Notes under the pieces: generated by a model
Database searches by the model: none
Seen by the model: the letters and a program-made list of their open reading frames with translations, nothing else
What the model was told of the DNA's origin: nothing
Program-made: the position numbers and the translations under genes
NCBI RefSeq assembly: GCF_006345805.1
Contig: NW_021831285.1
Location: 1-64,000 of the forward strand
Length of the DNA stretch: 64,000 nt
Source: Octopus sinensis
Taxonomy: Eukaryota
Direction of reading: 5' to 3'
Shown here: positions 1 to 64,000 of the stretch, one piece after another
How positions within the stretch are numbered: position 1 is the stretch's first letter
How the letters are laid out: every line of letters begins with the position of its first letter

Positions 1-299
1 TGTCTATAGGTATGTAAAAAATTCTTCAGAGTATCGAATTTCTAAAGATGCTTTGCAAAATAAATTTCTGGAAAATTTTTCTAGCCTAGCTAAATGAGCG
101 GCGCGCTACGCATGGGCAGCCTGTTACATTTTTTGACCTTGCAAATGTCTTGATTATTCGACATTAAATTTTGTATATCTGATTTTTATCGTGATCCTAT
201 TAGATTAGTTTTTATTTATAAATGTTATGATTATAAAGATTTTATTTTTTTATAAGGCAAACATTAATTTATAGCGTGATATTTACGATTAAAGATTGT

Positions 300-1110
300 T
301 TTGTTGCAATGGCTTCTTACAAGGGTTTTGTAAAAGAATCCGTTGAATGTCAAATTTTAAAAGATGCTTTACATAACAAATTTAAGAAGATGGAGAATTT
401 CGTCATTATCAATGGCAAGTATTGTAAATTTGCAATAAATTTACAGACTTTATCTTATCCTCGACAATGAAAACGGAATGGAGTTTGTGGTGAAATTATT
501 ATTTCTCACGGAGGAGTAAATAAAATTGAATAGGTGACAAGATATTCCACTGTCAAGAATGAGATTATCAGAAAAGTCATTCGAAATTGTGAAATTTGCA
601 AATTTTTGCGTTCTTTAAAAGTTTGAAATTTTTTTTAATTGTAGATTTGAGATATAAATCACTATGTGCTCGTTTCATGTCCAAATGAACGCTTTCAAAT
701 AGATATAATAGATCTGAAAAGATTTTCAACACTAAACGACAATTTAAAATGAATTTTAACGGTCGTTGACATTTATTGTAGGTTGGTTTTTTAATTTTTT
801 TATAGATTTGCATTTGCAAGACCACTCTATAATAAGTCTGGTAAAGAAGTGTGTAAAAACTTAAGATTTTTGTTTCGCCTAAATGGACCGTGCAAACTTC
901 CTCAATCGACAATGGGTCGGAATTTAAAAATCAAGAAATAATACAACTATGCGTTGATTTTAACAAATCCACGGAAGGCCTATTAATCCTCGGGCTCAAG
1001 GAATTGTCTAAAGATTTAATTAAACGATAACCAGGAAGTTGTTAAAAATGGTGGATAACATTAAAAAAGTGGGTTGATAAGTTAGAAAATGCTGTCTACC
1101 GTTATAACTA
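300..1110 (+). pseudogene. Degraded rve-type DDE integrase (KRBA2/Ginger2-like transposase)
   Basis: Fragments HGGVNK (~506), PNERFQIDIIDLK (~680), DNGSEFKNQ (~908) and HGRPINPRAQGIV*RFN (~970), with stops and frameshifts; homologous to the integrase at 6618-7070. Confidence 0.8.
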
Positions 1111-1184
1111 GGGCAACCAAAAGTCATTAAAGTCATATCAAAAAAGAATTGTTTTTTTAATTTAATAAACAACTACTGTTTACC

Positions 1185-2273
1185 CTCAGAAGCGCACCAT
1201 GCTTTGCCAATCCCGAGAGTCTTTCCAGATTCGACCATGCCCTTAGGACTTGCCTCGAATCAATATGTAATGCACCATTCGACGATCTTGGCTGGGAACA
1301 GGCAATACTCCCTATCAGTCATGGCGGCATCGGTGTGCGCTCAGCCACTGACCTTTCTTTGCCAGCATTCCTTTCCTCCACACATGCCACGAGCACCCTT
1401 GTCCAAGAGATTCTCCAACCCTTTTCCGAATCCTCTTTGGAAACAGAGTCAGTCGCCGCAAAAAGCCGCTCGCTTGGGTTGTCTCTTGAGCTTCCTCAGA
1501 ATCCGCACGCACAGGCCGAATGGGACAGGATCCTCTGCGACCAGAAGCTAAACAAGCCCAAGCTTAACCAACATCGCTTGGCTTGCTTACTGGCTGCCTC
1601 ACAACCATATTCGGGGGCTTGGTTGACCGCTATCCCAATGGGTTCTATTGGAACCTTATTGGACGATGATTGCCTGAGGATCGGCATATCACTGCGCCTA
1701 GGACTGAACGTATGCCGGGAACACCGGTGTCGCTGTGGATCGACCGTTGACCCCTTTGGATTGCACCCGTTATCGTGCCAAAGAAGTTCCGGACGCTTCC
1801 CTCGACATACGGCTCTGAACGACATAGTCAAGCGGACCCTGGAAACTGCCGGATTCCCTTCACAGCTGGAACCGGTCGGGCTGGCTCGGGAGGATGGTAG
1901 ACGTCCTGATGGTCTAACGACTTTCCCATTTGAAAATGGCAAGTCTCTCATCTGGGACGCCACTTGTACGGATACCTTCTCCTCCGGGAACATCTTGTCG
2001 TCGGCTTAAGAGCCGGGCTCCGCAGCCAACCTGGCCGAAACGCTAAAAATCAAGAAATACAGTGCATTATCTCACCGCCACATCTTTTCCCCGATCGCAG
2101 TGGAGACATCGGGAGTCCTCGGCCCCAGAACTAAAAAATTCCTTATTAAACTGGGGGATTTGGCAAGCAGAAGAAGAAATGATCATCGGGAACGGACATG
2201 GCTTTTCCAACGCATATCAATAGCCATCTTGCGTGGGAATTGCCATTCCATCCTATCCTCTGCTGCTAATTAA
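1185..2273 (+). mobile_element. 5'-truncated CRE-clade non-LTR retrotransposon (end of RT, CCHC knuckle, restriction-like endonuclease)
   Basis: CREHRCRCG...HPLSC...RHTALNDIV, RPDG...WDATC and ETSGVLG motifs; premature TAA at 2007-2009; natural stop at 2271-2273. Confidence 0.9.
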
Positions 2274-2483
2274 ATATACATAATTATCATAAATTGATTC
2301 ACCTTATTACTAAAAATCATAAACAAATTATATTTTTATTTACTTTCGATGTAGTCTTATAGGTCATTAATGTCATGTTTTTTTCATAAAGTCATATGTT
2401 TAAATTTATAAATTAATAATTACGCACGCTTAAATATATTTGTTGTGATGGCTAAACCTAAAAAATCAAATAAAAAGAAAATA

Positions 2484-3420
2484 CAGTCAAACCCCGTTTA
2501 CTCGCCAAATTTGGGACCAAGCAAAAAATGGCGAGTAACTGAATTTGGCTTGTAACTGAATAATCAATATCAAATTTTAATTAAATTTTATATTCACAAA
2601 ATTAAAAATAATTAAAGTAAATAATAAAAATATCATTATTTCAGGCATAGGTCAATAATTAAAAGAATTTTTCTTTTTTTTTTAATTCAATATCCCAATG
2701 ATAAAGCCATTAATTAAGAATTTTTTTAGTCATCCATGCTTTTGAGGAATGACAGTATTTTAAATATTTCTCAATTTTAATGTTTTTAAAGCATCTTTCT
2801 CAAGCATGATTATTAAAGTTTCAACCGATCTTTAAGGATTTTATTTCCAAGTCGAGTTTTTGAGCAAATGCTTTTTGAAGGAACATTTTTATAAAAAAAC
2901 ACCAGTTTCGTCACCATTGTAAACATTTTCAAGATCATATTGTTGTAATTTCGTAGATAAAATTATTTGAAATTTTTCAATTTGCTCATTTAGATTTTCA
3001 GTTATTGAGCCAGATTCTCCATGGAATAATCTTAATTTTAAATTGTTTCTCTGTTTGAATCTGGAAAGCCATCCATTGCTTCCCATAAAATCAGTTATTC
3101 CATGTAATCTTGCAATACTTTTTGCTTTTAATAAAATTGCATTGTCATCAAGAAATCCTCCAGCCAATTCTATTTTCTCGAGCCAAGATACAACTTCCGA
3201 TTCTAGTGCAGGGAATTTTCCGCAAGATAAACGACTTTTTCCCCAAAAAATTGGATTAATAGAGGCTATTTCGCTTTTATTTATTTTTAGAAAATAGTGG
3301 CGAGTAACTGAAACTGGCGAGTAACTGAATTCTTCTTATAAAATTTGATTTTTCGTCAAAAAAGTGGCGACTAACTGAGGTGGCGAGTAAGTGGGGTGGC
3401 GAGTAACCGGGGTTTGACTG
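2484..3420 (-). mobile_element. Internally deleted pogo/Tigger-like Tc1/mariner element
   Basis: TIRs CAGTCAAACCCCG / CGGGGTTTGACTG flanked by TA on both sides; ORF 2889-3167 has CENP-B HTH (GSNGWLSRFKQR) and NGDETG. Confidence 0.9.
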
Positions 3421-4089
3421 TATATAATATGTCACCGGTTTTATAGCCCACCGGGTTGGATAACCCACCATCGAAAAAATTAACAAAAAATATAAATATA
3501 ATCTAAAAATCATCTAAAAATATAATTAACTTGATTTTCTTCTTTTTTATTAGTTTTTATATTTCTGCGTGCTACATAAATCACACATAATTCATTTGAA
3601 GCTTTACATTTTTAAAATAAATAAAATTTAATTTATTTAATGGGAGTCAACAAAAAATAAGAATTAATTCATTTGAAAAAAATCAAAATTTTCATCAAAT
3701 CTTTTTCAATCTACTTAGATGCACGTTTGATGCTGTTTCTCCATTATCTTTAATAATAGTACACGTAGTTTCAAATTTTTCTGAAACTGTACTTATTTAT
3801 ATTTAGTTCGTCATATAATGGGTATCTACGGCTACCAGGTTATCATCCCTGTCGTCTTTCAACAGCACTGTATCTCCAATTTAAATGTCTTCGGCGTCAT
3901 ATTTCTACTTACAACGTTTTTTCATTTTCTCTCCAGCTTTAACAAGGTTTTCATGTACTTGTTTCTCAGTATTTTTATCGTCATTCTCAAAATAATTTGA
4001 ATTTGACTCATCATTTAGTTCTGCATTTATAATTAACAAATTTCCTAGCGAATTCTAATAGGATGATCACAGGAGACTTTATTATTTAA

Positions 4090-5150
4090 AATGTTGTGTT
4101 CCTGTTAAATGTGGAAAAAGTTTCAACATTGAACACATCGCCAAACGTTGATACACAAAAAGAGATTAGAATCAGGAAAATTTAATGTCTAAATTAAGTT
4201 GATTTCTAAAGATGTGGTTTCCGAAGAATCTTTCGCAATCAGTTTGGTCGAAATGATGACAAAAACAAATATTCCGATGTTCAAATTAAGGGGTGTCCAT
4301 TTTCAAACTTTTTTTGAAATTTTGGGATTTTAACTGCCTAGTGAGACACATTCCAAAATCTTGTTTCCACTATTTCTGTGAAACAGGTTGAAAAACTAAA
4401 ATATGTGAACATTATTGCAGGGAAGATTGACAACCCAACCAATATTTATTTAATTGACTGTATTTGTGTTGAGACGTGTGATGCAAGTTCAATTTGTTAA
4501 ACAATTGATGATTGCTTACGAAATTAGCAAGTTAAGAGAAAAAACTTTGTTTTGTTGTTAACTGATGCTGCACCGTATATGATGTCAGCCGCAACTAGCA
4601 TACGTATATTTTATCCGAATATGATTCACCTTACTTGTTTTGCTCATTTACTTTATAATTGGGCACTAAAAGTGCGTTCTCAGTATCAAGCCATCGATTT
4701 CTTAATATCATCGATGAAGATTGTGACGCTTAAAAATAAAAGTCGTCAAAAGCATTTTTCTGAATTTGGTCTACCTCCAGATGTTGTTGTCACAAAATGG
4801 GGCAGCTGGCTTAATGCTGGAACATATTATTCAAAAAATTTGAACAAAATCCGAAAGATAGTTTCCTCGTTATCGAATAATGGAAAAAATTGTTTTGAAT
4901 GCAAAGAAGGCGATAAATTTTGATTCACTGGAGCGGAACTTAGCAAACATAGCATTTTACAACTGTCTAAGCGAATGAATAAAGAAATGTGAAGAACTTT
5001 TTATACTGTTAAAGATGCTATTCAATGTATTAATTCTATCGACTTTGGGGAAGATCCATGTGAGATTGCACAATATTTAAAAAAAGAACAAATTCAATGC
5101 CATGAAATAGCATTCAAGAAGCTAATTTTAGAGATTTCCCTCCTGAATTA
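4090..5150 (+). pseudogene. Degraded hAT-superfamily (DUF659/CGGBP1-like) transposase
   Basis: LLTDAAPYM...HLTCFAH...PPDVVVTKWGSWL in ORF 4552-4923; related copy at 8200-9110. Confidence 0.75.
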
Positions 5151-5159
5151 TTCGTGTAT

Positions 5160-5596
5160 TTATGGAAATGCTTGCACAACATGGCAAACCCAGCACAAAC
5201 AGTCACAACTAACTAATCAAATGAAGGAGCAAGGAACGAAGGGATTGCTTGTGCCGATCAACATTAGCCTCCAAATCTTCATTACAGCCATCCGTCTCCA
5301 AAGAGAGGTGGGGAATTTCTGGTATGCCCAGTTCCCATTTGTCAGCCTCCTACCGTAGCTCACCGCACTTCATTTGAATCCGGACGGGTTTTTCGCATAA
5401 TGGAGATTCTTCATCGGTAATGTGATCAGGGAAAGGTAGGAGGTCCCCTTTCGACATCTGTGTCGTGCCAGATGGACTCGTCGCCTCACGGGTGGGAAAC
5501 GTTGACAAGATTTGACCCCGGCTGAAAACTTGGTTCCATCGGATTTGAACCCACGACGTTTGAATTCCAAAATTCATAGTCTTCAGCCACTGGGGC
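5160..5596 (-). mobile_element. Candidate tRNA-derived SINE (or LINE 5' UTR)
   Basis: Minus strand begins GCCCCAGTGGCTGAAG...TGAAT-TTTGGA-ATTCA...GGGTTCAAATCC (A-box-like, anticodon-like hairpin, B box), followed by a GC-richer body; cloverleaf imperfect. Confidence 0.4.
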
Positions 5597-5880
5597 TTGT
5601 TATACCGAACGGTAAAATCAGTCTCGATTCGAGTGTCCACCCGTATCTCAACTCTTTCATTCGATATTACCTCCTGCATCGAGTGTGTCTTCAACCTTTT
5701 CTGATTCTTCAATCCATAAAGACGACAAAAATGGAGATGCAAACAGCGCACAACTTCATTATGACGTCTCGTGTAGTCAAGATACAGCATACGTTCACAT
5801 CTAGTGGCCAGATGATCCACTGTTTTCTTCGCCGCTTTACAATGAGGGCACCTTGAGACCAGTTCTTCGCTGGAAAAGAA
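5597..5880 (-). mobile_element. Fragment of R4-like RLE retrotransposon (same broad family as 47313-52802)
   Basis: CPHCKAAKKTVDHLATRC...RRHNEVVRCLH...IRVDTRI...NKP closely matches the C-terminus of ORF 49865-52471. Confidence 0.85.
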
Positions 5881-5884
5881 AGTG

Positions 5885-5990
5885 GAATCACCAGGATGTC
5901 TCCACAACGATAGGGATGAAACGATACCGTTGTCCAAGATTTGCGTATTTGGCAATTTTTTTTATATCTGAGAGGGAAGTCTGAAGCTAC
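5885..5990 (-). mobile_element. Short CRE endonuclease-end fragment
   Basis: Minus frame SDIKKIAKYANLGQRYRFIPIVVETS matches the K..KY...Y.F.PIAVETSG of other CRE copies. Confidence 0.6.
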
Positions 5991-6045
5991 CATAATAAAA
6001 GAAGAAACTAGAACTGCATATTTTATATGATAAAATCCTCTAATC

Positions 6046-6335
6046 CAGGGATATCAAACATGCGGCCCGCGAGCCTTATGTGGAAATGAAAGACCAAAAC
6101 ACAAACAAGATACAAATCGAATATTGGATTCAAAATTTGTTGGGGGTTAAAATACCTGCTTTCTTAACTCATCTTCCTAAAAAATTAAAAACTTTAGAAA
6201 TTTAGATTTCCTTATTTTTTATTTTTCAATAAAATAAATAATCTTTCTTTTGTAAAAAATTATTATAAATGCAGCTCCTTAAGGGAAATTCTTTTACAGT
6301 GCGGCCTTTGAAGCGAAATGAGTTTGACACCCCTA
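6046..6335. mobile_element. hAT (Charlie-like) MITE
   Basis: Imperfect TIRs CAGGGATATCAAAC / GTTTGACACCCCTA; degenerate 8-bp TSD CTCTAATC / CTTAAATC. Confidence 0.7.
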
Positions 6336-6377
6336 CTTAAATCCCAATGAACATAACTAATTTGCATCAAAGAGTAT

Positions 6378-7723
6378 TATTATTATCGGCAACTGCCGTA
6401 GAAACATAATATGTCGCGACCCACGCTGGCGACCATCCCACGCTGGCGACCATCAGTTTGACAGGTTATGACCTTCAGTTTGACAGGTGATTCAAACCGG
6501 AAAAAATTCATTTTAAGAAATGGTTTAGCGTCATTTTACAAAAAAAATATGGTTTCTCTCAAAAGATGTTAGCATGAAAAAAGCGACTCAATTAATCATT
6601 ATTAATGATCGGTATATTTGCGACTCCTAACTCATAGTCTTTATCTAAAGGACGAGAATAACCAAAAACACAAATTGGTCATTTGTCTGGACAATGAAAT
6701 GGAGATGAGGACACTAGCATTCGCCATTAACCAAGAATCCCAATGGGGAATACGAAAGCTTCAGAAAAAGTGCAGTGAATTCTATTTCACTGTAAAACGT
6801 CCAATCATCGAACAAATTATAAAAGACTGCGAAATTTGTAAATTTGCCCTACCATTGAAAGTATTTAAAAAAAATACCTAGGTGTCGGATTCTAATTACC
6901 ATGTAACTGCAGGAAAACCCAATGAAAGATTTCAGGCGGATCTTATTGTTGTTAGAAGATATAAAGATTTTAACGATGGATCTAATTGGATACTGACAAT
7001 TATTGACATCTACAGCAAATTTGTTGTCTGCAAATCTTTAAAAAATAAAACTGCTTCTGGTAAGACTTGAAATTTAATTGAAGAAGTGGTGAATAAATTC
7101 CACCTGTCAATCTTGTCAACAATGAAGGTCGCTCAGGTCGCCAGCGTGGGATGGTCGCCAGCGTGGGTCGCGACATAATAGTTATATTTCCACACGTGCG
7201 GCACTTGAAACGATTTTCTTGATAATCCTTGTCCAACCTCCCCTGTTGCATGCTAAGTTTCTCATTGCGTCCAGATCATCCCCATTTTTAAGCTTGCGGT
7301 TGATTGATTTGAGGTCAGCATCCAGCACCTCCGGTAGAGTAATGCGCGGGCGTCCCCAAAATTTTTTTCCACTAGCGGCAAAATATTCTTCCATAGCCAA
7401 ATTTGCGGGTGAAGGATTGGGTGGCTAACAGGCCGGTAACGATTGCGCTTCGTTTGCGCCTCTACAATGCATTTGTGAAACCGGTCTTGCTATACAACTC
7501 CTCCTGTTGGGGGATCTCTGCTTCCGAAATTAAAAACCTTAACTCCTTCCACCAAAGACAACTGCGTATATTATGTGGGGTACAATGGTCGACCCGGATC
7601 AACAACGGGGCACTTTACCGTAAATGCTCAGTGCAACCTGTGATTCTGGATGTGATGGAAGCCCGATGGAGACTGTTCGGACATGTCCTACGGATGGACC
7701 AGACGTCACCCGCAAATTTGGGT
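6378..7723 (-). mobile_element. 5'-truncated, 5'-inverted RTE-like LINE insertion, interrupted by a Ginger2-like element
   Basis: 12-bp TSD ATCAAAGAGTAT at 6366-6377 and 7724-7735; (TAA)n tail at the left end; C-terminus on minus strand (7182-7400) and the preceding segment on plus strand (7413-7721). Confidence 0.9.
6412..7175 (+). mobile_element. Ginger2/TDD-like DNA transposon, internally deleted, with integrase remnant
   Basis: TGT...ACA termini; ~40-bp TIRs containing tandem 17-bp repeats (CCCACGCTGGCGACCAT); 5-bp TSD TAATA; ORFs with C..C zinc motif and KPNERFQAD...IIDIYSKF. Confidence 0.85.
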
Positions 7724-8199
7724 ATCAAAGAGTATGAAGGATTAAATGAACTTATTTATAAATTATAAATATATTCTTATATAAATTTTAATATAATTTT
7801 ATATTTTAAATTATTATTTGATTACACGTGCCCAGTGCTTTTTGTTGGAATTGTCCTATTATTTAGTCGCACTTTATTTTTTATGTAAATGGATTCACAA
7901 GGAATAATTTGTGATGTAATTTCATTTAATGATTAAATTATCTGAAAATTCATCATTTCGTGATATATTTAGAGTTTATTCCTATAATCTGTTTTTTTAC
8001 ATATTTTAAAATTTCTCAAAACTGTTATTTTATTTGCCATCCTTTTTTATTCAATTTATATTCTCAATATTACACTGTGAAGATTGTTTTAGTTCATAGT
8101 AATTTTGATATTTTATGTTTGTGTTTTTTGTATAAAATTATGTATCAGCTCAAATTAGCATTATATTGTGAAATTTGAATTTTTTAACCTTAAAAATTG

Positions 8200-9110
8200 A
8201 AAAATTTAACCTTAAAAATAAGAAACAATAAAATACTTTAAAGACTATTTATTGAAAATGGACATAACATAATTTTCCAAATTTTGTGTAGCAAAGTTTC
8301 TGTTTGACCTCATAAAACTCCTAAATTGCGAAAAGCATCGTTCGATAGATGCCGAGGATGGTTGACAGTTTTGAAGTAACGAATAATCTTCCGGAGAGAT
8401 ATTTTTATTATCCATATTAATAATTTTAGTCATATCGCTCTCTAAAATTCTCTTCTCTAAATATTTTTTGATCCCTGCTTCATCCTTCCCGAAGTCAAGT
8501 GTACTTAACGTCGAATATGCAAATTCTATTGTACATTCGTTACTTTCAAGTTGTCATATTTTCTCTATGAGATTAATTACTATATGAAAAACCTGGAATA
8601 TGTGAATAGTTATGCGAAATTGCACATAAGCTTTTTACTAGTTTTTCACTTTTCAATGCATTTTTGGTGGCAGTCACTAGTATTCCTTCGTCCTCAATCA
8701 AATCAAAAATGTTAATCACTGAGATTAAATTTCTTGAATAAAAAGATGCAGCCTATAACCAGGTGCCCCATCTCGTCAACACAACTTTCGGAGGAATTCC
8801 AATTTCGTAAAACAACAATTTTCGCTTGTAGTTCTTCCTGACAGAAGCTTGCACGCTAGCTATCACATCATCAACTTCTGGATAAGATTTTCTGACCTCC
8901 ATTGAACAATTATGCAAAATATGGGTGACGCAATTAACATGAAAAAGATTGGGATATAAATTTTTTAAAATTTTCCCGGCTAAATCATCAATTAATTAAA
9001 ACAATACCGGATGTCATATACCGTGCAGCATCGGAAATGAGAAGCATAAAATTATCCCGTTCAACCATAAGGTTTCGAATGGAATCATCTACGATCTGTG
9101 CTATGATATT
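8200..9110 (-). pseudogene. Degraded hAT-superfamily (DUF659-like) transposase, second copy
   Basis: Minus strand GIPPKVVLTRWGTWL and SSASIERCFS...RSNRNF dimerisation-domain end (ORF 8245-8433). Confidence 0.7.
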
Positions 9111-10008
9111 TTTTGTTATTTTGAAAATTGTTTTGTTGTTTTGAAAATTGTTTTGTTGTTTTGAAAATTGTTTTGTTGTTTTGAAAATGTTTTGTTGTTT
9201 TGAAAATGTTTTGTTGTTTTGTTTTGAAAATTGTTTTGTTATTTTGAAAATTGTTTTGTTGTTTTGAAAATTGTTTTGTTATTTTGAAAATTGTTTTGTT
9301 GTTTTGAAAATTGTTTTGTTATTTTGAAAATTGTTTTGTTATTTTGAAAATTGTTTTGTTGTTTTGAAAATTGTTTTGTTATTTTGAAAATTGTTTTGTT
9401 GTTTTGAAAATTGTTTTGTTATTTTGAAAATTGTTTTGTTGTTTTGAAAATTTTTTTTTTTTTTTAAAATGAGAGAACAAGAATCCGAACTAATTAAGAA
9501 GATCATTGTCTCCAGAAAACCCTTTCCATTGAAGATCCAACAGGGAATGTGCACAAGTCTGAGTCGTCGCCGTTATGTTCGGAAAGGGGAGTAGAACCGA
9601 CTCCGTTACAACAGACATATGCATACATCTGAAGGAAATCCTTAGATTAGGTGATTCTGGTGGCCAACGCATCACACTAATAGAAACCAACGAGCGCAAC
9701 CGCGTGTAATTAAGAAGATCCAAACACACTAATAGAAACCAACGAGCGCAACAACGAGCGCAACCGCGTTTTGAAAATTGTTTTGTTATTTTGAAAATTG
9801 TTTTGTTATTTTGAAAATTGTTTTGTTATTTTGAAAATTGTTTTGTTGTTTTGAAAATTGTTTTTTATTTTGAAAATGTTTTGTTGTTTTGAAAATTGTT
9901 TTGTTATTTTGAAAATTGTTTTTGTTGTTTTGAAAATTGTTTTGTTATTTTGAAAATTGTTTTGTTATTTTGAAAATTGTTTTGTTGTTTTGAAAATTGT
10001 TTTGTTAT
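9110..10008. repeat. 20-bp minisatellite TTTTGAAAATTGTTTTGTT(G/A), two arrays split by an insertion
   Basis: About 17 units at 9110-9451 and about 12 at 9769-10008, read directly. Confidence 0.95.
9452..9768 (-). mobile_element. Poly(A)-tailed retro-insertion (probable LINE 3' end) inside the minisatellite
   Basis: T15 at 9451-9465; TTTTGAAAAT on both sides; ORF 9490-9729 ends shortly before the tail; internally re-copied 5' end. Confidence 0.65.
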
Positions 10009-10586
10009 AATTAATATTGTATTTTGTAAATATTTTGTCAGTCTGTCCATCCTTTCCCTGCCATAAAATGTCGCGCCTCAAAAAGGAAATTATTTTTGAA
10101 CATATCTCAGGTAATTTTGATATTTTATGTTTATGTGTTTTTTTATAAAATTATTTATGAATTTTGAAAATTGTTTTGTTATAATTAATATTGTATTTTG
10201 TAAATATTTTGTATTTCTGTTTCAAACATCGACCAATGCATTCTCAGTCCTTTCCCTGTCATACGATCTCGCGCCTCAAAATGGAAATTATTTTGGAACA
10301 TATCTCATGTAATTTTGATATTTTATGTTTGTGTTTTTGAAATGAAGCTTTGACATTTATAAGAAAAAGCATGTTCCATTTTTATTTTTGTTAACTGTAT
10401 TTATTAACTAAAATTGTGAATTTTGAAAAGTGAAAATTGTTTTGTTAAAAGTAATATTGTATTTTATGAATGTTTTGATATTTTTTTTCAATAAACAAAC
10501 TTAGATCCAAAAACGAAAATAATCTTTTAAGATCGGCCAAATAATGTAATACAACAACAAGGACGATTTTTATATCAAATTATTAT

Positions 10587-10990
10587 TCAATTGAATACAA
10601 AATTCCCGGCCTCGTAGATGGAAACACAGTTTCCACGTACTATAGCCAAGGAAATCCTTTCGAGAAGCCACTTGGACTCGCGTGGGTCTCCCCGTTTATG
10701 GGAAGTCATGCGGCCAAGCTTTTTCAAAAAGGAGAGAGACTTTTCGCCGATGACGCCGGATGTCTCGACGGCGATAGGAGTGAACAGATATCGTTCAGAG
10801 AGCTCCTTGTACTTTCCGATCTTCATTTTTTCGGTTTTGCGAGAGACTGAGCCAGCCTCGACAGCTGAAGAAAGAAGATTAAGCTTTGAGAAAGTGTCTG
10901 AACACGTCGCATCCCATATCAGAGACTTGCCGAACTCAAACGGGAAAGTCGATAGACCGTCGGGTCTTTTTCCGTCTCGTTTCAGTTTTT
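10587..10990 (-). mobile_element. CRE retrotransposon 3' fragment
   Basis: RDGKRPDGLSTFPF...WDATCSD...PIAVETSG...RISLAIVRGN. Confidence 0.9.
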
Positions 10991-11575
10991 CCGTCATTTG
11001 CTATTTTATATTTCTGTTTCTTGATAAAATTATTAATCAACGAAAATCCCAAGTTGTTTTAAAATGCGTTTATACACCCCTCGACATTAAAATTTGGACA
11101 GTTAATAAATCGTCATTTTTATTATCAATTTTATTAAATTAAAAACTTAAGCATGCTTATATCATCTATATTTTTTAATTTTATAATATTTATCCATAAA
11201 TCTTTTTAGAATATTGAGAATAAAGCAAAAACCGATTTTTAAGACAAAAAATTTCGGACAAATGTCAAAAAATAAAATATCAGTAAGGAATATGCTTTCC
11301 TCTCGATTTATATAACTTTAAACTCCGAGTTTTCATCGAATTTATTAATTTTCGAATAAAATCAATTGGAAGTTTATTCCAAATTTCTAATATTTTATTT
11401 TTTTGATGTTTATTTTTTGGTCGATTTTCTGCATCATCCCTCGATAATTCATATTTAGTTTTTGACCAAATATGTTCAATGGGATTCATATCGAGGGATT
11501 GTGCCGGTCAATCGAGTAAATTAATTTTGTTTGCAGAAAAATACTCCTTTGTTGCTTTCGAAGTATGACATGGGG

Positions 11576-11990
11576 CAGCGTTTCCCAACCTTTTTGTGCT
11601 CGCGGTACCTAAAACTTGGTTTTTTTTCTCCCGGCATTTAAAAAATCAGTATTCATTAGAAATGTTTTTTTAATTAATATATTCAAGAAACTTAACAAAA
11701 AATTACCAAATTGTAATTATAATAACTAATGAGACACTTGTGTTTGTTTATGTGCACACAAAATTTTCAGACGGGGACGAATTTGCGACAAACATACGCG
11801 GAGGTCATCTTCAACTGATAACAACCAGTTTCTGTTTTTTGACGAGACAAGAGAAAGCTTGTTCACACTTATATGATGTGAGAACTGAAGTAATATTTTG
11901 ATTGCTTTTTTAAAAATTGAAGGATAAGAATCTTTTATCAAAATCCAGAACTTATCTGTCTTTATTTTAGTAAATTTAATTTTTTAATGT
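11576..11990 (-). mobile_element. hAT (Buster/ZBED5-like) 3' fragment
   Basis: TIR CAGCGTTTCCCAACC at 11576; ORF YPSIFKKAIKILL...VEDDLRVCLS...QVSH. Confidence 0.75.
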
Positions 11991-12199
11991 GCGGTCATAT
12001 CGAAGTTGACAAAGCTCCTCCTCTTCTGTTAGAGTAAGTTGATATTCACATGATTCGGAGAATGGATTTCTAATCTAATCATATATTTCAATATTAAGAG
12101 ACGGAAAATAATGATTGATGCTCTCTTCCAATTCTTCTAGATTTGCAGGCGGGTAATATGTCACGAGCTGGACGCGTTACCGAGCCGGACGCGAAAATA

Positions 12200-12830
12200 T
12201 AAGTTCCTTCAATTTCAGTATCTAGTGTTCAATTATTAAATTTTCGTGATTAGATTCATTTAAAATCTTAAAACAATTTTGAATGGTTTCAGTAGATACG
12301 TCATCCCAATCCATTTTAACAAACAAAATTGCATCTTTTAATGTCAATTTTTTGTATGAATTGTATACAGAAACATTTTCATCGTCGGGAAAATCAGTTA
12401 AGTATTCTTGCTTTCTTCTTATGAAGTTAGCCTTGAATGTTTTCATAATTCAAATATCTATTGGTTGTAGTAATCCAGTAGAATTTTTAGAAAAAATTAA
12501 AATCTTAATACAATCCAGGTTTAAAATTTTTATATCCTTGGAATCGGTATTTCGATAAGGGGTGCTTTTTGATTGAATAAGCTTGTAGTATAATGCAGAT
12601 TATAGAATTGATCAGGCTTATACAATTTATAAATTTCTTTAAGTTCTTGACGAAAAGAATTAATGTCAACTACTATATCAGTTCGCATCTCTCGGTGTAA
12701 TTTTAACATTCTAAAATCATGGCTCTTTTTAAATTTTTCCAGAAATTCATTAGAATTTTTAAAGTTATTACGTTGTAACTCTGGCAAAATGCGCATCCTT
12801 ACACAATATTAAGGAATCATTCAAAAAATC
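12200..12830 (-). pseudogene. pogo/Tigger transposase fragments
   Basis: ORF 12530-12796 (SNEFLEKFKKSH, HTH-like) and ORF 12222-12446 (WDDVSTETIQNCF, DDE_1 end). Confidence 0.7.
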
Positions 12831-13259
12831 ACCTACAAATTAATTTTCAATTAATACCTTAGACTCTATTGTATCCATCAATTCTACCAATTACATCAAG
12901 CTTACATCAAGTCTGTGGTCATCCGGAAAACACTAGAGCAGCCCTAAAAAAATGGATAAATGTGGCCAAGCTCAGGCTCGAAGAGTAGGAGAATCGACTG
13001 AAAGCAGACCCACTAATTAAAAACTAATTTTATCTAGACTTTTTCAATTTTGAATTTATATTTTGTGTTTTTTTAACAAAATTTAAAAATAATTATTCAA
13101 AATTTAATTTTCTATTACGCCCGCGATGGTTTTTCGAGCGGATATCCCTTGCGATAGCACGCTCTAATTCTTTCTCGATCGCGTCGGCTTTCCGTCTATG
13201 AAGCTTTCGAACACTTGACCGAATTCTTTTTTCGTAATAAATGCATTCAGCTAAAAAAA

Positions 13260-13686
13260 ATTTTCTATTTAAAAAAGGACGCAACTCCGGACGATCTTTG
13301 GTCTGGGACGCAACTTGCGTCGATACTTACTCAAGCACGAATCTCCTTAAATCGGTTCAGACACCTGGAGCAGCTGCCTCAATCGCGGAAAACCTTAAAA
13401 CCAAAAAATATTCCTTCCTCGGGGACCGCTACAGATTCACCCCTGTTGCGGCTGAGTCATCAGGAGCAGTTGGCCCAGCGACTGCCGAGTTCTTGCGCGA
13501 ACTCGGAAGAATGCTCGCCACAAAGGAGAATGATCCTCGTGAAGGAGTATGGCTAAGACAAAGGATCGGAATAGCCATACTCCGAGGGAACTCGCTTTCC
13601 ATACAGGCAGCGGGCTTCCTCAATTGATTTCTCAAATCAATCTCTTCTCTGAATTTATTAACTGAAAAAAAAAAAAAAAAAAAAAA
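13260..13686 (+). mobile_element. CRE retrotransposon 3' end with poly(A) tail
   Basis: LVWDATCVDTYS...PVAAESSG...QRIGIAILRGN; stop at 13627; A-run at 13666-13686. Confidence 0.9.
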
Positions 13687-14539
13687 TTAAAAAAGTATAA
13701 AAAGTAAACTAGCTGAATTTAAACAAACTGACAATATTAAATGTTATTTATTTAACTTTTTAAATATTCTAAATTTAAATTACATATCACGTGTTATGCA
13801 CGCTATTTTCTTTTTCTTTGTTGTGCTTCTGGTTATTAATTCCTATTTTATTTTTACTGCCAATTAATTCTGTATTTTTATAATATTTTTGTTTTTTTAT
13901 TTGTTTGAAGATTAATTAAATTGACTACTAGTAAAATATTTTCTATAAAGTTTATTTTGCAAGTAAATTTGTATTCATTTTATCAATTAATTAATCTTCA
14001 TTCATATGGATTTCTTAAATTAAATTTAATTCTTTCTAGTATTTGATTGTTTTTTTGTTTTATTTATCTCGATCTTTTTTAGTATTTTTATTGTGGTATT
14101 TTATTCTAGTACAGCGGTTTTTGACCTCTTCAAATTTTTGATAAATTGTACCCCTTGGGGTTAAAAATGGATCCCGTGTACGTTTATATTTTTACATATC
14201 TTTTTTGAGATAAATGATTTAATTATATAATTATGTCACGAACTTCAGAATATTTTCAATATCGGAAAGGAGATTTTGTTCGTGAAAACACGGAGCGCAT
14301 TTCGCTCGCGATATTGCGCTGAAACTGCTTATCTATTCGCGCGTCCTCTCAATCAAAGAATTAGCATCATAAATTCACTTAATTAACACTTGATCTATAA
14401 TCAAAAAAAAAAGTCTTAATTTAGAAAAAAAACTTTACGTGGACGACATTTATGGAACCCTTCTTTTCTTAGAGAATTTGTAACAGTCTGTGAGCATACT
14501 GGTGTTCCTATCTCACCGAAGTAAGTAGAGAGTTGTTTA

Positions 14540-15100
14540 CAAGATAATCTCGGATTATCAAGCACTTTTCGTCTAATTATGGAAATTGATCGAGATGATA
14601 TTTTTTTGGTTGTCCTGATCTTGGCTTATTTTTGGTAATTTTAAATAATTTCGATTTATTGATAATTTTCCATACTGTACTCTTCGGAATATGAACACTT
14701 TCGGAAATTTTTCGGATTGAGTTTCCTGCATTATATTCAAGAAGTATAAGTTTTTTTATTTCTTCTGAATGTTCCTTTCGCTTAAGCATGTACAAAAAAT
14801 TAATCGCAAATAATGCTAATAATCATTTAAATATACGAATTTTGAGTTTTTTTTGCGGTGTGCTTTGGATCACTGTCTTGTTAAATGTCCAATTTCCTGC
14901 AATACCACATTTCTCAATTGACGAAAATAGATTTTTTTCCAAAATATCACAGTATTTAGAAGCATTCAATATTCCGTCAATCACATGAAGTTCTCCAACG
15001 CCCCAAGAAGAAAAACACCCCCATAGCATAATACTGCTACCTCCATGTTTAACTGTTGGTATGGTATTTTTTGGACGATTAGAATTAGTTGTTCTTGCGT
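14540..15100 (-). pseudogene. Rearranged Tc1 transposase fragments
   Basis: TVKHGGSSIMLWGCFS (DDE region) lies upstream of an N-terminal HTH fragment (SIRKISESVHIPKSTV) on the same strand. Confidence 0.75.
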
Positions 15101-15499
15101 TAGATTGTTTTTGCGTTCTTTTGTCACTTGGCCACCAAGAAGCGGGACTACACCGTTAGGTTTTCCAAGTTAGTCCTTGCCCAAGGGACTTAGATTGTTT
15201 TTGCGTTCTTTTTGATTTTACTTTTTCTATTAAGTATTCATTGATTTTACTTTTTCTATTAAGGTCTACTTATAAATTATTTTATGGGATTCAATGGAAA
15301 ACTTAAGTTATTTCAATTTTAATTTTAAATCATGTTAAAATTTTAAATAATTTAATAAATATATTTGTTGATGATAGGCTTATTTGGTGTCAAAGTCGCG
15401 TCTAGCGCTCGGTCGCGCGCTGCGCTAGCGACATAATAATTAAAAATATTCATATTAAATAAAATTCTATTTTTATATAATGGTTAACCTTTATTAAAA

Positions 15500-16956
15500 G
15501 TAATTATCATAAACGGCTTAATTTATTTATGTCATTACCTGTTAAAAGACGACGTTCTTTGAATGAAGAAAAAAGAAAATTTAATATCAACTGGGAAAGT
15601 GAATACTTCGTAGTCGAAACAGACAACAATAGTATGCAATGCTTTTGTGTCATGAAATTGTGAAAACTATAAAACGGGACAATGCTAAACAACATTTTCA
15701 ACGACATTTAGACCACCTAGTTGTCAACTCCAAGTGTTCAAGAGAAGATTCCGTCGAAAATTTGAAATACAAATTAAGACAACAAAAAAATGTTTAAAAA
15801 CTTTTTTAAATGTGGCAAATGCAAGAGTTGAAGCATCCTTTCGAGTTGCTCATATCCTTGGATCTGCTGGAAAACCTTTTTCAGACGGCGAACTTTGAAA
15901 AGATGTATCATGGAATCAGTTAAATGCATTGATCCCGACAAGGAGCATAACTTTGAAGCAATTCCACTTTCACGTGACACAATTCAGCGCCGACAGTTTC
16001 ATATTGCCGAGCATCTTAATCTATCACTCCTACAAAAATTAAATTCTCAAACTACGTTATTTTCACTTGCCATTGATGAGTCGAATGATATATGTGATTC
16101 TGCTCAGCTGATCATATTTATTCGTACTCTATCCTTCGATTTTGAAATACATGAGAATTTTCTATCCATGAAGTCACTACCTGGAAATGTACGGGGTCAA
16201 GATATATTTGAAATAGTTAAACAATGTTGTTTGGAATTCAAATTGGACATGACATGTCTCATCATTGATTGATCTCATTGATGACAAAATAATTAATTAT
16301 GACGATCTTACACCAAATACATTTAATACTATATTCGATTATATTTTGAAACAATTTGAAGAGCGATTTAACGAATTTAAAAAATTGAACTCAAACTTTA
16401 ATTAACTGCAGCACCACATACTGTTTCGATTGAGAATGCGTTATTGGAATTCAAATTGAATTACATTGGAATTTCAATTTGAATGCGCCATTCGGAAGCA
16501 CATATTTATGTGAGTCTACATTTTTCAAAATGAAATATTTAAAAAGTCAATATAGATCTCGGATAACGGATGCAAACTTAGAGTCATGTTTGCGCATAAT
16601 GATATCTACCCTACCAGTGGATTTCAATAAGCTCGCAAAAAATACCAAAGATCCTGGCCGTCATTAGAATAACTTGTATAATACATTTCTTTTAATTAAC
16701 TTTCCTTCTTTCTTATCTTTTGTCCATGAAATAATTATTTATTTTAATAATATGATGTCCCTGATAAACGAGAGCATTTCCTGTCCAAGAACTCATTCGG
16801 TCTCGATGACAATGGGCAACTTATGCGGTCAATTTAATAATTAAAAAAAACTACTATATTAATATCGAAAAAATAATGCAGAAAATGTGCGGCCGTGGAA
16901 GAGAAGGAAAAATAAATGCTATGCGGCCGCAAACCCAAAAAGCTTGCGCACCCCTG
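15500..16956 (+). mobile_element. Degraded hAT (GTF2IRD2/SPIN-like) element
   Basis: LAIDESNDICDSAQLIIFIR; FGSTYLCESTF...RSRITDANL; right TIR ...TTGCGCACCCCTG ends at 16956. Confidence 0.85.
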
Positions 16957-18029
16957 ATCTAGGATGTAAAGAAAACTAGGAGAACTATTATACTATTGGA
17001 AAAAATTAAATAAAAACAGCTATGTTAACGAAAATAAAATTTTATTAAAAATAAACAAGTGTCCTAAGACTAATGTACATACCAACAAATATTTTCGATA
17101 TTTTATATCTTTTGAGTATTTTTTTACTTAACAATGGTTTTTTCTTTGCTACTCTTCCAACTAATCCATTCTTATTTAAGTTGCGGGTAATTGTTCGCGG
17201 GCAAATTACTCTTGAGTGATGGTTTCCATTTCTAGAGCGAGGTCTTTTGCAGATTTTTCACTATTGGCTTCAGAAAGTTCCACTAATATTTTGATTTCGT
17301 TTGTATTGAGTAATGTTGGTCCTTCAGACCCACTTTTTCTATAAATGGTTCCTGAGTTTATGTATTTTCGAACAACATCGAAAACGATCGATTTCGGAAC
17401 TCCGAGGATATCAGAAATTCTCCTATAAGAAAAATTGTGCTGGTAATAAGAAATAATTTGTCCTTTACAAAAAGAATCCATTAATTTTTTCTAAAATATT
17501 TTAAAAAATTAGCTCTTTTAACTATAATAGCAAAAGTGTCCGGAATTTTACGCCACTGAAATACGTTTTATGCTTTTAAATATCGTTTTATAAAACTTTT
17601 TTAAATATATTTTTTTTAAATATAAAAATATAGAAAAAAATATTATGCTCAAAGATTTTTTTCTAAATTTGATAATAAAAATGACGATTTATAAATTGTC
17701 CGGATTTTAATGTCGAGGGGTGTATATTAATTTCAAACTAGAAATCGATAAACGCTGTTAGCCTAAATTAAATTAGTTTTACACAAACGAATAATGAAAG
17801 TAGACGACGTAAAGTACGCCTTTGTCGCCAATCAAGTCAGAGCTGCAATCTTGCGATGACACACAGCTCAACAAAAATTTTGACACAGAAATGGAAAAGC
17901 AAAGGAAATTTGCGGCAAACTCCTCTTCCAAGGGAAGAAGTAAAATCACTGAAGATCTGGACTTATAATTAGATAATTTAGTTGACTATAGTTAATCGAC
18001 TCTAATTAAATAGTTAGAAATTACTTCCT

Positions 18030-18130
18030 GTTAATTATTTATTATTAAGAGCACTTTCGAGAAAACATAAAGTGAATTAAGTCTACCTTGTGCCGTGTTC
18101 TGTAACATTCTCTCTATTAGTTTTACCAGG
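18030..18130 (-). mobile_element. RTE-like LINE 3' tip
   Basis: Matches the 3' end, UTR and (TAA)n tail of the element ending at ~22437. Confidence 0.65.
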
Positions 18131-19820
18131 ATTTTCTGTTGTTCGTATTCTTTACCGATTTCTCCTGTTTATATCTAATCTATAAAAATTTGAAAAAGAA
18201 ATTTCGTAATCGGTGATTTGGTTTAAATCAAAAAAAGAATGTTCAATTTTACAATGAAAGAAATGAAGACATATGAATTTGATGTGTTCCTCGTGCCTCT
18301 TTTTGGCAAGAAGCTTGGAGCGAGTGAAATGCGAGGCTTAAATCATATGATGTTGTTGGAAAAAGAATTACTGATGCTGAACACATAAGGCCAGAGTTCT
18401 CGAAACAGAATCTATTAGGTTTTTGAAACCAATCGAGATTTTGTCTGGACCATGAAAATAAGTCGTTTTGTGGAATGTAAGGTATCCACTACTTCTTTTT
18501 CCGAGGAAAGGAGAGGTGCTGGGCGTATTTTCAGCCTTCTTTTTGAGGCTAATATATCGGATTTTTATACTTTTTATGTGATATTAACTGTTGTTGATCC
18601 TTGGGTTAAATAAAAAAAATAAGTATTTAATGTGCTGATATAAAACTTTATATCAAATGTCTTAAGATAATTTTTTTTGACTAAGACAGACCTTTATCAA
18701 CCACTCTCAGAATTTAATTGAAGTTTGGGTATAGCCCTTGATTTTGCCTCCAGAATTATTTTCGCAAAGTAGCTGATAACCTTGTCCAGAAAGCTGAAGT
18801 TATCCAGATAAAAATTCTTTAATTTAGATTTCTTGGAACCGTAGCTAGTTTGCAGCATTTTAATTTTATCAATTAGGAACTCATTTGGTGTTAACATCCT
18901 TTTGATCCTAACAAAAGCGGATTGTGGTCTCTTCTTGTTTTGTAAAAGACTTACCAATCAGCATTAAGTGAAAGTGATAAAGAGCAAAGTGTTAAATTCG
19001 GCGACGTAGGCCTATCCGTCACCCTGAGAGGGTCCTCGTGTTTCTCGATGAATCATTCAGTATTGTTAGACTCCATTTGAGATTGTCAAAGTTTTCTTTT
19101 TATATCCGCCGACTGAGTTAACAGCCATGAGTGGTGCTTAATAACTTTATCGATGCATGTCATTTTAAAGAAATTTGGAAAGATATAGTTCTTCAGACAG
19201 GAGGAGCCAAGGAGTTAAGTGCATAGTACTTTACAAGATTGCTTCAAGTAGGTGGAATTTGAAAACTATCAAAAGTATGGTTTGATGAAAAGTGTGCTTT
19301 TGTTTCTATACGACTCTCAATTACAGATAATTCAATTGATTAGAAAAGCAGCAAAGATACACATCCAATCATTTGTGCTGAAAAAGACTCCTGAGAGAAT
19401 GTAATTGAACAAAACCACGGAATGAAGGTATCTGGAATGTAAGGTCATTTGATTAAATTAATTCGATTTCTTACTTTTATAGACTTCCTGCTGATATTCA
19501 ATTTATAAATAACAAAACAATTGCAGTTTAATTATCTTGAATAGAATAAAAGAATGCATTAATGCTTATCGAATCTAATTAACTAGGGGTGTTTTTATTA
19601 ATTATTAAACTTTCTTTTTGAAAAAATATTTTTATTTATACATAATATTTCGGTCGCATACCCGGCATTCCGCGATTAAGACGAGCATGCAAAAATCAAC
19701 GACTATAAACCAATATTTTTGCACAAAAATGATTTTTCCTTAACTTTTGTTGAACAATAAAATTTTAATGAAAAAATTTATATACAATAAATAGTCGTTA
19801 TTGAAATATCTGTTCATGTG

Positions 19821-22094
19821 ATGGAACAATTGTCAGCAAAATTGTGGAAGGAGGAGGACGTGATACTACTCATAAACGGTGGTTGCGCATATTGACAGTC
19901 TAGATACAACTCAAAGAACTGTATTTGATAATACAGCCAAACGTCTGCTTACTACAGTGGGTGGACATGTTGAACTGTCTTGTTGTGGAATCACTTCTCA
20001 AGAACACAAACTAATCGACATGCTCGGCACTCGCAATGACAGTCGAGGTACAGTCTCTGTGGATTCTGACACGTGGGGTGACATAATGAGTCACATTGAG
20101 TGGAGGAAAGGAATGTTTTTGATGGAGAGTGGAGTGGTGAACATAACCACAGTGATAACTCTACATCGGACAATTAGTCACAAAGTATAATTCCTAGTCT
20201 ACTCCAGTCAGTGGCCACGTCCTCTCCGAAAGTGACATTGTTGAGAATGTCTGAAATTGAGGTGATGGAAGGCTTGATCAGGAAGGAGGAGTGTATGTTG
20301 GGCGATGTAGGGAGGGCTATTCGTCACTTGCAGGTGACTGTCGAGTTGAGAAAAGTGTGGAGGGTATCATTAAAATTATATTCTAGACTCTTTTTGGGAA
20401 TATTCTTATGAGAAATGTCCGCTGCTTTTCGGGAAAGTGGTCATGGACAGTTCTTTTGCGAGATAACCAAATCATCCATTCCCCTTCTCTCGACAGAACT
20501 CGGTACTACTCTTATCGACACATCGTCCTTCCAGAAAGGAGACACACTCCTCATTGTCTCTTCCCATTTTCTAGTGAATCTTTTCTTCAAATCGACGTAT
20601 GGTCTCTTTTTTACTCCCAGACATATTTGTTGGTTTACCCTACCGGAGAACAAGTCCCATACTCAGCACACACTCTTTTTTTGGGAGGGAAGGGGATCGA
20701 GTCCCCCCATTGTCGAATATATTGTGAAGAGGGACTGATGGTGGAGTCATTCGGGTAGTTTTGTCTGGGCACATTAGTTATATCACTATTAATAAGAGGC
20801 CTATTTCCTCCCCCACTCCTCTTCGCCGTGGGGATGTCCTTTCTATTGCTGATCAGCATTTTTTCTGTGTGGATGAGCCCCTCAGTTATGCTGATATGCT
20901 TGAATACCTCCCGATTCCTCTCCAGTCACTTCCTGAATATTTTACTCGCCTATTATTAAGACTTTCCTCGTTTTCCAAATGTATTCCACCACCCTATGTC
21001 GGTTGGACTCCCGGACAGTCCATTCCTCTTGGATTGATACCCCAATTGTGTCAGAAGGTGTTTGGGACATGCTTAATTTTCGCCGATTGTCTGTACGAGA
21101 GGGACAGTCTCTCTGCACAGGTCATTGGCCATTGTGGAATGTCTTTGGGTCACTGCCACATCTCAATTAAACGGGACGACCATACTTTCGACCGGTGGGA
21201 CAACTACCTCGGCAATATTTTTACAGTAACACTCCTCTTTTATCTCAGCTTAAATCGGTCAAGTGGGAGTCTCCTTTCTATGGAGAAAACGTGACACTTG
21301 ATGTGGGAATAATCCATTCGACTTACTTCCATTCTTTGATGTGCCCGCTGTTTCAAAAATGGGGAAATATTGTTGAATTTAGCATTCCTCGAGTATTATT
21401 TTTGGGGATATTTTAGTACTCTTTTCCCCAACAAGCATTCTTGGGTTTCTTCCTTCAATTGAATGGAGGGAGAAGTCTTCCCCACGAATGTTTAACTTTA
21501 CAATCTGTGATTGACCTAGTCCAACAGGACAAACAATATCAGGTTGACCTATCCCCTTATTTGTAGATAAGACAAGCAGAAACCCCCCAGAACTCCCCAC
21601 TCCACACATTCTCTTCTACTCTCATCAACCGTCTTGGTTCATTCTGCAAAAGTATTACTTCCTCATTCCAACCAACAACTCCGAGTCAGCCGGTAGAACA
21701 ACCCAGTCCCCCTACTGTTGCTCCTATTGTCCCTCCTTCTCCTGAAGAGAGTGAAGAGGACGCTTTGGGAGGGTTGGATGAATTGGGAGATGTATGGTCA
21801 GATCAGGGAGAGGAGGGGGAGTGTACATCTTTGCCTTGGTGGTTGACGAGTGGTCGATATGTCCAACTGAAGAATGGGGGATTGCGTGGAATTGTTCGAT
21901 ATGTGGGGAGGACACATGAGGGGGATCAATGTCGGGTGGGAATTGAGTTGGAGAGTGAGAAGGGGGATACCGACGGGGTGGTCGATGGAATTGTTTACTT
22001 TCATTGCCCACCCAATCACGGATTGTTTGTATACCCTGAGAATATTGAGTTGAGCACGAATGTGGGGGTCACCTTCCATGATTTGTTGCATTAA
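19821..22094 (+). CDS. KIF13/Khc-73-like kinesin-3 family protein with degenerate motor, FHA, KIF13-type stalk and CAP-Gly; 9 exons, ~694 aa
   Basis: Eight GT-AG introns (25,23,23,24,23,23,24,24 nt) give a 2085-nt in-frame CDS. FHA: LFLGGKGIESPHC...LRRGDVLSIADQHFF. Stalk: FGTCLIFADCLY...GHCHISIKR. CAP-Gly: GIVRYVG...GIEL...GDTDGVVDGIVYFHCPPNHGLFV. Start codon uncertain. Confidence 0.8.
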
Positions 22095-22436
22095 ATTATT
22101 TAAAAAATTGTTTTATCTCTTTGCAGACTGTATATATTAGTCAATCCTTCATATTTGGATAAACAGACTATAAACATCGGTTTTAGAGGCTTTATGCTTT
22201 TGTTGAACAGCCCAAATTTTTTGGGAAACAAGTATAATTTTACATTAAATTTAAATGTTGAGTTAATACAGTAATCTTTATACAGTAATAAAAAATTCCC
22301 ATAATCATCTCTATTCACCCATATAGAAAGAAAATCTTCCATAGAATTGCTATAAATAGCTTTTAAAACTTTTATTGTAAAGTGGTTTCACTATTTTAAA
22401 TAGTTTTGGATAAATAATTGATAAAAAAATTGCTAG

Positions 22437-25333
22437 TTAATAATTATTATTATTATAAAGCACTTTCGGAAAAGTCATAAGTTAATTAAGCTTTCCTTGT
22501 GCCACCATTGAAATTCTCCCGGTCATGCGTCTCCAGGCTCTCCGGTCAGTTGCGATCGTCCTGAGTGAGTCGAGATCATCGCCATTTTTCAGTTTTTTAT
22601 TAATTCCAGCTAGATCTTCATTTAGCGTGGTAGCCAGAGTGACCCTGGGTCTTCCACGGAAGTCTCCTTTGGAATGGGCAAAGTAGTTTTCCATCGCGAT
22701 ATTCGGCGGAGTGAGGCTGTCAAGTCTTAATATGTGTCCAAAGAGTCGCCATCTGGACTCCAGGATGTCCATAGAGATCGGTCTCGAATTGCATCTTTTG
22801 TATAGGGTGGAATTTGCTATTTTCCTTGAGAATTGCATGTTTATCACTCTTCTCAGTTGGTTCCGATGAAATCGGTCCAAATTGTTCATATCGGTCTTAC
22901 TGATTCCCCACGTCGATCCATTGTACATTAGGACTGGGACAACAAATGTGTTGTATATTTTAAGTTTTGTCTTTGAATTTAGCTTCTTTAGGCGCCAGAT
23001 GTTCATAAACTTATTGTATGTGGCAATTGATAGTATTTTTCTGTGCATAATGTCTTCAGAGTCCCCTAAGAGAGATCCGACTTTTTTTTGTCTTCTCCAG
23101 GGCTCATCATGAGTTCGTTCAGATCGAATAAATTTCGTATGTTCAGTTTTATTGTGGTTGATTGTTAGAAACCATTTGGAAAAAATATCTGGTAATGTTT
23201 CGATAATAAATCGAAGGGTTTCAGCATCATCAGATACGAAGTCGACATCATCAGCATATATTATTTCGTTGTATTTAGTGTTGTCCACAAGAGGCCGAAA
23301 GTCTCTGAGTGCTGCCTCTAGGTAGACGATAAAGAGAACTGGGGACAGCGAATCGCCTTGTGGTATGCCCCGTGATGTGTAGAAATAGTTTGACACATTT
23401 TTACCAAGTTTGGTTGCTAATTGAGTGTTCTGAAGAAGCATTAGGATTATTCTGATGTCGTCATGATTTAAGAAGGTCATAAGTATTTCCACAAGTTTAG
23501 TTCTGTGAACAGAGTCGAATGCTCTGGACATATCGATGCCGAGTATTTCAGTGCAATGTTTATATTTTTGGCATGTGGCAGCTGTCCATCTGTGAGTCCA
23601 GATCACATCAGCAGTGGACCTGCCAGTTCTAAAGCCACTTTGTCCCGGTGACAGAAAGTTTTCCACCTTGGTTCTTATCCTCTCTAATGCGATCAACGAC
23701 AGTGTTTTCCGAAGCGTCGTTAGCAAAATAATAGGTCTTAGGCTGGATAGGGGTCCTTTTTGTTTTCCAGGTTTCTGTAGAGGAATTAACCATCCTTTGC
23801 CGAGGTCTAATGGGTTGTTCTGCTCAAATGCCTTGTTCAGGATATTTGCAGCGATTTCAGCAAACTTCATTGGCGCATATTTTACTAGTTCAGGTGGGAT
23901 ATTGTCCGGTCCCCCAGACCTGCCGGTTTTCAGTTTCTTCATTGCCTCCAATATTTCGTAAGTGGTTAATGGGGAACTTAGTGCCCCTACAGTATATGGG
24001 TAGGGTTTGTATCCTGATTCATTCTCCCAGTTAAGCATTTTGTAGTAGTATTCAGATATAGCCTCTACCTTACTCTTGTTGTCAATGATAGCCGCTTCCG
24101 TGGTGTCCCAGACAGTGATCGAATTTTGCCTCTTTTTTTTGCTTAGCAGCCTCATTGCCATGAACATTTTCGTGTCGTCCTTTTGTTTTGTTATGTGTTG
24201 AAATTGCTCTTCTGTTTCTTTGTACATTAGCAATTTCTGTGTTTTCTTGATATTTAGTAATATCATGTTCCGTAATTTTCGGAGTTCTCTTATTTTTTTC
24301 GGGTTGCTGGAGTTTTGTATTTTTAACCTCAAGGTTTTCTGCCTTTCTGAGAGGGAGCAAATCTCGTTATCGTGAAATTTGTGTTTTTTTCGAGTGAGTC
24401 CAACAACATTTACAGCTGTCTTCTTCATTGCACTGGTCACTGCATCCCAAATCGCATTTGCAGGTTTTGTTGTGTCAATATTGTCGAGTTCTTCCTGTAG
24501 TTTGTCTGCATAGTTCTGTTTGAGTTTTTCATCACGGAATAATTCAAGATTATAGCTTTCTTGTTCATCATGCGTAAGTTTTTTCAGTTTGTTGTATGTC
24601 TTGTACAGTCCGATGCTAGTGATTATTAGTTTGTGGTCACTATTTGTCTCCAGTCCCCCGTATGAACGTGAATCCACAAGTAGAATTGTAGATTGCCATT
24701 TGAGGATGTCATCGCCTACATATACTTATGGAGTTACGATAGGCATACCTTCAAATGGCTTCATCACGAATACAATTGGGGTGAACATACATATGTCGAT
24801 TGGGCTATGTTTTTACGTGAAGTCTGTGTGGACGCACTTGTTAAAAGATCTGACGGCAAAATTGGTATTATTAATGTTATTTCAGGTGGTCCTGGTATGA
24901 TTGTGGAGGTAGACGAGAGTATGTTTTCCAAACGGAAAAACAACTCTGGAAGAGTTTTACCAAAACAGTGGGTCTTCGGTGGTATTTGTCGAGCCACCAA
25001 ACAGTGTTTTCTGCAACCAGTCGCGGATAGGAGCAGAGAAACACTGCTCAGTCTAGTAATTCGATATGTCGAGGTGGGAAGCATTATTTATAGTGACTGC
25101 TGGAAATTTAATAACCATTTAAATTATTGATAGAGGGTTATAAATTAAATAATCTATTTTTCACTAAAAAAATTAATTAATTTTAATTATCTTCTAAAAA
25201 AACTGCGACCACTTCGACAAAAGTACCGTAGATGTTTATGGGCAGCTTTGCAGAGGATGTAGTCCATTTGATTGAATATAGGTATGTAATTTCCATTTGA
25301 GTCCTTTCTGGTTCCAGTCCATGTTGTTAATAA
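22437..25333 (-). mobile_element. RTE-like LINE (partial APE endonuclease + RT), endonuclease split by a Merlin fragment
   Basis: Open 731-aa ORF 22482-24677 with SDH, QGDSLSP and YADD; (TAA)n tail; upstream piece TWTG...NQMDYILC at 25233-25333. Confidence 0.95.
24685..25227 (+). mobile_element. Merlin (IS1595-like) transposase fragment with right end
   Basis: IVEVDES.FSKRK...GR...QWVFGG...RSRETL...SDCW; right end ...TTCGACAAAAGTACC; GTAGA on both flanks. Confidence 0.85.
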
Positions 25334-26269
25334 TGGTGGATCATAATTAATGCAGTTTTACATTTTAGTCCGAATTAATTAAAATTTAATTAAACTGCAG
25401 TTTATTTGTTATTTATAGATTGTATATAAATAGGAAGGAAGTAATAAGAAAAATTTAATTTAGACAAAACAGCGTTCATCGATTTTTAGTTTAGATGATA
25501 TATATAAACGATTTGAGAAACTTGTATTTCCAGAAAATAAAAATATCAAATATTGAAACATTTCCAAAATAAAAGAATAGTTCTAACAAAACAATTTTCA
25601 TTTTTCAATACATAATTTTATCAAAAAACAGACAAACAGAAAATATCAAAATTTCTTTAAACATAAATTCCTACATTTACATCAGCTATACATTACCCAC
25701 CCTCAAGATCCTACAATTAATTCAGGGATCAAAATTATGGAAAAATCAATATCTTTCATCGTTAAAAGAGATGATTCATTAATTTTATGGAAAAATCAAT
25801 ATCTTACAATAAAATGGGTACCAGTGAAATCCGATAAAAACGTTTCTTTGGTTGAGAACAAGGCCAGAACTGATTATCAGCGTTCCAAATTTCGTTGGAT
25901 CTATTCCGTGTTTTTTGTGCATAAAAATGTCGAGTTTTTGGTTTTGGAGGAAGTTGATGCAGTTAACGTTTTGGGTTTCCGTCCTGAAAATGTGAAAGAG
26001 TAGTACTTATAATCCCAAAGCATGTTAAATTGCCACGTGTGGGTGCCGACAAGGCCGCGTCCATACCTAATCATCTTACAATTTTTTTTCCTTAATAAAT
26101 TTTTTTTTTCAAATTACTATTAAATCGTTAGAAGAGAAGATTCGTTAATTTTATAACAAAAATACACAAACATAAAATATCAAAATTATTTTAAACAAAA
26201 AATTCTCACATTTCAATTTTATTCTTTTTGGTTTTAATAATATGAAACTACGCCGAAAAGATAAAACTA

Positions 26270-26488
26270 CAAAAATAGTTTTCTCTCGCGGACCGCTACC
26301 GTTTTACACCAATCGCCTTGGAGACTGCTGGACCCGCGGGAAAGGATACCGAATCGTTCCTCAACGAGGTCGGGCAGTCCATTGGGAGGAGACTTAAGGA
26401 CCAGAGAGAGGGCCTCTCGTTCCGCCAGCGCATCGGTCTGGTAATCGTTCGCGGCAAAGCACAAAGCGTCCTTGCCGCTGGCACATAA
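26270..26488 (+). mobile_element. CRE 3' fragment (divergent subfamily)
   Basis: LADRYRFTPIALETAG...RQRIGLVIVRG; stop at 26486-26488. Confidence 0.8.
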
Positions 26489-26619
26489 CGCTAATTAATA
26501 ATTGATTTTTTTATGAAAAAAAAATTATAATAAATTGAAATATTCTGCCCTTTTAGAAGAGTTTTGCAATTTTTTTTCATTAATAATTTTTTGTTCAAAT
26601 TACTATTAAAGAATCTGTT

Positions 26620-28232
26620 ATTTAGTATTTAATTAACAGCAGAGGATAAGATTGAATGGCAATTCCCACGCAAGATGGCTATTGATATGCGTTGGAAAAG
26701 CGATATGCGTTTTGTATTTCTTGATTTTTAGCGTTTCGGCCAGGCTAGCTGCGGAGCCCGGCTCTGCGGCTGACGTAAAGATGTTTTCTGCGGAGAAGGT
26801 GTCCGTGCAAGTTGCGTCCCAGATGAGCGACTTGCCATTTTCGAAAGAGAAAGTCGTTAGGCCGTCAGGACGTTTACCATCCTCCCGAACCAGGCCGACC
26901 GGTTCCAACTGTGTTGGGAATCCGGCAGTTTCAAGGGTCCGCTTAACTATGTCGTTCAGGGCAGTGTGTCGGGGAAAGCGTCCGGAGCTTCTCTGGCACG
27001 ATAATGGGTGCAATCCAAATGGGTCAACGGTCGATCCTCAGCGGTACCGGTGTTCTCTGCATACGTTTAGTCCCAGGCGCAATGAGACGCCGATCCTCAG
27101 GCAATCGTCGTTCAATAAGTTTCCAATAGATCCCATTGGGATGGCGGTCAACAAAGCCCCCGAATATGGTTGCGAGGCAGCCAATAAACAGGGCAAGCGA
27201 TGTTGGTTAAGCTTAGGTTTGATGAGGTTGTTCGACTTCTGATCACAGAGAATCCTGTCTCATTCGTCCTGTGCGTGTGTATTCTGCGGAAGCTCAAGAG
27301 ACAACCCAAGCCAGCGACTTTCTGTGGCGACTGACTCTGAGTCCATAGAAGATTTGGTAACGGGTTGGAGAATCTCATGGACAAGGGTGCTCGTGGCATG
27401 TGTAGAAGAAAGAAATGCTAGCAAAGAAAGGTCAGTGGTTGAGCGCACACCGATGCTGTCGCGACTGATGGGGAGCGTTGGCTGTTCCCAGCCAAGATCG
27501 TCAAAGGGGGCATTACATATTGATTCGAAGCAAGTCCTGAGAGCATGGTCTAATCTGGAGAGGCTCTCGGGACTGGCAAACCATGGAGCCCTTCTAAGTG
27601 TAAACAATAGTTTGGGAATGGCGAAACAGTTCCTCAATAGAAACAGGGCCGAACGGGAGTCGATGATACCAAGATTACGGGACATTGACACAAGGTTTGA
27701 TGTCTTTTCTGACAATGTCGAAACGACATCGGTGTTAAAAATCGGGGAACCCAAAATCTTGAGATTGCTGGGCGAGGTGACATGGATGTTGGGAAGTAAT
27801 GACTCTATAGAACCATGGACAACGGAGAAACGGTGGGCATCATAACTGATGTTAAAGATTGGGGGATTGATTTCGAGGTTAGGGTTGCGTGTAATGCAGG
27901 GATTAAAACTCTCAGGTCGGCAAGAACGGATTCGAGAGTACCTCCGATAGTGGCATCGTCCAAATACCACGCATTGAAAAGGGAGGATACACTTCTGGCA
28001 ACTGGATCAATTGCCAGGGCAAAGAGAAGAGGACCCAGAGGGTCGCCTTGTTGGAAACCGTTGCAGGACGAGATTGAATGATCGCCAGCGATAAGGAGGC
28101 TGGGGCGACCGTAGGACAAAGCGACCAGGCGGGCAATAAAAGGTGAACTCCGGATAATAGATTCAAATATTACGTCCCGACGAACGCTGTTAAAGGCGTT
28201 AATCAGGTCCAGTTTGACTAGAAGGCAAGGGT
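26620..28232 (-). mobile_element. 5'-truncated CRE retrotransposon, same subfamily as 1185-2273
   Basis: RT motifs QQGDPLGP and WYLDD, CCHC, RPDG; frameshifts, stops and an internal deletion at ~26700. Confidence 0.9.
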
Positions 28233-28433
28233 TACAAAATTATGAAAAAAATCGAAATCTTTTACCGTTAGAATAGATGATTCGTTAATTTTAAACAAAA
28301 ACACACAAACATGAAATATCAAAATTACTTTAAATAGAAAAAAATCCTCACATTTACATCTTCCGTGATAATCTATAACTTCCACTAATTGTTGATTTGT
28401 TAAAAAAATAGAACAAAAATATTTAAAAAATTA

Positions 28434-29192
28434 CTAAAAATTATTGAAGTGTTTATAAATCATTGTCAAATTTGAAATTGTGCAATTTTTTTGTTTTGGT
28501 TCAGCCTTAACTAGTTGTACGTGAGGATCAGCTAACTCACGGAATTGAAAATCTTCACTGAAAAAATCCATTAAACCTGGTTCCGCGATTTTTTCACGAT
28601 TCTAAATTAATTTTAATAATCAAAATATAAATTTTATTTACAAAAGTTAACAACTTACTGAATTTGAGTTTTTGAAATTGAATTTATTTTGTTTTTCATT
28701 GTCTAAAACTTCCAGAGAGGAGACTTCAATTTTAGTCAGGTTAGAGTAACGGGGACCTCTTAGGTTAAGACATGTGGATGCCTATTTTTAAAAAATAAAA
28801 ATTACTTTCTGATCTATGAGCTGTTCAACTGATTTAGTAATTTCGATGTATTCTGAGTTGTTTTCGAGTTTATTAATCTCGTTTTTTATTAGAAGGGATA
28901 TTGCGTTGGACTGGGGATTGATCAAAAGATCTTCTGGAGGTAAATCTATTTCAGTTTTTGCAGTCGAATCAAAGCTTGTTGTAGAAAGAATCGTGGAATG
29001 GTCTTTTATCATTTCCAATTGTGGCTGTGGACTTGGTAAATGCTCAATGGGGATTTCTTCTGAAGAGAGAGCTGATGAAAGTTCAAGAAGAGTATCACTG
29101 CTTTCATTTTCAAACGATTCTTCAAAATATGGCGAATCTAGAAAGTGTGGAGTGGGAATAGATATATTTGGGAATGCGTCGTCATCAGACAT
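28434..29192 (-). CDS. Hypothetical protein, acidic/Ser-rich N-terminus
   Basis: ATG 29192; exon 1 ORF, then a 24-nt GT-AG intron and further in-frame exons to TAG 28434; no family recognised; second intron (~57 nt) uncertain. Confidence 0.5.
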
Positions 29193-29374
29193 TTAACCAA
29201 TTACTGTAGAAACTAGAAATGTTTATAAAAAATAAAATTTTAAAAACTGAATGATTTTTTTTATAAACTAATATTTAGGAACATAAATTTGTTGCTAATT
29301 ATAGAAAGGTGTAAATGAGGATAGAAATATAAAAAAGAAATATTTATTAAAGAATATGAATTTATAAAAAATTA

Positions 29375-30760
29375 TTAATCTGATCTAAAAAATCTTATAA
29401 GTGGAATTTGTAGGCTCGCTACAAGAGTTTCTATATTTTCCCATGTTTCTTGGTGTCCCTAAAATAATATCAGAACAACTATACATCAAAATAAACTCTT
29501 CCATGCCGGTCTTTTTTGATAAGGTAGTGGCCAACTGTCTGATGCTCCTCACATTGTAGCACAGACATAACAAAACAGCCTTTCCATGTAGTTGAATTTC
29601 TTATGATAAAACATCCAACTCGACGAAAGACCAAATGTTTTTCGGCGTCTTCTCTGGGAATCAAAAATGAAAAAATTACACCGAGTGAACTCGGGGTGGT
29701 TCCAACTAGTAAAATCAGTCAGCGGATTGATCGCAGTTACGTCTTTTTGTTCATTTTTAAAACTGCAAAAACTTGTACCAATTCCACTATCGTTTTTATA
29801 TTCTTAAATATTGACAAATTTTGAAAATTACTTTCACCATGTCTCGTGAAATTTTTAATTTTTTGAACGGAAGGGGAGAAATGAGTCGGACGACAATCAT
29901 CCGTTTTCTACGAAAAATATTCTGGATTGTATACCATAGGAACAAAAACAAATGCCTCTGCATCAGTTTGCAAGTCAGATTTTACTTCTGGTTTAATTTT
30001 TTGTCTGGTTCTGAGAAATGTTGAATGTTCTTGCATATACTTCTTCAGTGAATAAGAAGAACTACTACAAATGTGTTATTTATAATCTTACGGTGTTAGA
30101 TTTTCGGTCAAATCACTTGCAATACTCCGAGGACCACACGTGTCTTTGGATTTGAGACTCTAATTGTTATATTTATCAACAATTACGTTATTTTGTCCAG
30201 CACTTTGATCGCTTTTTTCAATAATGGCCTGGAGCGTATCATTTAGCAAAAGTGTCTAAAAATAATTAGATTTGTCTATAATTAGAATTTAATTAGAACA
30301 AAGTACCAAATGTTACTAATTAGTAATTTTTAGAATTAAATACAGACTACACAGGCACATGCTGTGAACACAACCTCTTCTTGTTTTTCCGTAGATAAAA
30401 TATGAGCAAAACTGTGAAAATGTGTTTTTTGTAATTGGCTTTTTTCAATGATTGCAACCTTTTTTTCGTGTGTAGCGCAGATGACAAAAGAAATATTTTG
30501 GAAAAAAAGTCGAAGATAACATTTCTGTCAGAATTAAATTTATTATTTAACTTTAAAAAATCTATCATAAATTTCGATCGCTTGATCTGACAATATCAAA
30601 GTCACATTTTTGGCATTCTCACTTTTCTAAGAATTTAAATCAATCGGCAAACCTTTGAAGATTTCAGATGACTAACCACATTTGAAATACTCTCACCAGA
30701 TAACACATTTCCCAAATCCAACCAATTATGATACTTTATAATAAAACGAATTAGCATTAA
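29375..30760 (-). CDS. PTB-linker-SH2 adaptor (Shc-like domain order); 5' end not resolved
   Basis: Spliced SH2 SWNHPEFTREDAEKHL...GCFIIRNS...GHYLI...WENIETLV; PTB-like VTLILSDQAIEIYD...FQNISFV; 26-29 nt introns plus one inferred ~95-nt intron. Confidence 0.65.
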
Positions 30761-32036
30761 ATTCGATTATTTATTGTCTGACTAACTTTGATATATGATT
30801 AATAGCCCAGATAAAAGTCGCATTATTGTTAAAAAAACATAAATTTGAACATTTAATAACAAAGAGCTTTATAGTACAAATTACAGATAAAACTTAATTT
30901 CGTCCAAATTTTGTATTAAAATATGCCAATTAGGAAAATTGTAGTACCTTTAAGGAGATCCCACCTGGGCAAAACAAAATTTTATATTCCTTAGGTTTGA
31001 GTTTTGAGTTTAAATTGTCACAATTTGCTGAGTTTGTAAAAGAATTTGTGACCGAGAAAGGCATGAATGAATTGTTAGGCGTCGCAAACTAAATTTTATT
31101 GTCTTTTTACGGTTACGGTCATCGATTTAACGACATATGTGAGGAATACATTGCATTTTTGATAATAATCACAAGTACTATTAATTAGGTACTTTTTTAA
31201 ATAAATACTAGTCAGTACTGGCATTTCAAAATACATCTCGAACTCAATTAGACTGCAATGTGATTCATCTAAAGCACCTAATGTAAAATCTAAAAAAACA
31301 AATAGATTGTGCTCAGATTAGATATTTTTTGTATTTAAAATAACTAAACGCGAAGTACAGGCTGTGTAGATAGAAATCATATAACAGAGAAAAAATCAAA
31401 CAATCAATGTTTTAAACTGTAAAAATCAATTTTTAATTAGTTTTTAAGTCGGCTAGCCAATTTAAAGGTTTGTAATTGATTGAGTCAGCTGGAATTGACA
31501 AGTTTTATTTATCTATAATTAGATTTTATTTATGTTTAGGTAAAAGAAATAAAAGCAAAACAATTTCAAAAAGCAAATAATGATTCCATAGTACATATTG
31601 AAATCTCGGTCATGTGAGTCTAAAGATATCAAAGACCTAAAATTTCCTTGTTACGAACAATTCGGGATGTAAATCCTTGGAAGTAAAATCCTCAGGAAAG
31701 AGTTTTAAAAAGTTTTTTCTTTTTATCTTGTTTTTTTGATGAACACGATTATTATTTTTTGACAATATACTTGGTAATTACATGCTGTGAATGGATAAGC
31801 GCTTTGATCTAGTTGAGAATGCCGGAGTTCTAGAATTTTTTGTGTCAAAATTATAATAAAAATAGGTAAATTGAAAGTTATAAGAAACTTTACATATTGA
31901 ACGTTATTTAGAAAAAAACAGTAACAAATAGCAGTACTAGAATCCAATTCATCTGTCTACATTTGACTGATAAAAAACAAATAAAAATGACATTCAGACA
32001 ACTTTATTTGATAAGTAAAGATTAATATGTATCATT

Positions 32037-34395
32037 GTTTCCCCTCACTATTGCTTGGGACACGTTCTGGAGGAGCCATCTCGTCTCCAGAGGATTGTGT
32101 GTTTTCAAGGTCTTGAGACGTGCAATACTCTTGAGAAAGCACAACGACTCGTTCCCAATCGATCCCAGGGTTTCGACAGCAACCGGCTAGAAAACGTAAC
32201 GATCGGTGAGCCCATCATATTTCTTCTTCTTGATGTCCTCTGCTTTATCCGCAGCTGTGCCAGCATTGCAGGCACTTTCCAACATGTTTGTCTTGGACAA
32301 GGAGTCGGAACATGTTGAATCCCATACGAGAGGCTTTCCTTCCAAAAACGGAAAGATAGTCATCCCGTCTGGGCGTTTTCCATCTCCTCGGTCCAATCCA
32401 GGTGGTTCCAGCACTGATGGGAATCCGATTGAATCGAGAGCTCTTCTTATAACGTCGTTGAGAGCTGAATGCCTCGGGAATCTACCAGCGCTTTTTCGAC
32501 AGGAAAGAGGGTGGTGTCCAACAAACTTTGAGACCGATACGTAGACAGATACCAACTCGCAGTGTGTCAGAATCCAAGAGAGTCCCCAAGCTTCCGATTG
32601 GGAAGGCTTCCAACCATTCTCCACTCCCCGTGGACCTCCCGGCAAGCAAGCATGCTCTACGGTGTTGATTCGATGTCTTTAGGAGACTCTCGAACCGACC
32701 TTCGCACACAATCTTGTCATAACTCTTCTGTAAGGAGAAGTCCGGCGGCAGCTTCGATTCGTTTGCGCTCCAACTGTCAAAGTAGGCAGTCATCTTAGGT
32801 ATTGAAGATTCGGGGAGGAGATGGAGAATCTTCTGAACCAGAGTTTGACTGCTGTACAGTGAAGACAGGAATGCAGGGCGGGACACATCGGTAGGATTTC
32901 GGATGCCAAGACCTCCAAAGGAGACAGGAAGGGAAGCTTGTTTCCAGCCTTGATCGTCGAATTTGATGTTTATGATGCGTTCAGTTGTTTTCCGGAAAAG
33001 GACGTTAATAGAATGAAGTTGATCATTTTCTAAGAAGCAGAGTGACCCTCGTAGCACATGATTTAATTTTTGGATGCCAAGGGAATTTTTGAGCAGGAAG
33101 AAGGCTGTATGTGGGTCCAACAAATTAAGACGAACAAAAGTCTTTTCCAGTAGCATTTCCTTAGTTTCAAGAGCATCCTTGATTCCACCATCTGTCAATG
33201 GGCAGCCTAATATCTCCACACTGATACTAGGCGTGATGGACGCTCCGGGAATTATCTCACTGAAAGAAGAAACAATAACCTCGAATTCATCACGACGGAA
33301 CCCAAAATTAATGATTTCACTTTTTGAAGTGTTCAGTATGAGACCAACGCATTCAAGTCTTGGAATTAGGTCAACGAGCGCCTTGAAGACAGTTTCGGGA
33401 TGACCTCCGAGGGTGCAGTCATCAAGGTACCAAACATTCAGCGGGGTTGAACAGCTCTTAGCAATGTGATTAATTCCAAGGCAAAAGAGAACAGGGCCCA
33501 ATGGGTCTCCTTGTTGAACCCCCGAGGATGAGGAAATATGGTAAGGGCCATGGACGAGGGTGGATGGTTTCGCGTATGAGCTGAGTACATAGTTGTATAT
33601 TTCGGGACAAAATTCAAGACAGTTCTTCAATATAGAGTCGCGGCGAATGGTGTTAGATGTGCAATTTAACAATAATATGGGGGGTATTGTTGTTTATGTG
33701 GTTGAATGTACGGATTCCGTGTATTGCAGCTTCACAACCTCCTAGGTTACCAACTCCAAGTTGAATAGGGCACATTAGCGGGGTTAATGTTGGGATAACA
33801 GCCCTGCATGCCATCTTTGAAGCTAGCCGACGGAAGACAGATCCAACTGCAATGGGTCGAACACCCCCTCCTTTCTTTTCTAGCGCGATCAGTTTTGCAG
33901 AGAAGAAAAAGTGACGGACTAGCTCTGGAAGATCTCCCGAAAGCATTCTGTTGATAAGAGAACAGATCGACGAAAGAAGCCGTGATCCCGAGTTTCCAGT
34001 GTCCGGCGAGATTAGGTCCTTAAGATGTCCTGGTCGCAGCCCGTCTAGACCCGCCCCGCTGCTTGGAGCGAAGGATAAAATTCCGGCTTTAATGTCGTCG
34101 TCCGAGACAGACAATGGCTGAAGAATCCCTGAGAGAGCTAGATTTCGTGAGTCGCTTGGAGCGGCCGGATGTCGAGCTTCATGAATCTCAATTGAAGGCT
34201 TAAGGAATGGACTATCACTGGAGAGCACTCTCAAAGCCGAGCGTATTCCCCCTTCTAATAATTTAGAATGAATAGTCCTCCGTAAGAGAACGTGTCCCAA
34301 GCAATAGTGAGGGGAAACAGGATCGCCATCAGTTCTTCTTCTTATTGTCCTTAACAATTTCTTTCGTTTCAAAATATTACCTTCTATTTAAAAAA
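32037..34395 (-). mobile_element. CRE retrotransposon with large 5' inversion
   Basis: 13-bp TSD AATATGTATCATT at 32024-32036 and 34396-34408; RT/RLE on minus strand; true C-terminus, UTR and A-tail on plus strand at 34287-34395. Confidence 0.9.
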
Positions 34396-34578
34396 AATAT
34401 GTATCATTTAAGATAAAAATAAATAGTAGATAAACATGAAAATTAACTTTTTTCCAGTAAAATTCTTTACAACATTAGCAAATTATAATGTGAATTATTT
34501 TTTATTTTTGATATTATAAATTGCAACATTAGCAGATTATAATTTACATTAAATTTTTTGGCAAGTTTGTAACAACTT

Positions 34579-34765
34579 TAACTCTAACCTTAACTTTAAC
34601 TCTAACTATAAATGATTTCAACGTTATTTATAAACAGATTCATCATAAAAATGACACTAAAGAAAACAGACCCTAACCCCTAACCCTAACCCTAATATGA
34701 TTTAACGGCATTAACGCCACTTTAACGGCTCGTATTCAACCTGGGCTCGTATTCAACCGGTCACA
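34579..34765. repeat. Telomere-like (CCCTAA)n tract plus orphan Ginger-like terminus
   Basis: CCCTAACCCCTAACCCTAACCCTAA at 34671-34695; tandem GGCTCGTATTCAACC x2, then GGTCACA end. Confidence 0.6.
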
Positions 34766-34894
34766 ATTAATGATTTAAGTATTTTAGTTAGTTAATAGAA
34801 TTTAATAGAATTTTGAAGTTTTCTGGATGAAGATAATACATGGCTGATCCGTTTTCTTTTATCTAGTACTGAATAAACTGTACGGCTTAGGAAT

Positions 34895-35780
34895 ATGACA
34901 TTGATGCTTTTCACGACTACGGTTGGAACACCTCAGGGGGACTCTCTATCTTGGGTTTTATTCATCGTATACGGGGAAGCCTCAAAGAGAGCTCTCAGAA
35001 CTAAATGTGGAGGACCTGGCATGTGGCGGATCATTATATATGCAGATGACATAGACTTTGAGTCAGAAAAGTATTTGGAATTTGAACTTGTTTTTAAAAA
35101 AATTCCCAACGAATTTAAGAATTGGTCCCTACATGTTAATGAAGAAAAGACCGAACACAAGGGAATTAAAAAGGAATTAAAACATATTGATGAAAACTAA
35201 AGGAAAAAAAGGAAACTGAGATCGGTACTTTATGATAGCATGATATATAGAATGGTGCTATCCAGTCCAATGTATAAGAAAATGCAAGTCGACCAAAGCT
35301 AATAAAAACAAAGCTCTGAATAAGGTTATACAACTTGTATATAAAACCGTACTTGTCTACAACTCGGGTACATGGAGAGTCACAGAGTTAGAACTCAAGA
35401 AAATAGACACATTTTATCGAAAGCTATTACACAATTTACTTGGCCTAGATTGGCCAACAAAGATTTCCAACAAGAAATTGTACTCTATGAAATTATCGGA
35501 TCCAATAAGCACTGAAATTATCGAATCAAGATGGAGGCTATTTGGTCATGTACTTTGAATTGACATAAACATTCCCGCCAACATTACAATAGACAATTAC
35601 TTTGACAATGAAAACAAAACATCTTTCAAAGAAAGACTTTGAGTCACTCTCCTTGTTCTTCTAAACAAGGCTCTTAATAAAATTAGAAAAAAACTAGAAG
35701 ACGTGAGAAACAGATACCGATGGAGAAGCTTGGAGAATAAAATCTCGAAACGTGTGGCACAAAAAGGACCTTAGTTAATT
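34895..35780 (+). mobile_element. Degraded RTE-like LINE
   Basis: GTPQGDSLS, IYADD and ESRWRLFGHVL remnants with stops. Confidence 0.85.
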
Positions 35781-37944
35781 TACATTCTTTGTTCTGTGAA
35801 CGTGCTTTTAAAAATAATAGAACTGGTACACAAAATATTTAGGAAATTTGTGCAGATCTGTTAAAAGTTTGATTAGATTTTGTAAAAAAATATTTTATTT
35901 TTTATATCCCGAAAAATTATTTTTCGTATTAAATTTGAGTAGAATACTTAATTTGTAACTTTCTAGTTAAAATATTTAGAAAGACGGACATAATAAAAAA
36001 ACTAAAAAAAATTTAGATTGTATCGACTTAAAAACCATTTACTTTTAATTTTACAAATATAATTTTCTCATAATAAATCCATAATTGTTGTGGTTGCCAC
36101 TCCTTTAATTGTAGACTACTGACATATTTATAAATAATAAACTTTTAAAAATTATAAATTTAAAATGATTCAGATAATCAAAAAACAACAAATCTAACAT
36201 CTTACAAAAATTAATAAATTTAAGATATTTTCAAAGAAGAAAATAAGATTTTATTTAATTTAAATTATAATTTTTTTAACATTAAAAAATAATTTTTTTA
36301 ACTTTTTACCCTGAGCAGAATATAATAATCAAATTTTAAAATCAAAAATTATTTTGTTGTCTAGAAGAGAATCACATGTTAGATAATACAATAGATAAAT
36401 TGTATATACAAAGTTTTTTTTAAATTTGCAGAAACTTTCGAGAGGAAAACAATCAGCTTACATCTGAAAATGATCTGTATTCTAAAATATTAAATCTAAA
36501 AAGATATCTATTTTTAGAAAGCGAAACTGATAGCGATGCCGATAGCATTGAAACAATCTCAGTGTTTGGGGATACTTCCTTGTCTGATTTTTAGCATTTT
36601 TATAATGTTGGAATTTCAATAATTTTCTGTTTTATATAAGATTTAGGGTTATTAATAAGAGAATTATCACTGAAAACTCAGACTAATCTGTTAATGTTAG
36701 CTATTTTGATTTTTAATGGATTTTTGATCAAAACAAATCAATATGCTCATCTTTGAATAGACATTTAAACCAACAAATTCTATTTACATTCCTAAAATCA
36801 TAAAGAATAAAAACACATGCTATTGCGGTGATTAGCATTTTTGATCCCATTAAACTTAAATTCAAACTGTAGAACATAACAATATCTTAGATCAACTTTC
36901 TAGGAATATTGTTTCAATGCATGAAAATTTCATTAAAAAAATATTTTGAAATCATTTTAAATTGTCTAAAAAATTGAACATACATTCATTTGAAGCTGTG
37001 TTTTTTAATTATTTTTAACTTTTTTAATTAAACTTTCAACTGTTACCTCGAAGTATTTTTTGATGGAATTAAATTCCAAAATAATTAGAATTTTTAAAAA
37101 TCGATTTTATAAGTTTATTTTAGATAAAAAGAGTCTGATTTTTATTTTCTAACAAAAAAGTTACACCTTCAAAATTCATCTAAAATTTTAAATCAAAATA
37201 AACATTTATTCATTATTTTTTATTAATTCGAACACTAATCGAACTTTTATTTTTAACTTTATTAAAATTTTTAAAAACAATATGTTTAAGCAAATTAGAA
37301 AATGTTTAAATTCAAAAAAATGTATTTAATAAATTAGATCTAATATTCGATATACATGAAGAGAAAACCAAACGACATATCTGATATAACGTTTGAAAAT
37401 AATATTTTTAATTAAATTTTATTTAAAAAAAACTTATAGAGACTCGAGCAATGTAAATAATAATTCTTATTTTATAAAGTTCACAACGAACAAAAATAAT
37501 TCAAGTTTGGTTCCTACGAGTTTAGAGGCCGGAGGGACTGTTGAAGCTGACAAAAAACAGGAAGAGAAACTTTTTAAAGAATATTGGTTAAAGTAAACTT
37601 CTATGTCCATAAAAGTAATAAATTTTTATACAGTAACTGCTCAAAGAATTGGCAATTTTGACCTCTTCAAAAATTTTTTGCAAATTCGTGAAATAGCCTA
37701 TTCGCGAATAAAATCAATGTTTTTAATTCAAGTTGCATTTTTGTTAATTTCACAACAACCCGACTTCACCCTACAACTCTTTATCATCAGCTAAAATTAT
37801 TTTTTATGAATATTAGTAAAAACTTTTTCTAAATAAAATTCAATTCCCATTTTCTTTTTTTAGTTTTAAATACACTTTATTTATAGGAAATTATTTATAA
37901 CTAAATTGGTGTTTTGCTTAGAAGATTAATACATTTTCATTTAA

Positions 37945-38110
37945 TCAAATACATTCATTCAACTTTGCATCGAGCATCGGAAATAGTAGTTTTTGTACGT
38001 TTTTTGCTGCCGGTAAGTCTTCACAATTTCTTAGAATAGAATCTATTTTTAAAGTATATTTTTTTCGTGAATATTTTTTCTGAAATATCGATGAAAATCT
38101 AATCTGCTTG
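37945..38110 (-). pseudogene. pogo/Tigger N-terminal fragment
   Basis: KLLFPMLDAKLNECI resembles the CENP-B HTH start. Confidence 0.45.
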
Positions 38111-38159
38111 ATAAAAAAGAGATGGCCGACAAAATTGCTACTTACTTCGAGTACCTCTT

Positions 38160-39300
38160 CAGAACTGACGATGAACACATATTTCAGTTTGTTGAAGATC
38201 CTAGAAGTTTAACTGTTCTAAATACCATCACTGAGATACAAACTGCTCTGCGGTAATTAAAGAATAATAGGAGTCCGGGTACTGATGGTATGAATGGAGA
38301 ACTTTTAAAATACTCACCAAACTCACTCGCTCATCAGTTATACGCTGATCTGGAAGTGTGGGTTGGCTCGGAGCACTCTCGTAAATTCAAAAAACACATT
38401 GGCACTTCACAAGGTGACTCCTTATCTCCGATCTTATTCTTCATCTATCTGGGAGCTCTTCTTCGTGATCTGAGAGCTAAAATTTGCCCAACCAGTATCA
38501 TAGAATTAATATATGCGGACGACATAGAATTTGTTTTAGAAGAAATGAATGATATCAGAATTGCACTTGACTACGCTCCTGAAGTATCTGGAAAGTGGTT
38601 TTTGAAAATGAACGAACAAAAGACTGAGTTCATTGCAGTTAAACGAGAAAGTAAAGTTACTGACGAGATATGGAGGGGATCAAGAAAAATCGGGCCACTG
38701 CTTGGTGATTGGGAAGATGTCCAACGAAGAAAGATACTGTTACCACTGAAGAGGCTTAAATCGATATGGCTAAGCTACACCCATCTCACAAATCCCGTAA
38801 AAGTACGTTTGTAAAATGCTTTCATCCTGCCCATTTTACTATACAACTCAGGAACATGGGGGACTGAACCAGAAATTTGTAGAAAATCTCGATGCTTTTC
38901 ACAGAAAACAACTCAGATCATTATTGAAAATACACTATCCAGTGAAGATCAAGAACCAAGACTTATACTCCGTTTTCAGAACAGAACAATTCGATGCAAT
39001 TATCACTAAGAGCCGATGGGGACTCTTCGGCCACATACTACGGATGGATTCCTCAGTTCCTCCCAATGACATCATGGAAACATACTTTTAATGCTCTGGG
39101 ATTTCTCGAGGCAGGCCAAGGACAACACTACCACTAATCTTAAATAACGACCTTAAACATGTCGGATTGCTACTAGAAAATACAGACGATCTAGACAGCC
39201 TCCAAAAAATCGCAATCTCAAGAAAAGCGTAGAGGTGTTTAACAGACAAAATCTTATGGGTTTGATGTTCCTGGAGCGATAGCCCGATTCGGAAACGAAA
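38160..39300 (+). mobile_element. Internally deleted RTE-like LINE
   Basis: SPGTDGMNGELLKY joined directly to GTSQGDSLSP, IYADD, SRWGLFGHILRM and GRPRTTL. Confidence 0.85.
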
Positions 39301-39319
39301 GAGCAACGGTTTGAGAGGA

Positions 39320-39500
39320 AGTACTGTACCACAAAAAGACCTCTTCCGGTGGTTTACAGAGTTGGATCCTTTCCAGCAGGTTTCGGTGCCAAACGCTGTC
39401 GAGAGCCTTCGAAATGTCTAAGCATTGACTAGCATAGGTGCCTACATGAGCTATCCAGCTCTTTTTGGTAGACTTGAAATAATCGTAGGCTGTTTAGGAT
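39320..39500 (-). mobile_element. Jockey/CR1-type RT fragment
   Basis: Minus frame LDISKALDSVWHRNLL. Confidence 0.6.
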
Positions 39501-39707
39501 CCTCACATGACTGATAATTTCATTCCCAATTTATCATTTTTTCAATTCTTTAGTACATAATTTATGCTTGTATTTTATAATAAGAATTTACTTAATATTA
39601 TAAAAATCAGAAACTATATATTAAAAAATATAATTATTTGTATTATATATAATTGTATTTTATTATCCAATTCTTGTGGTAAATGAGCAATATTTGATTC
39701 TTGGCCA

Positions 39708-41800
39708 ATGGACGTCATTTTGGATTCCATAAACTCACTAGTAAAAATAAATCGTCTCCCGGAGTTCTACCGACTATCCCAAAAGGTCACCTCTATAAAC
39801 AAAAACGTACATTTTGTTAACTAAATACGCAGTTGAAAATATCTGATTTTTACTTTCTTTTAATGAAATCAATAAGAATCGGAAAAGTTTCTCGTTTAAT
39901 AGTCAATGGCCGATTCGTTTTTATTACTTCAGAAGTATTACGAAATCGGAAAAAACGGAAAATAAATATATCTTGTGTGACTGACTTGACTCCTCTGGTC
40001 CCCGAGTTTATTCAAGAACTCAATTTCCCAAATTTCCCGTTAATTTCAGTTTCAACAATCCTCCAACACATCACCCTCACTTATGACATATCACTCCCAA
40101 AAAACGCGACTTTGGAAAAATATTTAGACGAGGCAATTGCCCAGGCCGTCTCTCAGAATCTCATAATTATGTTGCCAGACAAACACGTTAAAGTAGTCTT
40201 CTTTGATTAAACCACTTAGTTAGTCACAGAAATACCCACTTATCAGTACATGACCTACAACGTTAAGGTATTTCAATCCTCTTTAGTTTAAGAATGTTAA
40301 ATTTCCTTTGATCTGTCCCGTCTGTAAGGATTTGATCAACCCTTCCTCCAACAGCCTAGTTCTTCAGTGCACTGACTGTGGGATGATATGTTTCTCTTGT
40401 TTATAATGTTGGTAGACCATTCTGAGTGCTCTGTCAATGTGCCTGAGTTTAGCGAGCAAATTGAGACTTGGAGATGTGGGAAATGTCCTCAAAAAATCAA
40501 ATCCCGTCGGAATACAAAAAATGACTCCAGTGGTTGTTTTGGTCTTGAGATTACTGCAGTGATTGAGACAACCCTCATGATGACAGGGCAGCCGGAGTAC
40601 ATCACCGCGGAAGACCGTGAGATATTCAAGATGGCACACCTCTCTTCACTCGATACTGTTTTTACGGAAAATTCCAATTTGGACGAAGATGAGCCTTCCA
40701 AGTCAGAAGCTTCCACTCCCCGAATTATTATTGGTCCTCATGAAATTCCAGCCTGGCACTCTTCTCCGTATCCCCAGGAGTTCTCCAGGTACTACTCTAA
40801 GATCACGGAATAGCCTTTCGCGGTTATTTTTGTGTTCAAAGTGTCTCGTTTATATGAAGACCGCAAAAATTTTAGCAAGACATGAGGTTATTGACTAATT
40901 TTGACTGTCAGGCTGTGTGTCAAATGACTTTCCCGCCTGGAAATGAGATTTACCGTCACGGAAATATTGCAGTGTTTGAAGTTGATGGAAACAATGACAA
41001 AATTTACTGCCAAAATCTCTGTTTGTTGTCACGCTTGTTTTTGCTGCACAAAACTCTTTATTACGATGTTGAACCTTTCATGTTCTACGTGATGATTCTT
41101 CGCCCTCAGAGTGCTTCCGTCGAAGGGGACTTTGTGGGGTATTTCTCGAAAGAAAAGAACAGCGGACATAACTATAATTTATCATGTATCATGGTTCTCC
41201 CGGTTTTTCAACGTCGTGGATTTGGACGTTTTTTGATCGAATTGAGCTATGCTCTGTCACGGAGAGAAGGGAAGACTGGCTCCCCAGAGAAACCACTTAC
41301 TGAACACGGGCGGGCTGCTTATATGGCATATTGGAAGTCAAGTGTGATTAGAAGACTTTCTCTAGCTGATTCAAAGTCGATCACAATTAAGGGTACAACC
41401 AGATTTTATTGCCAGTGTTGAGTGACGATTTAGGAATGTCAACACACGACATTGCGGCCACGTTGCAGAATTTAGGGATCCTCACTATTCATGATGAAAA
41501 GTAGTCAGTCTAGGTGGTTTATTAGAAAGGACAATGTTGTCGTTGGACTGGGAGAATAGAGTGGTTGAGGATGTGATGGTTCATGAGGAGTGTCTTCACT
41601 GGATGGTAAGGTTGTTGGCGTGACTGTAGCCTCCTGATGAGAGTTCGGCCAAGAGGCAGAAGACGGGAGATATTGTTGAGAATAGTTGTGGTACTTCACT
41701 GACGGGGGATGAAATGACTGTTGAAGTTACTTCTCCGGGGGCGATTCCATCAAAAAGCAAGTCATATTCTAACAAGTCAAAATGTGATACTTGCGTTTGA
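39708..41800 (+). CDS. KAT6/MOZ/enok-like MYST histone acetyltransferase; 10 exons, ~620 aa
   Basis: Nine GT-AG introns (26,27,25,26,25,25,23,29,24 nt) give a 1863-nt in-frame CDS. Winged-helix/H15-like N-terminus; PHD (CPVC...CTDC...HSEC...WRCGKC); MYST core ([37 protein letters not shown]). KAT6 call rests on domain order. Confidence 0.85.
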
Positions 41801-42499
41801 TACATGTACATTTTATATGTTTGTATGACAATGTATTTGACTATAAAGTGGACTGATATATTATTTTTATTGAGGGATCTTTTACTAGGTAGACATGAGT
41901 ATTTTTGTAATAAGCTAAGATAAAAATTATTTTCCTTGCTTTAAAATACCCTCATTTTCAGTGTTCAAAATTTTATTTTTACTTTTTTACAGTTTTTATA
42001 TTCCTAAAAAATCAGATCTTGATAGATGTTACATAATAACGAAAATGAATTAAAACTTATATTTCTCTGAGGAGACATTCTTAAAATCAAATCCAAATTC
42101 CACCCCAAAATGGTTGGAGAAATTTGTCAATAAACCAAAGAGGTAGTTGGTGTAAGTCATCTTTATGCAAAACGGTTTCTCTGTGGTCAAGGGGTACAGA
42201 TTTCAACTTAATGGGAAACCTGCCGACTATAGTGGTCATGACTTGACTTCATAATTGACATTATTCGATCATATAATACGGATAGTAAACTGTTTTACAA
42301 AAATCAATCAAATTAAATAAAAAAATAAACATCAAAATCTGTCGCTTAGTAAGATTTTAGAAAATGTCAAAAAAGAATACGAGGAAAGAAGAAATCAAGC
42401 TGTTATAAACGGATCCTTTGAAGTTATTCTAATAGACAAGACTTTACAGTAAAATCAAAAATACTAAAAAATTAGAAACTAAAGCATTTTTGAGATTTT

Positions 42500-44190
42500 A
42501 AAAAGGAAAGAAAAATTATGAAACCAATTATAATTACGAAAGAATATTAACAAGTGCATCTCTAACCCCAATTTTCCAATTTTCTTCATTTTTATGCTTA
42601 TGGCAACGCAGAAGTGCTATTAACTAACTTTAACTGTCATTTTGGTAGGAAAGGTCAGACCAGTCTTCGTTGTTGGTGGAGACTTTGAAAACTTTAAAGT
42701 AAAAGTGGCCAATTTTGCATTCAACAAAGTAATAAGTGTCAATTGGGCAGGAATATCCAGTGCTCCTTTAATTATAGAATTTACCTAACTTCTCTAATGT
42801 CTTCTCAGATCATTCTGTTGGCAATGGAGGACTGTCCTTGTACTAGAGAAAGGGAAACTTTTTGCCATGTTTTATTTTATGGCGATCTATAAGATTGCCC
42901 GAGTCGGGTACTAGTTTAGTGAGTTATTCAAACACGACCAATAACTCCGGGAGAAAAGATGAAAATTAAAGAAGTTTGTGGATGAGATTCGATGAAAACG
43001 TCTTGTATGTTAAGAAGAGGGTACTTTGACCCAAAATTATTCGTTACAAACGACGCCACACATATTGAGACGCGGTCCGGACGAATTCACCGTATAATTA
43101 GCATTTTCTGTAAGTCATTGCGGACATTGTCCCACTCACCTGCATTTTGTCAAGCTTTGAGGATCTGAAACTTTACTCTATAGAATACTTGAAAATATTA
43201 ATATATCATTTCATCCAATATTTATACATCTCATTTACCTTATCCAGTTCATTCACAATAAAAAATAAAATTGAACCTCTTTGTGGGCACTCTAAATAAC
43301 CCTGTTTAAGTATAGAGCTGGAACTTTACCTCTCTGATGGCATCGATTTTTCTTCGATCTGTTGGGCTACGTTGAGTTGGTTAGTCACTTCGATAGATTT
43401 AAGAGTCTCCACAAAGGTTTACGTCATCCAATATAGATCTTTCAGTTTCATTTAGGAGCCTATTTTTATATTATTCGGACAACATCAAAATTTTATCTTC
43501 AAGTTCTTGGAGTTTCTTTTTTCCATTGGATATGTTTTGGACAATGGTGTTCTTCTGTTCCTTTAACTCAAGTCGTTCTTTTCTGACGATTATTGCGAGT
43601 AGCTGTGTCTCAAACCTAGAAGAAAGTAAAAATTAATTATCTTGCTGTTTGATACCTAGGTTGATTAATGCGATTTTTGAGGACAATTCGAAAGTTTTAT
43701 GGTCACCTACATAAACAAATTTGGATTGACTGTACATTTCTTTGTGATTTTTACTTTTATCACTTTACCTTAATTAAGGACACACAACTTCCTAACGCTC
43801 TACTAGATACGTTTTTGACAAAAGCGAGTTAGGAATTGGATCAATTGTGTTCTCCACGTTTTCCGTTCATCCTTCTCTTCTCTGGTTCAGGATCTCTATT
43901 TGGAGAAGTTTGCTGAAGAGATGGGCAAAGCACACGAGGATAAAAAAATGGCACATTCTAACGTTCCGGGACTGCTCGATAACGACGAGATTTTTGAAAT
44001 TAATCTGTGGTGATTTCTCAGTGTTTTATTCTATTATTTACAGTTTGGATTGCTGCTTTTTTATTCTTTTTTAAATCACCATCTTATTTATTTGAGACAA
44101 GGCGTTTGAAAACTTGGTTTCTTAAATTAGCACCTGTCAATCTCCCATTTCGCTTTTATAAAGGATAACCAAACAATCCAATTATATTCT
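42500..44190 (-). pseudogene. Axonemal dynein heavy chain (DNAH2-like) AAA5-AAA6 region, decayed
   Basis: ETQLLAIIVRKERLELKEQK, LQELEDKI, QRGSILFFIVNELDKVNEMY, LIIR*IRPDR and FSPG remnants; many frameshifts, stops and deletions; tiny introns retained. Confidence 0.8.
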
Positions 44191-44352
44191 TTCTTAAATT
44201 TATTAGTCGTATTTTTACTGTAACGGTCTACCAGGTTTTTATTGCAAATAAACAGTGGTGAACTGATTATCCCACACGATTGAGAGCCTTCCTTAAAATA
44301 ATAATCGCTTGTAAGTGTTCAGTATATTTGCGAATGAAAAAAGTTCAAAAAA

Positions 44353-44377
44353 GGAAGTAAAAAATAAAACGGAAGTA
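44353..44377 (+). promoter_or_regulatory. Two ETS-consensus sites upstream of the ETS gene
   Basis: AGGAAGT at 44353-44359 and CGGAAGT at 44371-44377, about 60-85 bp before the ATG. Confidence 0.4.
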
Positions 44378-44436
44378 CCTAACGCTAGAACGTTTAAAAC
44401 CAGGTATCTGTAATACGCAACAATTCAGAATCAGAA

Positions 44437-44982
44437 ATGGGTGTAAAACGAATAATACTTTGGAAATTTATTATCAACCTTTTAAAAACTGAAAACAAAG
44501 CAATTGAATGGAAAAATAAATCTATGGGAATATTTGTGATCACCGATGGAGATTTGCTGGCATATTGGTGGGGACAATGTAAACAAAACCCTTCCATGAA
44601 CGAACAAAAACTTTTGAGGGCTCTCAGAACATACTACAAATATCCAAAAATTCTTAAAAAAGTACCTCATTCGAGAAATACCTACATGTTCCTAAATCAA
44701 AAAACAGAACAAATCCGAACACATAAGTCACCGGAGCAGACTAAAGAGATAACCATCCCCAATATATCGTATCCCCAATACACTATTCAGAAAGACAAAA
44801 TCCAGCCACAAATCTGTCAGTCTTATGTGCCATTTGAGGATTCGTACTACTCATATTATCAACCGAATATGTATTTTCCGAATCATTATACTTCATATGG
44901 CTACAATTATACAGAATACTCAAATTGGTTCGTTCAGTGTTCAAAGGAATTAGATGATATTCTGTTTCCCCTCGAAAACTAA
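44437..44982 (+). CDS. ETS-domain transcription factor, intronless and divergent
   Basis: LWKFIINLL...IEW...GIF...WWG..K.NP.MN..KL.RALR.YY...KV; Tyr/Gln/Pro-rich C-terminus. Confidence 0.9.
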   Translation: MGVKRIILWKFIINLLKTENKAIEWKNKSMGIFVITDGDLLAYWWGQCKQNPSMNEQKLLRALRTYYKYPKILKKVPHSRNTYMFLNQKTEQIRTHKSPEQTKEITIPNISYPQYTIQKDKIQPQICQSYVPFEDSYYSYYQPNMYFPNHYTSYGYNYTEYSNWFVQCSKELDDILFPLEN

Positions 44983-45109
44983 CATGGTTCTACAATTAAT
45001 GACAAAGCTCTAACAGAACAAGATTTCTACACTCCATACTTTTAAATAATTTGTAATTTAGTTTATTGGCTTTTGTAATAAAATTTATCATATTCAATTT
45101 TTTTAATTC

Positions 45110-45295
45110 CGAGGCACTCTGCTATGAATGACATCATACGGAGGGCCCTCGACTCGGCGGAATTTCCTTCGGTCCTCGAACCATCGGGTTTTGACTGCGG
45201 TGACGGGAAACGTCCTGACGGGATGACACTTTTTTCTTTTGAGGGCGGAAAAGGCCTCGTATGGGACGCAGCCTGTTGGGATACTTTTTCTGCTT
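45110..45295 (+). mobile_element. CRE fragment
   Basis: MNDIIRRAL...[10 protein letters not shown]...LVWDAAC. Confidence 0.85.
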
Positions 45296-45676
45296 TACAA
45301 AAAAAAAGTTATTGAGTTTAATCGATATTTATTGATTTCACATATTTCCTTCCGAAAAAATAGTATTTCAATTAATATGTTAAATTCTATACCATTTTCA
45401 GTTTAATTTTGACAATTTTTATATCAATTTCGACAAAATTGGCCGTTTGTGCACTCTTCGTTGTCTCTCAATCCTGCGAGCCAGTTTTGTCCTATGTTCG
45501 ATTAATTAGAAACTTTGTCTCATTTCATATGTAAAAAATTATTTAAGTGCGTACATTTTGACAAATATTTTTATAACCGTCACACATAAGGACTTTTTCT
45601 ATTTGGCTAAATCAAGATGAGAATTAATAAGGACAATTTTATTAATCAGGTTAATTGCATCCCAATCGTACAATTT

Positions 45677-46860
45677 TCAATGGAAACTGACTTCTAGGAG
45701 GAGGGGGCGAATCAAAGTCATCACCATTCTCTCTAGAATTCGTGCCTGGACGCATAAAAGGGACAGTGGCCTGTATGATCCAGGTTGCTCCTTCGGTTTT
45801 CTAGGCTTCAGGATTGGGTGAATGCACGACAGTTTCCATAATGTTGGAATGAAATTGAAGTTGCACGAGTAGTTGTAAATACTCGTAAGTGCAGAGATAG
45901 CTGCATCGCCCAATTTTTTGAGCATGATCGCTGGGATTCCGTCTGGTCCGCAGGAGCGTGTATTCTTTAGTCGGGAAATTTCTAAAGCGACATCTCGAAG
46001 TAGGAAGTACGATGATGGAGGCTCCCTTTTCGGTTTGCCCTTAATAATTGAAGAGGATTTCGTTTTTTTATAAGGCTTGTGACTTATCTTCACGCAATGT
46101 TTCATAAAGGTGTTTAGGTCTAGTTGGTGATTGTTCTCATCCTCGTTTGTACTGTCGGCGTTTTTAATGTTACGCAGCATCTTCCACATTTTCGAGAGTG
46201 AGCACTTTTTGTTCATCCCTCGGGAAATCGTGTCCAATTTTCTTTTTTGCACTCGTCTCGCACTTTCTGCGATCTCCATGTTCAATTCCCGAATCCTTCT
46301 TGTTGTAAGTTTCGTCAGATGTGTACTGTGTTTGAGGCGATTTCTTTCTTTTATTAGTTTGACTGTTTTAGCGTCGTATTTTCTTTTCGTGAGTTTCAGG
46401 ACTTCTTTCTTTACAAATAGATCTCTCCCCTTTAGAATAACTTTGTTAAAGTAGTTAACTGCCGTGTCGAGGGAGTTGAAATTCTGAGGATGAAAGTTCC
46501 ATAGGGATGAATCAACATATTTTTTATATCCTGTCCAGTCGGCATTAGCGTAATCGTGAAATATTGCATGTTTTGACCGGGTCGCCGGGGTGCAATTGAT
46601 TTTGATAAGAATAGGGTTGTGATCGCTCCCCAAGTCAAAATTAACGGACTAATGAACAGGAGGTGCCAGTCGTGGTGAGCAAATAGTAATATCGGGTGAA
46701 GTGAGTGAATTTTTCTCGTTGTAAGGGGTTCGAGTGTTCATTCTTGGGTCGTTTGCAACACACAGATTTTCCAGGTGAGAAATTATTAGGTTCCCCCTCT
46801 TATCTAAAGGTTGCTTCCAATACGTTGTTAGTTGTATTCAAAACATAACTTTCGTTTCCC
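45677..46860 (-). mobile_element. Jockey/I-group LINE fragment (end of APE endonuclease to start of RT)
   Basis: SPDITI, GSDHNPI, GPDGIP and PILKP.K...SYRPLSLL. Confidence 0.85.
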
Positions 46861-46924
46861 GTAGTTTAAATAAAAATCCCTGTTTCATTAAGATTATATC
46901 CATTTATTTCATTGTGAATATATT

Positions 46925-47290
46925 TAAAAAATTCTATTTGTGAAAAGTCTGCTTCTCCATCTTCACCATATAATGTTATATAAGAAATATGGTGCCTTTC
47001 AAAAATTTTCATAGCACATATCTTATTGAACATTGCAATAAAGTTTCAAATTTAAAAGTATTTTGAATGTCATTTAAATCTTTTAATGTATTTTCCCTGA
47101 AAAAAAAAATTCTATTTGTGAAAAGTCTGCTTCTCCATCTTCACCATATAATGTTATATAAGAAATATGGTGCCTTTCAAAAATTTTCATAGCACATATC
47201 TTATTGAACATTGCAATAAAGTTTCAAATTTAAAAGTATTTTGAATGTCATTTAAATCTTTTAATGTATTTTCCCTGAAAAATAAAAATT
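46925..47290. repeat. Near-perfect tandem duplication of ~180 bp
   Basis: Unit starting AAAAATTCTATTTGTGAAAAGTCTG occurs twice in succession. Confidence 0.9.
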
Positions 47291-47957
47291 CTATTTATTT
47301 TTGCGATCTTTTAGATAAAAATTTTTTCTCTTGTAGTGTTGTGCATGTCTGTTTCTACTGTATCAAGAGAAGCAAATCCTACGGGCCTTCCTGCTGGAGA
47401 TTTAAACAAAAGTGATGTGGCGGGCGCAGGACAACTGGCTCTAGGGCTGGACGAAGTCACAAGAGAAACTATTCCTGATCCTGCAGGTTCTGGGAATATG
47501 CCAACAAACCTGCACTCTCTCAACGCGATCATAAGTGAAGCCAATTGCTCCTCTGAAAGTGCATGGGTGTCCGAAATTGTGCGAGTCACAAAGCAACGGT
47601 TGCGCAGGATCCCAAGAGGCGGGTGGAAAGCTATCGTTGGGAAGTTCAACTCCAAATTCTCTAAAGATCTGAATGTTGGTCAAGTCAAATCAATGCTGAA
47701 GCCCCGGAAGTATGACAAAAGAGCTGAAGTTGAAGAAGTTGACCAATCTATATTTTCGAAGATTGATGTATCTATGTTCGGGAAGTGTCTGAGTGAGTTA
47801 AAGTTTCAATTGGAGAGAATCAAGGAGGTGTCAAGAGAAGTCCGAGTGCCCACACCCAAGCTACTACGAAAATATATAAAAGGGGAAATACTTAATTGTC
47901 TAAATTTGGCAATATCTCATCTCACCCAAACCGCTCCTCCGCAAAATATCAATGATA

Positions 47958-49829
47958 TCTTAATAATAAAATGGTATGGTGTGTGTCTGTCTGTCTGTGT
48001 GTGCACACCAACTTCAAATTGGCAATACGATGTCCTCGACTTACATGATGAGGTCCTTAAAACCTTCCCCCCCAAAAAAATTAAAAAAAAATTTTCTGCA
48101 TTTTGGTTAAAATGAACAACTACAATGTCCTCGACTTACATGATGAAGTCCTTAAAACCTTCCCCCCAAAAAAAATTAAAAAAAAATTTTCTGCATTTTG
48201 GTTAAAATGAACAACTACAATGTCCTCGACTTACATGATGAAATCCTTAAAACCTTCCCCCCAAAAAAAATTAAAAAAAAATTTTCTGCATTTTGGTTAA
48301 AATGAACAACTACAATGTCCTCGACTTACATGATGAAGTCGTTAAAACCTTCCCCCCCCAAAAAAATTAAAAAAAAATTTTCTGGATTTTGGTTAAAATG
48401 AACAACTACAATGTCCTCAACTTACATGATGAAGTCCTTAAAACCTCCCCCCCAAAAAAAATTAAAAAAAAATTTTCTGCATTTTGGTTAAAATGAACAA
48501 CTACAATGTCCTCGACTTACATGATGAAGTCCTTAAAACCTTCCCCCCCAAAAAAAATTAAAAAAAAATTTTCTGCATTTTGGTTAAAATGAACAACTAC
48601 AATGTCCTCGACTTACATGATGAAGTCCTTAAAACCTTTCCCCCAAAAAATCAAAAAATTATTTTCTGCATTTTGATTAAAATTAACAACGCGAATGTCC
48701 TCGACATTCATGATGAGGTCCATTAAAACTTTCAAGGCAAAAATCTCACGTATTAAGAATATCTTTGATGAAAACGACAGCGAGAATATTAACAATGATG
48801 AACTCCCAATTATTCGCGATAAAGAAATTCAATTCATCCTATGTTTTTCTCTTTAAAATTAAATGCATATATCATTATCGACCATGAATCAAAATTAAAG
48901 CTATTATCATATTTGACTTTGACAGAATGTGCAATCACAGATTGCACGACTTTGAATAGAGTGTGCAATAACAGATTTTGAAAAACCACTTTGATAGTTG
49001 AAACCACATTAGCACAATCATTAACACAATTTACCACCAATTGACGCACGACCTTGAATAGAGTGTGCAATTAACAGATTTTGAAAAACACTTGATAGTT
49101 GAAACCACATTAGCACAACCATTAACACAATTTACCACCAATTGACAGCGCAATCAGAAGAATTTGCGTAAAAATATTAACTATTTACTTGAGTTTTTCG
49201 TAAAGATAGAATTTATTTTCGGTATGCCTCTTTTCCTAAACTTTTTTATTATTCAAAAATAATTTTTTAAATAGATAACCGAAGGAGGAAAAACGAAGCT
49301 GAAGAAAAAACGGTCAGCTTAATAAGGTAATTAATTAAATCTTTTTTGTGTGTCGCTTTTTTGTGTGTCGCTTTCTTGCCTGCCGAATTTCCGCCTGCCG
49401 CATCTCCCCCTGCCCCATTTCCGCCAGTAAAAAACAAAAAAATAAAAAAAGAAAAAAAAGGAAATTACAAAGGAAAAATGAAAAAATTAAATATAAAAAA
49501 AAATAAACCACAAAAAATGAAAAAAAAGTTTGCAATGACAATAAACAAGGCCCAGGGACAGTCATTAAAGGTAGTTGGGTTATTTTTAGAGAGTGAGTGC
49601 TTTTCACATGGACAGCTGTATGTGGGATGCTCGAGGGTAGGCAGAAGAGAAAATTTATTCATATATGCCAAGGAAGGACGGACGACAAACATCGTTTATC
49701 AACAGGCGATAGAATAGGGTTACATTAAACCAGGTAGTTTTATACATCTACATAAACTTATAGTTGTTTGATGAAACAGGCCCTCCGCAGGAGCTAGGTC
49801 GCGGTGAGCGAAGCGAGCTGCCGAGCTAG
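47958..49829 (+). mobile_element. Non-autonomous Helitron with Pif1 helicase C-terminal remnant
   Basis: A|TC...CTAG|T termini with no TSD; subterminal GCGAAGC hairpin; FAMTINKAQGQSL...FSHGQLYVGCSRV. Confidence 0.92.
48028..48720. repeat. ~95-bp tandem array (about 7 copies) inside the Helitron
   Basis: ATGTCCTCGACTTACATGATG unit recurs every 93-96 bp. Confidence 0.95.
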
Positions 49830-52800
49830 TATCTGATATAATTTTTGCTGCGCAGTGTGCATATATGGAACTTTCAAAAGGAACAAGAACAGGCTCTGAC
49901 TGGAAGGAGAAAATCCACAAGGAAGTATCCAACTTGCAGGCCAGATTAAATCTTGTCAATCTCTATGCGAAACAAGAATTACCTAATGCCGACAAGAAGG
50001 AGCTATTTGACACTCTCTGTGCGTATGGGTATAAGAAATCGAAAAAGGGGGAACTGGTGAGAATTAGATTGGCCATACAAGATATGATTCGAATAAAAGA
50101 AAAGAAGATATTGATGCATAAATCCAGGACCGAATTTCGAAAGGACAACTGGTGCTTCGAGTTGAATCGGAAAAGATTTTATAGGCAAGTATCAGGAGAT
50201 AAGATGCTCGCTGAGTTTGAGTTCAGTGACAATGATTGCTTGTCCTTCTCGAAGCAGGTCTGGTCCAAGAAGAACCCTCCTAAGCCAGCTGGGTTCGTGA
50301 ACAGGAGGGTCACCGGTATCGAGAGTGCACCCTCGGAGTTAACTGAGGAATTCATTAAACAGACAATTAAGTGGTCCAACGACTGGAAGACATGTGGATG
50401 CGATGGAGTGTATAATTTCTTCATCAAAAGATTTGACTCACTACATGGATACCTGTGTCGGGAAGTGAACAGAATAGTTAATAAGGAACACATCCCTGAA
50501 GACTGGTTCTATACGGGCGTCACTTACATGATTCCGAAAAAAGAAGTTTGTGAAAATCCCCGTGATTTGCGCCCAATAACGTGCATGCCTGCTCTCTATA
50601 AACTTGTGACAAAATGTGTAAACATCAAACTCTCTGATTATGTGGATGCGTTCGGCTTGGTCTCTGAAAATCAATTGGGAACGAGGAGACAATGTCAGGG
50701 TGCTAAGGAACAAGCCCTTATCAATCAGTGCATAAATCGAGAATATGGCAATAATCTCTGTGCATCATGGGTGGATGTTAAGAAAGCCTTCGATTCGGTG
50801 GATCACGAATTCCTGTTTTATGTGTTGGACTGCTCGGGAATTCCTTTATGGATAACCAACTTTATTAAAAGCCTGGTGGAGAGGTGGACAGTTTGCCTTC
50901 ATTTTGGGAAAAAGAGAATTGGGGCTGTTAAATTGAATTGTGGAATTCTACAGGGAGACGCCTTATCCCCGCAATTGTTCGTACTGGTAATGGATCCACT
51001 GAGCAGAATACTTAATTCCAAATTTCCCAAGCTGTGGATTGATCAGGAAGACCCCAGTATGCTGGTATACTCTACGAACCACCTATTTTTTGTTGACGAC
51101 TTAAAGATTCTTGCACAGAAAGAAGAAACTGTCATTAAAATGATGGATACTATTGTTGAGTACTTTGAAGTTGCGGGGCTTGAAATGAACTCTCAGAAGT
51201 CCGCGACTAATCTAGAATCATTGGAGGGCTGCAGAACTCTGGATGGAATCGAAGGCTATCGATACCTGGGAGTGCTTGAAGACCGGGGAAGCAATGTACA
51301 AAAACAAAAAGTGTTGGAGACAATCCTCGAGAATGTTAAAAAAAGAGTTACTGGATTAGCAAAGACAAAACTAAACTCAGCGAACCTCTTCAAAGCAATC
51401 AACGAGTATGCCCTGTCTTTATATAATTACTACATTGGGCTAATCAATATTGAACCTTTCGAATTCGACGATATTGATCTCGAAATACGAAGATTATTTA
51501 CAACACTGAAAATACACCTGAAGCCAGCCAATAAAGAGCGGCTATACCTCTCAAGAAAGTGCATGGGAAGGGGGTTGACATCAATTGCGTTTAAAAGTGA
51601 ACTAATGCTGCTTCATTTTCTGGAAACCTTGGAGAAGAAGTCGGCTATCTGTCCTAGGAGGTCGGGGATCCTGCGGGTTATTAAAAAAGAAAAACCGCAT
51701 ATGGCGACAATCGCAGGATTTCTTGCCTCTAAATACGGATTGACTGATAAACAATCTATCACTGACAAATCCCTGAGAGAGGCTCATGTACAATATTTGT
51801 CCAACAAAATAAAGAACAAGTCACTCCATTCAGTCCTGTTCAGGTTTAAAGAAGACTCTAACTCCGACCTCAAAATGTCTAGCGAGTGGCTGTACAAAGG
51901 GAACAATACACCAAGGAGTGAAGCTTTGTATTGCCTCTTGCAAGATAGAAATTTGTTTTTTTCTTCTGCGCGTGGTGCGCTGTGTGATCATTGCAAAAAA
52001 GCTAAGAAGACAGTAGACCACATGGCTACACGGTGCAACAGAATGCTAAACAGTGACTATGTGAGAAGGCACAATGAGGTTGTGAGATGCATCCATTTGC
52101 ACGTATGCAGACAGTTTGGAATAAAGAAAACTGGGAAACTAAAGTCTCACTCAGTACAATCTAGTTTATCGACTCGAAATGTTGAGATAAGAGTAGATAC
52201 GCCAATATTGACTGATACGCAAGTTCAGTTCAATAAGCCAGATATCTTTATCTATGACAGATTGAAGAATGAGATCACCATAATTGAGGTGGGGATTACA
52301 TCGCAGGAGAGACTCAAACAAACCGAAGTTGAGAAACTGCATAAATACGATTTGCTGGCTGGAGAACTAAAGATGCTTTACGGGGCCAGTCCGAATTATT
52401 CCGATTGTGCTGACGTGGGACGGGGTGGTTTCAACGTGTTACAAAGCCTATATGGAGAAGTTATCCGTTGAAGGCCCGACAAGAACGTACATTCAGGGAC
52501 TTGTCATGAAGAAGACATTGGAGGCAATTGTGGTGGAACATAGGCATGGAATCCATACGTCTCAAGAGGAATTCATTACGGCAACCAGTCAGTTGGCTGA
52601 AGTGGCAAATCAATCTTGCGAGGACCCTTCGGATGAAGCAAACGGGAAAATCTTGTGTTCGGAGAATGAAAGTGCTGATGGTGCGTTGGTGGAAAGCTCT
52701 CCCAAGAGGAGAAAAATTCCAGGAGACGAGGATCATTGAGCTAACGTGATTATGAAGACATTTTCCAACAAAACTTAGAATAACTTTTGAATTAATATTT

Positions 52801-53149
52801 TATTGCGATCTTTTTATATCCAAGTTCCCTTTCTCTGAAATCTAATGGTATTGTCTTCTTCGTGGCAAGATCAAGTCTCTTACTTTTAATAATTTAGATT
52901 TTAAGGTTAATTAATTTAATGAACTAGAAAGGCTGCTGCTGATTCTTTAATTTTAAGTATATTTTACTTTAGCTCATCAAATTTTGTCATTTCTAAGGAG
53001 CTACTTAAATTTAACTAACTTAACTAACTTTACTCAACAAGACTGAAAAATTTTATTATAGAGTGGAAAAGTTATAATAAAGATTAAACTGTATCTGAAA
53101 ATGATATGTGCTTTATTATCAGCAAAAATTAGGACGAACTAATCAAAAT

Positions 53150-53400
53150 TGATAACGTATTTATTATACCTCTACTGTAATACAACTCGGGAACGTGGAG
53201 TCTGAACGAAAAATGCATTGAAAACCTAAACACAGTTCACAAACGACAACTAAAATCCTTACTGGAGATGCTCTATCTGAATAAGAATCTATGGATCACA
53301 TATAAATATGAATGCTTGGGGACCATTATAAGTAATGCTCGATGGAAACTACTTGGAAATGAATTTTCTGCAGACGACATAATGAATTCGTACATCTAAA
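53150..53400 (+). mobile_element. RTE-like RT C-terminal remnant
   Basis: YNSGTWSLNE...HKRQLK and RWKL remnants. Confidence 0.6.
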
Positions 53401-53769
53401 ACACTGGCTGCTTTCGAAGCAGATCACGCACAACTCTGTCACTATTTATAAAAAATGAAATAAAAAATGTTATAATTTGACTAAAAAATGCTGAAGAATC
53501 GCAGTCTAAAGAAATTTTTAAAGCTGTCTAATAAAAAGAATCATTCGGAATCAGGGACAAATGGCGATAAACGTTTTTGTTGTCAAATTTCGTGGATAAT
53601 AATAAATATTAAAAAACCAATAAACCATGTTAGGGTGGATAATATTTGCATCAAAGTCGAAAAAATAGTATAATGGTTCATACGGATGATCTACAGATGA
53701 TACGGATGATGTACCTTATCTAAAAAGTTTGAGAACAAAATATGTATGACTAACTCAAATGTATAAATC

Positions 53770-54560
53770 AGTGATTCTCAAACTTTTTAATCAGGGGCCA
53801 CAAACACAAAAAATTTCCCCAATTTGAAGTCGCAATATATAATAAACTAGAGGAGTGGTCCTCAACCGCGGCCCGATGAATTTTATTTGCGGACCCTTAG
53901 CTACTTTTTTCAAATTAAATTTATATAGTGAATTCCAGTTAGCCATGTATTGTCTTGATATTGTTCATAACATTGTGGTTATTATTGAATATTTGTCTAC
54001 TATAAAATAATATTTCTTCAGCTTTACGATATAACCAGATCGCTGATCTAGCCTTTATGATAGATATAACCAAACATTTTTCAAAATTAAATTGTGCACT
54101 TGAAGATAGGAACAAGCTTTGTCACAAATTGTACAGAGAATTCTCTGCCTTCATTCCAAAGCTTCATCTTTGGAGAACTTAACTTTCATTTTTCAATACA
54201 ACACATTTTATTTCACATTCTGAGCATCATGAATCAATCAATACAGTTCATAATTGATGACTTTATTAACGAATGTTTTTAACGTTTTCATGAATTCAAA
54301 AATTATTTGCTTTTGTTGAAAATATTCTTAGCAGCCATTCATATTGATTCGGCCTTCGCTTCTGACGAATTTCAAATGGAACTGTTAAAATTGCATTCCG
54401 ATATAAACTTGATATCTGTATTTAATACGTGTATAATACTTGAATTTTGAAGTCAGATTCCATATAGGAAATATCCCAATTTAATCTGTAGTGGTAAAAA
54501 AATTTGTTCAGTATTTGCGTCAACATATGCTTGTGAAGACCAAAAATATTTAAAAAATCT
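53770..54560 (+). mobile_element. hAT ends and degraded hAT transposase C-terminus
   Basis: CAGTGATTCTCAAAC terminus; YPNL...SVFASTYACE remnant near 54470-54540. Confidence 0.55.
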
Positions 54561-54956
54561 TTGATTCTGATAATTTTAATTACAAAAATTATAAAAGTGT
54601 TATCTGAACCTTATAAAAGCTGGGTATCTTTTACAAAAATCGAAATTATTTAATTAATCCTAATATTATTTTTTTTGCTTTTTTTAGTGTGTCTTAGAAA
54701 ACCAAAACAAATTCAAACCTAATGAGACTTTTGGAGCCAACAAAAAAAATGAATTGCCGTCAGAGGAGATTTTTCAAATTTCAGAAAAAACTACTTTTGT
54801 TGATCTTTAAAAAATAGACGTCTATAATAACCGATGTGAGAATTACTACAGTTGGCCAAAAATTATATGTTTATTATTTTCTTACCAGCTTATATGAATA
54901 AATGAATTAGTTAATAAGATTAGTAAATTAGATGTGGAATTAGTTAATAAATAAGA

Positions 54957-56408
54957 TTAGTAAAAGTATTTTCTCAACGCAAATGCCTCAACTGACATTT
55001 GTTCTGCACTGTGGACGATTCGCTGAGCGTCATTCTGAAGCTATGACCAGTAAAACGACCAAATCTTACCATGTCATACAACTTGTCATTTTCTTCCAAA
55101 TCCTTATGATGACGTGGAATGAGATGTACATGGAAATGCTACATTTATAAAAACATGTCACATTTATTGTCTGCCCAGCATCTGGACCATCCTGTACCAC
55201 GATTGAACATGAAGTCGTAGAAAAATGTTTTTCTAAAACTTTTTCAATTTGTTGGATTGTATAATTCAAATCTACCAATTCGTCAAAACTGAGTTCTTCG
55301 TTACGAATCACTCCATGTCTCAGGGTACTCACCAAAACGTCTACGTCTGATCAGATATTCATACGGCCAGGAAGAACAGGGGAAATATTTACAAATCCAA
55401 TCGAGAACCGAGTAAGCAAAAAAATTTGGTTTGCGTTTATGGAAGCTTTTCCGAACTGGAAAACAAAATCATCGTAGATTTCTCTTAAATTCCAACAGAA
55501 ATTATTCGGGTAAAAATTTTGTAGACGATGTGTTTCAAAGCAAGGGAGTCGTTCCCTGACCCTGCGGACCAAATCCAAGTCAATGTCCGCCACAATAAAC
55601 CCCTCTTCCTCTCCGCACTGGGCCACAACCTCTCCCCAAGGATCAACAACCTGGTATTCACTATTTGTCAGTATACCATTGTGTGGCCATATGACCTTCT
55701 TTGGGGATTGTGGTACCCTGTTTGGGCTGCGGCCACGACATAGCACTGATTCTCGATTGCTCGACTACGAATAAGGGTCTGTTCAGTCAAAATAAAACCA
55801 AACCGACCAATGAGCTTGTCCCGTCTCATAAGTAAAGGCAGAAGGATAAGCCAACACGTGTGCTCCTTGTTTTCTCAACATTAGAGCAAATTCTGGAAAA
55901 CGTAGATCAAAGCACTAAGCAATGTTTTAAAACGTTTTTTTACTATTTGAAGTCCTAACAAACCCGCGGGAGTTTCCACGGGCGATACGAGTGTATTCCC
56001 ACCATCAATGACTTCACTTTCTTGATATTTCCCAGGCATATCAAAAAGATTAATTTTTTGGTATGTTTCCACTATTTTCCCGTCTGAATCAATTATGAGA
56101 TGCGTGTTTTTTAATCTTGGGGATATCAAATTTCCAACATGAAATTTTGTATGAAAACCGCCCAATGAAAACCACATTTTTGATTCTTTAGCCAAAGAAC
56201 AGATTTGGGTGATGACTCGTCCGGTAATCAGGTCTGCTTGACTGTAAGATTCTTCGACTGACGACTCAACGAAATCAAAGCATTCGGGGAGAAATGCCAT
56301 TTTTGCACCGGCATTTTGAGCCTGTTTTGCAAGATGAGTAATTTTTGAGATATTTTGATCGATATTGCTTGTGCATTGAAGCTGTATGGCCGCTATTCGA
56401 GTCAACAT
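54957..56408 (-). CDS. NitFhit: NitFhit fusion protein (Nit1 nitrilase + FHIT); 7 exons, ~431 aa
   Basis: Six introns (29,25,26,24,23,29 nt) give a 1296-nt in-frame CDS; E-K-C triad ([22 protein letters not shown]); FHIT motifs [32 protein letters not shown]. Confidence 0.93.
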
Positions 56409-58329
56409 GATGTAAAATGTGTTATTGTCAGAAATATTTTGACTTAAAATTTATTTAAGTTATTATAATAAATTTATCAAATTAAATTTATGAAAAATTA
56501 AAAATATAATTTTAAAAGAATTTTTGCTGGAAAGCTCCTTTGGCATCTCATAAAGCAGTCGTTATTAAAATGGGCTACCCGTAACATAAGGGTACGCGAG
56601 ATTCAGTAGAGGTACCTAAAAAAATTTTTAAATCTATTTGATTGTCGGGTCAACATAAAAAATATTCGACAAATAGATGATTCATTCAATTTTGACATTA
56701 ATTTTTTCTATTGTTAAAAATCTTTTACATGATTCATACCAACTAGCAAAGACACAAAACCGCATAAAATTGACGAGAATTTTATTAGACTGTGATTTAA
56801 GAACATTTTTGAATGTTTCCCGGCTATAAATTTGAAAATTTTGTTAGAAAAATTAAATGTTCAAATGATAAAATTAATATAAAAATAAAGGATCTATCCA
56901 AAAACATCAAAAAACAACTGCATTGAATGCATTTTCCAAATATCCACAAAAACTACTCAATTAAAATGGTTTTTAAGGCGTGGTTCTTGCACACCTATTA
57001 GCAAAGGCCAGTGCAAATAGTCGATCAAGTCATCAAAAAAGATACCCTAACGTCGTAACATTTGGCTGAGAGTAGTAAAACTTGGACTGACCTCGGTTTT
57101 TGAGGTAAAAATAGTCGTCTCACTGCATCTTAAACACGGGGAATAAAGCACGTTTGAATTAATAACAGGTTTTTTAGGACACTCTGAAATATGGAGAACC
57201 GTTTCTGATCGACATAGTGAGAAGTAAAGTCAGACTCTCCCTAAAATACCAATTCCATTTTCTGTCCTCCCCACATAAACTCTAAGTAACGATAGTTGAA
57301 ATGGAGAGAGCAGACGTGGTGGTTTTGCTTGAAATGAATGTCAACAAATTTAAAGGAATGAACTATCGCACTGATTCCTGTCACAAAGAACTGACTGTCG
57401 TCCTCGCTAACATCGGAGTGCCTACTATTCTTAATCTACAGTTTTTTTATTGTAGTTTCATGGAAGCTAATGCCTCAGAAGACAACTTTCCCACCATTAT
57501 TGACACACAGACTCCACATTGTTCAATCATTCTCCCGTCCTTTAGTGACAGGTTTGTCTTTTCTCCTTATTTCGATTTTCTAAACCAGTGGTTCTCGAAC
57601 TTTTTTGCCTTGCGTACTCATGCCATCTAAATAATTTTTCGCTTACCCCTTATCGATTTTTAAAAAATTAAGGAAAAAAATTATTTAATTAATGAGATGG
57701 ATGGTGTTGTTTATCAACCACTAATCTATCGATTTTCTGATCCTTTGACGAAAGACACACTTGAATATCATGAACAACATTCAGTCTCACAACTGTTTTA
57801 AAACTAAACAGCGATAAAAATTCTTGTTTGCAGAGATATGTAGTATGAAACAAAAAAATCGATTATATGAAATCCAATTTGGTAATATTTTGATATCATT
57901 TGGCAAAGGGGAGAAAAGAGAAACTGTGATTCTTCAGTACAATTTTCTTTTCAACAGCTTTATCAGTTTATTAAAAATTAGAATTTTCCATCATCAGCCT
58001 TCGATTATTCTTAAGTGCTGCAATTAAAAAGTTGGGAAATTCAAAAAAAGTAAATAATAGCACCGAACACGGAAGTTATGCGATTACAGCCTGTTCTAGT
58101 ATTTCGCTTGCTGGAAACAAACATTGTCGTGCGATATCTTTTTTTATTTTTCAAATATAATTGTATTGTATAAACAACATTTATAAGTTATGTTAGTAAT
58201 TTAAAACATATCATTACATGATGCATCGTTATGCTCTTCTAGTAAAGATTATGCATCTTGAACTTGAAAAATTTTTTGACACAGTTATTGACAATGTCTC
58301 TTTGGGGATTCAGAGGATTTTATTTGAAG

Positions 58330-58570
58330 AAAATGTTGTCTGTCGCCTTCTTCAAAAAATGCGCGCAAGTATATAGGAACACGCCTTTGAATTCGACTGT
58401 ACAGCGCATTTTTCAAATCAATCTTGCTTTAAACGCAGGGACCTGGAGTCTAACCGCCAAAGAATTGGAACAACTTATTTTTTTCCACAGAAAACAATTA
58501 AGACTACTAGGTATTCTCTGGCCGAAAGAGATGAGAAACGAAGAACTCTACAGAATTACTCGTTGTTGTT
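58330..58570 (+). mobile_element. RTE-like RT remnant
   Basis: NAGTWSLTAKE...FHRKQLR...NEELYR. Confidence 0.6.
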
Positions 58571-58795
58571 GATAAACAATATCAATTATCTCATTAATGG
58601 AATAATTTTTTCCTTAATTTTTTTAAAAAATTGATATGGGGTATTCAAAAAATTATTTAAATGCTAATGGACAAGCGAGGCAATAGCGCATTCTCATTCT
58701 CCAATATAGAGATCACTGAGATCAAAGTGCAAGATGGGGTAGTTTTATAGCAAACTTTGTAGTTTGGTAGACCTATGTCCTATCATTAAGTACGG

Positions 58796-60497
58796 CAGGG
58801 GTGGCCAACCGGTCGATCGCAATCGACTGGTCGATCGCGGCATGTTTCGTGGTCGATCGCTCGATATATAAATTGCTAATTATTTTTTTTGTATTTAAAT
58901 TATTATAAAAAAAATATTTATCAATATTAAAGTAAGTATTTTTCACGTGTCTTGTTATGAGGTGTAACAAAAAGTCCAAATCATATAAATTTAATGCCAA
59001 ATGGGAAAAAGACTATATTTTTACGATGCACATGGAAAAATGCACATGTATGCTATGCAATAAAATCATTTCATTACCAAAAAGGGGAAATCTTTGTCGG
59101 CATTTTAATTCTTTACATCCCGAGTTCAACAAACACTTTCCTTTAAATTCCTTATTACGGGAAGAGAAAGTTGAACAATTAAAAAAATCTTTTTTTTCAC
59201 AACATACAATTTTGAAAAAGTTTATTAATTCGTCCAGATCTGCAACAATTGCATCATTGCGAGTGACTCGTCTCCTCGTAAAACACAAAAAACCTTTCAC
59301 TGATGGGGAAATTTTAAAATCTTGTTTTTTGGAAGCTGCCGATTCACTATTTGATGGTATGAAAAATAAACAGGAAATTTCAAATTGCATCAAAGAGCTT
59401 CAGCTCTCAAAACAGTCAATTGTCAGAAGGGCTAAATTTCAACTATGTTATGGAGACAACAGTTAAAATTATTAATTTCATCCGAGCCAAGCCCCTACAA
59501 AGAAGATTATTTCAACTTTTTCTAGAACAAGTCGATGCAATCTATGGCGATCTACCTTTACATTGTGACATAAGATGGTTAAGCAAGGGATTAATTCTCA
59601 GTCGTTTCAGAGAATTATTATCATACATTAAAGAATTTTCTAAAGAAAACAACAAGAATTGGCATTTTCTTGAAAATCCTGATTGGCTAATAAACTTGGC
59701 ATTTTTAACCGATATTACCAGCAAACTGAATGAACTCAATTTAGAATTACAGGGAAAGAATAGATATATTATCGATATGATCAGTTCAATAAATGCTTTC
59801 ATAATGAAGTTGGAATTATGGATATCTCAAATCAGAAAAGAAAATTTTACCCATTTTCCTAACATTGAAGATGAATTCACAAAACAACTTGTGAATAAAA
59901 ATCATTATGTCAATGAATTTGCTATGGTACTAGAAAAAATAATGAACGAGTTTAATAACAGATTTAGCGATTTCAAGAAAATTACTATATTATGCAGTTT
60001 CTTTGTTTCTCCGTTCATGGATGTAGACATCGAAAATATTTCAGAAGAATTTAGCAAGATTTTTGACGTTGATCGAAGAAAAAGTCAAATAGAAATTATA
60101 AATCTAAAAAATGACATCACTTTAAAATTACATTCAAATGTCAACATGTGGAAATTTATGTCTCAGGAAAAATATCCAATTTTGATTGATTCGTATCAAC
60201 GAATTCTTTCATGCTTTGGAAGCACATATTTATCCGAAACATCATTTTCAAGTATGAAAATGATAAAATCTCAATACAGGACACGTTTAACGGATGACCA
60301 TCTTGGGGATTGCATGAGAATAGCAATAAGCTTATACGAGCCAGAATTTGAAATAATCGCAAGTGAATTACAATGCCAAAAATCGCATTAATTTTTAATT
60401 GTAAAATAAAATTTTTGATATTAAAATATATAAGTCGATCTCCAAAAAATCGCAAAATGAAAAGTAGCTCGCCGGTGAAAAAGGTTGGCCACCCCTG
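58796..60497 (+). mobile_element. hAT (SPIN/GTF2IRD2-like) element, internally deleted and non-autonomous
   Basis: Perfect 15-bp TIRs CAGGGGTGGCCAACC; perfect 8-bp TSD AAGTACGG; transposase split at ~59430 with the DES...TDGA catalytic region missing. Confidence 0.95.
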
Positions 60498-60599
60498 AAG
60501 TACGGATTGTAGATTTTTTAATGGATTTACTTTATTTAAAAATCCAAATGCCCAATTTAATTAAAAATAGCATCGCCGGCGAACGAATTGATTTATAAT

Positions 60600-61300
60600 T
60601 GCCCCAAAGGATGGAAAACGAAATTTTTTGGAATAACGAGCTCGAGGCTGTCAAAGTTGTTAGCAAATATCTGTGTCCTGATCTCCGAAAGGATTACAGA
60701 TGCACGCATGTTAATAACACCGCTGACCTCAAAGGCGAAGGGGGGAAAAGAGAAAGACTCTAAAAGGGAAGTATATTTTTTGATCTATAGATCTTTTGCC
60801 ATGGAAGAGTTTTCTGAAGTCACAGATCGCGTCCCATACAATTAACTTTCCGGACATAAAGAGGAAGATAAATATCCCTACGGTTGAGCCAAAAAGGTTC
60901 GAGTACAAAGGAAATCCGGCCATATCTAGTTTTTTGTTCACGATGTCATTGAGCCACGCATGCTGTGAAAACTTAGGCACTACGTTTGCACCAGAAAGCA
61001 TAAAAATCATATTGGTAGACTGTCTTGCTAGAACTATGGGGCTGGCATATTTCCAATCCGAGCTTCAGATAGACTCCGTTTTTAAGTCCGGGAGTGCTAA
61101 AAGGCGACCTCTTTAACCTGTCATCGGAATACTGTTCACGGAGCTTATTCAGGCTTGGAATACATTTTCTCGTAGACACTTCACAAATCTCTTTGCACAT
61201 CATACCGCCCCAGTTCCTCTAAACGCATTGGTCCACAGGAAACACAAGCCCGGAAAAAGACTAGATATTGGCAGGTTCAAGAACTTACCCAACCCAGACT
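60600..61300 (-). mobile_element. Highly degraded CRE fragment
   Basis: QHAWLNDIV...AGFP and LIVWDAIC remnants. Confidence 0.65.
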
Positions 61301-61879
61301 GTTCAGAGCACTGTGAGAAAATGGAAATTAAAAATTATAAAATGACAGTTAAAATATGTAATCGTTATTTTTATATTTTATTTTGTTTTTTAAATAAATT
61401 AGGATAATCTGTTTATGGTTGTAGTGTACTGTAATATATTTTTAGTTTCCCTTTATTAGTTTTTTTGGTTTTGTAAAGTTACTACTCCTAACAGTTTGTA
61501 CATCTACTTTTCTGAAAAGTTACTTTCCAGTATTTTTTGACAGAACTTGTCCAGGGTTTGGATAATCACATGTTTATTTGTAGATACCGGAAGACATTGT
61601 GGAAAATATCTAGAATTGGTTATTACATGTTTTATCATTTCCAGGCGAGCGTTTGAGTCCTTATATTTCTTTATTTTGCGTAGGAGTTTCTTTATTTGCG
61701 TTATTTAAATAAACTATATTCATTTTTTTAATTTGATTCTAATTTTATGATTTACAAATAAATTTTAATACATTTATTCTATATTTCCGTTTGAAATGAA
61801 TTGACTGGTGAATTTGTTGGTGCACAAATGAAAAAGGAAGTGGCTAATATAAGCAAATGAAATGACAATTAGCCCTTCC

Positions 61880-62520
61880 ACGAGCTATCTACTTTACATA
61901 AGTGGAGATTGGAACGCGAAGATCGGAAAATGAACCAAAGAACTGAGCTTCATGGGTACCCATGGGAGAGGTTGGAGGAACATGTCTGGGGCAACTATCG
62001 CCAACTTTGTGATCAATAAACAATTATTCATTTGCAACACAACATTCCAACACGCTGGAAGGCATATCACGACATGGACTAAAGAGCGCAGAAACTCAAT
62101 CAAAATATATAACCAAATTGACTACATTCTGTGCCGACAATCACAGAAAGCTTACTCTATGACGCCAGAACATATGGAGGAACGCTAACATCGAGTGACC
62201 ATAAACTATTGGTAATCAAACTTCTCCTAAAAAGAAGATTTTTGATTAACAGAGTCAAAAACAGACACAGAGAAGCCAGATTTGCAGTCGAACTTTTAAA
62301 AAACAATCCTATCTACAGAAATAACTACTCAGCTAAAATATCACAAACCATAGAATCGATTAATTTCAATTTACCTGCTGGAAGTTTATGGAATAAACTC
62401 GCAAACAAAATAAAATTAGTGGCTAAACATACGATTGGGACAATTCAAAAAACCTTCATAGGAATACATGACCCGCATATAGATTACCTTTCTCATTTAT
62501 AAAAGGATCTACGTATCAAA
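61880..62520 (+). mobile_element. RTE-like APE endonuclease fragment
   Basis: ICNTTFQH...TTW...YNQIDYIL...DARTYGG...SDH; ends at a CACCCCTCGAC Tc1-type terminus (62523). Confidence 0.85.
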
Positions 62521-63075
62521 TACACCCCTCGACAAAAAATTTGGTTATTTAATCTTTCCTGCTTTTTTTCATTTAAAAACGAATAAATTCATACTTTAAG
62601 ATCCTTTAGATCTTCTAAAATAATATTTATTTTGTATTTATAATTAAAATAGATTTAAATTTTAATATTGCAAGAAATTTAAAGCATGTCGGCAATTAGG
62701 TTAGTGACAAAAATTGGTTATAAAATTTAAACCGTCAAATTATGCTAGTATTTAGAGCAGAGGTTTTCAAACACTGCGCCGCGGCACATTTTTGTGCCGC
62801 GGGACGATATAAAATGCGCCGCATGAAGATCTATATTTACTTATTTTTTTAATTTTTAACTTAAAAATTATTTATTATGAAACAATTATAATAAATTATA
62901 ATCGTGCTGTGTTTTCTTTAGTTTTGTTCATATTTTTTGTTTTATAGTCAATTTTCTCTATTATTTTTAATTAATCTGTTTTATTAAAAGTCATACTACC
63001 TGAGGATTAAATCATCTCTAGAGTTCGCAATTAATCTATTCTATCTTTAATTCTAAATTCTGCTTTTGTATATAA

Positions 63076-63471
63076 TCTATATACCTATTAAAGCGCAATG
63101 TTGTATGTTTGTTTGTATGTTTGTTTGTTCCAGCGTAACTCTCAGATTAATGGATGGATTTTAATTTGTAAAATGATTTGAACACCTAGGATGAAGTTCG
63201 AGGATTTGTATGTTTTGGAATTTGAAAATTCGTTCAGTTTCCTGTACTTTTGAGGGATTTCAGCCTTTTTTTCCCTTGCTCTTTGTGGTGCATATTGTTA
63301 TATGTTTAATTAATGTTTTAATTTACGTCTTAATTTACATGCTTGGAGTAATTGACAATTTAACGTGCAGTAATGCTAATTTATAACTCCTTAAAAATGT
63401 ATCAAATATTAGGATAGATAGCCTTCCGCAGGAGCTAGGCCCTGGCACGCGTAGCGTGCGCAGGTGTCTAG
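63076..63471 (+). mobile_element. Non-autonomous mini-Helitron
   Basis: A|TCTATATA...(TGTT)n...hairpin GCACGC-GTA-GCGTGC...CTAG|T; shares CCGCAGGAGCTAGG with the 49829 Helitron end. Confidence 0.85.
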
Positions 63472-63660
63472 TTTCGTTTTAATCCTTTACATATTGTGAC
63501 TTTTTTTAATATCCAAATTTCACAATTAATGTTTAATTTGATTTATTTAAGTAAAAATTTACTTATTGTTTAAGTAAACTTTACTTTTTTATGACTTTTT
63601 ATAATTATGAGATTTTTTGGTATTTGTTCATTTGATCACGGCGTTTTTCTTCATCTAGAT

Positions 63661-64000
63661 CAGTGTTTCTTAATTTTTTTGACCGGGGACCACTTTAGTC
63701 TGTTCAATTTTTCTAGGGACCACATGTAAAAAAACTAATAAAAAAACTAACAAAATTAAAAAATCATTATATTTATTGTTAGTATTATATTTATTGTCTT
63801 GCTTTTAGAAACTAGCTGTTCAATTTTTGGTGCTATGTTTGTAAGTGCCATTCTCATTTCGTCTTCAACCTTAAGTCGGTTGTGAACTTTACTCTTCAGA
63901 GTAGCAAGACAAGAGACTAAAATTTTGCATAAATAAGTAGTTGGAAAAGGAATTATCACTTCAAGTGCATTTTTACTTAAGATTGGATATTCATTAATAA
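63661..64000 (-). mobile_element. hAT (Buster-like) 3' end
   Basis: Terminus CAGTG at 63661; PFPTTYLC...K.K..NRL.VED.MR.AL. Confidence 0.75.

What the first reader, a model, noticed from the sequence alone, without database searches (positions are those of the whole stretch)
19821..22094. Apparently motor-dead, miniaturised KIF13/Khc-73-like protein
Seen: an intact spliced ORF with FHA, KIF13-type stalk and CAP-Gly. The ~230-aa N-terminus aligns by eye to a kinesin motor skeleton (TQRTVFD...MLGT; KVTLLRMSEIE; WTVLLRD). The P-loop GQTGSGKS reads GITSQEHK, switch I SSRSH is absent, switch II DLAGSE reads RMSEIE, and roughly 70 aa appear deleted. Established: these motifs are required for ATP hydrolysis. 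Inference: a retained pseudo-kinesin acting as a static microtubule or cargo tether through CAP-Gly, or as a regulator of an active paralogue.
Basis: partly seen in the sequence, partly recalled or inferred. Interest (0 to 1): 0.7.

Follow-up and report, generated by a model that had tools for sequence, protein, structure and literature searches.

The report
Motor-less KIF13B-like gene of a dicyemid
A tiny-intron parasite gene sitting in a mollusc genome assembly encodes a 702-residue protein that keeps the FHA and CAP-Gly modules of the transport motor KIF13B, has no recognisable kinesin motor, and is still maintained by selection.

Summary
The ORF is real. Eight exons (19821-22094, + strand) joined by seven GT-AG introns of 23-25 nt give 702 codons, far beyond shuffled controls. 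[quoted passage not shown] An FHA domain is real but generic (BLASTP E=2e-6 to the KIF13B FHA; Ki-67 FHA scores equally). The claimed kinesin 'skeleton' in residues 1-240 is not statistically supported. The 'KIF13-type stalk' is not detectable either. No P-loop, switch I or switch II exists, and no motor exon lies within 94 kb examined. The CAP-Gly ligand groove is also altered (GKNDG reads GDTDG; F to E, W to R), which weakens the microtubule-tether idea. Two haplotigs differ by 6 synonymous and 1 non-synonymous change (pN/pS about 0.05), so the gene is under constraint. The contig belongs to a dicyemid-type parasite co-assembled with an octopus-like host. No kinesin-3 motor was found in the parasite contigs. 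Best reading: a selected, motor-less KIF13B descendant acting as an adaptor.

The parts
19821..22094 (+). Whole gene: 8 exons (19821-19878, 19904-20184, 20208-20363, 20387-20754, 20778-21225, 21249-21392, 21417-21542, 21567-22094), 702 codons plus TAA stop
   Evidence: A second, 99.8% identical haplotig copy lies at G000:C9311:39934-42121.
19879..19903 (+). Intron 1 (25 nt, GTG...TAG). The other introns are 20185-20207, 20364-20386, 20755-20777, 21226-21248 (or 21263-21285), 21393-21416 and 21543-21566, all 23-24 nt GT-AG
   Evidence: Introns this short are reported in animals only for dicyemids and myxobolids (PMC13644364).
19821..20611 (+). N-terminal region aa 1-240 with no assignable domain; candidate decayed motor core
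   Evidence: No Pfam hit. Smith-Waterman score equals shuffles. Kinesin HMM gives 0.1 bits. GC is 43.9%, like the rest of the CDS and unlike the flanks at 31% and 24%. No paralogue elsewhere in G000.
19878..20145 (+). aa 20-100: the only block that aligns to kinesin (alpha1-beta3-P-loop-alpha2-beta4 of KIF13B 73-153). It includes GITSQEHK (19987-20010) at the P-loop position
   Evidence: hhalign score 16.6-16.8, P=0.09-0.16, probability below 1%. Not significant.
20624..20880 (+). FHA domain, aa about 245-322 (spans intron 4)
   Evidence: Pfam PF00498 E=0.009, 16.9 bits, below the 20.7-bit cut-off. BLASTP E=2e-6 against KIF13B FHA 3fm8. z=9.3. A PDB search of this region hits only FHA domains. 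A Ki-67 fragment scores as well as KIF13B.
20881..21743 (+). Middle region aa 323-586, mostly helical in the low-confidence model. No recognisable KIF13 stalk domain. It contains 'SPFYGE' (aa 444-449), which weakly resembles the kinesin-3 'DPFYDE' motif
   Evidence: No Pfam family at E<=1. Smith-Waterman not robustly above shuffles.
21744..21854 (+). Acidic linker plus 'LPWWLTSG' motif just before the CAP-Gly domain, matching KIF13B 'VPEWLREG'
   Evidence: A KIF13B-family HMM aligns 587-691 at 43 bits, E=5e-16. The PDB 2cow alignment starts at aa 610.
21855..22043 (+). CAP-Gly domain aa 624-686. The groove motif GKNDG reads GDTDG (21963-21977)
   Evidence: Pfam PF01302 E=1.4e-18. Residue-by-residue alignment to KIF13B.

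Best explanation
The gene belongs to a dicyemid-type parasite whose contigs were co-assembled with its mollusc (octopus-like) host. It is most likely the descendant of the parasite's KIF13B/Khc-73 gene. It has lost the kinesin catalytic machinery and nearly all of the stalk but keeps two protein-interaction modules in their ancestral order: an FHA domain and a C-terminal CAP-Gly domain. It cannot bind or hydrolyse ATP as a kinesin does and cannot walk. It is kept by purifying selection. It most plausibly acts as a non-motor adaptor or scaffold, with the FHA binding one partner and the divergent CAP-Gly binding another. That second partner is probably not the canonical EEY/F tail of tubulin or EB proteins. 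The 240-residue N-terminus is old coding sequence and may be the decayed motor core, but that is not demonstrable.

Shown: gene structure, CAP-Gly, FHA, absence of motor motifs, constraint.

Inferred: KIF13B ancestry, organism, adaptor function.
For: Gene model and its excess over chance.

CAP-Gly: E=1e-18. KIF13B is the best PDB match at 44.6 bits, against 35.6 or less for CLIP, dynactin and others, and the alignment extends into the KIF13B-specific pre-domain motif.

FHA. A KIF13B-family HMM finds exactly two hits, collinear, FHA then CAP-Gly.

No kinesin signal: Pfam, PDB, 1.84 billion representatives (0 hits), own HMM with filters off, and six-frame ORFs of 94 kb (the window, 20 kb more of the contig and the 10 kb haplotig).

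Constraint: 6 synonymous and 1 non-synonymous difference between haplotigs; pN/pS 0.048; P=0.0007, or 0.007 under a transitions-only model.

CAP-Gly groove substitutions are specific to this protein. The neighbouring CAP-Gly gene keeps F, W and GKHDG.

Organism: 23-25 nt introns. The host has molluscan haemocyanin arrays of 7 functional units. The window also carries ETS, NitFhit and MYST genes with the same tiny introns.
Against: KIF13B ancestry rests mainly on the domain pair, its order and the CAP-Gly affinity. The FHA is no closer to KIF13B than to Ki-67. None of PF16183, PF12423 or PF12473 is detectable. No orthologue from another species could be found to bridge the gap. All allelic differences lie at codon 178 or later, so constraint on the N-terminus itself is untested. 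There are no expression data. The structure prediction was uninformative (mean pLDDT 36.7). The parasite genome in this assembly may be incomplete, so 'no kinesin-3 paralogue' is provisional.
Confidence: 0.6

Rival explanations
1. One reading: the N-terminus still adopts a (shrunken) kinesin fold. The protein is then a pseudo-kinesin that statically tethers microtubules or cargo through the dead head and the CAP-Gly, or regulates an active KIF13 paralogue.
For: It keeps the G, T and K of the Walker A motif and the following M-x-G-T. The helix/strand order of the low-confidence model (E14-16, H24-38, E42-45, H51-59, H74-83) fits alpha1-beta3-alpha2. The N-terminus has coding-type composition.
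Against: The alignment is not significant (P 0.09-0.16), and the HMM and Smith-Waterman scores equal shuffles. The second half (switch II, alpha4, alpha5, the microtubule-binding face) is not recovered. About 240 residues cannot hold a 330-350 residue motor plus neck. The CAP-Gly groove residues are replaced. No active kinesin-3 was found on parasite contigs.
Confidence: 0.15
2. The gene is not kinesin-derived at the 5' end, or not at all. Either a KIF13B tail fragment (FHA to CAP-Gly) was fused to an unrelated older coding sequence, or an FHA and a CAP-Gly domain were combined independently by domain shuffling.
For: There is no statistical kinesin signal in aa 1-240 and no KIF13 stalk signal in aa 323-586. 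The FHA similarity is generic.
Against: To my knowledge the FHA-then-C-terminal-CAP-Gly combination is known only from KIF13B/Khc-73 (established knowledge; not tested here by an architecture search). The CAP-Gly is closest to KIF13B, including the flanking motif. The N-terminus has no paralogue or donor anywhere in the 2.7 Gb assembly. The best, though weak, kinesin alignment falls at the expected place.
Confidence: 0.2
3. A decaying pseudogene, or an artefact of a permissive splice model.
For: Dicyemid genomes are reduced and fast-evolving. A flexible splice search can build spurious paths of 200-400 codons in shuffled sequence.
Against: The frame stays open for 702 codons only when seven canonical 23-25 nt introns are removed: 642 against at most 219 in shuffles. 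It is intact in both haplotigs, with 6 synonymous and 1 non-synonymous difference. CDS GC is 44-49% against 24-31% in the flanks.
Confidence: 0.04

Closest known systems
KIF13B (GAKIN) / Drosophila Khc-73, kinesin-3 family
   Same: An FHA domain followed, at the extreme C-terminus, by a CAP-Gly domain preceded by an acidic linker and a 'P-x-W-L..G' motif. The CAP-Gly is the best match among solved structures.
   Different: 702 vs 1826 aa. There is no detectable motor (PF00225), Kinesin_assoc, KIF1B or DUF3694 domain, all of which are present in every KIF13B listed. The P-loop and both switches are absent. The CAP-Gly groove reads GDTDG instead of GKNDG. KIF13B's CAP-Gly binds tyrosinated alpha-tubulin tails (bioRxiv 10.1101/2022.08.09.503328).
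KIF26A / KIF26B / C. elegans VAB-8 (kinesin-11), 'unconventional' kinesins thought to lack ATPase activity
   Same: Members of a motor family retained for non-motor, signalling or scaffold roles (PMC13228590).
   Different: Those proteins keep a clearly recognisable kinesin motor domain. Here no motor domain is recognisable by any sequence method. They are also a different kinesin family with no FHA or CAP-Gly.
Non-canonical CAP-Gly domains (e.g. those of CYLD)
   Same: The CAP-Gly fold is kept while the canonical GKNDG tubulin-tail motif is not. Such domains bind other partners (CYLD CAP-Gly2 binds the Listeria protein InlC, PMC13623971 abstract; other partners from established knowledge).
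   Different: CYLD is a deubiquitinase and is only distantly related in sequence (E=0.002-0.6).

Membership tests
Kinesin superfamily | Motor domain matching Pfam PF00225 above 29.3 bits | tested here: not met
   No hit at E<=10 for the whole protein or for aa 1-238. My own kinesin HMM with --max gives 0.1 bits, with 66 of 1000 shuffles equal or better. No hit on C7756 or C9311 in the genome scan.
Kinesin superfamily | P-loop GQTxxGKS/T, switch I SSRSH, switch II DLAGSE | tested here: not met
   Direct reading of the 702-aa translation. At the only alignable place the P-loop reads GITSQEHK. The parasite's other kinesins keep all three motifs.
Kinesin superfamily | Kinesin fold (three-layer alpha/beta core) | tested here: inconclusive
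   Single-sequence AlphaFold2 gave mean pLDDT 36.7 and pTM 0.23, too poor for a fold search. No homologues were available for an alignment.
Kinesin-3 / KIF13B | FHA domain downstream of the motor | tested here: met
   FHA at aa about 245-322. The subfamily is not resolved: a Ki-67 fragment scores 61 and the equivalent KIF13B fragment 55.
Kinesin-3 / KIF13B | Kinesin_assoc (PF16183), KIF1B (PF12423) and DUF3694 (PF12473) stalk domains | tested here: not met
   No hits in the protein. In the genome these families hit only host chromosomes.
Kinesin-3 / KIF13B | C-terminal CAP-Gly domain with the KIF13B-type flanking motif | tested here: met
CAP-Gly domain (PF01302) | Profile match above 26.5 bits | tested here: met
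   67 bits, E=1.4e-18.
CAP-Gly domain (PF01302) | GKNDG motif and aromatic groove residues that bind EEY/F tails | tested here: not met
   GDTDG; F to E and W to R relative to KIF13B (alignment). Role of the motif: PMC3806363. Actual binding is not testable here.
FHA domain (PF00498) | Profile match above 20.7 bits | tested here: inconclusive
   16.9 bits, E=0.009. Pairwise E=2e-6 and z=9.3, and all three PDB hits are FHA domains.

The most novel reading that the evidence does not exclude
A kinesin-3 gene has been stripped of both of its microtubule-binding activities, the ATPase head and the canonical CAP-Gly groove, yet is kept under strong purifying selection in an animal that has no nervous system and apparently no other kinesin-3. 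That would be a former motor fully repurposed as a non-cytoskeletal adaptor.
Probability: 0.3. Interest if true: 0.55.

Novelty: new variant of a known kind. Interest (0 to 1): 0.4.

Why it matters
Catalytically dead kinesins are known (KIF26/VAB-8), but they keep an obvious motor domain. Here a KIF13B-type gene seems to have gone further: the head has decayed beyond recognition, the stalk is shortened by about 60%, and the second microtubule-binding site is altered. Allelic data nevertheless show constraint. If confirmed, this would be a natural experiment on which parts of KIF13B have motor-independent functions. It would also illustrate how extreme genome reduction in dicyemids remodels the cytoskeletal toolkit. 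Practically, it shows that this mollusc assembly contains substantial parasite sequence that should not be annotated as host.

Tried and rejected
- **Orthologue searches.** The whole protein and the exon-8 ORF against 5.8 billion proteins, and aa 1-611 against 1.84 billion representatives, found nothing usable. No dN/dS between species and no profile could therefore be built.
- **Structure prediction.** Single-sequence AlphaFold2 of the full protein was too poor for a fold search. I did not run a second prediction with kinesins forced into the alignment, because that would be circular.
- **Last homologue search.** It returned only amniote KIF13B, so the family HMM is narrow. It still found the FHA and CAP-Gly hits, collinear.
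- **Stalk similarity.** Comparison to human KIF13B and to host KIF13 exons was not robust. One register reached z=3.4, but a different register appeared with a different target.
- **Host gene labels.** I first mislabelled the host kinesin-3 genes. Exon sequences show that C4 (125.7-126.05 Mb) is host KIF13 and C25 (7.47-7.61 Mb) is host KIF1A.
- **A second degenerate kinesin.** My crude model of the C12433 kinesin suggested a degenerate P-loop. Frame inspection showed an intact GQSGTGKT, so that was a mis-splice and the idea was dropped.
- **Myxozoan origin.** The other animal group with introns under 30 nt was rejected because the host is a mollusc with 7-unit haemocyanin genes.
- **Further host and parasite DNA.** Exact host KIF13 exon boundaries and the remaining small-contig kinesins (C9587, C11450, C9729, C6303, C1794, C4007, C4017) were not examined.
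- **Probe sequences.** KIF13B was then verified against PDB chains and database entries. The KIF1A probe was used only to rank genomic hits.

Full report
**Gene structure.** Three-frame translation of 19700-22200 shows coding segments that change frame at short GT...AG stretches. Joining eight exons gives a 2109-nt CDS of 702 codons plus stop. The exons are 19821-19878, 19904-20184, 20208-20363, 20387-20754, 20778-21225, 21249-21392, 21417-21542 and 21567-22094. The seven introns are 25, 23, 23, 23, 23, 24 and 24 nt long and all are GT-AG. Five introns shift the frame, and the two 24-nt introns end in an in-frame TAG, so every one must be spliced.

An unbiased dynamic-programming search for the longest spliced open path recovers the same model. 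With introns limited to 23-25 nt it scores 642 codons, against a mean of 118 and a maximum of 219 in 40 shuffles. The chance of 702 open codons at this composition is about 1e-17. Intron 5 has two equally scoring positions, 21226-21248 or 21263-21285, which change 12 residues.

**Whose gene it is.**
- The window is contig C7756 (188 kb) of a 2.72 Gb assembly.
- Large contigs carry long-intron genes. Many small contigs carry genes with introns of about 23 nt.
- The large contigs carry tandem molluscan haemocyanin genes with seven functional units each. The host is therefore a mollusc, most likely an octopod; the step from mollusc to octopod is inference.
- Among animals, introns under 30 nt are reported only for myxobolid myxozoans, which are fish parasites, and for the dicyemid Dicyema japonicum (PMC13644364). 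D. japonicum also has an AT-rich, LINE-rich, gene-sparse genome (PMC6736024).
- The window has the same character. It holds several reverse-transcriptase elements plus ETS, MYST-acetyltransferase and Nit-Fhit fusion genes with tiny introns.
- I conclude by inference that this is a dicyemid contig co-assembled with its cephalopod host.

**What is recognisable in the protein.**
- *CAP-Gly.* It is unambiguous: aa 624-686, 67 bits, E=1.4e-18. Among solved structures the best match is the KIF13B CAP-Gly (2cow, 44.6 bits). The next, CLIP-115, has 35.6 bits. The alignment extends upstream into 'LPWWLTSGRYV' against 'VPEWLREGEFV'.
- *FHA.* It is present at about aa 245-322. The Pfam score is below threshold (16.9 bits, E=0.009). 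BLASTP to the KIF13B FHA (sequence taken from PDB 3fm8) gives E=2e-6 with 30% identity over 84 residues. Smith-Waterman z-scores are 9.3 (KIF13B), 8.7 (KIF13A), 6.3 (KIF1B) and 5.1 (KIF1A). A PDB search with this region hits only FHA domains.
- *FHA subtype.* It is not resolved. A Ki-67 fragment scores 61 and the equivalent KIF13B fragment 55.
- *Domain order.* An HMM of nine amniote KIF13B proteins finds exactly two collinear hits: FHA, and linker plus CAP-Gly (43 bits, E=5e-16).
- *Ancestry.* To my knowledge this domain pair in this order is known only from KIF13B/Khc-73. This is established knowledge and was not tested here. I put KIF13B ancestry at about 0.75.

**What is not recognisable.** For aa 1-240:
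- Pfam finds nothing, and PDB finds nothing.
- phmmer of aa 1-611 against 1.84 billion representatives returns zero hits.
- Smith-Waterman against the KIF13B motor (sequence from PDB 7d8v) scores 35, against a shuffle mean of 33.
- A kinesin HMM built from KIF13B, two host kinesins and nine of the parasite's own kinesins, run with all filters off, gives 0.1 bits. Of 1000 shuffles, 66 scored as well or better. A highly divergent kinesin of the same organism (C12433) scores 83.9 bits with the same HMM.
It has only P=0.09-0.16 and probability below 1%.
- The second half does not align to switch II, alpha4 or alpha5.

The middle region, aa 323-611, has no Pfam family and no robust similarity to human KIF13B or to host KIF13 exons. 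The structure prediction was uninformative (pLDDT 36.7).

Weak leads in favour of a motor relic:
- The one alignment falls in the expected place.
- The predicted secondary-structure order fits alpha1-beta3-alpha2.
- The N-terminus has coding-type GC, 43.9% against 31% and 24% in the flanks.
- It has no donor or paralogue anywhere in the assembly.

Taken together, these make a relic somewhat more likely than not, given KIF13B ancestry. They do not establish it.

**No motor elsewhere.** Six-frame ORFs of the whole 64-kb window, 20 kb more of the contig and the 10-kb haplotig contain no kinesin-like ORF at E<=10 with filters off. The genome-wide PF00225 scan has no hit on C7756 or C9311. Given 23-nt introns, a distant upstream motor exon is implausible.

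On the other tiny-intron contigs I modelled kinesins of types 2, 4, 5, 6, 13 and 14, with intact P-loop and switch motifs where the models are reliable. None has an FHA or a kinesin-3 neck. A KIF1A probe reaches at most 50% identity on these contigs, against 57-93% on host kinesin-3 exons. The families PF16183, PF12423 and PF12473 hit only host chromosomes. An active KIF13 paralogue in the parasite is therefore not in evidence, although the parasite genome may be incompletely assembled.

**Selection.** A second copy on C9311 is 99.83% identical over 6.4 kb, including intergenic DNA, so it is a haplotig. In the CDS the two differ at seven sites: six synonymous and one non-synonymous (S410P). 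This gives pN/pS of 0.048, with P=0.0007, or 0.007 if only transitions are allowed. The gene is therefore under purifying selection. All differences lie at codon 178 or later, so the N-terminus itself is not tested.

**The CAP-Gly groove.** In the ungapped alignment to KIF13B, the structural glycines and the 'YF.C' motif are kept. The groove residues are not: F to E, W to R, and GKNDG to GDTDG. GKNDG is the near-invariant tubulin-binding motif, and its Asn hydrogen-bonds the EE[Y/F] terminus (PMC3806363). KIF13B's CAP-Gly gives the motor its preference for tyrosinated microtubules. A second CAP-Gly gene on the same contig (C7756, about 96.6 kb) keeps F, W and GKHDG, so the change is specific to this protein. 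Canonical tubulin-tail binding is therefore doubtful, by inference.

**Conclusion.** The protein is a selected, miniaturised, motor-less FHA/CAP-Gly protein, most likely descended from KIF13B. 'Motor-dead' is correct in the strong sense that no motor can be recognised at all. The retained kinesin skeleton, the KIF13-type stalk, the CAP-Gly microtubule tether and the regulation of a paralogue are not supported by the tests possible here. The closest functional analogues are the ATPase-dead KIF26/VAB-8 kinesins, which, unlike this protein, keep an obvious motor domain. I rate it a new variant of a known kind, of moderate interest.

Noticed in passing
whole window (G000:C7756) and many small contigs of G000: The assembly is a mixture. 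Chromosome-scale contigs are molluscan (7-unit haemocyanin gene arrays on C5 and C28). Many small contigs, including this window, carry genes with 23-25 nt introns typical of dicyemid parasites. Host annotation would be contaminated by parasite genes.
   Followed up: partly
window 22445-25325: A LINE-type element (747-aa reverse-transcriptase ORF on the minus strand, 22482-24725), 350 nt downstream of the gene, is absent from the otherwise 99.8% identical haplotig C9311. This is an insertion polymorphism and suggests recent retrotransposition.
   Followed up: partly
window 16026-22444 vs G000:C9311: Ten of the eleven differences between the two haplotigs fall inside the 2.3-kb gene and only one in 4.1 kb of flanks (P about 2e-4). 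Eight of nine substitutions are C/T changes on the coding strand (P about 0.02). This is unexplained. Transcription-associated mutation would be one reading.
   Followed up: partly
G000:C7756 about 96.6 kb, minus strand (locus L062 6625-6786): A second CAP-Gly gene on the same contig has a canonical groove (NFAKGQWCG...GKHDG). It was used as an internal control. Its family (CLIP, TBCB or dynactin type) was not determined.
   Followed up: partly
window 54977-56450 (-), 39687-41797 (+), 43665-44979 (+): Neighbouring tiny-intron genes appear to be a Nit-Fhit fusion (nitrilase plus HIT 'HVHLIP'), a PHD plus MYST-type histone acetyltransferase, and an ETS-domain factor. They were identified by eye from crude spliced models only.
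   Followed up: no
window 1318-2391, 26534-28430, 32019-34387, 38095-38811, 45680-46837, 49331-52736, 58936-60388: Much of the window is retroelement (reverse-transcriptase) and hAT-like transposase sequence on both strands. This is consistent with the repeat-rich, gene-sparse dicyemid genome described in PMC6736024.
   Followed up: no
G000:C12601:241158-242025 vs C12601:98793-99658, C9323, C9748: A kinesin-4-like gene of the parasite occurs in several near-identical copies. The copy at C12601:241 kb has multiple in-frame stops and a broken P-loop region, so it is a likely pseudogene copy.
   Followed up: no
G000:C10:72178936-72179916 and C2:90381903-90382883: The host has two intronless kinesin-2 (KIF3-like) genes with full open frames of 709 and 766 aa. 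They may be retrogenes.
   Followed up: no
window 47920-48828 (-) and 8576-9278 (-): There are tandemly repeated ORF-like units ('VHFNQNAENFFLIFFGG...' and 'QNNFQNNKTIFKITKQFSK...'). These are probably satellite or low-complexity repeats rather than genes.
   Followed up: no
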